Virus record (IMG/VR): IMGVR_UViG_3300028179_000157
Strand: one strand, 5' to 3'
DNA: 64,000 nt
Origin: an uncultured virus (IMG/VR IMGVR_UViG_3300028179_000157)
Taxonomy: Duplodnaviria; Heunggongvirae; Uroviricota; Caudoviricetes
Shown: positions 1 through 64,000 of the stretch, in pieces
Numbering within the stretch: the stretch's first letter is position 1
Layout: every line of letters starts with the position of its first letter
Notes under the pieces: generated by a model
Told to the model about the DNA's origin: nothing
The model's database searches: none
What the model saw: only the letters and a program-made list of their open reading frames with translations
Position numbers and translations under genes: made by a program

Positions 1-2220
1 AACGAGCGCAACTTGATCCCGCAACTGGAGGCATGGCTGCGCCGCGTACTTGTGCGCTGGTTGATCCCCGGCTTCCAGTTGACCGACGACATGTACTTCG
101 GTGCAATGTTTGCGGCAATCGGTGCGAACATCCCCGGCAAGCTCATGGCGATCCGTGATGGCAATGCGCACACGCGCTATGCCCACAGCTTCCATATCCG
201 TGAGTTCCTGGCCAGCCACGGCAAGCTGGACACGTTCATCGATACGCTGACCAAGAAGCAGATGCTCTGGCTGTATCGCAACATCCGCTACATCGAGCGC
301 AATCCTGGTAAGCAGGAAACCTTCGATGACCTGCTACAGAACCTGCTGACCGAACGTGGCATCCCGCTGGCCAAGTGGGACATCCGTCATGATCTGGAAG
401 AACAGCCTGAAGATATCGCCCCGACTCCGCGTCTGTTCCGTACGGCGCTGAACTTCGGCTTCAACCAGACCGGCGATGATGTACGCACGGTTGGTCGCAT
501 GCTCGATGCTGAGCAGCCTGCGGCAAAGGATAACGCAGCCATCCAGGGCTACGAGGAACCACTGATCATTGAAGCCATTGAAACGGCAGCAATGGACAAG
601 TTCCCGACGAAGGTACTTGAATCGGCCATGCTGGATCTGACCGACTCGATGCCTTTCACGCTCTCGGACACGCTGCTCAACCACTGGATCTTCTGGGGCA
701 ACAACGAGCGCTACTCGCCTGTCATCACCGTGCCTGATCCCCGCTCGGGTGAGGGTGTTCGCATGACGGTGCGCAATGCGTTCATCGTTTACCTGTGGGC
801 CTACAACAAGGCTCGTGGCGTTGACCTGATCCGTCTGCCCAAGCTGGAAGCGCGCCACATCCTGCGTGACCCTGCTCCGCGTCCTTCGGAGCTGTGGACC
901 ATCGTGGATCGCAAGTACGTCAAGGACAACATCGTAGAGGCGCTCTACGCTGGGCACCCGGACATGATTCCTGCCAAGATCATTTCCACCGTGACCTTCT
1001 ACGAGGCCTGCCAGGACATCTTCAACTACACCATGCACCAGCGCGACGTTTACGCAGCGCAGGAGCACGAGATGACCCGCGGCATGACCGAGGCGCTTGC
1101 GCACCGGTTCTTCTACAACGTCCCCGTCGACTTCGGCATCAATCTGTACTACGAGGATTGGCTGACCGAGAACAACTACCTGATCCACGACTACAGCGTC
1201 CTGGAACTGGATCTGTTGGCTACCAACATCCTGCGTGCGGCAACCGGGATGGATAGCACCAACACCAAGTCGGCAAAGGAATTGCAGCAGGCGATGATCT
1301 CGCTGATGGAGCAGCTGTCCAGCTACGCCATCCAGTTCATTTCCTCCATCAACTCCGATGCACTGAAGATGGCAGACTTTGCTGTCATCCGACTGGGCGA
1401 TGACTACACCTCCGCAGGTGACGTCACGGATCTGTCCAAGCTGGCAGTGCGGGTGCTCAGTGCTGACACGTTGGCTCGACATGAAGTTGAGTACGACATG
1501 GTCGGGGACATGGTTGAGTTTGATGTAAGCTCCACCAAGTACCACGAGCTGAGCACTGACATGTCTGTCGGCTTTGAAGGTGGTGTGCAACGCGAGGTCA
1601 CCGAGAACGTGGATGTTCTCAACGTGCGCTTCTCCGTTGTGCAGGAACCGTCCAAGACGCTGGCAAGTCAGATCACCAGGACCACGCTGAGCGCCTTTGC
1701 GACCACTGCCCGCTTCACCGCGGGTAACTATCTCAAAGATGACAGCAACCCGTTGTTGGCAATGCCCAATGGTTGGTCGGTGATTCGCCGCATGAACGAT
1801 GACAACACCGCAGCAGTGTATCCCCATAATGCCACAGTCGCTCGTACGGGTGTGGTGGGTAGCAATGCCAAGGTGCTGGTGACCGCTGTTCCTCCGCGTA
1901 ACACCGCAGAGCTGGAGCGCTACACCGGAGTCATCGAACTGCAACTGCCGCTGTTGGATCTGGCAACGTACTTCACTGGCGCTAACCTGCGTTGGGATGG
2001 TAGTGTTCGCCCGATGGACGTCTACGAGGTTGTGGACTGGCTCAATCGCAAGTACGGCATGGAGCTGTCGCGTGATGAGTTCAACTACGTTGCTATCGCC
2101 ACCAATGCAACCACGGTGACGATGACAGCCTCGGCCAAGAGCATGCGACTGAAGGGGAGTTTCACTGTCCAAATTCCGGCCAGTGGCTTCCTGAGTAAGC
2201 TGACTGAAATGTTTGGCTAA
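1..2220 (+). CDS. Virion structural (baseplate/tail) protein, 5'-truncated by the window edge
   Basis: Frame is open from base 1 to TAA at 2218-2220 with strong codon bias. The C-terminal ~130 aa resemble the N-module of the downstream paralog array. Context is a tail gene cluster. Confidence 0.75.
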   Translation, partial: NERNLIPQLEAWLRRVLVRWLIPGFQLTDDMYFGAMFAAIGANIPGKLMAIRDGNAHTRYAHSFHIREFLASHGKLDTFIDTLTKKQMLWLYRNIRYIERNPGKQETFDDLLQNLLTERGIPLAKWDIRHDLEEQPEDIAPTPRLFRTALNFGFNQTGDDVRTVGRMLDAEQPAAKDNAAIQGYEEPLIIEAIETAAMDKFPTKVLESAMLDLTDSMPFTLSDTLLNHWIFWGNNERYSPVITVPDPRSGEGVRMTVRNAFIVYLWAYNKARGVDLIRLPKLEARHILRDPAPRPSELWTIVDRKYVKDNIVEALYAGHPDMIPAKIISTVTFYEACQDIFNYTMHQRDVYAAQEHEMTRGMTEALAHRFFYNVPVDFGINLYYEDWLTENNYLIHDYSVLELDLLATNILRAATGMDSTNTKSAKELQQAMISLMEQLSSYAIQFISSINSDALKMADFAVIRLGDDYTSAGDVTDLSKLAVRVLSADTLARHEVEYDMVGDMVEFDVSSTKYHELSTDMSVGFEGGVQREVTENVDVLNVRFSVVQEPSKTLASQITRTTLSAFATTARFTAGNYLKDDSNPLLAMPNGWSVIRRMNDDNTAAVYPHNATVARTGVVGSNAKVLVTAVPPRNTAELERYTGVIELQLPLLDLATYFTGANLRWDGSVRPMDVYEVVDWLNRKYGMELSRDEFNYVAIATNATTVTMTASAKSMRLKGSFTVQIPASGFLSKLTEMFG

Positions 2221-2260
2221 CGGCATAAGGGGAGGGGCTCGCGCCCCTCCCTCTATGTCC
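2221..2260. terminator. Bidirectional hairpin between convergent genes
   Basis: CGGCATA..GGGAGGGGC-TCGC-GCCCCTCCC..TATGTCC directly after the stop codon. Confidence 0.75.
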
Positions 2261-2278
2261 CCCTGCATCAGACGCTGA

Positions 2279-3325
2279 TTAGGTCAGCGGCTTGGACAGG
2301 GTGAAGTGGCCCAGCACACGAGCGGTGAAGACATCCTTGCGGATGGCCACAGCCGTCGCCGAGACCAGGTTGCCGAACAGGGCTTCCAGGTCCACCAGTG
2401 CCTGCAGCTTCAGGCCGTTGGCGCTGGCCGTCAGTTCGATGTCAGCCACCGACGGTTCGCCTTCGGTCACTTCCTCGCGCAGCAGGTACACGCCTTCTTC
2501 GACGTGCATCTTGAGGGTGACCTCACGGTCGCCGACAACACGCAGGCGGAAGTCGTACAGGCTGTCGATGGTCGCGCCGTCTTCCAGAGCGACCGGGTTG
2601 GCCACTTCGAAGAGCACCATGTACTTGGTGCCCGGCAGGACTTCGTGGCCGCCGTTGCTCCACTTGACCGGACCGTCCATGTTGGCGCCCACGCCGACGA
2701 TGGTTTCCTGGTTGGTGCCGACTTCGTAGAACACGTGGTCCACGATCGACGGATCCATGTCCGGATTGGTCAGCGACTCGGTGTAGGCGTTGAGCACCTT
2801 GCCGATGTGCGAGGGCTTGGCGGTCGGGTACTGGAAGCCGCGCAGCGTGGTGTGGGTGACGTAGCTCGGCAGCATGATCTTTTCAGCGATCAGCTCGACG
2901 GTCATTTCACCCAGGTAGACGTACGAACCCGGCTTGGCGCGCAGGGTCAGCGTGCCCGAGCCGAACTCGCCCGGATAGTCGCCGATGACTTCGACGTCGG
3001 TCGGTTCCAGCTGCAGGCCGTATTCGGCGTTGATCGCATCCAGCAGCGTGGCGTCGCTGATGACTTCCTTGGCGGAGAACTCGACTTCCTGGTCGATGAA
3101 CATGCGGTCCAGGAACAGGCGCTCGAAGCGCGTGGTGACCGGACCGTACCAGTAGCTGGTCGGCGAAGCGGTGACAGTACAAGCGGTATTGCGCTCGTCC
3201 TGGTTCAGGCTCAGCTGCACCGGAGCTGCGAAGATCAGCTCATCGAAGGTGAAGGTGGCGTCGTTGTCATCATTGATCAGGTCCAGGAGGAGTTCCTTGC
3301 CCGGCTTGTTCAAGTAATCGATCAT
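2279..3325 (-). CDS. Tail/baseplate-associated paralog 1 (phiKZ gp131-135-like family)
   Basis: N-module KPGKELLLDLIN...RLFLDRMF...INAEYG...LRGFQYP shared with neighbouring genes. Confidence 0.75.
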   Translation of the reverse strand: MIDYLNKPGKELLLDLINDDNDATFTFDELIFAAPVQLSLNQDERNTACTVTASPTSYWYGPVTTRFERLFLDRMFIDQEVEFSAKEVISDATLLDAINAEYGLQLEPTDVEVIGDYPGEFGSGTLTLRAKPGSYVYLGEMTVELIAEKIMLPSYVTHTTLRGFQYPTAKPSHIGKVLNAYTESLTNPDMDPSIVDHVFYEVGTNQETIVGVGANMDGPVKWSNGGHEVLPGTKYMVLFEVANPVALEDGATIDSLYDFRLRVVGDREVTLKMHVEEGVYLLREEVTEGEPSVADIELTASANGLKLQALVDLEALFGNLVSATAVAIRKDVFTARVLGHFTLSKPLT

Positions 3326-3402
3326 TTCTAGGTGCCTTTTCTGGGTGGAGCGGGGATGAGGAGACGCTCACATGATTCGCAAGCGGGGACTACTTTCTGG
3401 TG

Positions 3403-4560
3403 TTAGACGTAGAAGTTGACCGGGAAGTCGATGAAGAAGTCCGGCTTGTTCGGGTTGCGGCGATGCTTCAGCTTCAGGCGGAAGATCATTGCGCCACCGC
3501 GATACCACGAGGTCGAACCACCGCCGGTAGCCGAGATGTAGTTGACACCAGCCTGCGTACGAGCCACATGCGGGTAGGAACCAGCAGCCGGCTGAGCGCC
3601 CAGCCCCACAGCCATGGAAACGCGGAAGGTGGCGGCGGGGGTGATGGTGGTACGCAGCGGATAGAGCAAACCGGAGTCGCTCTTGAACGGTGCGGAGGTT
3701 CCGACCTGATCAGCCAGGGACAACTTCATTTCCGGACCCACGCCAGCTGCGCCGATCTCGATGATGCTGACGTCGTAGTCTTCCAGGATCTGCGAGTTCT
3801 TCAGAGCAACGCCATCCTTGGACGCGGTGACCGTCACGGCTGCAGTGGAGGAGCCCTGGTTGCTATAACGCCAGGCCATCTGTCGCACGCCATCGGCGCG
3901 GTCCAGTACCTGATACGGCGTCTGCGGGCGAACGTTGCCACCCATGTCCAGCTCGATCGACAACTTCAGATCACCATAGTCCTTGATGAACGAGTTGTAG
4001 AAAGTACTGCCGGCCTGCCGTGTGGCGGTGGTCTGGATCGGATTGTTCGGCGAGGGGATATCGCTGTTCGGATAACCGAAGCCGTCCAGATCCGTGACCA
4101 GGAGGCGTGCCGCCAAGGGCATGCGTTCCAGATCAACGAAGACGTCGAATTCGCCAGTGTAGGCGAGATTGTCAGCCTTGGCCTTGACCTTGTAAAGTTC
4201 CGGGAGATCGCCGTCTTCTTGGGGGATGACGTCAAACTCACGCACATCAAACTTCGTCCCGTAGGTGAAGTTGAGGTGGCAGATGATATCCGAAGCAGTC
4301 GCGCCCTTGGGGACAGACACTTCGGCCATCTGGCCGCTGAACACCGTGAGCAGATCGAGTCGGGAGAAATCGACATCGACGTCACGGTTCCAGGGTGAAT
4401 CAGGCGCGGCCTTCAGGTTGAGCAGGGTGTTGCCTTCAGCAGCACCACCTTCGGGAAGTCCGAAGATCAACTGATCTTCGGAGATCTCGGTCTCGTTCTC
4501 CTGATTGACGAGGTCAAGGATCAACTCCTTGCTCGTCTTGGCCAGGGGACAGACTTCCAT
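3403..4560 (-). CDS. Tail fibre/adhesin-like paralog 2
   Basis: MEVCPLAK start with GGAGAG RBS; conserved N-module ending ERMPLAARLLVTDLDGFGYP; divergent C-domain. Confidence 0.8.
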   Translation of the reverse strand: MEVCPLAKTSKELILDLVNQENETEISEDQLIFGLPEGGAAEGNTLLNLKAAPDSPWNRDVDVDFSRLDLLTVFSGQMAEVSVPKGATASDIICHLNFTYGTKFDVREFDVIPQEDGDLPELYKVKAKADNLAYTGEFDVFVDLERMPLAARLLVTDLDGFGYPNSDIPSPNNPIQTTATRQAGSTFYNSFIKDYGDLKLSIELDMGGNVRPQTPYQVLDRADGVRQMAWRYSNQGSSTAAVTVTASKDGVALKNSQILEDYDVSIIEIGAAGVGPEMKLSLADQVGTSAPFKSDSGLLYPLRTTITPAATFRVSMAVGLGAQPAAGSYPHVARTQAGVNYISATGGGSTSWYRGGAMIFRLKLKHRRNPNKPDFFIDFPVNFYV

Positions 4561-4593
4561 CAAACTCTCCTACTACTTAAAACGTGGAGGGGA

Positions 4594-5709
4594 TCAGCGG
4601 AACGCGGTACGCGTCACGACGATTTCCTTGGAGCGCTTAGTCTTGTGCTTACCACGCAGGGTAGCGATCAGCAAGCCGGTCGTACCAGCACTACCGCCGC
4701 CGCCACTGCCGCGGGACATGCCCAGGGTGATCATGCGCGGCTGGATATGGTTCTGAGCGGCCTGGCTGAAGTCCCACTCGAAGTTGAAGCCGGCCGTGGA
4801 GCGATAGCCGGCGAGCGTGCCGCCAGTGACGTCCATGCCGAGCGTGACGCCTTCCCCCTGCCAGGCAACCTGGCCATTGGGCTGAACCACCGGAAGCAGC
4901 GTGACCTTACCGCGAGTGGAGGCCATCTCCAGGGAGAAATCGTACTCGGCCATCAGCTGGACAAGCGAGCGCTGATCGCTGGCCGTGACAGCCGCCACCA
5001 GATGCGGGAAGCGATAGCTGCCGCTGCCGACGGGACTGCCCACGCCCAACGCTGCGCCTTGCGGATCACCGCTGACCATCGTCGGGTAGTTGACCGGGAA
5101 ACCGCGCACTTCGATTTCCAGCTTCACATCGCCGTTGTCACCGAAGCGGTTCTGCAGGTTGTTGACGATCGGGCTGTCGGTGTAGATGACGTTGTTCATC
5201 GACGGGACGTCAGCGTTCGGATAGTGGAAGCCATCCAGATCGGTCTGTAGGATACGCGCAGCCAGTGGCATGCGCTCCAGGTCCACGAACAGCGGGAACT
5301 CGCCGGTGTAGGCCAGGTTGTTGGGCAGAGCGCGCAGCTTGTACGGCTCGGGGATGCCGCCGTCTTCCTGCGGCAGCAGTTCGAACTCATCCACCTTGAA
5401 CGACATGTCGTAGGTGAAGTTGAGGTGACAGATGATGTCAGCCGCCGTGGCGTCCTTGGGCACCGACACCGACACGTCCTGACCGGCGAACAGCGTTGCC
5501 AGATCCAGACGATCGTAGACGACATCGACGAAGGAGTTCCAGGGGGAATCCTCGGCCGCGGCTACGTTCAGACCCGTGTTGCCATCTTCCGTGCTGGCAG
5601 TGGGGAGGCCGAAGACCAGCTGCTCTTCGGTGATGGTGGAACCGTTCTCGGAGTTGATCAGTTCGAGGATCAATTCCTTACCGGGTTTTGCAAGAGGACA
5701 GACGTCCAT
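4594..5709 (-). CDS. Tail fibre/adhesin-like paralog 3
   Basis: MDVCPLAK N-module; divergent C-domain. Confidence 0.8.
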   Translation of the reverse strand: MDVCPLAKPGKELILELINSENGSTITEEQLVFGLPTASTEDGNTGLNVAAAEDSPWNSFVDVVYDRLDLATLFAGQDVSVSVPKDATAADIICHLNFTYDMSFKVDEFELLPQEDGGIPEPYKLRALPNNLAYTGEFPLFVDLERMPLAARILQTDLDGFHYPNADVPSMNNVIYTDSPIVNNLQNRFGDNGDVKLEIEVRGFPVNYPTMVSGDPQGAALGVGSPVGSGSYRFPHLVAAVTASDQRSLVQLMAEYDFSLEMASTRGKVTLLPVVQPNGQVAWQGEGVTLGMDVTGGTLAGYRSTAGFNFEWDFSQAAQNHIQPRMITLGMSRGSGGGGSAGTTGLLIATLRGKHKTKRSKEIVVTRTAFR

Positions 5710-5803
5710 CTAAGTACCTGCTGTGGTGGGTGAAGCGTGGAGAGATTAACCGGTGGACCTTCCTTGGTCCTAGGTATGGGCGGGTAAGAACGAGGTGATG
5801 CTA

Positions 5804-6964
5804 TCAGACCGCGGTGGCGGCAGCCTGGATTTCCAACGTCTTGGCACGACCAGCCTTGCGAACTGCCCAGAGACGGTACTCCATCATGCCGGTCAGTTTG
5901 GTCGAACCCTGGCTCAGTCCCGGCCAGATGTTGGTGTTGCGATCAAGCGACATCGCATGCGTGCCATCACGCGGAACAGTGGTGAAGGCCCCGCGACCGA
6001 AGTTGTTGGGTCCATCGACCTGCCAGAAACCAGCCGTGTTGTAGTTCGAGGCGCCGGGAACATCACTGTCACGACGGTACTTGAAGGTACGAACCTGCCA
6101 CTGTTGAGAGGCACTCGCGCGCGAGCGAGTTTCCATGAAGACATCGTAGTCTTCGATCAGCTCGACCACCGTCTTGCCGACGTAACGCAGGCCGACGAGC
6201 ACGTTCCAGCTGGCTGCCTGCGTCAGGTTGCCATTGGTCTCCTGCCAGGTGGTAAGACGACGCGGTTCGCCGGCAGGCCCGTACTTGACGCCGATCGGGT
6301 AACGCGATTGCTGCCAGCCGCCGTTGGTATTGGAGGTACGCAGACCCAGGACAACCTCGGAGTTCTCACCACGATCGTAGCCGAGCTTGTTGTCCTGAGC
6401 GCCGCCATCATTCCACGCGCCGTCGACGTCCTTGAAGAACACCGGGTTGTTCAGCGACGGGCGGTCAGCGTTGGGGTACATGAAACCATTCAGATCCGTC
6501 TGCAGGATACGAGCCGAGAGCGGCATCCGTTCCAGATCGACGAACACATCGAAGGTGCCGCCGTAGGCCAGGTTGTTGTCGAGGGCTTCGACCTTGTACA
6601 ACTCGGGCAGGTCGCCGTCTTCGACCGGCGTCACCTTGAACTCGGTAACGTCGAACTTGGTGCCGTAGGTGAAGTTCAGATGACAGATGATGTCAGCCGG
6701 CGTTGCGCCCTTCGGAACGGAGATCTCTGCGCGTTCACCATGGAACAAGGTGTTCAGGTCGAGACGATCGTAGTCCACGTCCACGAAGCTGTTCCACGGC
6801 GAATCGGGCGCCGCGGTAAGATTCAGTCGGGTGTTCTGCTCGGAATCGGTGGACTGCGGTTCACCGAAGATGAGCTGCTCTTCGGTAATCGCCGAGGCGT
6901 TCTCGGCATTCACCAGTTCGAGGATCAGCTCCTTGCCAGTTTTGGCAAGAGGACAAACTTCCAT
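5804..6964 (-). CDS. Tail fibre/adhesin-like paralog 4
   Basis: MEVCPLAK start at 6964 with GGAG RBS; divergent C-domain. Confidence 0.8.
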   Translation of the reverse strand: MEVCPLAKTGKELILELVNAENASAITEEQLIFGEPQSTDSEQNTRLNLTAAPDSPWNSFVDVDYDRLDLNTLFHGERAEISVPKGATPADIICHLNFTYGTKFDVTEFKVTPVEDGDLPELYKVEALDNNLAYGGTFDVFVDLERMPLSARILQTDLNGFMYPNADRPSLNNPVFFKDVDGAWNDGGAQDNKLGYDRGENSEVVLGLRTSNTNGGWQQSRYPIGVKYGPAGEPRRLTTWQETNGNLTQAASWNVLVGLRYVGKTVVELIEDYDVFMETRSRASASQQWQVRTFKYRRDSDVPGASNYNTAGFWQVDGPNNFGRGAFTTVPRDGTHAMSLDRNTNIWPGLSQGSTKLTGMMEYRLWAVRKAGRAKTLEIQAAATAV

Positions 6965-6976
6965 CAGATTCTCCAA

Positions 6977-8932
6977 TTACGCGAGTGGATTGGTGCGGAG
7001 GTTGAATTCCATGTACAGAGGCTGTCCGCCCTTCTTCGGGGTCAGGGTCATCTTGACAACAACGAGCCCATGAACACGAGTGTAGGTGGTGCCGTTTGCG
7101 GTCTGCTGCCAGCGCGCCATGCCGGGGAACCAGGCATTGTTGGGAGACGGTGCCACCGAGATGGTGACCGCCGCAGCCGTATCCGGCGTAGGCAGGGTAA
7201 CGATCTGACTACCGACAACAGCGCCGTTCTGGTCCAGGAACTGCAAGATACGCGGTGCCGCCGGATCAGCACGCATGGTGCCGGACTTGATGGTCGGCTG
7301 AATACCCGCCTGACCCGAGGAGAACTCCCACGTACCGTCGTACTCGTCAAGGACCATCTGCGCATTGAACGGCTGGTTCTTGCGAGTGGACGCCATGCCG
7401 AAGACGATGAGCAGACTCTGGACAGGCGCTACGGCCGACTTCGCCTGATCGTAGGTGTGGTAGGTGATCGACTCATTGCCAGACAGGGTATTGCGCAAGT
7501 CTGAGCGGTTGACACTTTCACCAGCGAGTTGAATCGTTCTGCGGCCGAACGTGTACAACATCACCTTGCCGTCGTCAACGGTCTTGCCGCCCCGCAGATA
7601 CAGTGCGTTGTTGGCAGGGGTGGTGTGACCCGTCATGCCCAGCATGTTCTGACGATCGCCCCATGCAGGATTCTCGTCAATGACGATACCCACCTCAGGC
7701 GTTGTACGGAACTTGTACTCCAGACGAATCGGATCGGCCGGACCTTCCTTGCGAACCATCTCCAGGACCATCTTGCCGCGGCCACGGACTCGCGTGGTGA
7801 TCACAGAGTTGACAGTCTTGGAGATCGACCGCATGGCGGGAAGGGGCTCAGCGGGACCGGGGTAGAAGTCCGCCATGAGGTATCTGCCACCCTGCGCATT
7901 GGTACGCCCGGAACCCTGACGACGCGCGGCACCGGCGGCTGCGGTGGCCGCATCCGGTACGATGAAGAAAGAGTCAGCGCGATTCGGATCAACAGCGAGC
8001 GTGTAGACGCAGGTGACCTCGTCGTAGCCATGATGGGAACTGACAGTCGTCAACTTGATGTCGTACAGATCCAACAGTTCACTGGCGGTAGCCAGAGTGG
8101 TGGTACGATCAGCATGCATGAAACCGATACTGGGGAACATGCCGCCGCGAGGCGTGTTGGTGTACGCGTCGGGTTGTTCGACGATGTACTCGCCAGTCTC
8201 CTCATCGAAGGCATGCTTGAAGTTGGTGAAGTTCCGCGTCACGTCCTGACCAGGAACCCACTTCGCAGCGCCCACGGCAAGGAAGGCTTCGAACTCACCA
8301 TTATTGGCAGTGACAAAACCACTCATCCAACCCTGTTCCTGCTGCGCAGCCGGCGGCGGCGAATAGGAACCAATGGAAAGGAACCCACGGTAGTCGCTAT
8401 TGCTGTCGTAGTACACGTTGGTCAGGGTGGGCGGGCGATACGGGTAGCGGAACCCGTTGAGGTCAGTGACCAGCAGTCGAGCCGACAGAGGCATCCGCTC
8501 CAGATCCACAAAGAGATCGAAGGCGCCCGTGTAAGCCAGATTGTCGTCCTTGGCAGTGATGCGGTAGACCTCAGGGAGATCCCCGTCCTCGATGGGCGTC
8601 ACTACGAACTCGTTGACGTCGAACTTCATCCCGTAGGTGTAGTTCAAGTGACAAACGATATCCGAAGGAGTGGCACCTTTGGGTACGGAGATCTCCGGGC
8701 GTCCTGCGCCGAATACAACACCCAGGTCCAATCGGGTGTAGTCGAGATCAACAGAGTTGTTCCACGGTGCATCGGGAGCAGCGGCGAGATTGAGGGTCGT
8801 GTTGCCCTCAGCTGCGCCGTCTTCAGCAGTGCCGAAGATCAACTGCTCCTCTGCAATCGTGGTCTCGTTGGTCTCGTTGACCAAGTCAAGGACAAGCGCC
8901 TTGCTGGTTTTTGCGAGAGGACAGACCTCCAT
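6977..8932 (-). CDS. Tail fibre/adhesin-like paralog 5 (two tandem C-domains)
   Basis: MEVCPLAK N-module; 651 aa; C-region about twice the length of its siblings. Confidence 0.8.
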   Translation of the reverse strand: MEVCPLAKTSKALVLDLVNETNETTIAEEQLIFGTAEDGAAEGNTTLNLAAAPDAPWNNSVDLDYTRLDLGVVFGAGRPEISVPKGATPSDIVCHLNYTYGMKFDVNEFVVTPIEDGDLPEVYRITAKDDNLAYTGAFDLFVDLERMPLSARLLVTDLNGFRYPYRPPTLTNVYYDSNSDYRGFLSIGSYSPPPAAQQEQGWMSGFVTANNGEFEAFLAVGAAKWVPGQDVTRNFTNFKHAFDEETGEYIVEQPDAYTNTPRGGMFPSIGFMHADRTTTLATASELLDLYDIKLTTVSSHHGYDEVTCVYTLAVDPNRADSFFIVPDAATAAAGAARRQGSGRTNAQGGRYLMADFYPGPAEPLPAMRSISKTVNSVITTRVRGRGKMVLEMVRKEGPADPIRLEYKFRTTPEVGIVIDENPAWGDRQNMLGMTGHTTPANNALYLRGGKTVDDGKVMLYTFGRRTIQLAGESVNRSDLRNTLSGNESITYHTYDQAKSAVAPVQSLLIVFGMASTRKNQPFNAQMVLDEYDGTWEFSSGQAGIQPTIKSGTMRADPAAPRILQFLDQNGAVVGSQIVTLPTPDTAAAVTISVAPSPNNAWFPGMARWQQTANGTTYTRVHGLVVVKMTLTPKKGGQPLYMEFNLRTNPLA

Positions 8933-8947
8933 CTTTGTTTCCTCAGA

Positions 8948-10126
8948 TTACTGCGCGAAGAGCGCGGTGCGATAGATCAGTTCGATCGGCTTGGCCAGGC
9001 CTTTCTTGCGAGTTGCGGTGAGCTTGAAGGTCACCATACCCGTGCAGCAAGCCGGTCGCTGCGTCGTGCCAGGGATAGCCATGGTGGATGCTGTCAAGCT
9101 ACCGAACATGCCGGTCGGCGTGTAGGGGATACCGATGGTCGCTTCATAGCCAGTGACGCCGTTCTGAATCTTCTGGACCAGGTCGATACGCTGGCCGTCA
9201 GTGAACTCGACCCGCAGCCTGGTCCCAAACCGAATGACCTTACTGCTGCGGATGACGCCGCCGCCACCATTCAAGGCGCTCACGGTCATTTCCATCGCAA
9301 TGTCGTAGCCGTCGAGCAGATGTTCAAAATTGCCCTGTTCAGCCTTGAGCCCCATGAAGAGGCTAAGTACTGGCGCGTTGCGATAGATCGTGTTGTTGTA
9401 CAGTGCGCCCGTGCTTGTGCAGGTGTAGTACGGAGGGTTTGCGCTGGCGGAGTAACCAGCCGCCTGGAAGATGGCGGCGTTGTTCGTCGATGCCGACCAG
9501 CTGGAACGACCGCCCATGAACATTTCATCGTTCTCGGCGATTTCGAACCCATTCCGATTGCCAGTGGGCATGTGGCCAAACGCCCACGTTGCGGGCATGG
9601 TTTTGTTGTGAGAGACGACGACGTCACCACCGGCATTGTAGCCGAAACCATTCAGATCGGTCACCGTCAGTCGAGCCGACAGGGGCATGCGATTGAGGTC
9701 TGCAAAGACATCGACCGAACCGATGTAGGCCATGTTGCCAGCTTTCGCCGTAACCTTGTAAAGTTCCGGCAGCTCACCATCCTCCTGGGGAACAACGTCG
9801 AATTCATTGACGTCAAACTTCAGGTCGTAGGTGAAATTGAGATGACAGATGAGATCGGCGGCGGTAGCACCTTTGGGCAGGGACACCTCCGCGCGCTCGT
9901 TGTGGAACAACGTGCCCAGATCGAGACGATCGTAGGACGTATCCACAAACGAGTTCCAGGGCGCGTCAGGCGCTGCCGTGAGGCGGAGGGCAGTGTTACC
10001 GCCTTCCAGGCTCTCTTCCACTTCGCCAAAGATCAACTGCTCTTCGGCGATATTGCTCGAATTCTCCTGGTTGACCAGATCGAGTACGAGCAGTTTGCTG
10101 GGCTTTGCCAACGGGCAAACGTCCAT
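8948..10126 (-). CDS. Tail fibre/adhesin-like paralog 6
   Basis: MDVCPLAK start at 10126 with AAGGAG RBS. Confidence 0.8.
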   Translation of the reverse strand: MDVCPLAKPSKLLVLDLVNQENSSNIAEEQLIFGEVEESLEGGNTALRLTAAPDAPWNSFVDTSYDRLDLGTLFHNERAEVSLPKGATAADLICHLNFTYDLKFDVNEFDVVPQEDGELPELYKVTAKAGNMAYIGSVDVFADLNRMPLSARLTVTDLNGFGYNAGGDVVVSHNKTMPATWAFGHMPTGNRNGFEIAENDEMFMGGRSSWSASTNNAAIFQAAGYSASANPPYYTCTSTGALYNNTIYRNAPVLSLFMGLKAEQGNFEHLLDGYDIAMEMTVSALNGGGGVIRSSKVIRFGTRLRVEFTDGQRIDLVQKIQNGVTGYEATIGIPYTPTGMFGSLTASTMAIPGTTQRPACCTGMVTFKLTATRKKGLAKPIELIYRTALFAQ

Positions 10127-10136
10127 GGTCTTCTCC

Positions 10137-11339
10137 TTACGATGCGATGGCGTCGGTGATGATCTCAATCACCTTGGCGCGGCCGGTCTTGCGGGTCAGG
10201 GTCAGCTTGGTCTTGATCTGACCGCGGTAGATCGACATGTTCGTCCCGTTGACAGTCGTATTGGTGACCCGCATGCCGGGGAACAGCGCTTGGTTGCTGC
10301 TGTCGGTCCGGAACTTGTAGGTGGTCTTACCCGACCCGGAGTTGCTCAGGTTGCCGATGACGACGCCGGTATCCTTGTTGACCAGACGCAGGCGCGTGGC
10401 ATCGGTGGGCAGGTATTCGACCCGGCACGTAACCTTCTTCTCGCCCGAGCCATTCGGGAACGCCGTCGTGACCTCCAGTTCGACATCGTAACCCTCCAGG
10501 ATATCCTGGAACTTGTTCTGCTCGGCGGTCAGCTGGAAGCCGAAGGCAACCTGCCAGCTTCGAGCATAACCGAAGTTACTGTGCGAACCGGTGGCGGTAC
10601 TGATCGGGTAGACGCCATCTGCATTCGGGTCAACGCCAGTGCCGCCGGTGGTATCCCAGCCACCCCTGGTATTGAAGGCACGCACGAACGCCACCACCTC
10701 GCCGTTCTTGGCGAAGTTGAAACCCTTGCGGTTGTCGGCGATGCCGCTCGAAACAATGGCCGCAAAATGACCATCCGGAGCCAGGGCATTGCGTTCGAAG
10801 ATGATGTTGTTCAGGGACGGCGTGTTGGCGTTCGGATAACCGAAGCCATCCAGATCCGACTTGGTCAGGCGGTCGCTCAGCGGGGAGCGGGTCAGGTCCA
10901 GGAACAACGCCACCTGGCCGATGTAGCCCAGCGAGTTGGGCACCGCCTTCAGGACGAACTCACCGGGGATATTGTCGGCCGACGGAGCCGGGGAGATTTC
11001 CATCTCCAGGTTGGAAAGACGCGTGTCGTACTCGGCATTGATGCGCGAGATGATGTCTTCCTTGGAGGCGCCCTTGGGCACTGCCAGCTCGACCCCGCCA
11101 CCGAAGTAGCGATTCAGGTCGCGGCGATGGTAGTCGACCTTGACGCTCTTGTTCCAGGGGGCATCCGGATCGGCGATGACTTCGGTACGAGTGTTGGCGT
11201 CGCTGCCTTCGATCGGTTCGGCCAGACTGTTGGGCAGGCCGAAGTCGATCTGCTCGCGCTCGATCGTACTTTCGTTTTCACTGTTGATCAGATTCAGCAA
11301 CAACTTGTCGCTGGTCTGAGGCTGTTCATTTTCGCTCAT
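10137..11339 (-). CDS. Tail fibre/adhesin-like paralog 7
   Basis: N-module (LLNLINSENE...PDAPWNKSV...DLDGFGYP) without the Cys residues. Confidence 0.8.
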   Translation of the reverse strand: MSENEQPQTSDKLLLNLINSENESTIEREQIDFGLPNSLAEPIEGSDANTRTEVIADPDAPWNKSVKVDYHRRDLNRYFGGGVELAVPKGASKEDIISRINAEYDTRLSNLEMEISPAPSADNIPGEFVLKAVPNSLGYIGQVALFLDLTRSPLSDRLTKSDLDGFGYPNANTPSLNNIIFERNALAPDGHFAAIVSSGIADNRKGFNFAKNGEVVAFVRAFNTRGGWDTTGGTGVDPNADGVYPISTATGSHSNFGYARSWQVAFGFQLTAEQNKFQDILEGYDVELEVTTAFPNGSGEKKVTCRVEYLPTDATRLRLVNKDTGVVIGNLSNSGSGKTTYKFRTDSSNQALFPGMRVTNTTVNGTNMSIYRGQIKTKLTLTRKTGRAKVIEIITDAIAS

Positions 11340-11390
11340 TTGAACGACTCCATTAGTGGGCTGAGTGGATTGATCGTATCCCTCCTAGGA

Positions 11391-11432
11391 CATAGGATTG
11401 GTCTTTATAAAACGACGCCACCCAATCTTATG
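11391..11432. promoter_or_regulatory. Candidate divergent late promoters (inverted CCAATC(C/T)TATG)
   Basis: CATAGGATTGG at 11391-11401 and CCAATCTTATG at 11422-11432 within an AT-rich divergent intergenic region. Confidence 0.5.
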
Positions 11433-11490
11433 GCTACCACGAAAACATCAACTCATTGATGCTTTCTTTTCCCCTTAACGGAGTCCTTGC

Positions 11491-12573
11491 ATGCATAGCC
11501 AGCCTCCCTTCCCACGCGGTGGCAATCAGCCCCCTGGGAACTTTCCGGATCAAGACAGTTGGAGCGCGGCCCCGCCGGTACATGGACGTCGGCCTCCTGC
11601 ACATGGTCACCACGATCCGCACAATCATGGCCACTCGCACCCGCGCCCTGATCACCGGCACTACGAGCATTTCCCGCATCAGCATCGCCACCCTGAAGCG
11701 TGGCAGTGCCCCGAGCCGATCTTCCCGTACAACAAACCGGGCAAGCATGTCCTGATTGATCTGATCAACCGGGCCAACGAAACCGACTTCTCTCCTGATC
11801 AGCTTGAACTGAGTGCACCGGCCGCACTTGGCAACACGCTGACCCAGGTGCACATCACCCCGACGCAGAAGACCGGGTGGTGCAGCAGCGATACCTTCAC
11901 CTACCATCGCATGTTGATGGAGGCGTATCTGGGCAAGACCCACATCAACCTGCATGTGGACGCCCGGATGACCAAGGAAAGCGTCGCCCAAGCCATGCGT
12001 GATCGTTACCGCATCTGGCTGGACATGGAAGACTTCGACGTGGACTTCTCCAACTGCCCGCCGAGTTGGCTGCAGCGTGGTCATTTCCTCGCGCGCCTGC
12101 GCTTCCGTCCGAACTGCCTGGTGTGGATCGGTGCAATGGAAGTGGTCCTGATCCCGGACAATCGTCTCAGTGCGATGATCTGCGTCACCGATCTTTCCGG
12201 CTTCATCTATCCAGACCATCTCGGTGGACAGGGTCGCAAGCAACTGGCCGAGTCGTACTACCAGGATTTGGAAGGCACCATCCTCTTCCAAAACCTGTTG
12301 AAGTATCGTGTCGGTGAACCGGTGCGTACCCACGACGGCAAGTGGCGCGATGGCACGCGACTGACTGGCGACTTCTGGATCTCTTCCCCGCAGGAAGTTG
12401 AGTTCAATGTCTCCGGCGCTCGCATCCTGTACAACGGTCGCAATGATGGTCCGTGGCACTGCGGCTGTGATGACTACAGCCATGTACTGGTGATCGAGCT
12501 TGGCCCGCTGTGCAAGAACCTGCGCGGCAAGCTGGTCATCCCCTACGACGTGCGTCGTGAGAAGCCTTACTAA
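11491..12573 (+). CDS. Virion structural protein with His/Pro-rich N-tail and the shared N-module
   Basis: NKPGKHVLIDLINRANE...DLSGFIYP module follows ~75 aa of His/Pro-rich sequence; GGAG RBS. Confidence 0.75.
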   Translation: MHSQPPFPRGGNQPPGNFPDQDSWSAAPPVHGRRPPAHGHHDPHNHGHSHPRPDHRHYEHFPHQHRHPEAWQCPEPIFPYNKPGKHVLIDLINRANETDFSPDQLELSAPAALGNTLTQVHITPTQKTGWCSSDTFTYHRMLMEAYLGKTHINLHVDARMTKESVAQAMRDRYRIWLDMEDFDVDFSNCPPSWLQRGHFLARLRFRPNCLVWIGAMEVVLIPDNRLSAMICVTDLSGFIYPDHLGGQGRKQLAESYYQDLEGTILFQNLLKYRVGEPVRTHDGKWRDGTRLTGDFWISSPQEVEFNVSGARILYNGRNDGPWHCGCDDYSHVLVIELGPLCKNLRGKLVIPYDVRREKPY

Positions 12574-12648
12574 GCCTCTGTAGAGAATTACCTCTAGCAC
12601 GCTATCGTATAGCGCGACTTACGTCAAAACGAACAAAGGTATTCCCAC

Positions 12649-13509
12649 GTGAAAATCATTACCCGTACTGGCTACGGCTGCCTGCGTCAGACCGAGCTGC
12701 TGATCGGCAAGCCCTACAAGGCGCTGCCCAACAGCACACTCAACGAGAAGTTCGAAGTACAGGCCAACGTGGTCCCCGAAGCTGGCAAGATACCCTACCT
12801 TGGCTACTACAGCATCGGTCAGGGTGGTCACCGCAACGAGACCGGCGCCGATGGCTTCCCGCTGACCAGCCCGATCGACCATCGTCCCACCGACGCTGGC
12901 CTGTTCCGCTTCCTGCCGTTCGTCTTGCGTGAGCTGACCAACGACCTGGACAGCGGCGCCCGCAGTCGCTATGCGATGCGCAAGATCATCCAGGTGGATG
13001 GCCGCAACTACGTGGCGTACTACCTGAAGAAGATCCCGATGGACTCGGTGTCCCCGGACATCTACTACAACCGTGTGGTCGATGGTCAGGTCACCACGAC
13101 CCCGTTCCGTCCGGACAACAGCAACCTCAACCCGACCCCGCCGGAGATCCCCAACACCGGCACCGTCACCACCTCGGGCGACTACCTGTCCGTGTCGGCG
13201 ATCCTGCCGCTGGACTTCACCGCCAACGACGTGGCCGAGCTGGTCAACGCGATCCGCATCCTGTACAAGGACGAGCGTTACGCGGTGATCTCGGAAATCG
13301 CCATGGTCACTGCATCGGCCAAGGTTGTCACCGGTCCGGGTCCGGGTAACACCACGATCCAGTACGAAGAAGCAGTGGCTGCACAGATCGCCGCCCACAT
13401 GACCGGCCACTACCCGGTGGGCTTCACCAACATGGGCTTCAACCTGAAGGTGAACCTGGGCGCGACCGAGCCGATGTTCAAGCCGTCGGCTGTTACCACC
13501 GGTAACTAA
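12649..13509 (+). CDS. Conserved jumbo-phage virion structural protein
   Basis: 286-aa ORF with very strong codon bias; lies just upstream of RuvC, as recalled for phiKZ-like phages. Confidence 0.65.
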   Translation: MKIITRTGYGCLRQTELLIGKPYKALPNSTLNEKFEVQANVVPEAGKIPYLGYYSIGQGGHRNETGADGFPLTSPIDHRPTDAGLFRFLPFVLRELTNDLDSGARSRYAMRKIIQVDGRNYVAYYLKKIPMDSVSPDIYYNRVVDGQVTTTPFRPDNSNLNPTPPEIPNTGTVTTSGDYLSVSAILPLDFTANDVAELVNAIRILYKDERYAVISEIAMVTASAKVVTGPGPGNTTIQYEEAVAAQIAAHMTGHYPVGFTNMGFNLKVNLGATEPMFKPSAVTTGN

Positions 13510-13526
13510 TCCAGCGAGGTTCTCTT

Positions 13527-14147
13527 ATGCTGGTGATGCCGGATCGAGGTAGGGAGTACCGGGTGCTCGGAGTCGACCCCGGTGGTTTCTGTCTAGGTGC
13601 AGCAATCTTGGAGATCAACTTCGAGACCTCTACCGTTGAGGTCATCCACGCTGATACTGTCCATACCGGCAATGCTGATGTCCGATACCCCGTGTTGCAT
13701 GAAGTGCACGGGGGTCGGGTTCCTCGACATCGAATGCTGGAGGACGAGATTGCTTGCCTCCTGCGCACATTCGAACCCAATGCGGTGATTTCCGAATCGC
13801 CGTTTATGCGCAAGTTTGCCAAGGTCTTCCATGCGCTGATCGAATGTGTTTACCTTCTCCGTTTCGCACTGCGACAGTTTGATGAATACATCCCGCTGTT
13901 GGCAGTGGATCCTCCATCGGTGAAGATGGCTGTGGGCGGTACTGGTAAGAGCGATAAGGACGCAATGAAGCGTCTGGTTTGCAAAGTACCTAATCTTACC
14001 TTTGCCGAGGGCATCGATTACGATTCACTGGATGAACATTCCGTGGACGCAATTGCTATCGCCTACTGCCACTGCGCACACCTGCTAGGTTGCGCTAGAG
14101 AGGTTAAACCCAATGAAAATGCGCGACGCCGTAAAGGTCGTCGGTGA
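13527..14147 (+). CDS. ruvC: Holliday junction resolvase RuvC-like
   Basis: VLGVDPG, ISESP, P..VK.AV.G.G.S.K, DEHSVDAIAIA catalytic acidic motifs. Confidence 0.9.
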   Translation: MLVMPDRGREYRVLGVDPGGFCLGAAILEINFETSTVEVIHADTVHTGNADVRYPVLHEVHGGRVPRHRMLEDEIACLLRTFEPNAVISESPFMRKFAKVFHALIECVYLLRFALRQFDEYIPLLAVDPPSVKMAVGGTGKSDKDAMKRLVCKVPNLTFAEGIDYDSLDEHSVDAIAIAYCHCAHLLGCAREVKPNENARRRKGRR

Positions 14148-14586
14148 ACTGACCCTGGCGGATTTTCCCTGGGGTCAGCGCATTGTCGACTATACCAACG
14201 ATTTCCTGGAAGAGGCTGAGGTCACCTTGGCCACCACGGGCGTTGAGCTGTTGGCTGAGATCGGCAAGCTGCCTGTGGAAAAGCAGGAAGCGTTGCTGGC
14301 TCTGTCGTTGAAGATTCGCAAGGTCGCCAAGAAGACCGTCAAGAAGGAAAAGAAGCACGCTGGGTTGATCGAGTCCTTGGTCAAGAACCCGCGGTTGCTG
14401 ATGCTGATGTTGGTGCTCACCGCTTCGGTGGTCATCGCTTTCCTGGTCATCCTGGCGGTCAACGCATCAGCCGTGAAGAACGGCACTGCCCCGGATCAGG
14501 GATTGATCGATGCGGTGTTTAAGTTCCTGATTGAACTTGTCAAGGCATTCACGGGCTCCGGAGCTACTCCCACCCCCGCGATGTAG
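14113..14586 (+). CDS. Membrane protein
   Basis: Hydrophobic helix LLMLMLVLTASVVIAFLVILAV preceded by a basic stretch. Confidence 0.6.
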   Translation: MKMRDAVKVVGELTLADFPWGQRIVDYTNDFLEEAEVTLATTGVELLAEIGKLPVEKQEALLALSLKIRKVAKKTVKKEKKHAGLIESLVKNPRLLMLMLVLTASVVIAFLVILAVNASAVKNGTAPDQGLIDAVFKFLIELVKAFTGSGATPTPAM

Positions 14587-14622
14587 CGCACCTTAGTCTA
14601 GCTGCGCGATAAAGATTCAGGT

Positions 14623-14659
14623 CATATCGCCCCTCCCCGAAGGGAGGGGCTTTATGCCG
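14623..14659. terminator. Bidirectional hairpin between convergent genes
   Basis: GCCCCTCCC-CGAA-GGGAGGGGC-TTTATGCCG abutting the minus-strand stop codon. Confidence 0.75.
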
Positions 14660-15343
14660 TTACGGGACTTTCTTGTTGAAGGTGATCTTCAGGCGACCTT
14701 CCCTGGGGAAGGGCATGAACTCGGTCGGCACCGCCACCTGGAGGAGGCCGAACTTGGCGCGGAACGACGGATTGGTTGCAGTACCTTCCCGCATGGCGGT
14801 GGGTAAGATATCCGTGGCGTAGACCTGCGCCTCGCCGCTGTTCGGAGTGAACTCAAACTCCACATCGCTGATGGCCCAGTCGATCGTCGTGCTATCGTCA
14901 GCGTTGATGACACGATCGTTGACCATCAGAACGAGCGTATCCCACTGTCCGGTGTTACCGCCGCCAGGAGTGGCGAGGATACGACCAATGGTAGCTGAGA
15001 GCACCTGACTGACACTGGTGGTCAACAGATACCCAAGCGGCTGATCGTTTCGGACCGTACCCGAGTAACGACGGGCAGCGTGGTAGCCGACTCGTGGAGA
15101 GCCACCATCGCTGAGACTGTCATTGCCAACGAAGGCCTCGAAGACGATCTTGGTGAAGGGCGGACCACTGGGGGCGTCGTCGAAGATCGGAAGCATGGCG
15201 CCGTTGACCTTCTGCCAACCCTTCACGATCGACACCTGCCGACCAACCCAGTTGCCGTTTTCAAAGGACTGGGTAATGAGGGAAGGTTTCACGGTCAACA
15301 TCTGCCCACTGCGCTTGGTGAGAAAGTCAATCTTCCGAGCCAT
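14660..15343 (-). CDS. Hypothetical, possible fibre tip protein
   Basis: ATG at 15343 with AAGGAGGAGGAG RBS; GWQKVNG..LPIF motif typical of fibre segments. Confidence 0.55.
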   Translation of the reverse strand: MARKIDFLTKRSGQMLTVKPSLITQSFENGNWVGRQVSIVKGWQKVNGAMLPIFDDAPSGPPFTKIVFEAFVGNDSLSDGGSPRVGYHAARRYSGTVRNDQPLGYLLTTSVSQVLSATIGRILATPGGGNTGQWDTLVLMVNDRVINADDSTTIDWAISDVEFEFTPNSGEAQVYATDILPTAMREGTATNPSFRAKFGLLQVAVPTEFMPFPREGRLKITFNKKVP

Positions 15344-16025
15344 GCTCCTCCTCCTTACCTTCGCACTGGGCAATGAAGCCGTTGGTGCGGAAGTGATCAG
15401 CCGCGGCAGCCATCAAGTCCCCACCGACCTTGTAGGGATGGTCGAATTCCAACACACCGAGCTTGCTCGGATCCCACTCGCCGGTGATGGTGGAACCACC
15501 TTCGCAGTAGGAAATCCCCTCGTAGCTGATCTTGTCGTAGACCTGCTCCAAGTTCATGTTGTCCGGCGACTGCCACACGGCACGGTGGGTGACCGCACGC
15601 ACGCCTACCTTCACATCGTCCTTGGTGGAGGTGACGATACGTGCCTTGTGGCCGTTAACCCGACGAACCATCTCATCGGGGGAGACCATCGAACGCTTGC
15701 CCGGAACGACCACGGTCAGGAAGTCGGCGATGGCGATCTTCTCCAACTGTTCGATCGTGTAGTCACCATCCTTGATGAGCACACCGAACTTCGCACCATT
15801 CAGGTACGGAGTGGCGTTGACGTAGTCGCGGTCCTTCTCCGGCTGGTTCTTCCAGAGCACCAGTGTGTACACCAGTGCACGGAAGTTGACCGGCTGGGGA
15901 GCGCTGTGCAGTTCGAGCTTGTTGATCCGCATGATCGCCCGGTAGATGGTCGAGCCGCCCACCGGGAGATTGGCGACTACGAACATGCCGCGGTTGTTGT
16001 CGACGATGTTTTCTTCATCGGCCAT
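15327..16025 (-). CDS. Hypothetical protein
   Basis: 232-aa codon-biased ORF tightly coupled to its neighbours. Confidence 0.65.
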   Translation of the reverse strand: MADEENIVDNNRGMFVVANLPVGGSTIYRAIMRINKLELHSAPQPVNFRALVYTLVLWKNQPEKDRDYVNATPYLNGAKFGVLIKDGDYTIEQLEKIAIADFLTVVVPGKRSMVSPDEMVRRVNGHKARIVTSTKDDVKVGVRAVTHRAVWQSPDNMNLEQVYDKISYEGISYCEGGSTITGEWDPSKLGVLEFDHPYKVGGDLMAAAADHFRTNGFIAQCEGKEEEHGSED

Positions 16026-16028
16026 GAC

Positions 16029-16406
16029 TTAGGCTCCCGTCTGGAACCAGACCGCACCATCGGGCAGGTTGTTGATTTCCGCCTGGGTTGGTGCGTGGTC
16101 GGCCACGACGAACATGGTGATCTGCTCGGAGGTCGGACGACTACCGATGCCGGACTGGATCGCCTGCTGCATCTGGGCGTTCGTCGGACGCGAGGACAAG
16201 CCATCGGTCAAGGCCTGCTTGGTAGCCAGATCCTTGGTCGCGTCGCTGATGGCGGTGTTGACAGCCTGCGTGCTCGGCTTGGAGCTCAGGCCCTCGGTGA
16301 GCGCCTGCGTGGTTGCGTAGCCTTTCAGCTTGTCAACCACAGATGTCACGAAGTCTTCGATCGACTTCTTCAGTGCCTGCAAGAGGGCGGGGGTGCTGTC
16401 GCTCAT
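16029..16406 (-). CDS. Small fibre-like protein with internal repeats
   Basis: AT.QALT(E/D)GLSS(K/R)P repeated; C-terminal APT...PDGAVW motif. Confidence 0.65.
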   Translation of the reverse strand: MSDSTPALLQALKKSIEDFVTSVVDKLKGYATTQALTEGLSSKPSTQAVNTAISDATKDLATKQALTDGLSSRPTNAQMQQAIQSGIGSRPTSEQITMFVVADHAPTQAEINNLPDGAVWFQTGA

Positions 16407-16415
16407 GATTACCTC

Positions 16416-19331
16416 TTATTTCCAGATGAGGGTGCCGGGTCTGCTGGGCAGTCCGCCACTGACGGGGATACCTTGGCCGCATGGTGCAATCGACAGTCTG
16501 CCACCACCGTAACCAATCACCTTGTTCATCATCAGCCGCTCGATGGCTGAGCCGTTGGTAATGATCGTGCCGATGTGCATCCGCTGAGCGGTATCGGCAT
16601 ACTTGGTCTGGGTGATTTCATATCCCGGACGAGGGACAGTGACCGCGTAGACGTGGAACGTCTTGTTTGCGGGGTTAGCGATGACGTCTGCCAAGTTGAA
16701 CGAAGCTGGCTGGAGTTCATAATAACGTCCGCCCAGCACCAACGGTTCGACCTGATTGAACGAGACGGTCCACGCCGAGGCCATCTGTGCGCTGGCCAAC
16801 ACGATCCACTTGGTGCGATCTTGTTCGATTGCCCAGTTCTTCATCATCTCAGCATTACTGGCCACAGGGGCGAGCAGCGCCTTGGTAACAAAGTCAGCAT
16901 CACCGTTGGTGTCAATCATCTCACACAGACCAACGCCAGCCAGCGCCACGATGCCACGCAGGTTGGGCGCGGAGTTGGAGCGACGTGCTGCCCAGTAGGT
17001 GCCATCGACCACCTTGCCATCGGAACGACGCAAGGCAAAGCGAGAATCGAAGATCGCCGCTGCGCCTGAGTTGTTGTGGCTGTTGGCCATGCGCAAACCG
17101 ATCAGGTAAGTATCGGCCGTCTGGTAGGCTTGGAAATAAGCCGACCTGCGGGAGATGTCCTGCACACCGATGGTGTACGTGCTGGGTCCACCGGCTACTC
17201 GCACGCTACCAATCAGATCCTTCAGAGTCGGAGTGATAGCATTGAATCGAGCAGAGTTTAGCGTCCATGCATAGACCCACGTGCTGCCGTCCTCAAATAC
17301 CACCGGGACGTTCAGGATGGGAGGCAGGTCCGCCATCTCAGTTGTGATGATCTCCAACGCCATGGAGCGAGGCACATTCGGAGCCATGGCTGCCACAACA
17401 GCCAGTCGCAGGTTCTCCAGCGGACCGGATGCGATGTTGATGGGGATGGATGCCGTCCCATCGGCCGCCAAACGCATCATACCGCCACCGCGCAGTCCGT
17501 TGGCTATCACGCCAAGGCTCGTGGTGACCGTGCCGTTGGTGGCCACTACGGAGGCGGGATAGATGGTGTCCTGATAATGGTCAACAACATCACTCACGAA
17601 CATTCGACGCGTGCTCGGAGCAAAGCCGGTGTAGCTGCCATTGTAGAGCGACTTGTAGGTGAAGCCACTCGCCCCGATGGAGAACAGGGCGTGAGCGGCC
17701 GTACTCTGGCCATCGTTCCGACGTCCGAAGCTGTGGACCAGCCAACCCGAGGGAATCGGAACAGGGGAGCTGTTGAACTGACCCAGTGCCGATGGTGCAG
17801 GCGGATAGGAGTTGTCGCCAGTTGCCCACTGCGTACGCGGGCAGGTCATCGGCAGGTAGCCATTGACCTTCGGGCTATTCGGACCAGCTGCAGACTTGCC
17901 GCGGTTGAAGCGGTTCGGACTGAACTGGTAGTAGCCGTCGGTGAACACGTAGACCGTGCCATCATCTGCCACCGTGAGCGATGCCTGCTGATCGCTGTCC
18001 CCGTAGCCGAGATACTCGCTGTTGGGCATGGTGTACGTCGGACCACTGACCGTAGCAGTATCGGCAATGTCACTGACGATAACCTTGGCCGGGGGATTGT
18101 CAGGCAACGACCCAGCACCAGCCTTCACTTCGAAGTGAGACGACGTCGGGGTCAACGTGAGCTCGTATTCGAAGTTGAACCGGTGAGTGAGGAAGCCGGA
18201 GAAGTTGGTGATGCTGGTACGCCGCACCCCTCGGAAGCATCCCTTCACCTTGCCCGAGACCGGGTCGTAGATCGAGAAGATCGAGGGACGATGATTGACA
18301 CCCACGAACGGGCGCAACGTATCGCGAGCACCGGGGCAGTGGAAGAACGGCTTGTCCGACACCACCCTGGAAGCGATGCACTCGGTGAGACGATGGATGT
18401 TGGCCGGCGTACCAGCGCGAGGCGTTTCGCCGTACAGATCCTTCGTCGTGCAGTTGGCGATGCGGATGGGCTCAACCAGCGCCTGATTGCCCGCGGAGAA
18501 TGCGGCGATCGGGAAGAAGTGAACAGCGAAGTCCAGCTTCTGGTTCTGGTTGTCGCGCACGTCAGCCATCGTGAGGACGTAGACTCCCTCAGGCTTCAGG
18601 ATGCACTCGCCACGATGCAGGTAGTCGCCAAACCACGTCGGGTCGATCAGGATGCCACGATGATTGGCTCCGAAGATCGAACCATCCATCAGCGAGATGA
18701 AGCACTCACCAAACTCGCCAGTGGCCAGGTTCTGCACCTTACCTGCGATCACACCAGCGCCGCCCTGGAACACGTAGGCGCTCGTCTTACCTGCCGGGAA
18801 GTACGGAGCCTTGTAGCGGTTGTTGGTGTAGATCATCGTGCCGCGTGCGGCCGTGGAGGCGTCTTCGCTGTAGCAGAGGAACGCGCCGATGTTACCGCCG
18901 TCCGTACCGTTGCGAATCAGAGCGACCGAACCATCCGGCTCCACGTTCATCACCGACCAGCGAATCTCCTGATAACGGAAGGCTGCTTCGAAAGCACCCG
19001 AGGTATCAATCGGGTACTCGTTCTGTCGACCGAAGCTGATCACCGGACATGCGTCCGCGGGCAGGGTCGTCTCCAGAGCCGACAGGAGCGTCGGCTTGTC
19101 GTAGGAACCCACCTGCGCGGCAGTGACACCGTGCGGGTTGTTGGTGCGCCCTGAGTGCGCCATGAAGCGTTCTACGAAGGCGTAGTACCAATCCGTGAAG
19201 ACGTTGCCGCCAAGATTGGTAGTGTCATCCGAAGTGATCGCACCATTGGGTTTGAGCTTGGACTTTGCGATAGCGGATGCGAGGAAGGCATCCAGCTTCG
19301 CTCGCATTGCCGCCAATCCTTTCGTACTCAT
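16416..19331 (-). CDS. Large tail fibre/baseplate protein (phiKZ gp145/146-like)
   Basis: 971 aa; NPHGVTAAQVG motif; paralog of the upstream gene. Confidence 0.75.
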   Translation of the reverse strand: MSTKGLAAMRAKLDAFLASAIAKSKLKPNGAITSDDTTNLGGNVFTDWYYAFVERFMAHSGRTNNPHGVTAAQVGSYDKPTLLSALETTLPADACPVISFGRQNEYPIDTSGAFEAAFRYQEIRWSVMNVEPDGSVALIRNGTDGGNIGAFLCYSEDASTAARGTMIYTNNRYKAPYFPAGKTSAYVFQGGAGVIAGKVQNLATGEFGECFISLMDGSIFGANHRGILIDPTWFGDYLHRGECILKPEGVYVLTMADVRDNQNQKLDFAVHFFPIAAFSAGNQALVEPIRIANCTTKDLYGETPRAGTPANIHRLTECIASRVVSDKPFFHCPGARDTLRPFVGVNHRPSIFSIYDPVSGKVKGCFRGVRRTSITNFSGFLTHRFNFEYELTLTPTSSHFEVKAGAGSLPDNPPAKVIVSDIADTATVSGPTYTMPNSEYLGYGDSDQQASLTVADDGTVYVFTDGYYQFSPNRFNRGKSAAGPNSPKVNGYLPMTCPRTQWATGDNSYPPAPSALGQFNSSPVPIPSGWLVHSFGRRNDGQSTAAHALFSIGASGFTYKSLYNGSYTGFAPSTRRMFVSDVVDHYQDTIYPASVVATNGTVTTSLGVIANGLRGGGMMRLAADGTASIPINIASGPLENLRLAVVAAMAPNVPRSMALEIITTEMADLPPILNVPVVFEDGSTWVYAWTLNSARFNAITPTLKDLIGSVRVAGGPSTYTIGVQDISRRSAYFQAYQTADTYLIGLRMANSHNNSGAAAIFDSRFALRRSDGKVVDGTYWAARRSNSAPNLRGIVALAGVGLCEMIDTNGDADFVTKALLAPVASNAEMMKNWAIEQDRTKWIVLASAQMASAWTVSFNQVEPLVLGGRYYELQPASFNLADVIANPANKTFHVYAVTVPRPGYEITQTKYADTAQRMHIGTIITNGSAIERLMMNKVIGYGGGRLSIAPCGQGIPVSGGLPSRPGTLIWK

Positions 19332-19346
19332 CTTTCACCTTTCTGT

Positions 19347-22280
19347 TTAGTGCCAGCTCAGCGGGACAATGTCACGCGGCGAACCAGCACTGGTGGGGAT
19401 TGCCGAACCGATGGCAGTGGTCGAGGGACGGTAGTTACCCAGACGCGTCACCTTGACGATGTTCAACGAGGTGATGGACGTCGGACCCGTGACGATCGTG
19501 CCGATGAACATGTTGGCCGCCGACTCGGGGACTTCATCCAATTGGATCGAGTAGACCAACTGACCTGCGACCAGACGCACGTAGACGTAGAACGTCTTGT
19601 TGGCCGGATCGGCTACCAGATCATTGAGGAACACGGTGACAGGTTCGAGCACGTACTTGCGCCCTGCCAGAATCACATCCGTCGGTTCAGTGAAGGACAC
19701 ATTCCACTGCGCAGGCTTCAGCATGGACAGCAGCACAATGTTGTCAGGCGAACGCGTCGTCAGGTCGTACAGCTCCTTCTCCGTGTCGCCTTCGAAGGTG
19801 TAGACGATCTTGGAGAACGAGTCGTAGCCGGAGTTGCAACGAGCCACGCACATGCCGACACCTGGGAACCACTGACGCTTGGCCATGCCGTTGCTGACAT
19901 CGGAGATGCCGACAGAAACCTTCTCAAACTTGCGGGTTGCCTTGTTGAGCGCAAACCGCCACGTCGGATAGCCGGAGCTACCAGAACGCTGCACATGGCG
20001 ACCGCCGTGTCCAGTGAGGAACCAGTAGTTATCCGATTCGATATACGACATCGAACCAGCTCGCCGTTGCGTGGAGAGGTTCATGCTGAAGTTGGCGACG
20101 TTGTTGTCGAAGATGGTCTGGATGATCGAGGCGTCATCCCACGTCACTCCAGTCACCGTACCGTTCTTGGTGTTCGGCTCGGCCAAGATAAACACCACAC
20201 CGATGCGTGCACCAGGAGTCAGGTACATTGCCGACATTACCGCCGGGCCAGTCCTGGGGATCAGCCACTCGACAGTGAAGTCTGCTTCATTGCTCGTGAA
20301 GTCTGCGCTGAAGGCCGCTGTGATCTTAGCCTTCAGTGCTGCACGCAGCGTGTCGAAGTAGGCCGGGGTGATCGCCAGCGTGTGGGTGTACGTCAGGTCC
20401 GAAGCGATGCCGCGGTAGAGCAGTGTACGCTGACCGTGAATGAAACTGACCTGATCGGTGACCATGTAAGACTTGTCACTGATCTTGCACTCGTTCATGA
20501 TCATGTAGGTCAGTTCGGACAGCCCCACGCGAACCTCACCCAGCTCCTGTCGATATGCCCTCGGGATCGAACCGGGCAGCGTACCGAAGTCCAGCGACTG
20601 GTAGGTGAAGGTGGTCTCAAAGCCGACGTCGCCGTAGGCCATGTGTTCCTGCCAACGGCCGGCGGCTGAGTTGCCTTCGCAGTGCACCATCACCTTGCCG
20701 TTGCCAACAAAGATGGGAGCGCCAAAGCGACGACCGAACGCCCCACCGAACTGAGGAGCGAAGGAAACACTGGAGGAGTAGGTGACAGGCGTGTCCAGCC
20801 CCAGATCAAGAATCTGCGAGACCTTGGTAGAACCGGCGTACTTGCGACGAACCAACTGATGGCTGTAAGCGCCCCACCAGTTCATCTGGGACATCAGGTA
20901 GCTAGGCACACGCGTGCCGTTGGCCTGACGGTCGTAGACGAACAGATAGTCCGTGCCACGATCGCTTACACCGCTGCGACTACGGGCAGCCAGTTTGCCG
21001 GTGTAGGTGATATCAGGGCCATTGACGGTGACAGTCATCGGTGCAGTGGGTGGATTCACCGTACCGAGCTGTTCGATGGCCGAGGCCTTCTTGTTGACGA
21101 AGTCAACCTTGACGCCCCATACCCACACGTTCCACGTACCACGAGCAGCCTGACCGGGTGGGGTCCAGTTGAACTGCATCTGCTGTTCGAAGTTGGCGTG
21201 GTAGACACCATCCTCCATCGTCCCATGAATACCAGCGCGGGTATTGTGGGAACGAATCAACGTGATGCTCATCGAGGAACCGTCGGGCGTCTGCCAATGA
21301 ATGAACGGCAACGTGCTCAGGTTCGAGCTGGTGCCCTGTTGAGTCATCTGCAGGACTTCCTGACCAGTACGAGTGACACCGTAGAGATCGGTGACTTCCC
21401 AACCGGTCTCTGCACGGATCTCAGACACATTGCCAGCACGCACCTGACTTTCAGCAACCGAGTAGACCGTGATGGACATACCCGTGTTGTTGTTTCCGCG
21501 AGGAGTCAGGAAGTAGATGCGACCACCGTGGTAGACCATGTCCACACGGCTGCAATTGTAGGTGCCGCCTTCGTGCCACTCTGCCGGGATCTGAGCAAGC
21601 GGAACCAAGGAGCCGATGTGGGCAGCGTCATCCAGCGTACCGCCGGCCATTGCAAGGAAGACTGCAATCTCACCCGACGGCTTGGATGCCAGCCCGAAGA
21701 TGACATCACGGGTGGAGCGGAACAACATGATCGGTGCCCAGCCTGCCGAGGTCAGGAACGAAGGCATGTAGCGACGAGAGGTCGCACGAATGGCCAACGG
21801 GACAGCCTGGTTGAGCGGATCGAGCACGTAGGAGTAGTAGATGCCACGGGTGCCGCCATCCGTACCTGGACGCAGCATGACCAGCGTGCCATCGTCTTCG
21901 ATGTTCAGTGCGAGGTGGAGATTGTCCGTGGGCTGGATAGCGCCCTCGTAACTGCCGGACACACCAACAGGCAGGAAGTTCAACGAACCGTAGCGACTGA
22001 TGGGGAGCACGCCACTGGGGATGCGTCCACCCAACATGGTGTCCAGTTCCTCCTTGCTGTAGGTGTTCACCTGCTCGGGAGTTACCACATGGACGTTACT
22101 ACGGTTGGCGATATGGGAGGTGCTGATCTCCCGGACGTAAGCGATGACCTGAGCCCGCGTACGACCCATCCACTTCAAGGCGTTATCGCCCTTTACGACG
22201 CGATTGGCCTTCGCTCGGAACAACACGCCGAGTCGGTCAAAGAACTTGGTAATAGCCTGCTTGACGGGCGAAGTGTCCAT
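19347..22280 (-). CDS. Large tail fibre/baseplate protein (phiKZ gp145/146-like)
   Basis: Start MDTSPVK with AGGT RBS; LPISRYG...SGSYEGA motif and C-terminal domain shared with its neighbours. Confidence 0.75.
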   Translation of the reverse strand: MDTSPVKQAITKFFDRLGVLFRAKANRVVKGDNALKWMGRTRAQVIAYVREISTSHIANRSNVHVVTPEQVNTYSKEELDTMLGGRIPSGVLPISRYGSLNFLPVGVSGSYEGAIQPTDNLHLALNIEDDGTLVMLRPGTDGGTRGIYYSYVLDPLNQAVPLAIRATSRRYMPSFLTSAGWAPIMLFRSTRDVIFGLASKPSGEIAVFLAMAGGTLDDAAHIGSLVPLAQIPAEWHEGGTYNCSRVDMVYHGGRIYFLTPRGNNNTGMSITVYSVAESQVRAGNVSEIRAETGWEVTDLYGVTRTGQEVLQMTQQGTSSNLSTLPFIHWQTPDGSSMSITLIRSHNTRAGIHGTMEDGVYHANFEQQMQFNWTPPGQAARGTWNVWVWGVKVDFVNKKASAIEQLGTVNPPTAPMTVTVNGPDITYTGKLAARSRSGVSDRGTDYLFVYDRQANGTRVPSYLMSQMNWWGAYSHQLVRRKYAGSTKVSQILDLGLDTPVTYSSSVSFAPQFGGAFGRRFGAPIFVGNGKVMVHCEGNSAAGRWQEHMAYGDVGFETTFTYQSLDFGTLPGSIPRAYRQELGEVRVGLSELTYMIMNECKISDKSYMVTDQVSFIHGQRTLLYRGIASDLTYTHTLAITPAYFDTLRAALKAKITAAFSADFTSNEADFTVEWLIPRTGPAVMSAMYLTPGARIGVVFILAEPNTKNGTVTGVTWDDASIIQTIFDNNVANFSMNLSTQRRAGSMSYIESDNYWFLTGHGGRHVQRSGSSGYPTWRFALNKATRKFEKVSVGISDVSNGMAKRQWFPGVGMCVARCNSGYDSFSKIVYTFEGDTEKELYDLTTRSPDNIVLLSMLKPAQWNVSFTEPTDVILAGRKYVLEPVTVFLNDLVADPANKTFYVYVRLVAGQLVYSIQLDEVPESAANMFIGTIVTGPTSITSLNIVKVTRLGNYRPSTTAIGSAIPTSAGSPRDIVPLSWH

Positions 22281-22357
22281 GTTTTTACCTAGTTGCTGAA
22301 ATAGAAAGATAAGGGCTCTCTGCCCGATGCATAGCATCAGACAGAGAGCGAGACTTA

Positions 22358-23086
22358 TCAGCGTATCCAAAGGCTACTGAGTGCGGTCGGGTCCATGGGC
22401 ATGCCTTCAGTGCGAGGAATTGCACTGCCAGATGGAGTCTGGGATACGGTGAAGGTGTCCAGGCGCTGTCTCGCCGTCCCGAAGGAAGCGGTGATATTGC
22501 CGGAGTTGTCCGCCCGTACGGTAGCCATGTACATTCGGTTGAGTGATTCGCCGAGCTTTTCCGGGGTACAGACGTAGACGGGCGATCCTTCGCTCATCGA
22601 AACGTAGACGTTGACGTCCTTGCCTGCGTAGTCTGCCAGTGATCCGAAGATCTGACTCAGACGCAGGGTCGTCGCTCCGATGGAGAAGAAACGACCCAAC
22701 ATCAGAACCGACTGTGACCGGATGGTGAACTGATCCCCAGAGTAAGGCCAGATCAACAACGTGGATGTTGCTGTCCCCAATCCCACTGCTGAGATAGGAA
22801 GAATGCCAGATGGGATCAACCCAGCCAGCAACGCATCAACCTCACCGATGCTGTAAGCTCCAATTGCCGCTGCCGTGTCACCGTGAGGATTGCTCCTGTT
22901 GGTAATGTGAGCATTCTGCGTGGCATCACTGTCCGTAGTGAGCTTTGCGAGAGTGGAGCCTTCCAGCGTGTCTGCGTTATCCGACGCAAAGGCGGCGGCC
23001 CTCTTGGCCGCCGCCAGCTTGTTGATAGCCGTTGGAATACGATCAATGGCGTCCTGCAGGTCTTGCAAGTCCTGTTCTCTACTCAT
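22358..23086 (-). CDS. Short paralog of the two large fibre proteins
   Basis: NPH motif, PSGILPIS and the C-terminal GSAIP..G.P domain, without the central region. Confidence 0.7.
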   Translation of the reverse strand: MSREQDLQDLQDAIDRIPTAINKLAAAKRAAAFASDNADTLEGSTLAKLTTDSDATQNAHITNRSNPHGDTAAAIGAYSIGEVDALLAGLIPSGILPISAVGLGTATSTLLIWPYSGDQFTIRSQSVLMLGRFFSIGATTLRLSQIFGSLADYAGKDVNVYVSMSEGSPVYVCTPEKLGESLNRMYMATVRADNSGNITASFGTARQRLDTFTVSQTPSGSAIPRTEGMPMDPTALSSLWIR

Positions 23087-23103
23087 CGTCGTATCCCCTT
23101 GGA

Positions 23104-26100
23104 TCAGCCCAGACCGGTTGCAGCGGTATCGAACGATTCGGTCAAGCTTGCGATCAGCAGGTCCATGTCGGCACTTGCAGAACCGAAGATCTTGACTTCC
23201 TCGAACGCGCCATCACCCAGGCCCGCAAACAGGCGACCGGTGATCTGGTTGTTGTACATGCGACCGGGCTTGATCAGCTCGTCTGCCGTCTGGTCCGAAG
23301 ATGCCCAGCCCGAACCCGTCCACTGCTGCACGGCACCAGTACGGCCATCGATGATGGTCGGACGCGAACCGGGGAGCGAGTCGTACAGGAAACGAGTGGG
23401 GTTGTTCAGACCCAGATAACCGATGCTGACCGGACCATCGAACACTGCCAGCTCCGGCAGGTCATCCAGCGAGAACGACAGCTGTGCAGCGGCCACGTAG
23501 TTCTTCAGGCGCGCATCGGTCGGCAGGATGGTAGCTGCGCCGGTCGAGTCGAGGATGAAGTCCGTGGTGCGTACGGTGAAGACCTTGCCAACGCGGGTGA
23601 CACGGATACGGCAGCCACCCAACTGGTAAGCCCACCCGGTGTTGCCGGTGATCTCGCCAGCGTTGACGCGACGGGTGTCGTTCTGCACGCCATCGCCCCA
23701 CTTCAGCTTGTTGGTCGACTTGATCAACTTGCTGTCGCGCTGACCCAGGCAGTACTGAATACCCATCAGGGCCATCGGAGCGGTGGTGTTGCCAGCCGGA
23801 ACGTGCTGCGTGGTCAGACCAGCAGCGAAGCCCAGCGAGCCACCCGGCGTACGGGTAACCGTGATGGTACGGACCACGCCACCGTCATCGAACGCACCGA
23901 TCACCAGACCCACCAAGCCCTTGGTTGCCGAACGGCTGTCAACCAGCACTTCGAAATCGAAATCTTCGAAGGTCTCATTGGACAGCAGGCCGACTACGCG
24001 GGGACTGGTGCGGGAGTTCTCGGTACGACCGGTTGCGGTGTTGTAGGACCATGCAGCCTTGTCAGCCGCATCACCATCGGGCTCACCTTCGCTGTTGATG
24101 GACACGCGCCGGTAGGTGTTCACCAGCTCGGTCGGATCGTCAGCATCGGTCTGCATCGAGGCCAGTTCGGAATCGTTCAGCACGATACCCAGACGACTCA
24201 CCACACGGCTCAGCGAAGCGCCGGGGTTGCCGTTGTCTTCATCCGTGAAGAGCACCTGACCACGCTTGCCGGAGTAGAGAGCCACGTCCAGCTTCTTGCC
24301 CATGGCTGCATCGACTTCAGCGTAGGTGTAAGCACCCACCTGCCCGGCCGAGACTTCGTGCGGATTGTCCTTGCGGTTGGCATGACCATCCACGCCGCCG
24401 GAGATCAGCGGCATGACGTACTGCTTGACGCGCAGCGGGGTCATGTACTTGACGTTGGAGGCACCGTCGATCGCTTCCTGTTCGGTTGCGATACCGTAGT
24501 TCAGAACGGCGCTGAGGCCAACCTGAGCCTTGGTTACCTGATGCGGATTGTCCAGGTTGCTCAAGTGCGGACCGACCACATCGCTGTCGTAGGCAAACAG
24601 CGCCGTACGGAAGCCGAGCGGGGTGACGTACTTGTTGTTGACCGAGGTGACTTCCAGTCGACCAGCAGCCTGCATTTCCGCGGTGGTGGCGATGCCGTAG
24701 TTCTGCACCGAACCCAGGCCGACCTGAGCAGCCGACACCTTGTGCGGGTTGTCGGTACGTGCCGCGAAGACGTCGAACACCGTCGCCTTGAAATCACCGA
24801 CGACGCTCTTGACCAACAGGGGCGTCATGTAGCGCGTGTTCAACGTGCCATCGAGCGCTTCCTGCGTGTTGGCGATCGCATAGTTCTGGACAGAGCCCAG
24901 ACCCACTTGTGCCTTGGTCACTTCATGCGGGTTGTCCTTGCGACCGCTGTGCGCCGAGACCACGTCGGTCATCTGCGCGGCAATGGCCTGCTTGGTCCGC
25001 TGCGGCGTCATGTAGGCGGTGTTGATGTCGCCCGACTCAGCCTGCTGTTGCGTTGCGATCGGGTAATCCTGGACCGACCCCAGACCCACCTGTGCCTTAC
25101 TGACACGATGCGGGTTGTCGTAGTTGGTCACGTGACCGCCGGTCAGTTCGCCGCTGATCTGGTTGACCATGTAGCGAACCAACAGAGGCGTCATGTAACG
25201 GTCATCACGCTGACCATCCAGAGCTTCCTGCTCGGTAGCGATCGGATAGTTCTGCACCAAGTTCAGGCCAACCTGCGCCTTGGTCACTTTGTGCGGATTG
25301 CCGAAGTCGTTGGCATGCGTGGTGAACAGATCACCCACCTGCTTCTTGATGGCCTGCTGCGTACGCTGCGGGGTCATGTAGCGGGTAGCCGACGTGCCAT
25401 CCTCAGCCTCGCCTACCGTGGCGATGGCATAGTTGAGGACGTTGCCCAAGCCAACCTGCGCCTTGGTAACACCGTGCGGGTTCTGCTTGTCCTGGAGGTG
25501 CGCTTCCAAGCGCTGATCCAGAATGGCGTTGACGCGCAGCGTGACGCCTGCGGGAGTCATGTAGCGCTGATTGCTACCGCCGTTGCTGGCTTCGGTGTCA
25601 GTTGCGATCGGGTAGTCCAGCACGTTGCCGAGGCCGACCTGGCCCTTGGTAACCTTGTGCGGGTTGTCTTCATCGTTGGCATGTTCGTCGAACAGAGTCC
25701 GCATGGTCGTGATGCGACCGTCCAGCTGCGAGATCTTGTTGTTGACGTGCGCGATGATGGCGTCTTCCACAGCACCGGAACCGGTCAGGATCGCAGTGAC
25801 CATGTTCTCCAGAACGGGGATCAGGTACTCGAAACCGTAGAGGTCGCCGATATCGTGGAAGTGGTCCGAAGGCGCGAAGGTATCGGGCAAGCCGATGATC
25901 TCGCCCCAATGCACCGGACGGTTGTCGATGTTCAGGTTCTTGATGGCGTCTTCCAGCGCACCAGCCGAAACACTGAACTCACCGCCCACGACCTGATAGA
26001 AGATCTCAATGTCGGAGGGGACGAGGGTGTCGGTGATGACGATGGCGCAGCAGACTTCCAAACCCGTAGCGAACGATGCATCCTGGTAGAACTCGGTGCA

Positions 26101-26310
26101 CACGTACTGCGTTTTCGGATCCAGCACCTTGCCGGTGGATTTGACGCGGACCTTCAGCCCTTCCGTGTAGAAGGCGCCGTATTTCGGAACGATAACACGA
26201 TTCTTCCGGCTCGCCGTCGTCGCACCAATTGCGTGCGGCTCCGCCTGAACCAGATTGTTCGTGCTCCGCCCGGTCAGGTCCAGGGGATAACGAATGATAA
26301 GCGAGGGCAT
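23104..26310 (-). CDS. Long tail fibre protein with eight NPH repeats
   Basis: H..xNPHxVTKAQVGLG.V.NY.IAT..EA..G...RYMTP repeats; beta-rich C-terminal domain. Confidence 0.85.
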   Translation of the reverse strand: MPSLIIRYPLDLTGRSTNNLVQAEPHAIGATTASRKNRVIVPKYGAFYTEGLKVRVKSTGKVLDPKTQYVCTEFYQDASFATGLEVCCAIVITDTLVPSDIEIFYQVVGGEFSVSAGALEDAIKNLNIDNRPVHWGEIIGLPDTFAPSDHFHDIGDLYGFEYLIPVLENMVTAILTGSGAVEDAIIAHVNNKISQLDGRITTMRTLFDEHANDEDNPHKVTKGQVGLGNVLDYPIATDTEASNGGSNQRYMTPAGVTLRVNAILDQRLEAHLQDKQNPHGVTKAQVGLGNVLNYAIATVGEAEDGTSATRYMTPQRTQQAIKKQVGDLFTTHANDFGNPHKVTKAQVGLNLVQNYPIATEQEALDGQRDDRYMTPLLVRYMVNQISGELTGGHVTNYDNPHRVSKAQVGLGSVQDYPIATQQQAESGDINTAYMTPQRTKQAIAAQMTDVVSAHSGRKDNPHEVTKAQVGLGSVQNYAIANTQEALDGTLNTRYMTPLLVKSVVGDFKATVFDVFAARTDNPHKVSAAQVGLGSVQNYGIATTAEMQAAGRLEVTSVNNKYVTPLGFRTALFAYDSDVVGPHLSNLDNPHQVTKAQVGLSAVLNYGIATEQEAIDGASNVKYMTPLRVKQYVMPLISGGVDGHANRKDNPHEVSAGQVGAYTYAEVDAAMGKKLDVALYSGKRGQVLFTDEDNGNPGASLSRVVSRLGIVLNDSELASMQTDADDPTELVNTYRRVSINSEGEPDGDAADKAAWSYNTATGRTENSRTSPRVVGLLSNETFEDFDFEVLVDSRSATKGLVGLVIGAFDDGGVVRTITVTRTPGGSLGFAAGLTTQHVPAGNTTAPMALMGIQYCLGQRDSKLIKSTNKLKWGDGVQNDTRRVNAGEITGNTGWAYQLGGCRIRVTRVGKVFTVRTTDFILDSTGAATILPTDARLKNYVAAAQLSFSLDDLPELAVFDGPVSIGYLGLNNPTRFLYDSLPGSRPTIIDGRTGAVQQWTGSGWASSDQTADELIKPGRMYNNQITGRLFAGLGDGAFEEVKIFGSASADMDLLIASLTESFDTAATGLG
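24340..25690 (-). repeat. Coding tandem repeat, 183-nt unit x8
   Basis: NPH His codons at 25657, 25474, 25291, 25108, 24925, 24742, 24541, 24358. Confidence 0.9.
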
Positions 26311-26329
26311 GATGACTCCGTGAAAGCTT

Positions 26330-26350
26330 GGCGGGAGGGTTACTCCCGCC
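26330..26350 (-). terminator. Intergenic hairpin between the fibre genes
   Basis: GGCGGGAG-GGTTA-CTCCCGCC. Confidence 0.5.
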
Positions 26351-26367
26351 TAACCGGATGAAAGAAC

Positions 26368-28635
26368 TTATGCGGCCGTACCGATGGCGACGTAGCTGTA
26401 GCCCTGAACGCCGATACCGTCCCAGCGGAAGCGGAAGGCACTGGTGTTGACACCGTCCACCGTCTGCAGGGAGCGAGAGGGCGAGCCGTTGGTCACGTCG
26501 TGAGCCTGTGCGACAACTGCCGGACGGTTCGAGAAGCCACGCATGAACGGGATCACCGAGTTGTTCGCCTGGGTGTTCATCCAGCCGAAGCAGACAAGGA
26601 TCGGACCGATTCGTGCGTAACCACGCTGACCTGAGCCGTAGTTTTCGTACTGACCAGAACCATCGCCGATGCCCAGCGAGTTCAGGTAAGCCTTGATCGC
26701 ATCTGCCGGAACATAGCGACCACCCGTACCGTTGGCGATATCCCACTGGGATGCCGCCGGCCAGTCGTTGATGTTGCCCAACCCAACGTGCCACTTGTTC
26801 GTGCCATGCGGGTTGTTGCCATTGCCGACGTGCGCTGCGATGTTCGGGTCAGGCTGCGCGGTGGTGTGGACACGCCCCATGTAGGTCGCATCGACCGTTG
26901 CACGGATTTCACCACCAGCCCATTCCAGATAGATCTGGTTGCCACCGTTGTTGCGGACCTGCCGGTAGTCATCCACCGAACCAAGACCGATCTGGCCCTT
27001 GGTTACGCCGTGCGGGTTATCCCGACGGTTGGAGTGCTGGTCCGAGTAAGCCTTGGCGCGATTCTCTGCGGCCACAGCAACGGAGTCGGTCTGGGCGATG
27101 GTGTAAGCACCCACCTGCGCTGCAGTTACCTGATGCGGGTTGTCACGACGTGCGACGAACGGATCGAAGACCGTGGTCTTGAAGTTGTCGATCGCTTCCT
27201 TGGTACGCTGCGGCGTCATGTACTTGACGTTGGACGCACCAGCAACCGCTTCCTGTGTCGTGGCAAGGCCGTAGTTCTCGACCGAGCCCAAACCCACCTG
27301 CGCCTTGGTGACAGCATGCGGATTGGTCTTGTCGTCGATGTGCTTCTGCAGCAGCTTACCAGCCTGCTCCTGGATCGCCTGCGACGTCCGCAAGGGCGTC
27401 ATGTAGCGGGTGTTGAGGATGCCGTCACGGGCTTCCTGTTCGGACGGGACGGCGTAGTTCTCCACCAGTGCCAGACCAATCTGAGCACGCGTGACGCGAT
27501 GCGGGTTGGTGTAGTCGGTGATGTGCTCGTCCAGCATCGTACCCGCTACTGCCTGCACCAGCGCCTTACCCGACGCAGGCGTCAGGTAGCGGTTGGTCAG
27601 CGCAGCGGCAGCTGCTTCCGCATTGGTAGCCGGCGGGTAGTTCTGCACCTGACCCAAGCCAACCTGTTCCTTGGTAACCTTGTGGGGGTTCTCCAAGTCG
27701 GTGACGTGGTTGAGCAGATCCTGCCCGACGCTCTGGGAGATGGTGTGCTTCAAACCTGCCGGAGTCACATACAGGTTGAAAGCCGTACCAAGCAGCGTGG
27801 CGGCGTTGTCGGCGGTGCCGTAGTTCTGTACCAGGCCCAATCCGATCTGCGTCTTGGTGACCGCATGGGGATTGTCGCGACGGGCAACGAATGCATCGAA
27901 GTCCGTGCGAATCTGGAAGTTGATGGCCTGCTTGACGCGCAGAGGCGTCATGTAGCGATCTTCGGCCGTACCCTGTTCTGCCTGCGGGCGGGTCGAGATG
28001 CCATAGTTCTCCACCAGGCCAAGGCCGACTTGTGCCTTGGTGACCTGGTGCGGATTGTTGCGGTTGCCCAGATGCTGGGAGAACTCATCGCTCTGTCGGG
28101 CATAGATCGCATCAACGACCTTCTCCAACACTTCGACGGTTTCCTTCATCCCGATCAGATCGTCCATGTACCACTCATGGTCGGTCGGGGGGAAGCGCGT
28201 CGGGCGATCATCCACCTCTTCCCAGGTGGTGATGCGCGGATTGCCGAGCGCATTGGCGACGATTTCAATCGCCTTCTGCGGATCGATAACCCAGTCGCCG
28301 CCGACGGTCTGGTATTCGGCCAGCTCGACCACACCCGCCAACTGCTTGTTGAGGATGGTGATGGAGCCGTAGACCGGCTTGGCAGTGGAGCGGGAGGCAC
28401 CGATGAAGAAGTGCGTCGCCAGCCAGTCCACGCCGTGAATCATTTCCCGGCGCGCACCATTCGCCTCACGGAAGAACACCTTCATGGTGTCCTTGAAGTA
28501 CGGTGCTGCCTTCGGGATGAGGAAGTAGTAATCCGAGCTATTCGGAGGGGAGATGACCTGGAACTCGTTGGTCACCTTATTCTCGGGCTTCGTCCCCGTC
28601 GGGTCGAAATCCCATTTGACCTTGTTATCCGGCAT
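26368..28635 (-). CDS. Tail fibre protein with eight NPH repeats and a gp53-like/lectin-like C-terminal tip
   Basis: Same repeat as the adjacent gene; C-terminus GYARIG..LVCFGW...F..GF...P.V...F......YVAIG typical of fibre tip domains. Confidence 0.85.
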   Translation of the reverse strand: MPDNKVKWDFDPTGTKPENKVTNEFQVISPPNSSDYYFLIPKAAPYFKDTMKVFFREANGARREMIHGVDWLATHFFIGASRSTAKPVYGSITILNKQLAGVVELAEYQTVGGDWVIDPQKAIEIVANALGNPRITTWEEVDDRPTRFPPTDHEWYMDDLIGMKETVEVLEKVVDAIYARQSDEFSQHLGNRNNPHQVTKAQVGLGLVENYGISTRPQAEQGTAEDRYMTPLRVKQAINFQIRTDFDAFVARRDNPHAVTKTQIGLGLVQNYGTADNAATLLGTAFNLYVTPAGLKHTISQSVGQDLLNHVTDLENPHKVTKEQVGLGQVQNYPPATNAEAAAAALTNRYLTPASGKALVQAVAGTMLDEHITDYTNPHRVTRAQIGLALVENYAVPSEQEARDGILNTRYMTPLRTSQAIQEQAGKLLQKHIDDKTNPHAVTKAQVGLGSVENYGLATTQEAVAGASNVKYMTPQRTKEAIDNFKTTVFDPFVARRDNPHQVTAAQVGAYTIAQTDSVAVAAENRAKAYSDQHSNRRDNPHGVTKGQIGLGSVDDYRQVRNNGGNQIYLEWAGGEIRATVDATYMGRVHTTAQPDPNIAAHVGNGNNPHGTNKWHVGLGNINDWPAASQWDIANGTGGRYVPADAIKAYLNSLGIGDGSGQYENYGSGQRGYARIGPILVCFGWMNTQANNSVIPFMRGFSNRPAVVAQAHDVTNGSPSRSLQTVDGVNTSAFRFRWDGIGVQGYSYVAIGTAA
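26780..28080 (-). repeat. Coding tandem repeat, 183-nt unit
   Basis: NPH His codons at 28048, 27865, 27682, 27499, 27316, 27133, then 27010 and 26806. Confidence 0.9.
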
Positions 28636-28751
28636 GGTGGACTCCAGCTATGCGTTGACGCTACCTAGGTTGTTAAAAATTACATGCACCATACCATAAC
28701 GGGACGGTCAAGCCTCTGAGGTATCGTATAGATTAGGCGAAGGAGCCAGTG

Positions 28752-29993
28752 ATGCCCTACACGTACAAAGCCGCCCGCGTGCGTGGGCGTTTGAGCAGCT
28801 CGGTCTGGGAAGATATCGACGCCAGCAACATGGCAATCGATGATCTGCTCACTGACTACTCCAAGGTCTACCTGACCCTGCGGCACCAGTTGATCGATCA
28901 CGATCTGTTCTTGCTGCTCTCCGACGCGCAGGAGATGATCCCCAACAAGATCCCCTCCTACAAGGTCAACGAGTGGCTGGCAATGATCGGCGATCGCACG
29001 TTGCCGACCAAAGACAAGATGCCTGATCCCTACTACGGTAAGCTGCGTTACAACGACGCCTTCCGTGCAGGCTACGGTATCCAGCCCACCGTCGCCACGA
29101 TGCATCACGACTCGGACCTGCCCACCAGCGCCAAGCCTGACCTGATGCTCACCAAGTCCGGCGTGGACTACATGGAGATGCACAAGTACTGCTTGGCTTC
29201 TGTCAACGGTATGTTCCATCCCACTGCCGCTGGTCCGGATGGCTTCTACATCCTCGATGGCGCACGTCAGGGTCGCATTGCCAACGAGTCGATCGTGGGT
29301 CTGTACAACTTCAAGCAGCTCGGCGAGATCGAGATCATTCCGATCACTGCAGACATGCTGTACAAGACTCACCCGCGTCAGGAATACAAGACCTCGGTCA
29401 ACCTGCAAATCCCCAAGTCAACTTCGGGCAAGGCGGCGCTGCTGGTAATCGGCGGCTACCTGCACGTGCTGGACAACAGTTACAAGCAAGTGGGCGATGG
29501 TCTGATCAAGATCGACTTCGCCAACCTGCCGTGGCTGGAGCGTTACTACGAGTCGCGCAAGCTGCTGGATCTGAGCATGCTCAACTTCAGCGAGTCCACG
29601 GTCAATGTCAATCAGCTCACGCTGGAAGACCTGTACAGCGAAGAGAACATCATCGCGTACCTGACCATGGCCAACTCGTTCGTAGTGCTGGTGGATACCG
29701 AGCAGCTCTACATCGATCGCCACTTCGTTGAGAAGACCGGACTGAACGGGCGCTACATCTCCCACATCAATCCGGACATGCCGCTCTTCGGTGGCATCGG
29801 TCGTGTGTTTGAATACTGGCCGGTTGAAGAAGATGGTGACTACGTTCTCCAGACGTTGGACAACACGGTGGACATGTTCACCGCTCGTACGACCAACTGG
29901 AAGACGCAGACCTCCATCGACGACACGCGCTATCCGAAGAACCCGTTCTTCTTCTCCAAGGCCTTCTTCCTCGAAGTCGGTCGTATCGACTAA
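28752..29993 (+). CDS. Putative virion structural protein
   Basis: ~413-aa codon-biased ORF with AAGGAG RBS in the tail cluster. Confidence 0.65.
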   Translation: MPYTYKAARVRGRLSSSVWEDIDASNMAIDDLLTDYSKVYLTLRHQLIDHDLFLLLSDAQEMIPNKIPSYKVNEWLAMIGDRTLPTKDKMPDPYYGKLRYNDAFRAGYGIQPTVATMHHDSDLPTSAKPDLMLTKSGVDYMEMHKYCLASVNGMFHPTAAGPDGFYILDGARQGRIANESIVGLYNFKQLGEIEIIPITADMLYKTHPRQEYKTSVNLQIPKSTSGKAALLVIGGYLHVLDNSYKQVGDGLIKIDFANLPWLERYYESRKLLDLSMLNFSESTVNVNQLTLEDLYSEENIIAYLTMANSFVVLVDTEQLYIDRHFVEKTGLNGRYISHINPDMPLFGGIGRVFEYWPVEEDGDYVLQTLDNTVDMFTARTTNWKTQTSIDDTRYPKNPFFFSKAFFLEVGRID

Positions 29994-30036
29994 CGGCATA
30001 AAAGCATAGAGCCGGGCTTGCGCCCGGCTCTATGCC
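29994..30036. terminator. Bidirectional hairpin between convergent genes
   Basis: CGGCATA, then a perfect 14-bp stem GCATAGAGCCGGGC-TTGC-GCCCGGCTCTATGC. Confidence 0.8.
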
Positions 30037-30059
30037 CTAACCTGGAAGAAGTTCTTCTT

Positions 30060-30518
30060 TTAACCCTGGCCGAGGACGTTGGACGTCTTCGGCTGATTCA
30101 ATTCCTGGATGGTGCGAATTACCTTGCGGGTGTCTTCGCGCATCTGGGACAGGTCGTATTTCAGCCATGCAGGGCATCTGGCGATCACCTGCGCAATCAG
30201 AAGATCCAGATCAGCGCCACAAAGGGCACCCAGACATGTGAGGTCTTCTTTCCGGTTCTCATCCTTCCACACCAGTGGAGTGAGGAGTGCAGGAAATTCG
30301 AACGCTTGCCCGTTCTCACGGACCAGTTGCTCGAAAACCGTGTTGAGCTTGGCCATCACCAGCCGGTCCATGCGCTTGCTGGCGGACAAGTGCATGTAGA
30401 GGGTGACGGCAAAGATCACTTGCTTGACGTGCAGAGAAACCGCACGCGAGAAGAAGTCACTGAAGAAAGATCCCAGCGATGACTTCATCGACGTGGTCAT
30501 GGATCCACTGACATTCAT
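30060..30518 (-). CDS. Hypothetical protein
   Basis: 152-aa ORF filling the gap between the terminator and RNase H. Confidence 0.6.
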   Translation of the reverse strand: MNVSGSMTTSMKSSLGSFFSDFFSRAVSLHVKQVIFAVTLYMHLSASKRMDRLVMAKLNTVFEQLVRENGQAFEFPALLTPLVWKDENRKEDLTCLGALCGADLDLLIAQVIARCPAWLKYDLSQMREDTRKVIRTIQELNQPKTSNVLGQG

Positions 30519-30586
30519 GTAAGGTGTCTCAAAAGCAGCTTCAACGTAGAAACTCCCTGCCCCCTTGGTAGGAGGCAGGCCCTGGT

Positions 30587-32110
30587 TTAACGCGGCAGCA
30601 GTACGAGGTTGGAGTACGGGCTGGAGTAGATCACCGCATCGTCAACAGTCTGCACGACCGTGGCGAAGCGGAAAGCCTGACCGGATTCTTTCCACGTTAC
30701 AACCGTTACCTTAGGCGACAGTTCCGCAATCGCACTGAGGGCATTACGAACAGCGATATCCTGACCCACGGTCAAGCAAAGCTTGGCTTCACCCTTGTGA
30801 GTATCCGTGTCGAAGCCGACGACGGCGTCGATGGATTTCAACGATCCGTTGATCTCTGGGAGCAGCTTTGTCTTGCTTGCGGACTTACCGGGAGTGGATA
30901 CATAGAGTAAGTCGGTAATGTCGGTGTAGACCATTCCCGGCTTCTTCTCCAATGTCGCTTCCAGCACGTCCTCCAGAGTACCGAGAACTTCCAACGCCCG
31001 GAAAGCCATCCGAGGCGGGTTCAGTTCTTCAGTCAGCGGGAGATGGCGAGCTGTGTTAGGCGACTTGGAGTTCTGGTCGTCATCCTGACGAATCTGGTAG
31101 ACACCGCCGACCAGCGAGATATCCAGACGACGCGGATTACCACGGGTCATGAACGTATCGCCATATTCCAGCAGGTCGTTGTACACGTCCTTGTGGAGGA
31201 TGTTCTTCAGCTTGCCGAAGATCAGCGAGTTGGCTGTGGAACGATCGACCTGGTTCTGGTAGGTACGCACCAGTTCCATGACCGGATCAGGTTCCTTCAG
31301 GAACATCACGCTGTAGCACGAGTTGGCAATCGGCTTGCCGTGGTACTCGATCTTTTCCTGCAGATCGCAGGTGTAGTAGATCGTGCGCCCATCCTTGGAT
31401 GCGTTCTCGGTGCTGATGTGGGTGTTGAACAACCACCCGGTCTGGTAGATCAGACGATTGCGATCGTTGTCCCGGTTCCAGTAACCCTTCCCCGGTGTGA
31501 GGTCTCGTACCGTGAGCACGACCCGGTTGACCGAGGCCGACACTGCACGTGTTGCCAAGCTGTCCGCCAGATGGTTGCCGAGATTACCACTGTGACCCTT
31601 GACCCAGTTGTAACGGGTCTTGGTGCCACCATCTTCGACTTCACGCTTCAGGGCGAGCAGCTGTTCCCACAACTTTCGGTTAGGCACTTCATTGCCGTCC
31701 GGTCGCATCCACCCCCGGCTCTCCCAGCCCTTGTGCCATTCAGTCATGCCCTTCAGCACGTACTGACTGTCCAAGTGCATGGTCACCGCTTTGAGCCCGT
31801 GGTCACGGACAAAGGTGAATGCTTCAATCGCTGCCATCAGTTCAGCGATGTTATTGGTAGATCCGTCCGGGAGCGTCCCGAAGAAGTCGACGTAATCGAC
31901 GACCGAAATCGAGGGCTTGCCCGTTGCTTTCATTTCGTAGCCACCCGCTTCCGGGTTGGCCTTCGGACAGCCCGAACCTTGCTTGGGCGCGTCCAGAGTA
32001 AAGGTGTAGCCATGAATGCCCCAGCCGCCAGGGCCGCGTGGTGGCATGCACCCGCCGTCGGTATAGAGAACCGCGTGGGTAGCTTTGATATCTTCGTTCT
32101 TCTCTGCCAT
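30587..32110 (-). CDS. rnhA: Ribonuclease HI with C-terminal extension
   Basis: LYTDGG, STNNIAELMA, LDSQYV, WVKGHSG..GN.LAD.LA motifs. Confidence 0.92.
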   Translation of the reverse strand: MAEKNEDIKATHAVLYTDGGCMPPRGPGGWGIHGYTFTLDAPKQGSGCPKANPEAGGYEMKATGKPSISVVDYVDFFGTLPDGSTNNIAELMAAIEAFTFVRDHGLKAVTMHLDSQYVLKGMTEWHKGWESRGWMRPDGNEVPNRKLWEQLLALKREVEDGGTKTRYNWVKGHSGNLGNHLADSLATRAVSASVNRVVLTVRDLTPGKGYWNRDNDRNRLIYQTGWLFNTHISTENASKDGRTIYYTCDLQEKIEYHGKPIANSCYSVMFLKEPDPVMELVRTYQNQVDRSTANSLIFGKLKNILHKDVYNDLLEYGDTFMTRGNPRRLDISLVGGVYQIRQDDDQNSKSPNTARHLPLTEELNPPRMAFRALEVLGTLEDVLEATLEKKPGMVYTDITDLLYVSTPGKSASKTKLLPEINGSLKSIDAVVGFDTDTHKGEAKLCLTVGQDIAVRNALSAIAELSPKVTVVTWKESGQAFRFATVVQTVDDAVIYSSPYSNLVLLPR

Positions 32111-32163
32111 GTCAAAACCGCCGCTAGTATTCCTATCTGATTGGTAGCCCAGGTAAAGAAATA

Positions 32164-32715
32164 CTAGCGACGACGTGGACCCCCGGTATCAAAAGGTGCA
32201 ACCACCTCATGGCCGGTAGCAGAGGAAGAGACAGGCGGAGCGGGTGGGACTTCATCTCGCTTCAGAGCCTCGATCCTGTCGACGATCTGCGAGGTTTCCG
32301 GAGTAGCCTGAGCCGCCTCACGCCGAACCGCTGGTGTCTTACCGTCCCGAGCCAACAGGGCGTTGGTCAGATCAGTAACGATGATCAGCGACTCTGCGTA
32401 CTTCGCCTCAAAGCGTACAGACCTCGTACGCTCCAGCTCAAGATCGCTGGACAACGTTTTGACTTTCCCCTGCTCAACCTCCAGCTGGTACTTCATCAGC
32501 TCACTCTGATGGTAAGTCGTACCTGCCGCAGTGTTGTAGGAGATGACCTTATCGGCCATGTACAAGAACATCAAGAACAGCAGGATGTTCAGCACAGTCA
32601 TCGCGGTGATGATCTTGTTCTTTCGGACAACCTCTTTCAGATCAGCATTGCCCAGGACCACTTCCTTCAGGAAGGGCCAGATGGCGAGAAGCCCCTTCAA
32701 CAGGCTGTACAGCAT
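32164..32715 (-). CDS. Membrane-anchored coiled-coil protein
   Basis: TM segment ITAMTVLNILLFLMFLYMA followed by a heptad-like segment. Confidence 0.6.
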   Translation of the reverse strand: MLYSLLKGLLAIWPFLKEVVLGNADLKEVVRKNKIITAMTVLNILLFLMFLYMADKVISYNTAAGTTYHQSELMKYQLEVEQGKVKTLSSDLELERTRSVRFEAKYAESLIIVTDLTNALLARDGKTPAVRREAAQATPETSQIVDRIEALKRDEVPPAPPVSSSATGHEVVAPFDTGGPRRR

Positions 32716-32793
32716 TTTACGTTTCCCCAGTGGGAGTAATGGTATGGCTTCTCATATTGATCTTTCTCCAAACTTCAGCACCGAGGTGTTTAG

Positions 32794-34137
32794 ATGCTTA
32801 ACCTGAAGGGCTTCCTGGTCATTGGACCAATGGCCGACAACGCACCCAACGTCGTGGCTGACTTCGGTGAGATCTCCGCCAAGGCGCTGACCTACGCAAC
32901 CGACCGTCTGCTCTACACCTCCCCTGACGCCAAGGGCGTGGGGCTGGTTGTCTTCCAGAGTATCGATGAAGGCACCGATGGCACCATCGAGCCACCGTTC
33001 GATATCCACGACAATGTCCTGAAGATCGGCGCGTGGTGCTACAACGCATCCGAGCAGGGCATCATCACTGGCACCCGTGAGGACTTCCTCACTGCCTTGA
33101 TGAACGAGTGGGGCGACAAGATCGACAACGTCACCTTCGGCGACCTGGTCACCGATGGTACGCGCTGGATGCCGGAGTTCCTCACCTGGCAGTTGACCGC
33201 CGGTACGAACGTGCCCGAGAACCGTCTGAAGATCTGGTTCTCCGACAAGGCCTTCCGCCTGCAGTACGACGCGTACACCATCCGCGTGGTGCCGCCGATC
33301 GACAACCTCGATGACTTCTTCGCCGATCCGCTGGACGTGCAGGCGCTGGTCAACCTGCGTACCGTCAGCGAGACCCTGGAACGTGTGGATGCAGCCACCA
33401 ACGGCTCCCCGTACACCACCGTTCGCGCCGACGTGTTCGACTACCAGGATCAGTTCGACCCGACCTTCAAGGTGCCGACGAACTGGACCACGATCCACTA
33501 CGGTATCGCGGGCAACAACATCGACACGATCAAGGAAGAGATCGTCAAGCACATCCTGGAGAACTCCACCCATCCTCGCGAGGACTGGGTCAAGATCTTC
33601 CCGGATCTGTTCACCAGCACCGAGTTTATCATGATTCCGAACTGGCTGCAATACGCCACGGAGAACAAGACGAACCAGGCTGGCATCTACTCCCCGATCC
33701 TGCGTCACCTGGACGGCATGCAGCTGGCGCGCTGGGCGTGCAAGAGTCCTGGCTACAACGAGGACCACTTCAGCACCTATGGCACCACCTTGCCGGTGAT
33801 GTTCAAGTCCATGTCGCTGATGGTGGTGGGTGGCCCGGAGAACCGCAACGGTACGTTCCTGCTGACGGACTACGTGAAGGACTACATCAACGTGCCCTCC
33901 ACGTCGATCGACTTCTCGCGCATGTCCCCGGCAACGCGTGAATGGGTCCATCTGGTCTCCACGCTGCTGACCGCGGCTGAAACCATGACCGAGTTCTCCG
34001 ACGTTCCGCAGAAGGTCAATCGCCTGATCCGTAACGGGGTCATCTACGCTGCTGCCAGCTTCAACAAGGTGCAGTATCTGGTCGTGGCCAAGGGCTGGCT
34101 GGAAAAGCAGACCGTTGAACCCGTACCGCAGCAGTGA
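32794..34137 (+). CDS. Putative virion structural protein
   Basis: 447-aa ORF, GAGGTG RBS, strong codon bias. Confidence 0.7.
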   Translation: MLNLKGFLVIGPMADNAPNVVADFGEISAKALTYATDRLLYTSPDAKGVGLVVFQSIDEGTDGTIEPPFDIHDNVLKIGAWCYNASEQGIITGTREDFLTALMNEWGDKIDNVTFGDLVTDGTRWMPEFLTWQLTAGTNVPENRLKIWFSDKAFRLQYDAYTIRVVPPIDNLDDFFADPLDVQALVNLRTVSETLERVDAATNGSPYTTVRADVFDYQDQFDPTFKVPTNWTTIHYGIAGNNIDTIKEEIVKHILENSTHPREDWVKIFPDLFTSTEFIMIPNWLQYATENKTNQAGIYSPILRHLDGMQLARWACKSPGYNEDHFSTYGTTLPVMFKSMSLMVVGGPENRNGTFLLTDYVKDYINVPSTSIDFSRMSPATREWVHLVSTLLTAAETMTEFSDVPQKVNRLIRNGVIYAAASFNKVQYLVVAKGWLEKQTVEPVPQQ

Positions 34138-34145
34138 GGTGATTG

Positions 34146-34760
34146 ATGGCAAGTATCCTTCCGCCCATTGAAACCCAGGGTCAGTTCGAGCTTCGCGCTC
34201 CCTGGGCTGCAGATGCATCCGTGGTCTACACGGTCAAAGCAATCCGTACGTTCCCGGAACTCCTCCAGGCTGACATCGACATCTTCGCTGATTTCTATCA
34301 GCCGATGGGTCTGGTGGAGAGTGACTACTTGGCTGACCAGTTGGGCGATGCCTGCATTGTCACGCTGATCTCGGACAAGAAAGCCACGATCAATGTCCCG
34401 GACACCTACATCTCCAAGTACCCCGATCAGGACATCGTGCCCTACATGCGCACGATCTTGGCCGTCAACTTGGGGATGGTGCCGCGCGACATGCCGTTGC
34501 AGTTTGTAGTTGAGCAGGTCTCTGCCGCTGTTTCCTCGTCGTTCGGCGTCATTCCTGCAATCTCCATTGCCTCGGCACCCTCCACAGGAGTGGTAACCAC
34601 GACGCAGCATGAAGCACTGGAACGAGTGCGCGGTGCTGCGGCTACCAATCGTGACACCACAGAAGCTCGCTTGATTGCCGCCAACGCCGAGATCGCTCGG
34701 CTGCAGGTGATCATAAAGGACTACGAGCGCTCGATCATGGAACAGACCATCATCGAGTAA
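34146..34760 (+). CDS. Hypothetical (putative virion) protein
   Basis: GAGGTG RBS overlapping the upstream stop; C-terminal coiled coil. Confidence 0.65.
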   Translation: MASILPPIETQGQFELRAPWAADASVVYTVKAIRTFPELLQADIDIFADFYQPMGLVESDYLADQLGDACIVTLISDKKATINVPDTYISKYPDQDIVPYMRTILAVNLGMVPRDMPLQFVVEQVSAAVSSSFGVIPAISIASAPSTGVVTTTQHEALERVRGAAATNRDTTEARLIAANAEIARLQVIIKDYERSIMEQTIIE

Positions 34761-34763
34761 CAA

Positions 34764-34799
34764 CATACGGGGAGGGGCTCGCGCCCCTCCCCTATGCCG
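34764..34799. terminator. Bidirectional hairpin between convergent genes
   Basis: CATAC-GGGGAGGGGC-TCGC-GCCCCTCCCC-TATGCCG. Confidence 0.8.
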
Positions 34800-35762
34800 T
34801 CAGGTGTACTTGAGGTTTGGTGCAGTGACGCTGGTGGTAGCCTTGATTACGTCAGCTTCGATCGAGCCGCCAGAGATCGTGCCGGTCATCTTGGACGTGC
34901 CAGTCACCACGAGATTGCCGATGGTGGCAGTGCCCTTGACGCCAAGGTTCTGGGCGATGTCGACGTCACCGCTGATTTTGGTGTTGGGTGCCTCCACCGT
35001 AACCAACTTGGTTTCCATCTTGATCTCATTGCCAGCCGTCATCTCAATGGAGTCTTTGGCCTTCATGAGGATCTTCTTGCGGTTCAGCTCCACCAACGTC
35101 TTGTCGGCGTTGAGCATGCGCAAGATCGTCTCCACCGAGTCGAACTCAAACTCGTTGCCCTTCTCATCGGCGATGAACATCGCGCCGTCTTTGAGATTGA
35201 GCTGAACGGTGAACACTGCCTTCTCGCCGTTCTTGGCAGAGTTCTCCAGCATGATGTACTGACCATGCGAGGACATCTCCAGGAAGTAGCAGAAGCCTTC
35301 CTTCGTGCCGTCTTCCTTCTCTTTGCTCGTGCCGGAGATGGAGTAACGCACCGTCTCCAGCTTACGCAGGTTCAGGTCGAGGTCCAGACAGTGCCAGTAC
35401 AGCTGAGGGGCATCGCCGAACTTCATGACGATCAGGCGCTCACCACGGCGTACGTTGGGCGGGGTCTGACGATTGCCGCCACCCAGGTTCAGCCACTGAG
35501 CGGACGGGGTGATGGTGCTCTCGGTCTTTTCGGTGTAGGCCTTACCTTCGCCGTCCACACCTTCGACTTCGACCTCGTTGTTCTCGGCAGTGATTTCACC
35601 GTCAGCCATCGGGAAGCCTTCCACCAGCCACACCCGCAGTTCGGTTTCAGGCTTGAGGTCTTCATCGGTTTCGATGGACAGGTTCTCTGCCGCGTAGGCG
35701 AAAGAGTGGAAGTGAAAGCCAGAGGGCAGTTCACCGAGATTGCTGGGAGCGGCGTCAGCCAT
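34800..35762 (-). CDS. Baseplate central spike (gpV/gp5-like)
   Basis: OB-fold-like N-terminus (AQWL.....RQTPPNVRRGERL) and beta-helix-like C-terminal repeats (ISGDVDIAQNLGVKG). Confidence 0.7.
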   Translation of the reverse strand: MADAAPSNLGELPSGFHFHSFAYAAENLSIETDEDLKPETELRVWLVEGFPMADGEITAENNEVEVEGVDGEGKAYTEKTESTITPSAQWLNLGGGNRQTPPNVRRGERLIVMKFGDAPQLYWHCLDLDLNLRKLETVRYSISGTSKEKEDGTKEGFCYFLEMSSHGQYIMLENSAKNGEKAVFTVQLNLKDGAMFIADEKGNEFEFDSVETILRMLNADKTLVELNRKKILMKAKDSIEMTAGNEIKMETKLVTVEAPNTKISGDVDIAQNLGVKGTATIGNLVVTGTSKMTGTISGGSIEADVIKATTSVTAPNLKYT

Positions 35763-35828
35763 GGAAGTACCTTCGTATTTAGTTACGCGGCGTTCTCAGG
35801 ATATGTAGAACAGCGCGAAAGGGTTCGT

Positions 35829-38303
35829 ATGCGAATTGAAAAGGTCGAGCTCGTAGGATATACACGTCTCGCAACGTTGAATAACATCCACGAGTTCATC
35901 TATACCCCCACCTCGGATTACCAGCTGATCCTGGGGACCAATGGGTGCGGCAAGAGTTCGGTGATGCGTGAGTTGTCCCCGCTCCCGGCGAACAAGGACG
36001 ACTTCGTGAAGGGTGGTCGAAAGGTCGTCCACCTCACCCATGAAAACAGCTATTACATCTTCACCTCTCTGATGACGGGTGGCACTGGCAAGCACAGTGT
36101 CCTCAAAGACGGCGTGGAGTTGAACACCAGTGGACTGGTCACTCTCCAACGTGATCTGGTCAAGCAGGAAGTGGGACTGGATCAGGAACTGCATGATCTG
36201 CTCACCGACCGTATCCGCTTCAGTCGGATGAAGGCCAACGATCGTCGCCATTGGGCAACCCGTCTGTCCACGGCTGACTACCGCTACGTCATGGTCAAGT
36301 ACAAGGAGTTCGCTACTCGTGCTCGTGACGCGGAAGGTTCGATCAAGGAGTACGAGCGCCGCGTGATCCAACAGACCACCCGTCTGCTGGCACTGGAGGA
36401 CATGGACAACCTTGATACCCGCATTGCTGACCTGACAGCAGAGTTGGTTGAACTGTTCTCCCAGCGCAAGTCTGACCTGCCGCATTTGAACGCGGTGTGG
36501 CATCAGTACAACAACAGCATCGAACAGATCGAGCGTGATGCCAAGGCATTGCTGAAGATCAACTCGTTCTTCCCGGCACAGTACAGCTTCACCAACGTCG
36601 AGCAGATGCAGGCGCACATCCACAAGCTCCAGGAAGACCTCAGCGGCGCACGGGGACGCTTCGACGTATACTCCCGCGACTACGCAGACATGGAGACTGT
36701 GATACGCGCTCTGGAGGAATCTGGGGCAGACAGCTTGGACAAGCTGCGCGAGATGCAGGACAAGCTTGGTCGTGACATTGCAGCCATTGATGAGCAGGTC
36801 ATCAACTTCTCCAATGCAAGTCCGAACAAGAACACCCTGTCTGATTCCCACGACGTCATCAACACCTTCGTGGATATCTTCTCCAGTCTGCCGGACAACA
36901 CCAACCGCTACTACACCAAGCAGCGGCGTGAGGAAGTGCGTACCGAGCTGACTGACCTGAAGCGCCAGATCCAAGGCGAGGAGAACAAGGTCGCCTCGGT
37001 TGAACGTCGAGTCGAGATGATCATGGCGGCCAAGGATTCCACCTGTCCCAAGTGCGGGTATGTGTGGAAGGAAGGTGTCAGCGAGAACGAGGTGGAGGGT
37101 CTGCTGGAAAGCAAGGCCATGCTGGAAGCTGGCGTGAAGATCTTGGAAGGGCGCTGCGTTGACCATGAGCGCTATCTGGAAGAGATCGACACGATCGCCT
37201 TGCAGTACACCCGCTACACCAAGCTGTGCCACGACTATCCGCGTCTGTCGCCTCTGTGGGACTACGTGGCAGCCAACAACTGCATGTCCTCCAATCCCAA
37301 GATGCACTCCGGGATGATTCACACGTGGATCAACGAGGCAACGCTGTTGGTGGAACGTGCGCAGAAGGCTGAAGACCTCGATCACATCCAAGCTGCTCTG
37401 CGTAAGTCCGACCTCACCGGTGGTGGGGAAGGTGCGCATTACAGCAAGCGACTGGCTCGACTGGAGCAGGACATTGCTACCACGTCCAACGAGATTGCAC
37501 ACCTGAGCAGTGAGATCTCCTCGCTGACCACGGTCAAGTCTCGTATCGACGAACAGTTGGCGCGCTTTGCTGATCTGACCATCCGCATGGCTCAGGCCTA
37601 CGAGCATGTGCAAAAGCTCGTGGAGATCGAAAAGAACAATGGCGTTGAAGGGGTGATCTCTACCCACCAGACTCAGCTGGCAGCATTGCAGCAGAAGATG
37701 ACGGAGAAGATCACACTGACGGCGATCATTGAAGACCTGAAGAAGGCGATGGAGGAAATGGAAGTCCGTCGTCGGGCGCTGCGGATCATCGAAGAAGAGC
37801 TCTCTCCCAAGAGCGGCTTGATCGCTTCGCTGGTGCTGGGTTTCATCAACGCGCTCACAGATCACATGAACTCTGTCATCGCTCCCATCTGGGAGTACGA
37901 CATGGCCATCCAGTCTTGTTCGATGGCAGAAGGCGATCTGGATTACAAGTTCCCGTTCATGGTGGCAGCTAACAGCAAGGCCATCAGTGACGTGTCGGAA
38001 GGGTCGGATGGTCAGGTGGAGTTGTTTGACTTCGCCTTCAAGTTGACGGCAATGGTTTACCTCAACCTGCAGAGCTACCCGCTCTGGCTGGATGAGCTGG
38101 GCAAGTACTTCGATGAGAAGCACCGGTCCAACCTGATGATGTTCCTGAAGAGCGTAGTGGATGATCGCACGATCACGCAGGTGTTCCTCACCTCCCACTC
38201 GGCTACTCAGTACATCACCATGAACCAAGCCCAAGCCTGCGTTCTGAACCCGGCCAACATCGTGGTGCCTGAAATCCACAACGAGCACGTGGTAATGCAC
38301 TGA
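35829..38303 (+). CDS. sbcC: SbcC/Rad50-like SMC ATPase
   Basis: Walker A GTNGCGKSS, coiled coils, zinc hook CPKCG, signature SDGQ, Walker B LWLDE, H-loop TSH. Confidence 0.92.
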   Translation: MRIEKVELVGYTRLATLNNIHEFIYTPTSDYQLILGTNGCGKSSVMRELSPLPANKDDFVKGGRKVVHLTHENSYYIFTSLMTGGTGKHSVLKDGVELNTSGLVTLQRDLVKQEVGLDQELHDLLTDRIRFSRMKANDRRHWATRLSTADYRYVMVKYKEFATRARDAEGSIKEYERRVIQQTTRLLALEDMDNLDTRIADLTAELVELFSQRKSDLPHLNAVWHQYNNSIEQIERDAKALLKINSFFPAQYSFTNVEQMQAHIHKLQEDLSGARGRFDVYSRDYADMETVIRALEESGADSLDKLREMQDKLGRDIAAIDEQVINFSNASPNKNTLSDSHDVINTFVDIFSSLPDNTNRYYTKQRREEVRTELTDLKRQIQGEENKVASVERRVEMIMAAKDSTCPKCGYVWKEGVSENEVEGLLESKAMLEAGVKILEGRCVDHERYLEEIDTIALQYTRYTKLCHDYPRLSPLWDYVAANNCMSSNPKMHSGMIHTWINEATLLVERAQKAEDLDHIQAALRKSDLTGGGEGAHYSKRLARLEQDIATTSNEIAHLSSEISSLTTVKSRIDEQLARFADLTIRMAQAYEHVQKLVEIEKNNGVEGVISTHQTQLAALQQKMTEKITLTAIIEDLKKAMEEMEVRRRALRIIEEELSPKSGLIASLVLGFINALTDHMNSVIAPIWEYDMAIQSCSMAEGDLDYKFPFMVAANSKAISDVSEGSDGQVELFDFAFKLTAMVYLNLQSYPLWLDELGKYFDEKHRSNLMMFLKSVVDDRTITQVFLTSHSATQYITMNQAQACVLNPANIVVPEIHNEHVVMH

Positions 38304-38314
38304 AGGAGAAATCG

Positions 38315-38737
38315 ATGGCAACTGATTTTGTGGAAAAGAAGTTCACGGCAGCCGAAGTGGCTGCCTTGCTCACCTCGGCCGATGACATGGGCGGTGGTCT
38401 GATCAACATCTTCGGCAACGACGTTGCCAATGTGCTGGTCACCGAAGGCGCTGACACGGAGAACATCCGTAAGCACTATCGCGCCACCTTGCAGGCAGTC
38501 AGCGAAGGGTTCATGGACCTGCGTGCCCCGAACGTACAGATGACGGTCTTCGTCAATCTGGTGCGCCGGATCATCCAGTCCACCCCGACTCCGGTCACCG
38601 AGATGGACAAGAACATCAAACGTCTCTTGTCGCGCTGTTACTTCACCAGCACCTTCTCGGCAAGCCTGTTGAAGCACATGCACTTCGATCGCATGGCCCA
38701 GAGCCAGTACGTGTACATGGTTCGTGATGCGGCATAG
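38315..38737 (+). CDS. Hypothetical protein
   Basis: AAGGAG RBS; 140 aa. Confidence 0.7.
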   Translation: MATDFVEKKFTAAEVAALLTSADDMGGGLINIFGNDVANVLVTEGADTENIRKHYRATLQAVSEGFMDLRAPNVQMTVFVNLVRRIIQSTPTPVTEMDKNIKRLLSRCYFTSTFSASLLKHMHFDRMAQSQYVYMVRDAA

Positions 38738-38768
38738 AGGGAGGGGCTTCGGCCCCTCCCCTTATGTT
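38730..38768. terminator. Bidirectional hairpin between convergent genes
   Basis: CGGCATAG (contains the stop codon), GGGAGGGGC-TTCG-GCCCCTCCC, CTTATGTT. Confidence 0.8.
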
Positions 38769-38769
38769 G

Positions 38770-39636
38770 TTACTTGTAGACGCGCTTGAGGTGGTCGAAG
38801 CCTTCGCGGTAGGCGTTGGCTGCCAGCACGGCGTGGTAGTACAGCGTGCTCAGCGCTTCGGCACGCGAGGCCAGGCGCCAGCCCATCTCGGCCATGACCT
38901 TCAGCTGCGGACCGGAGATGCGCTCGAAGCCCGGCTCTCGGTTGGTGATGCGCTTGGCCAGCTCACGCATCAGTTCGTCGGCACGGTCGAGGAAGCCGTT
39001 GAGCTTGCTCAGGTCCAGCTCGTTCATCATCAGCGCCAGATCGTTCAGACGGGCACCGGTGCGGTCGTAGGAACCGACGTTGGGATACAGCGAACCGAAG
39101 GGACGCGTCTTCAGCTGGTTGCTGCTGGAATCGGAGAAGCAGGCCAGCAGGCCCTGCAGGGTTTCGGCCGGTGCCTTGTCCGAGAGCATGTTGTGACGGC
39201 TGGAGGTGACGCTCTGCAGCTTGGTCGGTTCACCCAGCATCTCGCCCAGCCAGCCCACGCAGTCCGGCAGCTCGGTCACGGCAAAGCCGCAGAGATCCTT
39301 GTAGGCCTTGTGGAGCTCTTCGACCATGGACGGGTAGTCGCTCACCAGGCCACGCGGGATCGGCATCTCCGCCACAGCCAGCGAGGTGTAGGGGAACTTG
39401 GCGACGAAGTTGTGGATGGTCAGCGTGTTGAAGCCAGCACGCACCTTCAGATCCTTGCTGAAAGCCTGCTTCAGGTAGGCACTCACGCCCTTGACGAAGG
39501 TGTCAAGGCGGCCGGTGAAGGCATTGAGATACTGGTCCCCGTTCATCGACTCGGTCGAGATATGCTCGCTGAGCTGGTGTACTTCTTCCAGGCTCTGTTC
39601 TTCTTCGGTGTCTTCGGGCAGATCGATGTAGTTCAT
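38770..39636 (-). CDS. Putative internal head protein with acidic propeptide
   Basis: Start MNYIDLPEDTEEEQSLEE...ISTE; S-x-E motifs; adjacent to the RecA-like gene. Confidence 0.6.
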   Translation of the reverse strand: MNYIDLPEDTEEEQSLEEVHQLSEHISTESMNGDQYLNAFTGRLDTFVKGVSAYLKQAFSKDLKVRAGFNTLTIHNFVAKFPYTSLAVAEMPIPRGLVSDYPSMVEELHKAYKDLCGFAVTELPDCVGWLGEMLGEPTKLQSVTSSRHNMLSDKAPAETLQGLLACFSDSSSNQLKTRPFGSLYPNVGSYDRTGARLNDLALMMNELDLSKLNGFLDRADELMRELAKRITNREPGFERISGPQLKVMAEMGWRLASRAEALSTLYYHAVLAANAYREGFDHLKRVYK

Positions 39637-39745
39637 TCGAGTTCCTTGACTCAATGTTGAAAAGGGTGCGTGCGGAACGCTGCTCATAAAAATAAACGTA
39701 CGGACGCTATCGTTTGATGATTTCACAGACAACAGGTGTGCAAAA

Positions 39746-41152
39746 ATGTCGTTGATTGGTGGCTTTACCCAGGCTCCGGAATTCCGCCCGAACCTGAACA
39801 TCGGTGCGTGCCTTGACATTCCGACCGGCAACTATTTCAAAGGCATCCACGATGAGATGATTCTCAACGGTGGCCTGAGCCATACGACCGGCATCGTGGC
39901 GCGTGCGAACATGCACAAGTCCTCGTTGATGCATCACATGTACCTCACGACCCTGGACCGACATCGTTCGGCTGAGGGCAACTCTTATGACACCGAGTAT
40001 TCGCTGGGCAACCCGCGCTTGATGTCGCTGGCCAAGCACATGCCGAACATCGGCGGCCGCAACCTGTTGGCCGAAGGCCGACTGAGCATCACCACGCCTG
40101 CCGAACAGGAAGGTGACGAATGGTTCGAGACCGTTCGTGAGATGATCGAAACCAAGAACAAGAACAAGTCGTTCCGTCAGCTGACCCCGTTCGTGGATTC
40201 GCAGGGACAGCAGATGTCGTTCCTGTACCCGACCCCGATGGAACTGGACAGCATCAGCCAGTTTGAAGTCTCCACGATCACCAAGAAGCGTGAAGACAAC
40301 AACATCGGCGCCAAGGAACAGAACCCGCTGGAAATGCACGCGGCCATGGCCAAGAGCCAGATGGTTCGCCAGATGCCGAAGCTGGCTGCGGCCGGTGGCA
40401 TGTACATCATGATGACTGCCCACGTTGGCGACGTCATCAACATGGATCCGCACAAGCCGGCACCGAAGAAGTTCGCCATGATGAAGGGCGACGCCAAGGT
40501 CAAGGACACCCCGGAAAAGTTCACCTTCCTGCTGAACAACTGCTGGCACATCACCCGTGCACAGCCGCTGATCAACAAGCTCAACGGCACGCCCGAATTC
40601 CCGCGTGGTCCGGACGATGCACTGAAGGGTGACACCGACCTGATGGCCATCTCGATGGTCAACCTGCGTGGCAAGTTCGGTCCGTCCGGTCTTCCGATCG
40701 AACTGCTGTGCTCGCAGTCTGATGGCCTGCTGCCGACCCTGAGCGAGTTCTACTACCTGAAGAACTCCGACGGCTTCGGCCTGGGTGGTCACGACCGCGC
40801 GTACTTCCTGGACCTGCTGCCGGATGTGAAGATGCAGCGCACCACCGTTCGCGGCAAGTGCGGCGAAGACAAGACCTTGCAGCGTGCGATGGAGATCACC
40901 TCCGAACTCTGCCAGCTGGTCAATCTGCGTCACGACTTCGACCGCTCGCTGCTGTGCACCCCGGCGGATCTGTACAAGGATCTGAAGGAGCGCGGCTACG
41001 ATTGGGATGAACTGCTCAACGGTACTCGTGGCTACTGGCTGTTCGAGAACGATGAGAAGATCGAACCCAAGAAGTTCCTCTCCACGGCCGACCTGCTGCG
41101 CATGCGTAAGGGTCTGTACAAGCCGTGGTGGTACGACGGCGCGGCGCGTTAA
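39746..41152 (+). CDS. uvsX: RecA/UvsX-like recombinase (phiKZ type)
   Basis: LDIPTG...NGG....TGI, degenerate Walker A ARANMHKSS, YDTEYS, LDSIS (Walker B), MTAH. Confidence 0.8.
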   Translation: MSLIGGFTQAPEFRPNLNIGACLDIPTGNYFKGIHDEMILNGGLSHTTGIVARANMHKSSLMHHMYLTTLDRHRSAEGNSYDTEYSLGNPRLMSLAKHMPNIGGRNLLAEGRLSITTPAEQEGDEWFETVREMIETKNKNKSFRQLTPFVDSQGQQMSFLYPTPMELDSISQFEVSTITKKREDNNIGAKEQNPLEMHAAMAKSQMVRQMPKLAAAGGMYIMMTAHVGDVINMDPHKPAPKKFAMMKGDAKVKDTPEKFTFLLNNCWHITRAQPLINKLNGTPEFPRGPDDALKGDTDLMAISMVNLRGKFGPSGLPIELLCSQSDGLLPTLSEFYYLKNSDGFGLGGHDRAYFLDLLPDVKMQRTTVRGKCGEDKTLQRAMEITSELCQLVNLRHDFDRSLLCTPADLYKDLKERGYDWDELLNGTRGYWLFENDEKIEPKKFLSTADLLRMRKGLYKPWWYDGAAR

Positions 41153-41176
41153 GCGCCGCTTTCATGAGACAGGACA

Positions 41177-41476
41177 ATGCGTTCACAATTCCCCGAAGTG
41201 GTGGAGAAGCTGATCAAGATCTTTGATCAGCACGGACGGGGGCTGCGCGATGTGCAGCTCCTGCTCAACGACACCTGCCCGGCTGGCTGGAGCCATCTGA
41301 GCAACGAGAGCATCATCGAGGCAGTCAACAAGAACCTGCGCATCAAGCTGGGTCTGTTGGCTGTCGATACCTTCGATGCCCGCGAGTGCCTGATTCAGGA
41401 AGACTCCGTGGGGGACTGGGTTTACGGCTTCAAGACCTACGTGATGCCCGCGCTGGTAAAGCACGAGCTGGTCTGA
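41177..41476 (+). CDS. Hypothetical protein
   Basis: 99-aa ORF with AGGA RBS, TGATG-coupled to the next gene. Confidence 0.6.
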   Translation: MRSQFPEVVEKLIKIFDQHGRGLRDVQLLLNDTCPAGWSHLSNESIIEAVNKNLRIKLGLLAVDTFDARECLIQEDSVGDWVYGFKTYVMPALVKHELV

Positions 41477-41919
41477 TGGTCAACACAAACGAATCGCAAG
41501 CGGACGAGCTGAAGGTCATCGTTGCGGGTAGCCGTGGCTACTCGAACTATGACTTCGTCCAAGCGCACTTGAAGCTTCTGCTCAAGCGTCGCGGAAAGTT
41601 CACCGTGGTCAGTGGCTTGGAAAAGACTGGCCCGGATATGTTAGGCGTTCGATTCGCCAAAGAGAACGACCTGAAAGTTGAAGGCCATGCTCCGGCATGG
41701 GACGACCTGGAAGCTCCGGGCGCGGTGATCAAAACGAATAAGTATGACAAGCAGTACAACGCCAAAGCGGGTATGGACCGCAATCTCGCTATGGCGCAAA
41801 CTGCCAACGTACTGGTCGCTTTCTGGGACGCTAAGTCCCCTGGCACTCGCAACATGATCATGGAAGCGAGGAAGCTGAACCTGGAAGTGATCGTGTTCAT
41901 CGTGAACTTGGAGAAGTAG
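41476..41919 (+). CDS. SLOG family protein (YspA/DUF2493-like)
   Basis: KVIVAGSR, VVSG...GPD..G..FA, AG..RN..MA....LVAFWD.KSPGT..MI. Confidence 0.85.
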   Translation: MVNTNESQADELKVIVAGSRGYSNYDFVQAHLKLLLKRRGKFTVVSGLEKTGPDMLGVRFAKENDLKVEGHAPAWDDLEAPGAVIKTNKYDKQYNAKAGMDRNLAMAQTANVLVAFWDAKSPGTRNMIMEARKLNLEVIVFIVNLEK

Positions 41920-41920
41920 C

Positions 41921-42601
41921 GTGGCGACGAAAAATCGTAAGGCGGCCGTTGACTTTTATGTCGACGTGCTCACTGACATGCTGGGCAGTCGCGAGCAGGC
42001 CCTGTGGCACAAGGAGAACCTCCTCGACCCGATGAGTGATGAGGAGTTCGACTCGCTGATGGCCAAGTATGCCAGTGGCGAAGAGATCGCCCCGATCATC
42101 GTGCCCAACATGACCAACGTCAAGTTGAAGATGGAACGGAATCTGGCCGTGGCCAAGAAGCACGGCATTGCGATCTTCCAGCGCATCGAAATGACCGACG
42201 CCGTTACTGGCGTGACGTTCATCACCCCGAAGGAATACATGGTGGTGGACATGCCCGTGCGTCTGCAGGTGGAGCAGCTGGACAAGAAGATCAAGATCCC
42301 CGAAGACAACAAGCACGTCGATGAACGCACTGGTCAGCCGACTGGTCCGTCCAAGGGCAGCTCGGTGTCCTTCCCGGAACTGCAGGTCATGTCTGCCCAG
42401 GGCTTCAACGCGGCGATCAAGGAACTGCTGCGCTGGCGTGGTGGTGATGAGATTGGCTTCCAAGCCATGAACCGTCAGATCGTGGACAACGGCACCGTGC
42501 GTTTGGAAACGCTCGCTCGACTGCCGACCAAGGTCAAGAGTACCGAAACGCTGGGCGCCTACCTGATGGCTGCTCATCTGGACAACAATCTGAATCTTTG
42601 A
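41921..42601 (+). CDS. rpoB: Virion RNA polymerase beta subunit, C-terminal part (phiKZ gp149-like)
   Basis: RLQVEQLDKKI...D..TGQPTG.SKGS.VSFPELQV....G....IKELL..RGGD matches the beta C-terminal TQQP..G/GEME region. Confidence 0.8.
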   Translation: MATKNRKAAVDFYVDVLTDMLGSREQALWHKENLLDPMSDEEFDSLMAKYASGEEIAPIIVPNMTNVKLKMERNLAVAKKHGIAIFQRIEMTDAVTGVTFITPKEYMVVDMPVRLQVEQLDKKIKIPEDNKHVDERTGQPTGPSKGSSVSFPELQVMSAQGFNAAIKELLRWRGGDEIGFQAMNRQIVDNGTVRLETLARLPTKVKSTETLGAYLMAAHLDNNLNL

Positions 42602-42612
42602 GGTAGCTTTCC

Positions 42613-43146
42613 ATGGAACGCGTGCAATCCTTCGGCGAGAGTGTCAACGCCATCTTCGATGCCGTCTTTGTCAACCAGCTTCGTCTGGCCGGACAGGGGC
42701 GCATGACCGAGAAGTACTTCGGCACCCTGATGGAGCAGCTGGAGGAGTTCGCCCATAACTCGAACGTGGCTCTGCTGCCCAGTGGCGACCAGGCGGTGAT
42801 CGAGCAGTGGGTCGAACTGCGCGCCAACATCGACATGTTCAAGCTGATCATGAACATCACCATGGAGCTGCGCTTCCATCTCAGCTCAGTTGGTCAGTGG
42901 AACGATGTCGTGGGAGCTATCTCCCGTGCGGCAAGTCGGATCGCCCATTCTCCGTGGATTGAGTCGGAGGATCCCAGCTATCGGGCCCACTCCCGCAGTG
43001 AGGAGGAGCTGCTGAAGCTCTTGGACGAGAACCACTGGCTGGTGGCTACCCAGTTGCTGTACTGGTCCTTGCAGCGTGTCATGGGTGACCAGCGTGCCCT
43101 GAAGATCTCCTTCGCGCAGGAACAGGAAGATGAGAACAGCAAGTGA
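42613..43146 (+). CDS. Hypothetical protein
   Basis: 177-aa ORF, GAGG RBS. Confidence 0.65.
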   Translation: MERVQSFGESVNAIFDAVFVNQLRLAGQGRMTEKYFGTLMEQLEEFAHNSNVALLPSGDQAVIEQWVELRANIDMFKLIMNITMELRFHLSSVGQWNDVVGAISRAASRIAHSPWIESEDPSYRAHSRSEEELLKLLDENHWLVATQLLYWSLQRVMGDQRALKISFAQEQEDENSK

Positions 43147-43861
43147 TGATATCCATCACCGCATCCACGTAATGCTGGATGTGCTGCTGGACACCCGGAT
43201 CGCCACTGTGGCAGGGATCAATGGTGAGGCTGCTGCACGGATGCTTGGTAATCCCGAGTATCTGGAGCGCCTCAACGATGACATGGAAGCCATCACCGAA
43301 GGGGCAGTCACCAACGCCGCCTACCGTGATGCCTACGCCAAGCGTGATCTTGTCACCCTGGCCTTGTCTCGTCCCACTGGGGCATTCAAGGCGCTGGATG
43401 ATCTGAAGCGCTCCCTGGCTGCCAACATCCCCAATACTCCCTTCGCCGATGGTTTCGCTTTCGAGATCAACGTCTGGCCTTACCGGATGGACGAAGATGA
43501 GAAGCGCGATGTTGAAACCGCTGTTGCTTACTGGCTCGGTGCGCGAACCAGTATCAAGGTGGTTGACATCCCGATGGCCGACCTGACCCCTTACCGGTTG
43601 TCCGGTGGGTACAGCGCCGTGTTCCTCTACTCGCTGGACGAGTGGGCAAGGCTGCACGGTAAGGAGGCAATGCATACTCCCATTCGTGATGTGACGCTGT
43701 TCTGTCCGCGGCTTTACAAGGACCGGGCGCTCACCATGGAAGAGTGCATCATCGCCCCGGATAGTTCGGCACTGGATCCCTTTGCCGAGACCGTGAACAT
43801 GTGGCGTGACTTTGTGGGCATCGTCTTTTTCCCGGCGGCCGTCTACTCGATCATGTCCTAA
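43130..43861 (+). CDS. Hypothetical protein
   Basis: 243-aa ORF overlapping the upstream gene; N-terminal LDVLLDTR motif. Confidence 0.65.
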   Translation: MRTASDDIHHRIHVMLDVLLDTRIATVAGINGEAAARMLGNPEYLERLNDDMEAITEGAVTNAAYRDAYAKRDLVTLALSRPTGAFKALDDLKRSLAANIPNTPFADGFAFEINVWPYRMDEDEKRDVETAVAYWLGARTSIKVVDIPMADLTPYRLSGGYSAVFLYSLDEWARLHGKEAMHTPIRDVTLFCPRLYKDRALTMEECIIAPDSSALDPFAETVNMWRDFVGIVFFPAAVYSIMS

Positions 43862-43900
43862 CGGCATACAGGCAGGGCGCAAGCCCTGCCTGCTGCTATA
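43862..43900. terminator. Hairpin between convergent genes
   Basis: CGGCATA-CAGGCAGGGC-GCAA-GCCCTGCCTG. Confidence 0.75.
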
Positions 43901-43903
43901 CCC

Positions 43904-44389
43904 TTAATGGGATCCGATCTCTTCTTCGACCGGTGCCTTGACACCCTGTCGCTGCATGCGGGCAGTGAACTCGGAGTAGTTCTCCGACGACACACCCACT
44001 TCAGTTTCACCTTCCACGAACACAGGTTCGGGAAGACGCGATGCGTCCTCGGCCTCGTAGGCCTTGCGACCCTTGGCCGCGTTCTCTTTCAAGAATGGAT
44101 CGGTGGAGCCATCGTCCTTGAACATGCGCACCACTGCGCTTGCCACCAGACGATCGTTCTCTGCACCCTTCTCCTGGATGCCGAGCTTCTTCTTGGTCAG
44201 TGCCGTCTTGTCCATATCCGACAGGGCCTTGAGCACGACCGCCCCGCCTTTCGGATCTGCGGTGAGGTCAACGTCCTTGTCTTTGACCAGTTCGATGCGC
44301 CGTGCCTGGGTGTACTTCAGGATGGCATCGTCGTCACCGGGATCGGATGGCATGTAGCGATCAGCCAGCCGTTTGCTTGGTTCCTGCAT
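43904..44389 (-). CDS. Hypothetical protein
   Basis: 161-aa ORF with GGAG RBS. Confidence 0.7.
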   Translation of the reverse strand: MQEPSKRLADRYMPSDPGDDDAILKYTQARRIELVKDKDVDLTADPKGGAVVLKALSDMDKTALTKKKLGIQEKGAENDRLVASAVVRMFKDDGSTDPFLKENAAKGRKAYEAEDASRLPEPVFVEGETEVGVSSENYSEFTARMQRQGVKAPVEEEIGSH

Positions 44390-44456
44390 AGCTGTTCTCC
44401 ATTGAAAAAAATCACAAGCCTATATCATTCATGGGAAGCTGCATTCAAGAGGTTAC

Positions 44457-44975
44457 ATGAACATCTTCAAAAGTCTTATCCGGAAGCTCGGATTTGGCAG
44501 GCTGCGGGAAGAAGTAGTGAAGGATCGCCTTCAAAAAGAAGCCACGCCGCTGCTGTATCGCAACAAGGAACTCCTGGCTCTGCTGGAACCCTTCGGGAAA
44601 GAAATCCCTCGGTCCGTGCTTCGCCAGACAAAGCTCACCACCCGCATTGATGGGATGGAGGCGCTTATCTCTTCCTTGATGCTGACAGCTCACGGCATTA
44701 AGACTGGCGACGGGTTCCCGCCCTCCGCCGTCGTCTCCATCCAACGCGATCCCGAGTTGCGTTCGTTGGAGGAGTTCCTGGTCACCATGGACGGTCACGT
44801 CCTGAGTGTCAACGAGGCCCTACCGATGCTGCATGAGTTCTACGGTAGGCTGATCAACGCAATCGAAACCAAGAAAGAAAACGAGGGGTACTTTCAGCGC
44901 GTTAACGAGAAGTTGTTGGAGGATGTGGCCGAAGTTGTGGCCGCGTTTAGCTTGATAGCCAGAAAATGGAGTTAA
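44457..44975 (+). CDS. Hypothetical protein
   Basis: 172-aa ORF with GAGG RBS. Confidence 0.65.
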   Translation: MNIFKSLIRKLGFGRLREEVVKDRLQKEATPLLYRNKELLALLEPFGKEIPRSVLRQTKLTTRIDGMEALISSLMLTAHGIKTGDGFPPSAVVSIQRDPELRSLEEFLVTMDGHVLSVNEALPMLHEFYGRLINAIETKKENEGYFQRVNEKLLEDVAEVVAAFSLIARKWS

Positions 44976-45031
44976 TGTCGAAGTGATCGGCATCTTCTGT
45001 TTCACAATGGCCCTGGGAATTCCCGGCAGCC

Positions 45032-45502
45032 ATGACCGATAAAATCAACCGACTGCTATCACTTCCTGACAAAGGAAGAATGAAGGCGGTAGGTGAACTG
45101 ACGCGTCTCTGGCGGGAAGTACTCGCAGAGCGGCAGATCGGTCCGTTACACTGGGGCAAGTTGATGGTAGACCACATCAACAAGTCTCACGGTCGTTCCA
45201 AAACGCATTCCAAACAACGGTCAACCGAGCGTGGCAATCTCAACAGGCAGTTGGCTCAAAACAACCTGTCATGGAGAATGTTCCGGCGTGCGATCCGCTT
45301 CTTGAACCCCAAAAGATCGTGGGTTGAGTTTCATTCGGAATGGGATGAGGGACCGAACACAGTGATCTCCTTGGACATCTACAAACGTCCTGGGGAAAAT
45401 CTCGTGCCGGTTAAACCCTCTGGAGAGAAGTTTGATTTCGGAGAAGAGCTGCAAGATGTCGAGCGAGACCCCCGCAAACGAAACAGTCGCTCCGGTAACT
45501 GA
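45032..45502 (+). CDS. Basic hypothetical protein
   Basis: 156-aa Arg/Lys-rich ORF. Confidence 0.55.
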   Translation: MTDKINRLLSLPDKGRMKAVGELTRLWREVLAERQIGPLHWGKLMVDHINKSHGRSKTHSKQRSTERGNLNRQLAQNNLSWRMFRRAIRFLNPKRSWVEFHSEWDEGPNTVISLDIYKRPGENLVPVKPSGEKFDFGEELQDVERDPRKRNSRSGN

Positions 45503-45959
45503 CGGTGAAGATCACATCAACATCTATACCGGAGGTAAGACCAGGCTAGGTCGTTTGCTGAGTAACCTGGCTCCAGTCGGCTTCATCCACCCTACCCACG
45601 GCAAGTTCGATACCGTGGAAGGGTTCTGGTATTGGGCGCGCTCTGGCTTCATTGAAAAGTACTGGGATGACTTCTCCACCGCAAGCGGCTTTGATGCCAA
45701 GCGGTTGGGTAAGACGCTGCCTCGTGTCGAGGTGGACGACTTCCAGGACCAGATCAAGAAAGTCATCGAACTCAAGATCCGGCAAAATCAAGAGCTGCGC
45801 GAACTGCTGCGAGAGTCGACCCTGCCACTGCGTCACTACTACTGCTACGGTAGTGGGGACAAAGTGAAGGTCATCGATCTGAGCAAGAAATACTCGTGGC
45901 AAATCGAGCACATCGACTCCATCCGAAATGCACTGAAGGGAATTACACGAAATGACTGA
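45456..45959 (+). CDS. NADAR-like (T4 gp30.3-like) protein
   Basis: HINIY....T.LGRLLSNLA...F....G.F.TVEGFWY...SG..AK.LG...KI.QN..L..LL..S.LPL.HY. Confidence 0.65.
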   Translation: MSSETPANETVAPVTDGEDHINIYTGGKTRLGRLLSNLAPVGFIHPTHGKFDTVEGFWYWARSGFIEKYWDDFSTASGFDAKRLGKTLPRVEVDDFQDQIKKVIELKIRQNQELRELLRESTLPLRHYYCYGSGDKVKVIDLSKKYSWQIEHIDSIRNALKGITRND

Positions 45960-46413
45960 GTTCAACCCGAACCGCGAAGGCGTCGACCACATCAACATCA
46001 ACCGCAACGCGCGGTCGGCGTTGGGTCGTCTGCTGCATCCTGCATCCAACCTGCCGTTGAACCATCCCGAGCATGGGAAGTTCGCCTCTCTGGAAAACTT
46101 CCGGATGTGGATCAACACAGGCATGTCGGTGATGCGGCTGCGTCACGTACCGGTGAACCGGGCAATCGAGATCGCCAATACCCTGCCCCGTGGGAACATC
46201 ACCGCCATGGTGCGTGAAGACCTGCTGTGCGAGGGCCTTGGCTTCAAGATCGAGCAGAACGCTGAGTTGGCCTCGCTGCTGCGTGACTGCAAGCTGCCGA
46301 TTGTCGCCTATCACGTCCATCGTGACGGCGAGAACAATCTGGTGGTGAGCAACTACGCCCAGCCGTTGGATTGGATGTTGCAGCATCTGGCACTTCATCG
46401 CCACTGCTGCTAA
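45952..46413 (+). CDS. Second, diverged NADAR-like paralog
   Basis: GVDHININ...LGRLL...HPEHGKFASLENF..W...KIEQN.EL..LLR..KLP aligns with the upstream gene. Confidence 0.6.
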   Translation: MTEFNPNREGVDHININRNARSALGRLLHPASNLPLNHPEHGKFASLENFRMWINTGMSVMRLRHVPVNRAIEIANTLPRGNITAMVREDLLCEGLGFKIEQNAELASLLRDCKLPIVAYHVHRDGENNLVVSNYAQPLDWMLQHLALHRHCC

Positions 46414-46421
46414 GTAACGAT

Positions 46422-46470
46422 GGCCCTCCTCCGCAAGGGGGAGGGTCGTTATGCCTTACTCTTTTTTTTT
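46422..46470 (+). terminator. Hairpin followed by TATGCC and a T-run
   Basis: GGCCCTCCTCC-GCAA-GGGGGAGGGTC-GTTATGCC...T9. Confidence 0.7.
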
Positions 46471-46504
46471 GCCTAGCTTATGACAGTTCCAGGGAATCAC
46501 TGCT

Positions 46505-47734
46505 ATGGCCAAGCGCCTTACCGATACCATTTTCTCCAAGGGCGCCAAAGACAAAATCTTGGTGGCTGATCCGTACAAGATTGCCGATACCGTATCGCGC
46601 AACAACATCGTCTCCAAGTTGGGTGGCTTGGCCGGTGGGCTCACTGGTAAGCTTGGAGCCTTCGGTTCCAAGATTGGAAAGCTGGCTGACGTCAAGGGAA
46701 AGATCTCTGCTGTCAAGAGCAAGATCGACGCAGTCAAGAACTCCTCGGCCCTGAAGGCAATCAAGGGCGGTATTGCCACCGTCAAGAAAGGCGTGGAGAC
46801 TGCCCGTAAGGCTGTCGGCATTGCCAAGAACATGGTCAATGGCGCCAAGCAGATCAAGAAGAATCTGCTCGACGTCAAGAAGAATCTGGCGAGCGATGTC
46901 AAGGCTGGCTTCGCCGGCGGTGCCAAGAACTTCCTGCGCGAGAATGCAGGGTTCATGGGTGATCGTCTGGCCAGCTCTGTCTCGGAGAAAGGCTTCAACT
47001 TCTCCAACCTGAAGGACAGTGTCAAGCAGGATGCGCTCACCAACACCAACCTGCTGAAGAACAACCTGAAGGTCATCTCCAAGGACTCGTTCGGTAACAT
47101 CAGCGTTTCCCGGTTCAAGGATAAGGACGGGCGCGAGTTCATCGATTCGGCCAAGGGTATCAAGGCCATGACCGGTGGCAGCGATGACTCGATCAAGGTC
47201 GTCGACTTGGAAGCTGAGCAGGCTGTTGCCACGGCCACTGGTAAGGACATGGTTGCCTCTGGCATGTCCAACCAACTCAAGGACATGCTGGCCAACATCG
47301 AGCCGGAGAATCGCAAGGAAGTTGTCCTTGGGATCTTCCCTCAGGCAGTGGCAGCCTCTGACCTGACTGCGATCTGGTACATGCTCTCTGTTGTTCCGGG
47401 GAAGGTCATCTGTGCCCGCTATCCGGATGCGGCGGAGATGATCATGCGCAACTACCGCAAGCCGGTGCCGTGCACTCCCGAACAGGAGCAGGCCGAGTGT
47501 GCTGTTCTGCGTGACGTGCTGGGCCTGATGCAGGAGAACTGGTGGTACGCTGATCGCAACGGTACTGCGGTCATTGACATCACTGCTTTCGCTGAGGCCA
47601 GTCCTGACGCCCTGTCGGTCTTCCGATGGGATGAGCGATTCGAAACGGCCATCCTGCTTGCTCCTCTGTTCCCCAACCGGGCGATCAAGGATCAGGTGCT
47701 GGAGTACTACCCGTTTGTACCCGAGTTTGGTTGA
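46505..47734 (+). CDS. Putative virion/baseplate protein with Lys/Ala/Gly-rich N-half
   Basis: 409-aa codon-biased ORF convergent with the baseplate gene. Confidence 0.65.
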   Translation: MAKRLTDTIFSKGAKDKILVADPYKIADTVSRNNIVSKLGGLAGGLTGKLGAFGSKIGKLADVKGKISAVKSKIDAVKNSSALKAIKGGIATVKKGVETARKAVGIAKNMVNGAKQIKKNLLDVKKNLASDVKAGFAGGAKNFLRENAGFMGDRLASSVSEKGFNFSNLKDSVKQDALTNTNLLKNNLKVISKDSFGNISVSRFKDKDGREFIDSAKGIKAMTGGSDDSIKVVDLEAEQAVATATGKDMVASGMSNQLKDMLANIEPENRKEVVLGIFPQAVAASDLTAIWYMLSVVPGKVICARYPDAAEMIMRNYRKPVPCTPEQEQAECAVLRDVLGLMQENWWYADRNGTAVIDITAFAEASPDALSVFRWDERFETAILLAPLFPNRAIKDQVLEYYPFVPEFG

Positions 47735-47773
47735 CGACATAGAGGAGGGGCTTTCGCCCCTCCTCGTATGCCC
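47735..47773. terminator. Bidirectional hairpin between convergent genes
   Basis: CGACATA-GAGGAGGGGC-TTTC-GCCCCTCCTC-GTATGCCC. Confidence 0.8.
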
Positions 47774-47774
47774 T

Positions 47775-49928
47775 TTACGGACGATCCGTACCACGGTACA
47801 GAATGGAGATCAGTCGACCAGGCTTGGAACCCAGCGCATGCATACCCACACGCGACGGCGAGATCCAGTTCTTGCCAGCAACCATCTGACGGGTGATCGC
47901 CAACTTCAGGCGACGGCCAGCAGTCGTCTGGTCCTGCAGCGACAGACCACCCAGCAGTGCCATGTAGTCGGTGTACAGGTTCTCGTCATCCCAGGTGGAG
48001 CTCAGGCCAAGGACAGCCAGTTGACCCAGTGCCTCACCTGCGTTGTCGGTGCCCGTGATGCCACCCACAGCGTTACCCACCGCCTGACCAACCGGGTTAC
48101 CAGCAGCCATCTGACCCGCAGTCACAGCAGCGGTCTGCTGCCAAGAGTTCTGCGGGGCGATCGGCATGAAGAACACGGTGGACAGATCGACCAGCGAGAA
48201 CGCTACGTCCAGCTGCAACGGCTCGAAGTCTTCCGTGAACCCGACGTTACCAGCGCCGTGACTGACAGAGATGTTGTCCATCATTGCCAGACGCGACTGC
48301 ATCATGCCGCGGCAGTACGCCTCACACAGGAACGGAGAGGTGTAGGACTGCTTACCGGTAGCCAGCGGAGAGCCACCAGCCAGGATGCACGCCAGAGGCA
48401 CGTACAGGTGCAGCAGGCGAGCCATCTTGTTGCCGTAGGCCGAGCGCAGGGTCAGGGTGAAGTCCAAGCGAGGCAGCGAGGCACGTGAGGACATCCAGAC
48501 CTTGGGGATCTCGATCTGAGCATTACCCGCCAGTGCTGCAGCGCCACCAGCGCCGAACTGCTCCATGAAGCCCTGAGCCGCATCGGAGACAGCGTTCTTC
48601 GCCGCACCGAATGCCTCGCCCACCATACCGCCGACAATCTTACCGTCAGCAAGGTTGGTTCGTGCTGCACGATTGGCCGAAGCAATGGAGTTCAGCTTCT
48701 GGGAGATCTCCGACTCGCCGGCTTCATTGGAGATGCTCAGCTGCGTCGGACCGGTGTAGTCAACACGCAGACCAAGGAACTGAGAGCCGTCCTGATTTTC
48801 GCCATGGAAGAACGAGGTCATCGAGTCCCACCACTTGGCGGGCTGATTGTTCTCGTCGTAACCGGCACGACCACCGCCCTGCTCCACAGCGTCAGCCTTG
48901 TCCAGAGCAAATGCACGATCAGCTCGGGTGGCGTAGGCTTTCAGGTAGGCGTTGGCTGCTGACCACTTCTCATCAACCAGTGCAGTGCCGCTATTTGGAT
49001 CTTTGAGGAAGTAGCTCTGCGGATTGGTCGGGGAGATGTGAGCGCCGTAGACGTTCTTTACTGCAGCACCGAAGCGTTGCAGGAACGGCGTGTCCTTACC
49101 TGGAGCGTCGTCGTTGAAGCCCTTGCCCAGGTAGTTGTTGGACATCACCTGGTCGAGTTTCTCATTGAAGAGATTGGCCTTACGCTGAGCCTTACCTGCG
49201 ATCCAGTAGACGTCGATACCGCCCCACCGATGGAAGATGTCCGGCTGTACCTTGTAGTACGCCTTCATGTCTTCGGAGGTGAAGGTGGACCGGTCCTTGG
49301 CCCAGCGGGTCTGTTCTTCCACGGTCATGGCTCGGGGGATGATCCCCATGTTCACAGCCAGACCGTTGACGATGGTGTTGACCGCATCCCAGTACAGCGG
49401 CATTGCTTGGTTCAGCGAGTAGAACCGGCTGGACGGCTTGCCAAGCATGTAGTTGAGTGCACGGTCAACCATGATCATTGGCTGGGCAGGCAGCGTGGCC
49501 ACCGTACCAACCATCTTGCCAGCCTCGTACATGATGCCGGGCACACGACCAGTGCGCGCCATGATTGCCATGCCGGGGCTGTACATATTCGCGAAGAAGT
49601 TCAACAGCGAGTTGAACTGGGGAACACCGAAGCGCATGTAAAGACGCTGCGATCGGCTATCGATGGCTTCTTCATACCAACGACCCATGCCCTTGTTCTC
49701 AAAGCCCTTGGCACCGAAAGCGGTGATGCCGTATGCCTTGACGTCCGCAGTACGGGTCAGCTGCGGTGGGGGATTGATGACAAAGTTGCCGCCCAGAGAG
49801 GTATCGGTGAACCCGAAGTCCACCTCACGCAACGTACGGCGTTCAAACTCAATGTCATCCATTTTGTCAGCGGAGACGATGAAAGTCTGGCGCATCCAGT
49901 CGCGATCGTGACGGTGAAGGGTTGCCAT
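47775..49928 (-). CDS. Baseplate/tail structural protein (phiKZ gp182-like)
   Basis: 717 aa, directly downstream of the giant tail lysin; FTDTSLGGNF.INPPPQ.TR.AD motif. Confidence 0.7.
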   Translation of the reverse strand: MATLHRHDRDWMRQTFIVSADKMDDIEFERRTLREVDFGFTDTSLGGNFVINPPPQLTRTADVKAYGITAFGAKGFENKGMGRWYEEAIDSRSQRLYMRFGVPQFNSLLNFFANMYSPGMAIMARTGRVPGIMYEAGKMVGTVATLPAQPMIMVDRALNYMLGKPSSRFYSLNQAMPLYWDAVNTIVNGLAVNMGIIPRAMTVEEQTRWAKDRSTFTSEDMKAYYKVQPDIFHRWGGIDVYWIAGKAQRKANLFNEKLDQVMSNNYLGKGFNDDAPGKDTPFLQRFGAAVKNVYGAHISPTNPQSYFLKDPNSGTALVDEKWSAANAYLKAYATRADRAFALDKADAVEQGGGRAGYDENNQPAKWWDSMTSFFHGENQDGSQFLGLRVDYTGPTQLSISNEAGESEISQKLNSIASANRAARTNLADGKIVGGMVGEAFGAAKNAVSDAAQGFMEQFGAGGAAALAGNAQIEIPKVWMSSRASLPRLDFTLTLRSAYGNKMARLLHLYVPLACILAGGSPLATGKQSYTSPFLCEAYCRGMMQSRLAMMDNISVSHGAGNVGFTEDFEPLQLDVAFSLVDLSTVFFMPIAPQNSWQQTAAVTAGQMAAGNPVGQAVGNAVGGITGTDNAGEALGQLAVLGLSSTWDDENLYTDYMALLGGLSLQDQTTAGRRLKLAITRQMVAGKNWISPSRVGMHALGSKPGRLISILYRGTDRP

Positions 49929-49944
49929 CTTGGGATCTCATGTA

Positions 49945-49996
49945 AAAGGAAAAAGTAGGGGCGGAGGACAACCTCCGCCCCATTCCACTTTATGCC
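49945..49996 (-). terminator. Intrinsic terminator after the giant tail protein
   Basis: Minus strand GGCATAA(stop)...GGGGCGGAGG-TTGT-CCTCCGCCCC-TACTTTTTCCTTTT. Confidence 0.75.
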
Positions 49997-52900
49997 ACGT
50001 CGCTGCGCAGGCCGAAATCAACCACGGGGGTCGAGTTGGACTCTGCTACCAGAGTAGCCTGACGTCGAGCATTCTCTCGCTTGGCGCGAGTACTCTGCTG
50101 TACCATCAAGCCATCCTTTTCCACTGACTTCGGTGGCGGTGCAGCGGGTGCTGCTTCTGCGGGTGCGGCTTCAGAAGATTGGGCTGGCACATTGAGAGCT
50201 GCCGGGTTGTTCCCAATCTTGGTACTGATGTCGCGCAGGTGACCTTCCATGGCCTTCATCACGTACAACTGCTTGTTCATGATTTCCATCACGCTGCCGG
50301 TCTGAGCCGTCTGAGCACTCTGAACGGCACGGCTGTTTACGTCGGCCTCGTAAGACTGACGAACCGCAGCCTGCTGCATCTGAACCTGCGGATCGGAGTT
50401 GGTCGTACTTGCGCTGACCAAACCGACGCCACCTGCACCCTGGTCGTTGTAGGCCGGGTTGGACGGACGGGGAGCATCGACGAACTCACGCGGTGTTGCA
50501 TTGGCACCAGCCGGAGCCGCGCCTGCCATTGCCAGCGCAGGGTTGGGAGCACCGGTAGCCGAGACAGGCATTGCACTGGCCGTGTAGCTGGCCGCCTGAC
50601 CCGTATCACCTTCACCACTACGAGTGTTGAAACTACCCGCACCGATGGCCGCAATGTCACTCGCACCGTAACGATGGCCCCGTACCAGCTTGTCCAGATG
50701 GGCAATCACGCCACCCATCGTCTTGGGACGACCATCACGCTCGAAGTAGATGTTGCGGTTGGCACTAGCCGCTGCAGGCATCGCCTGAGCACCAATGGCC
50801 TCTGCGGGGGACCGTAGAGCACTGACAGCGCCACCGGCACCCATGAAGTGCGCCATGTACAGATCAGTATCCGTGGGTTCACGACCGACACTCTTACGCA
50901 AGTGAGCGGCATTCTCCCTCAGGAACTCGGCACCCATCAGGGCATTGGCACGCGGGTCGAACTGATGCGCATCCGGCGAGATGCCGTACTTCGCACCGTA
51001 CTTCTTCAACATCGACTTCCAGGTGCTGTTGATGAACTGATACAGACCCTTGGCCGAGGACGTACCTGCACCGACCTGCGGGCGGAAGCCCGACTCAATC
51101 GACGCCATGGTCATCATCAACTTCGGATCCACGCCAGCCATCTTTGCAGCCGCCACGATCAGCGGACCGATCGCCTTGGCACCCACAGCGCCCGGAGGCG
51201 GCATGGGCAAGTCGTTGACGTTGCCACCGGTTCCGTTACCCGGATGATCGACCGTCTGACCCACAGGACTCGGGTTGGAGTAGTTGCCTGCCCCGTAGCC
51301 GGTGTTCATCATCGCTGGTGCGGCACCCATGCCCATACCCGAGCCCGGCTGGTAGGCCGTGTTCATGTACGAGTACGGAGTGGACGCTGACGCATTCCCC
51401 GCGCTTGCAGTACCGCCACCAGCAGACGCTCGTGCAGCCGCCGCCGCCGAGTCGGCCGTAGCCTGAGCGGGTGTGGTGTTGTATGCCGAGTTGGCCTGCT
51501 TGTTCTGGTTTGCTTCGCGAACAGCATTGGGGTCAAGACACGCCATGCCACCGATGATGGCCAGCTGGAACGGACGAGCCGCCATCTTCTCGTAGAACAG
51601 CTTCATCGCTGCCTGCGAGTTGGTGATCGACTTCTGGTTACCAATACGAGCACGACCCAGGCCCAAGAGAATGCAGCCCTGTGAATCAGCCTTCTTGCCG
51701 TGCTCTGCCGACCCTGCCGAATTACCAGCGTGGATCAGAATCGCCGACCGACCCGGCACACCGTACACCTCGTACGCCTGACCGAAGGAACTGGTCTGAC
51801 GCTTGGCACACTTGTAGACGCCCGTGGGAATGCACGACACCCTCGATGCGTTGTCCTTCCATGGCAGTTCCAAGGTCTGGAACACCGTGCCGTCTGGCAG
51901 CTTCAGCGTACCGTAGGTTCCATCCAGATCCGACGCCTCACGATCAAGAACCAGCTGCATCGTGCCGTTGAGCATGATGGGAGCCATCGGAGGAGCCATC
52001 ATCATTCCCTGACCCGGCTTGTACTGCATGTTCATGTAACCACCGCCAACGGCCAATCCACCGACCGATGCTATCGGCCTACCGTTGGCGTCGAACCCTG
52101 CGGTAGGCTTGCCTTCCGTAGCGCCTGCAAAGCCCGTGGCTGCAACACCGGTGGGAACACCCGGCACCTTCCCTGCCTGCTCAGCCTTGCGCTTGGCATC
52201 AGCAATGTCGGCATCTTCCTGACGACGATCCATCCAGTCGTTCAGAGGAGAGGTCATCATGCTCATGCCCGGAGCCAGTGCCATGGAGGCATCAGAGAGA
52301 CGCTTGGCGCCACTCATGAATCCACCAACGCCCGAACGGTCCTTGTCAATGCGAGCCAGCGCCAGGCTCATCGAGCGATCCACGTCTGCAGCCGAGATCT
52401 TCAGCGGTTCGCCGAAGGGACCAGCCATGGACTTGTAGATCTCCGGATTTACCTTGGAGCCTGCCTTGACCAGCTCCACCTTCTTGTCCTGATCCAACTC
52501 ATCGTCGGCGTCGTTCAAGTTGGTGGTCGGTGCAATGGCCTTCATCGCCTGGAACCAAGTCAGATAGACCGGCTTGAATCGGCGAGTCAACCACACATCG
52601 AGCAGGTTGCGTTCTTCTTGGTTGTTGGTGAACCAACCGTCGTCCAGGCCGAAGTGCTTGTACACCTCTTCCATGGAGAGTTTCTCCGAGGAGATATCCA
52701 GCTGACCGTTCACCATCTTGGTGTGCGGTGCAACCATCTGCTCGAAGTCGACGATCTTCTCCACGTTGCTGGCATCGCCATAGGCCACGCCGTACTGTGC
52801 CATACGGAACGCACGGACCGGGATGTAGGTGCCGTACTTGTACTTCTTCCACGCCTTGTAACCGACGTAGCCAACAGCACCCACCACAGCCGCACCGATC

Positions 52901-55900
52901 AAGACCGGCAGACCAATGGTTGCCATCAGACCAGCACCAGCCGTACCGGCCACAGCACCGCCTGCACCCACGCCACCAGCAGCTGCCGCAGTACCTGCCG
53001 CAGCGCCACCACCGGTCAAGGTAGAGACAACGGAGGTTGCCATCAGGCCAGTGGAGACCATACCTGCGGTATCGGCCACACCGTTGACGACCTTACCACC
53101 AGTGGAGTCATCGCCACCCAGCTTGTCAACCAGATAGCTACCACCCAGACCCATTGCCACACCAGCAGCGATGCCACCGACGCTTGCACCACGCGGACGG
53201 AAGCGACCAATGCCCCTGCGGAGGAAGCCAGGAGCCCGACGTGCACCGGGGATCGGAGGCGGACGAACTACTCGCGGTGTTGCACCAGTGCGAGCACGGG
53301 CCGGAAGCCCACGACGACGCCTGGAACGAGCAATACGGGCCGCGCGGTTACGACGCCACCCACCACGCTTACGACCACGGGTGTCGCGCCCTGGGGCACG
53401 ATTGCGGCGCTGCTTGCGACCATCGGCATCGACGTAGAAGTCGCCACCGCCATCGCCACCATCACAGCCACAGCAACCACAACCGCAGTCGCCATCACCG
53501 TCACCACCCTTGCCGCCCTTCCTGCCGAAGAACTTTTCCCACAGGCCCTTGACCTTCCCACCGATACCAAACATGTTGGCAACGATGTTGTCCTTGGAGG
53601 AGGCCTTGCCTGCATGACCGGGGCGATCGCGTTTGTCATCGCCATCACCATCCCCGCTCTTTTCACGTTCCTGCCAGCTGCCATCACGCAGGCCGTCACC
53701 GTCGGTATCACCGAACACCGGCTTGGGCAGACGCTGATCCAGCAACTCGTAGATGTTCTGCAGAACGTTCAACTGCTTGTTCTGCACATCCAGCTGGTTC
53801 TGCAGCTGGTCGCCGATATAGCTACCCACGCCGACGAAGACGTTGGTGATGCTATCCAGACGAACACCGGACAGGAAGTCCATCAGACGCTTGGGTGCCT
53901 TCACTGCCCACTGACTGAACTTGCTCAGACGGGCGGCGATACCCAATGCCACATTCACTGCAACGTGTCCGATACGTCCACCGATCGTCAGACCGAAGGG
54001 CATGCCGTTCACGTCTACCAGCCCGCGCTTGATATCGTCGGTGGTCAGTACGATGTTGCCATCGCTGTCCATGACGGTATTGGTACAATCACGCCAGCTC
54101 ATCACGACCTTGGTGCCGGTGACTCCGTCTTGGACGAAGTACTGGCCGGCCTTCATCTTGATGGCAAGCAGACGCGGAGCCTGCGGTTCACCACGCACGT
54201 AGATGTCTTTGTCAGCATCCATGCGCGCCAGTGCGCCGTTGATCGCATTGCGAACGAAGTTGCCAGCACGGAACGGAGCAGTGCTCGTCCAGCCCAGCGC
54301 CTTCAAGAAGCCGCGCCCACCGGCAGTGAGACCTGCCAGGATGCGCTGCCCATTGCTGTTGTACAGCTGCTGACTGAAGTCATAGGCCGTCAGCACCACG
54401 TTACCGGCAGCATCCTTCACCGGACCCTTGATGTCCGAGAGCTTGGTGATGACCTTGCCAGTGCCTACGTCGAAGTACTGACCCAGCCGGAGCAGTCGAG
54501 CCTCCAGCAGAACACGGCCCTGCTTGTCACGAACGTCGGAGATGTAGTTCAGAGCACCTTCGGCAGCATTGGCACCTGCAGCCCAGCCAATACCAGCGGC
54601 GCCCTTCGCACCACCCCATGCAGCGTTTGCCAGACTACCCAGCGTACGGCCGAGGAAGCTACCAGCGGCAGAACCACCACGCCAAGCCGCACCAGCGCCC
54701 TGACCTGCCAACTTGCCACCAGCGACCAACTTGCCACCGATCCAACGGAAGGCGTGTTCAGTACCGCCCCAGAAACCCTTGCGCCGTGAGTAGCCGCCCG
54801 GAATCGGAGGAGGACCACCGGAGCCACCACCGCCACCGCCGAATTGGCCAGAGGCAAGCATCTCACGGATATCGCCCAGCAGTTCCACCGTGGCAGTTGC
54901 CTGACCGGTGATGTTGTTGGCACGCACGGCAGTGATCAGTTCACCCTCACCAGTCACCGATTCATTGATGCTGGTAAGCATGTCGCGAGCATTGACTTTG
55001 TTGGAGCCAACACCTGCGGGCGGTTCAGCAGCTTCGACAGCACGCTGATCCATGATCTTCTGGCGACGCTTGGACACACCCTTGGCACGGCGACCACTGT
55101 TGATGGTGGCACGCGAAGGCGGGGACGCTGCACCGATCGGAGCGGGGGTGGCAGGCATGACGACCTTGGCAACCAGTTGGACCGGTACGCCAGTTTCCTC
55201 TGCCAGTTCCCACACCTCGTCGGGGTAGTCGATGGAAGCATTTGCATCACGAGTACGCCGGAACGCCTCGCTGTAGTTCATGCGACCAGTCAACCCACCC
55301 TTCTCGATCAGACCCAGCGCTTCCATCAGCTCACGCTGACCAGCCTCGATGTAACCCTTGGTCTTGTCACGGGGGTCATCGAAGTTGTTGCGCATTGCGG
55401 TGTACTTCTCACGCAACTTGGCAGCACGGTTGATGTCATGGACGCGGAAGTCGAACTTCTCACCCTGACCCATACCCAGTGCTTGCGAGAACACATCAGC
55501 GATCTCCTGCCGGACTTGCGGCGCGAGCTTCTCGTCGAAGTATTCCTTGTTGGTGTAGTTGTCCGCACTCCACGAACGCGCCCCGAGGGAGTCGCGCATC
55601 AGCTGGTCTTTCAGAGCACCTGACGCTTCCGGGGACATGGTCGAGTTGCCAGCGACCGAACGCACGAACTCATCCAGGCTGTTGCGAGCACCGGTGGTGT
55701 TGGCTTCACCGAACATGCGCCACGCAGCATCCTTGACAGCCTCGTCCTTGGTCGTGAAAGCACCGCGGTCGGCATTGTAGATGATGCGCTTGATGTTCGG
55801 GTTCTTGGACATCATCACCCGCTGCGCATGCAAGATGCGAGACAGGTAGCCGGGGATCACTTCGATCAGGGCCCGGTTGGCGCCATTGGTGAAGCCGCTG

Positions 55901-57261
55901 TGCGAATCACTGTCCAGGATCGGGGAGTCACCGAGGCTGGAGTTCAACATGTGGGTCGGGATCAGCTGCTGCGCAAGACGCGCCATGCTGCCCTTCCAGC
56001 CGGTCTGCGTGGTGCCACGCTGAGCCAGCTCGTTGAACATTTCCGGGATACCGGTGGTGAAGTACTTCAGCGCACTACCGCCACGCTTCAGTTCCGGCAT
56101 CTGGTCGGTGATGCGGGAGAAGAACTGTGCAACGCGATAACCTGCCTGCTCAGCCAGCTCCCCACCCATCATGCCGCCGATCATCTCGTGCGGACCACCC
56201 GTGTCGCCAAACTCCTTGGCCGACTCCATGGACTCCGCCAGCTGGCGGCCCATGTTGAACCCTTCCATCATCTGGCGGGTGTAGGTGGACATCACGTTCT
56301 GAACGTTGGACTTCAGCTGCTTGCCGAAGCCGCGGACATACTCAGACGCCTTGTTCTGCACACCACCGATCAGACGCTGCTTCAGCATCTGCCGGTTGAC
56401 TTCTGCGGTCTTGATCTTCACCGCATCAGGCAGCGCGGTGTTCTTGGTGATGCTTTCCAGGAACTTGTTGGTCAGCTCACTGGACTTGACCGTTACATCG
56501 GTCAGGTCGCGCATCATGAACAACTGCTTGAACTGCAGTTCCAACGACTTGCGCTGGTAACGGGAAGTGAAGTTGTCCTGGAACGCGACCAAGCGGTCGA
56601 TACCGGCACGAGTGGTTTCCAGCTGCAGCATTTCGTTGCTGTGCTGGTCATCCTCGATCTTCTCGCGGATCGTCTTGTCCACCTTCTGGTGGGCATAGAT
56701 CGACTCGGAGGCCTTCAGGTTCTCCTTGAAGATTTCACCCAACTGGGTGTTGATCTCCCGGTCATCCGCTTCCTTACGACGCTCTTCTTCAGAGCGGGCG
56801 TTATCGAAGTAGGATTCCTTCTCGGTCAGCAGTTTGTCAATCCGAGAATAGATCTTCTCGGGGATGACATTTTCTACAGATGCGAGTAATTTTTTGGAGG
56901 AACGCTGGATCTCTTTCAGCGGAGCCCGCATTTCTGTGGCGGCGCTATTGTATAGATCCTTGGTCGACGACCACGCAGAGTCTGCGACGTTGAATGCTTG
57001 GCCGTAGCCGTCCGGCAGGGCGCGCTTGATAAAGTCTTCGATGAAGTGCTTATCGGAGACCGTCGACTTCGCCCCTTCGTAGATGCCAGCCGCCAGCTTG
57101 GTGGTCGGCTTACGATTGTCTTTCTCCGGCTTGAAGTCAAACTCATCCAAGCCAAAGTCGAAGCCGTCCAGACCCAAGTCCATGTCGTCCAGCTTGTTGC
57201 TGCGACTGTTCTTGTTGGGCGGTGGACCCTTCTTGCCTTTCTTGTCGTTCGTCGAAGCCAT
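49990..57261 (-). CDS. Giant tail protein with lytic transglycosylase (phiKZ gp181-like; tape-measure/ejection protein)
   Basis: 2423 aa; helical N-region, hydrophobic Gly/Ala segments, SLT motifs IESGF...SSAKGLYQFI.STW...YMAHFMG; divergent from RNAP beta'. Confidence 0.88.
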   Translation of the reverse strand: MASTNDKKGKKGPPPNKNSRSNKLDDMDLGLDGFDFGLDEFDFKPEKDNRKPTTKLAAGIYEGAKSTVSDKHFIEDFIKRALPDGYGQAFNVADSAWSSTKDLYNSAATEMRAPLKEIQRSSKKLLASVENVIPEKIYSRIDKLLTEKESYFDNARSEEERRKEADDREINTQLGEIFKENLKASESIYAHQKVDKTIREKIEDDQHSNEMLQLETTRAGIDRLVAFQDNFTSRYQRKSLELQFKQLFMMRDLTDVTVKSSELTNKFLESITKNTALPDAVKIKTAEVNRQMLKQRLIGGVQNKASEYVRGFGKQLKSNVQNVMSTYTRQMMEGFNMGRQLAESMESAKEFGDTGGPHEMIGGMMGGELAEQAGYRVAQFFSRITDQMPELKRGGSALKYFTTGIPEMFNELAQRGTTQTGWKGSMARLAQQLIPTHMLNSSLGDSPILDSDSHSGFTNGANRALIEVIPGYLSRILHAQRVMMSKNPNIKRIIYNADRGAFTTKDEAVKDAAWRMFGEANTTGARNSLDEFVRSVAGNSTMSPEASGALKDQLMRDSLGARSWSADNYTNKEYFDEKLAPQVRQEIADVFSQALGMGQGEKFDFRVHDINRAAKLREKYTAMRNNFDDPRDKTKGYIEAGQRELMEALGLIEKGGLTGRMNYSEAFRRTRDANASIDYPDEVWELAEETGVPVQLVAKVVMPATPAPIGAASPPSRATINSGRRAKGVSKRRQKIMDQRAVEAAEPPAGVGSNKVNARDMLTSINESVTGEGELITAVRANNITGQATATVELLGDIREMLASGQFGGGGGGSGGPPPIPGGYSRRKGFWGGTEHAFRWIGGKLVAGGKLAGQGAGAAWRGGSAAGSFLGRTLGSLANAAWGGAKGAAGIGWAAGANAAEGALNYISDVRDKQGRVLLEARLLRLGQYFDVGTGKVITKLSDIKGPVKDAAGNVVLTAYDFSQQLYNSNGQRILAGLTAGGRGFLKALGWTSTAPFRAGNFVRNAINGALARMDADKDIYVRGEPQAPRLLAIKMKAGQYFVQDGVTGTKVVMSWRDCTNTVMDSDGNIVLTTDDIKRGLVDVNGMPFGLTIGGRIGHVAVNVALGIAARLSKFSQWAVKAPKRLMDFLSGVRLDSITNVFVGVGSYIGDQLQNQLDVQNKQLNVLQNIYELLDQRLPKPVFGDTDGDGLRDGSWQEREKSGDGDGDDKRDRPGHAGKASSKDNIVANMFGIGGKVKGLWEKFFGRKGGKGGDGDGDCGCGCCGCDGGDGGGDFYVDADGRKQRRNRAPGRDTRGRKRGGWRRNRAARIARSRRRRGLPARARTGATPRVVRPPPIPGARRAPGFLRRGIGRFRPRGASVGGIAAGVAMGLGGSYLVDKLGGDDSTGGKVVNGVADTAGMVSTGLMATSVVSTLTGGGAAAGTAAAAGGVGAGGAVAGTAGAGLMATIGLPVLIGAAVVGAVGYVGYKAWKKYKYGTYIPVRAFRMAQYGVAYGDASNVEKIVDFEQMVAPHTKMVNGQLDISSEKLSMEEVYKHFGLDDGWFTNNQEERNLLDVWLTRRFKPVYLTWFQAMKAIAPTTNLNDADDELDQDKKVELVKAGSKVNPEIYKSMAGPFGEPLKISAADVDRSMSLALARIDKDRSGVGGFMSGAKRLSDASMALAPGMSMMTSPLNDWMDRRQEDADIADAKRKAEQAGKVPGVPTGVAATGFAGATEGKPTAGFDANGRPIASVGGLAVGGGYMNMQYKPGQGMMMAPPMAPIMLNGTMQLVLDREASDLDGTYGTLKLPDGTVFQTLELPWKDNASRVSCIPTGVYKCAKRQTSSFGQAYEVYGVPGRSAILIHAGNSAGSAEHGKKADSQGCILLGLGRARIGNQKSITNSQAAMKLFYEKMAARPFQLAIIGGMACLDPNAVREANQNKQANSAYNTTPAQATADSAAAAARASAGGGTASAGNASASTPYSYMNTAYQPGSGMGMGAAPAMMNTGYGAGNYSNPSPVGQTVDHPGNGTGGNVNDLPMPPPGAVGAKAIGPLIVAAAKMAGVDPKLMMTMASIESGFRPQVGAGTSSAKGLYQFINSTWKSMLKKYGAKYGISPDAHQFDPRANALMGAEFLRENAAHLRKSVGREPTDTDLYMAHFMGAGGAVSALRSPAEAIGAQAMPAAASANRNIYFERDGRPKTMGGVIAHLDKLVRGHRYGASDIAAIGAGSFNTRSGEGDTGQAASYTASAMPVSATGAPNPALAMAGAAPAGANATPREFVDAPRPSNPAYNDQGAGGVGLVSASTTNSDPQVQMQQAAVRQSYEADVNSRAVQSAQTAQTGSVMEIMNKQLYVMKAMEGHLRDISTKIGNNPAALNVPAQSSEAAPAEAAPAAPPPKSVEKDGLMVQQSTRAKRENARRQATLVAESNSTPVVDFGLRSDVA

Positions 57262-57317
57262 ATTTCTACCCTGGCCCTTTATCAATACCCGTCTATAGAA
57301 TTAAGGAGTAGGCCGCT

Positions 57318-58970
57318 GTGAATCGGCTCGACACACCATTCAATGTCAGTATTCTGGAGATTACTCCGGAGCGACTGAAAAAGATCCAGCCTGTTACCAG
57401 CCTGGACATCTACGAGTCGGTCGGCGGTCCGTTGCATGAAGACGGTCTGTTCTCGCTGAAAATCTTCGGTCGTATCGGTGACCCGGCGCGCGATGGGCGC
57501 TTTGCCTACATCGACGTGAAGGTGCCGATCTTCCACCCGTTCATCTACCGTACCATCGTCAAGCTGAAGGGTTTGTACGGCGGTATCCTGACCGGGCAGG
57601 CTTACGCTGTCTGGAACGATGAGCTGAAGGATTTCGAATCCTCCAACGAAATCGATGGCCAGACGGGGTTCCGCTTCTTTATGCGGCACTTCAAGGACAT
57701 CCAGTACAAGGAGAACAAGTCGGACTTGCGTTCGGCTCGTATCGCCTTGATCAAGAAGTTCGTGGATCGGGCAACCACCACGAAGGTACTGGTCCTGCCT
57801 GCTGGTCTGCGTGATATCGAAACCGACGACGCCGGTCGTACGACCTACGATGAAATCAACGACATCTACTCCCGCCTGCTGAGCATCTCGCGCACGGTGG
57901 TGCAGACTGACTACGATGACATCGGCCCGTCCGTCAACCTGCCGCCTCTGCTGCTGCAGCGCACGTTCAACGATCTGTACGAGTACATCGAACGGATCAT
58001 CACCGGCAAGAAGGGCTTCATCCAGAAGAAGTGGGGTTCGCGTCGTGTCTTCAACGGCACGCGTAACGTCATCACTGCGATGGACACCTCCGCTGCCGTG
58101 TTGGGCGCTCCCAATGCACCGAAGTTCTCCGACACGGTGGTTGGCCTGTACCAGCAGTCCAAGGCGATCCTGCCCAAGTCCATCCACGCACTTCGCTACA
58201 GCTACCTGCCCGAAATCTTCGCTGCCGGTGCCAACCAAGGCTACCTGGTCAACCCGAAGACGTTGGAGTCGGAGCTGGTCGAACTGCGTCCGGACGACTA
58301 CGATCGCTTCAACTCCACCGAAGGGTTGGAGAAGGTGATCTCCAGCTACGGTGAACTGCGTCTGCGTGACCGTCCTGTTCGCCTGGGCCGCAAGGGTCAT
58401 TACTTGGCGCTGGTCTACACCGGCCCGGACATGACCTTCAAGGTGTTCAGCGACATTCGCGATCTGCCCTCAACTCGTGACCGCAAGGACGTCCGTCCGA
58501 TCACCCTGGCAGAGTTCATCTATCTGTCCGGCTACAAGATCTGGAACAACGACGGCGCCTTTGTGACGCGTTATCCGGTTACGGGTATCGGTTCGAGTTA
58601 CCCCTCCACGGTCTACACCAAAACCACCACCCGTGGTGAGGTGCGTCGTGAACTGGGTCCGGACTGGGAACCGCTGGATGAGTCGCACACCGCGATGGAA
58701 TACCCGATCCTCACCCCGGCCCTGTGGCTGGATGCGCAGGTCATCCCCACTGCCCGCGTGTCAGGCATGGGCGCTGACTTCGACGGTGACATGTGTAACT
58801 TCACCTCGGTGTACTCCGAGGAAGGCGTCCGTGAGATTCTGTCGGTACTCAACACCAAGCGTGCCTTCATCGATCCTCGCGGAGGCATGAACGCATCCGT
58901 TGACGTGCAGATGGTGAACATGGTCCTGCACAATCTCACCAGCACCCCCAAGAGCTTGGCCAAAAGCTAA
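57318..58970 (+). CDS. rpoC: Virion RNA polymerase beta' subunit, N-terminal part (phiKZ gp180-like)
   Basis: GLFS.KIFG, VLPAGLRD, GKKG.I......RR....R.VI, R.P, catalytic GADFDGD. Confidence 0.93.
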   Translation: MNRLDTPFNVSILEITPERLKKIQPVTSLDIYESVGGPLHEDGLFSLKIFGRIGDPARDGRFAYIDVKVPIFHPFIYRTIVKLKGLYGGILTGQAYAVWNDELKDFESSNEIDGQTGFRFFMRHFKDIQYKENKSDLRSARIALIKKFVDRATTTKVLVLPAGLRDIETDDAGRTTYDEINDIYSRLLSISRTVVQTDYDDIGPSVNLPPLLLQRTFNDLYEYIERIITGKKGFIQKKWGSRRVFNGTRNVITAMDTSAAVLGAPNAPKFSDTVVGLYQQSKAILPKSIHALRYSYLPEIFAAGANQGYLVNPKTLESELVELRPDDYDRFNSTEGLEKVISSYGELRLRDRPVRLGRKGHYLALVYTGPDMTFKVFSDIRDLPSTRDRKDVRPITLAEFIYLSGYKIWNNDGAFVTRYPVTGIGSSYPSTVYTKTTTRGEVRRELGPDWEPLDESHTAMEYPILTPALWLDAQVIPTARVSGMGADFDGDMCNFTSVYSEEGVREILSVLNTKRAFIDPRGGMNASVDVQMVNMVLHNLTSTPKSLAKS

Positions 58971-58994
58971 GCTCTTTCAGAGCGAGACATTTCC

Positions 58995-61900
58995 ATGATG
59001 CTGTTCCCCGCATACTACCGACGCTTCGGCGTGCGTCGTGCCAGTGAACTTGCCAAGCCCAAGCTGAGCAAGACGCTGCTGATGCAGTTGCCGATCAACT
59101 CGATCCTGCACTATGTGCCGGAAGATGAAGTGTCCTACGGTATCTCCACCGAAGACCCGCTGCTGCGACACGAGCGTCGTATGGTGCAGGTGGATTCGGT
59201 GACCGAGCTGACCTCGCGTCTGGGCGCTCCGCGTCCGCTGCCGATTCCTCCGCAGAAGCTGATCCGCGACTACCATCAACGCTACCGCCGTACTCGCCCG
59301 CTGAAGAACATCGATGCGGTGATGCGTGACCCGCGGACGCTGTTGGTGTACAACTACGCCATCCTCAGCCATACCTCGCGCTACCTGGGCAACTTCTTCG
59401 CCGGGTACAACAAGTGGTACAACATCAACTCCACTTGCTGGCAGAAGGTCAGTGAAACGGCCAAGTTCAATCGCCAGAACTTCCTGGTGTGCAAGCTGCC
59501 GGACACGATCCCTTCGATGACCCAGCTGCGCCGTGGCATGAAGGACATGACCCGCTCCACGTTGCAGATCTTCGATTCGCCGGAGAAGCTGTTCATCCTG
59601 GAGCTGTGGAAGTGGCTGGGTCCGGAACGCCATACCTCCATGCTCGCGCAGGTCGCTGCCGAGGACATGAAGCACGTCAACCTGATCTGGCAGGAGTCGG
59701 ACAGTTGGTTCGTGTTGAACCTGGGCCTGCTCGATGGCTGGCGCAAGCCGAGCGATCTGGAAGTTGAGAACGGCGTACCGGCTCGTAGTGGTCTGCCGGC
59801 CGAGAACATGCAGCGCCGTCTGCTGGCCATGCTGATCAACTTGCAGGAGGCCCGTACCGAAGTCGAACCTGCCATCATCTCTGATGACACCACCCAGTGG
59901 GTTTCCGAAGACGACGTCTCCGCGTTGGAACTGGAAGAGCAGGCCGAGATCGAAGCGCTGGCTGACCGTCCCGATCCCAAGTCCATGTCCGCTGACGACA
60001 AGGCTGCCGAGAAGGCACTGCTGCGTGATGCGGCTGTCATCTCGTTCGCCCCGGAAGACTTCGTGCTCGATGAGAGTGAGGAAGAGACCGCTCAGATCGA
60101 AGGCACGATCGATGATGACATGGATGCACTGGAGCGCCTCGCTGCCGATGTTGAGAAGGCGCGCGTGGAGATGGATGCTGCCGGTGCCCGTGGTGATGGC
60201 GTGGACAACCCCGCAGGCGTGGCTGTAAAGCCGCCGGAGCCCGAGCGTACCCGCGCTGAGGAACTGGTAGCGGGTGTGGCTGAACGTGCCCGTGGGCAGG
60301 CCCTGTACGGCCGTATGTCCGCAGCTGAACTGCGTCGTTTCGAAACGCTGGCCAAGTCCTTCATGGACATTCCCAACCCGATCGGTGGGGAAGGCTCGCT
60401 GGCTGATTTCATCGAGATCAAGCCGGAAGAGATGCAGATCGATCAGCAGGCTGTCCAGTTCGCTGACATCCCCACGGTCTACGACAAGTCCATGCTGCAG
60501 TCCACGTTGTCGGACTTCACCCCGCGTTATGTCGAGCAGTATTTGCAGAAGCACATCGCCGGTATGGTGATGGGCATGCAGAACGCTGGCGTGGCTGTGA
60601 CGCAGTACACCATGGAACCGCACGTCGATGCGATGAACGACTACAACGCCTACACCGTGCGTCTGACGCCCGTTGATGGCAAGCCGTCCACGCTTCGCTT
60701 CCGTCTGCCCCGTGTCCGCAAGGATGGCACCTACCTGGCCAACGGTGTTCGCTATCGTCTGGCTACCCAGCGTAACGAGCTGCCGATCCGCAAGGTGAAC
60801 AGCCGTCGTGTGGCGCTGTCCAGCTACTACGGCAAGCTGTCGGTCTCGCGCAACGACAACGTCAAGTTCAACCTGACCAACTGGCTGGGCAATCGCATTG
60901 CAGCAGCTGGCAATGATCAGGAAGACAAGAGCATCACTGATCTGCGTCAGGGCACCGTGTTCGATCACGAGCTGCGAGTCCCGCGCATCTACAGCCAGAT
61001 GTCTCAGCGTTTCCGTTCGTTCACCGTGGAGGCTGGCATCCATCTGTTCTTCGACCACAGCTCGCGCTTGAATGAGCTGAAGGGTAAGGATGGCGAGGAC
61101 GGTGAGCTGCTGCAGATCGAAGCGGTCAACAAGGGCGTGCTGTGCGGCTACCGGATCAGCGACAAGAAGCCGGTGTTCGTCGATGACACCAACACGTTCT
61201 ACGTGTGGGAGAATGCAGAGCAGATCATCGCCCTCGGTGACATCTTCACCCTGACCGGGTTGGAGCGTGCCAAGTCGCCGGTGGAAATGATCGAGCTGAC
61301 TGTGTTCGACCGTGACCTGCCGCTGGGTATGGTACTGGCCTACTACGTGGGTCTGGAAACGCTGCTGAGCGAACTGCGTCTGAACCCGCGCCGCGTCCCG
61401 CGTGGCGAGCGTGCTCATCTTGCCGAGGACGAGTTCTCGGTGGTGTTCAACGATGAGACGCTGGTGTTCAAGCGCGATGGTTCGGTTGCATCGATGCTGA
61501 TGGTTGGCTTCAACGTCTACGAGAAGTCCATCCGCAACTACAGCGTGTACAACTTCGACCAGAAGGACATCTTCTACACCGTGTTGGAAAACAACGGCGT
61601 GGGTGTTCGCTATATCCGCGAGTTGGAGTCGATCAAGGATCTGTTCCTCGACCCGATCACCGTGGACGTCCTGAAGGAAATGGGCGAGCCGGTCAAGTTC
61701 ATCCCGCTGCTGCAACGTGCTGCTGAACTATTGCAGACCGATTGGTCCCCGCAGGAAACCGATACCGACTACCAACGCTTCCGTGGTTACGAGCGTATGG
61801 CCGGCGCGGTGTACAACGAACTGGCGCGTGCTGTGCGTACGTTCCGTGCTCGTCCGGGCGCCACTGGCGGCGCTGTTGAAATGTCGCCCAACTCGGTCTG

Positions 61901-63362
61901 GATGGCAATCGCCAAGGATACCTCCCAGCGCATCGTGGAGGAAGCCAATCCGATCCACAACCTGAAAGAAATCGAAGAAGTCACCTTCAGTGGTACGGGT
62001 GGTCGTTCGGGTCGTTCGATGGTGAAGCGTTCGCGCGTCTACCACCGCAATGACAAGGGCAAGATCTCCGAGGCAACGAAGGACTCCGGCGAAGTGGCAA
62101 TCACGACGTCGTTTGCTCCCAACCCGTTGCTGACGAACCTGTATGGCATGTCGCGCCACTACATCAAGGGTAGCGATGGTCCTGCATCGATCTTCTCCAC
62201 TCCGGCGATGCTCTCGCCCACCATCGATCGTGATGACCCCAAGCGTGTGAACTTTGCGAGTATTCAGCACTCGCGCTCGATCGCTGCCGAAGGTTATCGT
62301 CCCACTCCGTTGCGTACCGGCTATGAGCAGGTTATCGCTCAGCGTACCTCGGATCTGTTTGCCAAGGCGGCAGAGAAGGACGGTCGGGTGGTGAGTGTCA
62401 ATGAAGACGCCATCCTGGTTGAATATGAGGACGGCACGACTGACAGCGTGGAACTGGGGCGTCGCTTTGGCATCATGGCCGGCTCGACGATCCCGCATCA
62501 GCTGGAAACGATGTTGAAGGCTGGTGACACGTTCAAGCGTGGTGCCAACATCGCGTTCAACTCGATGTTCTTCGAGAAAGACCTGTACAACAAGAGCAAC
62601 GTGGTGTGGAAGGCTGGCGTACTCGGCCGAGTCGCACTGATGGAAAGTGTGGATACCTTCGAAGATTCCTCGGTTGTCTCTGGACGGATGACCAAGGAGC
62701 TCACTGCAAACGTTACCAAGGTTCGCGATATCCAGTTGTCCTTCGATCAGCAGATCACGGACTTCGTGAGCGTGGGTGACGTGGTGGACGTCGAAAGTAT
62801 TCTATGCACCATCGAAGAGTCGACGACTGCCGACAACAAGCTGTTCGATGCAGAGTCCCGCGAAACACTGCGGCTGCTGTCGTCGCAGACTCCGCGCGCA
62901 AAGGCGCACGGTGTCGTCGAAAGGATCGAAGTGCTTTACCATGGCGAGATCGAGGACATGTCCCCGTCTCTGGCAAAGGTCGCTCGTGCGTCGGATTCGG
63001 CGCGTCGGAGCCTGGCCAAGGCATCTGGTCAGCCCTACGTTTCGGGCATGGTCGATGACTCGCTCAGCATCGGTGGTCGCCCGCTGTTGATGGACAACCT
63101 TATCATCAAGGTCTACATCACCGGCAAGTCGCCCGCAGGTGTTGGTGGCAAGATCGTTCTGGGCAATCAGTTGAAGTCCATCATCGGCCGTGAAATGTCC
63201 GGTGTGAACAGGACGCTGGATGGTCAGGCAATCGATCTGTTCTTCGGGTACAAGAGTGTCAACGCGCGTATCGTGATGTCTCCTGCCTACATCGGCACGA
63301 CCAACACGATCATGATCACCGTTTCAAAGATGATGGCCGAGATCTACAGAGGGAACAAATGA
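58995..63362 (+). CDS. rpoB: Virion RNA polymerase beta subunit, N-terminal part (phiKZ gp178-like)
   Basis: DGTY..NG.R, G.GGRS, YH.ND.G.ISEAT.DSG.V, DDPKR..FASIQ, FEDS.VVS, G.KI..GNQLK.II. Confidence 0.92.
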   Translation: MMLFPAYYRRFGVRRASELAKPKLSKTLLMQLPINSILHYVPEDEVSYGISTEDPLLRHERRMVQVDSVTELTSRLGAPRPLPIPPQKLIRDYHQRYRRTRPLKNIDAVMRDPRTLLVYNYAILSHTSRYLGNFFAGYNKWYNINSTCWQKVSETAKFNRQNFLVCKLPDTIPSMTQLRRGMKDMTRSTLQIFDSPEKLFILELWKWLGPERHTSMLAQVAAEDMKHVNLIWQESDSWFVLNLGLLDGWRKPSDLEVENGVPARSGLPAENMQRRLLAMLINLQEARTEVEPAIISDDTTQWVSEDDVSALELEEQAEIEALADRPDPKSMSADDKAAEKALLRDAAVISFAPEDFVLDESEEETAQIEGTIDDDMDALERLAADVEKARVEMDAAGARGDGVDNPAGVAVKPPEPERTRAEELVAGVAERARGQALYGRMSAAELRRFETLAKSFMDIPNPIGGEGSLADFIEIKPEEMQIDQQAVQFADIPTVYDKSMLQSTLSDFTPRYVEQYLQKHIAGMVMGMQNAGVAVTQYTMEPHVDAMNDYNAYTVRLTPVDGKPSTLRFRLPRVRKDGTYLANGVRYRLATQRNELPIRKVNSRRVALSSYYGKLSVSRNDNVKFNLTNWLGNRIAAAGNDQEDKSITDLRQGTVFDHELRVPRIYSQMSQRFRSFTVEAGIHLFFDHSSRLNELKGKDGEDGELLQIEAVNKGVLCGYRISDKKPVFVDDTNTFYVWENAEQIIALGDIFTLTGLERAKSPVEMIELTVFDRDLPLGMVLAYYVGLETLLSELRLNPRRVPRGERAHLAEDEFSVVFNDETLVFKRDGSVASMLMVGFNVYEKSIRNYSVYNFDQKDIFYTVLENNGVGVRYIRELESIKDLFLDPITVDVLKEMGEPVKFIPLLQRAAELLQTDWSPQETDTDYQRFRGYERMAGAVYNELARAVRTFRARPGATGGAVEMSPNSVWMAIAKDTSQRIVEEANPIHNLKEIEEVTFSGTGGRSGRSMVKRSRVYHRNDKGKISEATKDSGEVAITTSFAPNPLLTNLYGMSRHYIKGSDGPASIFSTPAMLSPTIDRDDPKRVNFASIQHSRSIAAEGYRPTPLRTGYEQVIAQRTSDLFAKAAEKDGRVVSVNEDAILVEYEDGTTDSVELGRRFGIMAGSTIPHQLETMLKAGDTFKRGANIAFNSMFFEKDLYNKSNVVWKAGVLGRVALMESVDTFEDSSVVSGRMTKELTANVTKVRDIQLSFDQQITDFVSVGDVVDVESILCTIEESTTADNKLFDAESRETLRLLSSQTPRAKAHGVVERIEVLYHGEIEDMSPSLAKVARASDSARRSLAKASGQPYVSGMVDDSLSIGGRPLLMDNLIIKVYITGKSPAGVGGKIVLGNQLKSIIGREMSGVNRTLDGQAIDLFFGYKSVNARIVMSPAYIGTTNTIMITVSKMMAEIYRGNK

Positions 63363-63562
63363 GCGACATCAACCTGCAAGACACCAATCAGGCCGTGGCC
63401 AGCAACGCCATCGCACTGATCTGCGCCGTCACCAAGCGGGTGGCCGGCAATTCGGCCTCCAACCGCATCGACGGTCAGACCATCACCGACGGCTCGCTGG
63501 CTCTGGTAGTCGGCGGCAAGCTTCAGAACAAGCTGGCGCCCGTCAGCAAGAGCGAGGGCTAA
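63359..63562 (+). CDS. Small hypothetical protein
   Basis: ATGA overlap with the RNAP beta stop; codon-biased 67 aa. Confidence 0.6.
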   Translation: MSDINLQDTNQAVASNAIALICAVTKRVAGNSASNRIDGQTITDGSLALVVGGKLQNKLAPVSKSEG

Positions 63563-63566
63563 GGCC

Positions 63567-64000
63567 ATGCTGAACGATTCCTCCGTAGGGGCCAGCTACG
63601 CGCTGGCCGACCGTCTGGCCAGCCGTGGCGAGCGCATGGGTGCCATCGACGGCACTCCGCTGGCCTCGCTGCTGAACGCGTGCTACGTCGACGTCCCGCG
63701 TGGCGAAGGCGACACCGAACTGCAGGCGCCGTACGTCCTCAACAGCCGTCGTGTCGATGAACGTGGCGTGTGCGAGCATGACCTGGTGATGGAAGAAGCG
63801 GCGAGCGTCATTGCCGAGACCACCATCAAGAACCTGGACTGGGCCCGTGACGTGGTCGTTCCGACCATCGATGAAGTGCTGGCCGGTGTGGACAAGTACG
63901 TCGCCGAGCGTATCGGCGGCCTGAGCGACGCTGTCCGCGTGGAACCGCAGTTCTGGCCGCGCATCTGGGACAACCCGATGCTGTCGGAAATGGTCGCCCC
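63567..64000 (+). CDS. Hypothetical protein, 3'-truncated
   Basis: ATG at 63567, open to the window end (MLNDSSVGASYALADRLA...GTPLASL...EHDLVMEEA); absent from the ORF track because it has no stop. Confidence 0.7.
   Translation, partial: MLNDSSVGASYALADRLASRGERMGAIDGTPLASLLNACYVDVPRGEGDTELQAPYVLNSRRVDERGVCEHDLVMEEAASVIAETTIKNLDWARDVVVPTIDEVLAGVDKYVAERIGGLSDAVRVEPQFWPRIWDNPMLSEMVA

Follow-up and report, generated by a model that had tools for sequence, protein, structure and literature searches.

The 64,000-nt stretch of DNA analysed here (the window) opens a 129-kb virus record and carries, at positions 2279-11339, an array of seven tandem DUF7941 genes, g1 to g7, which are all located on the minus strand and spaced by 10-94 bases. 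An earlier note on this DNA had let the region run from 2279 to 10800, an end that cuts g7, which extends to 11339. Each array protein consists of an N-terminal module of 163-168 residues matching DUF7941 (Pfam PF25613; seven of seven genes above the cut-off, 76-114 bits vs 27) and a C-terminal domain of 182-252 residues, referred to here as the tip. The PF25613 match spans profile positions 3 to about 176-191 of 276, and the tip stands in the stead of the family's own C-terminal domain in all array genes. As g5 has two tandem C-terminal domains, the seven genes encode eight tips. The N-terminal halves of g2-g6 are 58-73% identical to each other, and the tips are 20-31% identical within the genome. 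Of 50,697 phage records, Xanthomonas phage Xoo-sp14 comes closest, with 81.5% nucleotide identity over half of the region 2200-12600, and a 234-kb contig rated 100% complete matches the window without difference over 140-14000. The window also encodes phage RNA polymerase beta subunits and UvsX-like recombinase, SbcC-like and RuvC proteins. By sequence, the array phage is a Xoo-sp14-like jumbo phage of the phiKZ-like (chimallivirus) type. Further along the window (16419-28647) lies what is probably a separate tail-fibre set, made up of two paralogous genes for proteins of 970-1010 residues (phrog_3573) and a tail-fibre gene rich in repeats (26371-28647).

The first gene of the array, g7 (10137-11339), encodes the DUF7941 module (Pfam E 3.9e-26) and one tip with a predicted Ig-like fold (10140-10835), a tip type also found in Xoo-sp14 and the sister record L004. 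Pfam and profile searches assign one tip each to g6 (8948-10126; tip 8951-9637) and g4 (5804-6964; tip 5807-6475) and two to g5 (6977-8932; a at about 7688-8443, b at about 6980-7687); in Xoo-sp14 and L004, the N-slot of g6 has a tandem tip. By the same means, single divergent tips were assigned to g3 (4594-5709; tip 4597-5220) and g2 (3403-4560; tip 3406-4071). The last gene, g1 (2279-3325), combines a divergent DUF7941 module with a short tip (2282-2827), identified by Pfam, profiles and a structure search. The DUF7941 match ends at a hinge at codons about 141-165 (6470-6544, minus strand, in g4). Divergent to the array, a plus-strand gene at 11491-12573 encodes a full-length DUF7941 protein (Pfam E 1e-50, profile 3-275 of 276) with about 78 His/Pro-rich residues ahead of DUF7941. 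This gene is retained in L004 and, by analogy with Goslar gp22, its product is a candidate plain filament subunit. Convergent with the array is a large plus-strand gene (1-2220, 5' end beyond the window), whose virion-type product (phrog_3222) contains a partial DUF7941 at its C-terminus (residues 614-721, Pfam E 3e-9), the reverse of the usual module order; at a guess, this protein could be an anchor.

It had been claimed in the earlier note that the tips share one hidden scaffold, recognisable by a YD motif in each and a basic C-terminal hairpin in most of them. All eight quoted YD motifs and all six quoted hairpins are indeed present in the translations, the pattern hydrophobic-x2/3-YD-hydrophobic occurs once per tip, at residue 87-123, and weaker, previously unlisted hairpins are found in g5a (VRKEG) and g1 (AIRK). 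The pattern was found anywhere in 3-8% of shuffled tips (5000 shuffles per domain), a rarity that is overstated because the pattern was defined after viewing the sequences, and YD alone occurred in 20-53% of shuffled domains. Conservation holds for the Tyr, which is, together with Gly205, the only invariant residue over 28 alignment rows, but not for the Asp, which is replaced in several relatives. Independently of the motif, the tips were compared using leave-type-out profiles, for which the common linker was trimmed and each tip's own type withheld, with 500 shuffles as control. Seven of the eight tips (g2-g7) outscored all 500 shuffles, with 105.7 bits for g7, 67.6 for g6, 64.6 for g4, 62.9 for g5b, 60.4 for g5a, 19.6 for g3 and 16.1 for g2. 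The scaffold is thus shared but less hidden than had been thought, since plain phmmer already connects g4, g6 and g7 at E 1e-8 to 3e-16. For g1, a score of -1.0 bits was obtained against the array profile, reached equally by 78 of 500 shuffles, and an HH value of 0.5%. A search of 1.84 billion representatives with the tip profile returned 21 proteins. Of these, 18 are of array type, including a truncated g5, and the other three lack DUF7941 and contain two or three compact repeats each; one of the three matched 25 phage records. A compact profile built from 21 compact domains, none taken from the array, matched the array profile at 97.7% and placed g7, g5, g4, g6, g1 and g3 at the top of the 560 ORFs of the genome, with g2 absent from the top 14; this ranking is independent only for g1, because the seed proteins came from the g2-g7 profile. 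After two more members had been added, the compact profile gave 8.0 bits for g1, above 1000 of 1000 shuffles, and was not passed by g2 and g5b. In addition, g1 is covered by a colinear alignment of 136 columns across four motifs. That the tips of g3-g7 belong to one domain family is close to certain, the g2 tip very probably belongs to it as well, and the g1 tip is likely the same domain, nearer to the compact form. The tips of the seven genes can hence be regarded as versions of one domain, for six genes by sequence and for the seventh, g1, as a likely assignment.

The proposed beta-sandwich is borne out by a model of the g7 tip (pLDDT 90.6), the sole tip folded, which is all-beta, superposes on Ig-like domains and shows large variable inserts. 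In the numbering of the g7 tip, the strand with the Tyr covers 116-125 and the basic hairpin 215-222; from Ig topology, both would be expected at one pole, opposite the inserts 54-94 and 189-203. From g7 alone, the tip fold is predicted to be an Ig-like beta-sandwich with inserts. An indirect comparison of the g7 model with library models of likely orthologues gave TM scores of 0.48 for g1, where the match came without an aligned range, 0.46 for gp134 and 0.27 for g3; the tips of g1-g6 may have the same fold. A single scaffold is supported by this structure search together with the leave-type-out and compact profiles. A structural likeness to the g7 tip (E 0.0044, TM 0.47) that is not backed by sequence was also seen for a 543-residue library model; it is probably PAU gp10 (L015 4439-6070; 'internal capsid vertex protein' in GenBank), whose gene adjoins gp9. 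The idea that variation resides in hypervariable loops did not survive. Identity to g7 across tip types is 30-45% in framework blocks and 10-14% in the intervening stretches, but the latter contain predicted strands besides loops, and two framework strands are equally variable (9% and 15% identity to g7).

No Pfam, PHROG or NCBIfam family covers the tip domain. Its compact form is carried by PAU gp9, PA5oct EST35_0383 (detected by mass spectrometry according to its annotation), Yersinia fHe-Yen9 g099c and Xoo-sp14 gp114, and further by RTH11, LucasX, Lu11, HRDY3 and Brevundimonas jumbo phages. The compact alignment matches the PDB chains 8fwg_f1 ('Linking protein 1, gp16'; E 8e-16) and 9hz8_M (E 9e-16), the latter having the same length as 7-7-1 gp122, so that the array tips are connected to the C-terminal domains of LP1 and gp122 from the Agrobacterium phages Milano and 7-7-1 in two steps by sequence and, for g7, directly by structure. 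These comparisons show that seven of the eight array tips, the compact domain, Milano LP1, 7-7-1 gp122 and PAU gp9 share ancestry. As far as the accessible text goes, the LP1 domain is an unresolved, AlphaFold-predicted Ig-type domain, projecting from the capsid like Hoc, for which weak surface binding has been suggested (Sonani et al., PMC10491603), and the gp122 domain sits beneath capsid fibres making the first flagellum contact (Noteborn et al., PMC12796354). PAU gp9 is annotated in GenBank as 'capsid decoration protein (banana)'; an arch of density on PAU has been described, and gp9 is not named in the available part of that account (Hua et al., PMC5646251). In the Brevundimonas jumbo phage Kikimora (L018 4566-5501), the compact-domain gene lies two genes past the major capsid gene, a position that fits head decoration.

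DUF7941 bears the compact domain in Xoo-sp14, RTH11 and LucasX, and the DUF7941-plus-compact gene was retained in all four Xoo-sp14-like records searched. In the array phage this is a single conserved gene about 20 kb from the array, orthologous to Xoo-sp14 gp114 (L026 1489-2643; G001 83690-84826), with a short DUF7941-only gene nearby on the opposite strand. RTH11 (W02; 161-169 kb and 82-88 kb) has 16 DUF7941 matches, two with the compact domain and the others with different tips, and the single-scaffold array therefore seems particular to the Xoo-sp14 lineage. Five uncultured proteins of 569-771 residues (P0022, P0024, P0025, P0026 and P0027) share a common N-region followed by two or three compact repeats, and a family search with them gave no match. 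In Yersinia phages, the compact domain alternates with Big_2 domains on one anchor, and the tip-type domain is found on unrelated anchors in other phages. The earlier statement that the tips are not captured foreign domains is therefore half correct: they were not captured singly, but in other phages the domain as such travels from one unrelated anchor to another.

The main engine of diversification, whole-domain swapping, had been overlooked in the earlier note. L004 has a g3-type N-half (88%) joined to a g2-type tip (65%), and L007 has, at the place of g2, a g2-type N-half (80%) joined to a g4-type tip (86.5%). The N-halves of g4 and g6 match Xoo-sp14 gp131 and gp134 (85% and 89%), and their tips are nearest to gp132 and gp133 (38% and 42%); gp133 and its L004 orthologue are 94% identical in the N-half vs 26% in the C-half. 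In five of five sliding-window comparisons, the change of parent falls at codons about 141-165. As judged from these sequences, N- and C-halves have been re-paired among sister phages, and tips have been gained, lost and doubled. The tip type of the end slots, g7 and g1, is the same in every sister phage compared. Distant phages have tip types in common and their N-halves cluster by lineage, in trees with weak deep forks and flagged long branches; g4 and P0016, for example, are 39% identical in the N-half and 45% in the C-half. The source of variation is old divergence together with whole-domain swapping at the hinge.

Pairwise dN/dS values, which are averages and can mask individual selected sites, were 0.09-0.24 for N-halves (12 pairs) and 0.10-0.57 for tips overall, with 0.50-0.57 for the g1 tip (3 pairs). 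Mapping dN/dS onto orthologous tips, as the earlier note had suggested, gave no excess in loops: values were 0.11-0.55 in the framework vs 0.10-0.50 in the rest of the tip and below 1 in seven of seven pairs. By this measure, purifying selection acts on both tips and N-halves, and tips evolve faster. No reverse transcriptase (RVT_1) was found in three genomes, two of them 99-100% complete (the control matched in 3/14). Within 2200-11500, there is no near-identical template/variable repeat pair and no invertible site of the shufflon kind; one inverted pair of 18 nt lies within g2. The array, seven whole genes on one strand, contains no silent cassettes in opposite orientations. Three of three other contigs, which may represent one population, are identical over 9301 bases.

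Purified Goslar gp22 forms filaments, and baseplate-anchored fibres with host-binding domains have been proposed for this phage in the part of the study available (Basu et al., bioRxiv 10.64898/2026.04.21.720040). The DUF7941 linker is conserved in the array and, by analogy with Goslar, might join the g1-g7 products, which are likely to be building blocks of thin virion filaments assembled head to tail. We propose, as the reading we hold to be reasonably probable, that weakly adhesive tips are displayed on DUF7941 filaments and re-dealt by homologous recombination. An ancestral DUF7941-plus-compact gene, which would survive as the single copy about 20 kb away, may have seeded the array. The N-halves, 60-72% identical, could offer points of entry for recombination by the phage's own UvsX-like and RuvC proteins in co-infected cells, and tips would therefore change slot, number and order. 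Shown off the particle in a Hoc-like manner, the tips might tether the phage to surface polymers such as glycans or flagella, and swapped tip types would likely provide weak, varied binding to host surfaces; we infer a role of the tips in adhesion. More tentatively, and with some doubt on our side, the array could be an antibody-like repertoire, in which a capsid-decoration Ig-like domain has given rise to eight variants with different ligands along micron-long filaments, and recombination of cassettes at the hinge re-deals the set as a combinatorial, heritable library for first host contact.

The published locations of DUF7941 proteins disagree. Family B of SPN3US, comprising 20 proteins, was placed on the head because a tailless mutant retains them, according to the accessible part of that work (Ali et al., PMC5694885), and seven of eight SPN3US proteins tested match DUF7941. 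As the characterised relatives of the tip are also capsid decorations, the same scaffold and swapping might serve proteins that decorate the head, as Hoc-like projections or head fibres, instead of the baseplate. We consider this rather unlikely, since phiKZ gp127 has been docked in the outer, peripheral baseplate (phiKZ atlas, PMC13250141, as far as accessible) and the array N-module weakly matches PHIKZ127 (E 0.015), and since the SPN3US members scanned lack the tip, all 52 ORFs of the 28 kb covered scoring at most 2 bits. A further explanation, to which we give a little less credence, is that tips are structural, for instance filament caps, spacers or partner-specific joints, which diverged through drift and functional specialisation, swaps being a neutral consequence of the repeated N-halves. 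The dN/dS values below 1 throughout, the constant end slots and the tip types common to distant phages agree with such a role; however, a displayed passenger fits better than a joint, as tips diverge faster than N-halves, come and go, and use unrelated anchors. It is improbable that some tips, g1 foremost and perhaps g2, are unrelated captured domains with YD by chance: the score of g1 against the array profile, its HH value and the frequency of YD in shuffled domains would suit this, but the compact profile, the colinear alignment and the structural match to its likely orthologue link g1 to the family, as the leave-type-out score does for g2. Finally, an active diversifier (a DGR, a shufflon or strong positive selection) driving hypervariation of loops would account for the low identity of tips within the genome, but is largely refuted, and in our view very improbable, given the lack of RVT_1 in three genomes and of a template repeat and inverted sites in 2200-11500, the identical contigs and the dN/dS values.

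Arrays of DUF7941 genes have already been published for SPN3US (family B) and Goslar; the new findings are the shared descent of the tips and the identity of their domain. In a literature search whose coverage excluded most subscription journals, we found no paper in which the tips are linked to LP1/gp122 or treated as a single family. A previously unclassified domain is now recognised both in many jumbo phages and in the capsid decorations of small phages that are flagellotropic, and on the DUF7941 module it has been multiplied and swapped. Should the tips prove to bind host surfaces, these genes would offer a natural set of eight small binders built on a single scaffold, which could be used to probe the 2026 'fibre cloud' model, the disputed DUF7941 location and the proposed binding role of Milano LP1.

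The array resembles the 'fibre cloud' DUF7941 proteins of Goslar and phiKZ gp126, gp127 and gp143 in having the same N-module and linker, paralogues with extra C-terminal domains and a chimallivirus-type genome. The extra domains reported for Goslar, however, are of carbohydrate-binding, glycoside hydrolase, LRR or unknown type, whereas the array tips are one family; the terms 'Ig-like' and 'immunoglobulin' do not occur in the accessible text of the Goslar study (bioRxiv 10.64898/2026.04.21.720040), and its grey 'unknown' domains could include the tip domain. SPN3US family B likewise consists of tandem DUF7941 paralogues, which were reported in virions, but differs in its 20 members, its assignment to the head in the part of the source consulted (PMC5694885) and the absence of the tip in the 28 kb scanned. 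Milano gp16 (LP1; 8FWG) and 7-7-1 gp122 (9HZ8) have a homologous C-terminal 'Ig-type' domain, which is single-copy, compact and placed on a short Cys-bearing arm that tethers to and cross-links the capsid. In the array this arm is lacking, and the domain is amplified eightfold, enlarged by inserts and borne on the DUF7941 module of 163-168 residues instead. PAU gp9, PA5oct, fHe-Yen9 and the other compact carriers possess the same domain as the array tips, but in one or two genes per genome, with varied N-terminal regions and without an array. T4 Hoc displays Ig-like domains, and in T-even gp37/gp38 a conserved stretch is the crossover site for exchanging the distal adhesin part. The array resembles both in its working principle, and no sequence link between the tips and T4 Hoc or the T-even adhesins was found. 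Unlike the T-even exchange, that of the array takes place not only between phages but also within one genome, among its seven paralogues.
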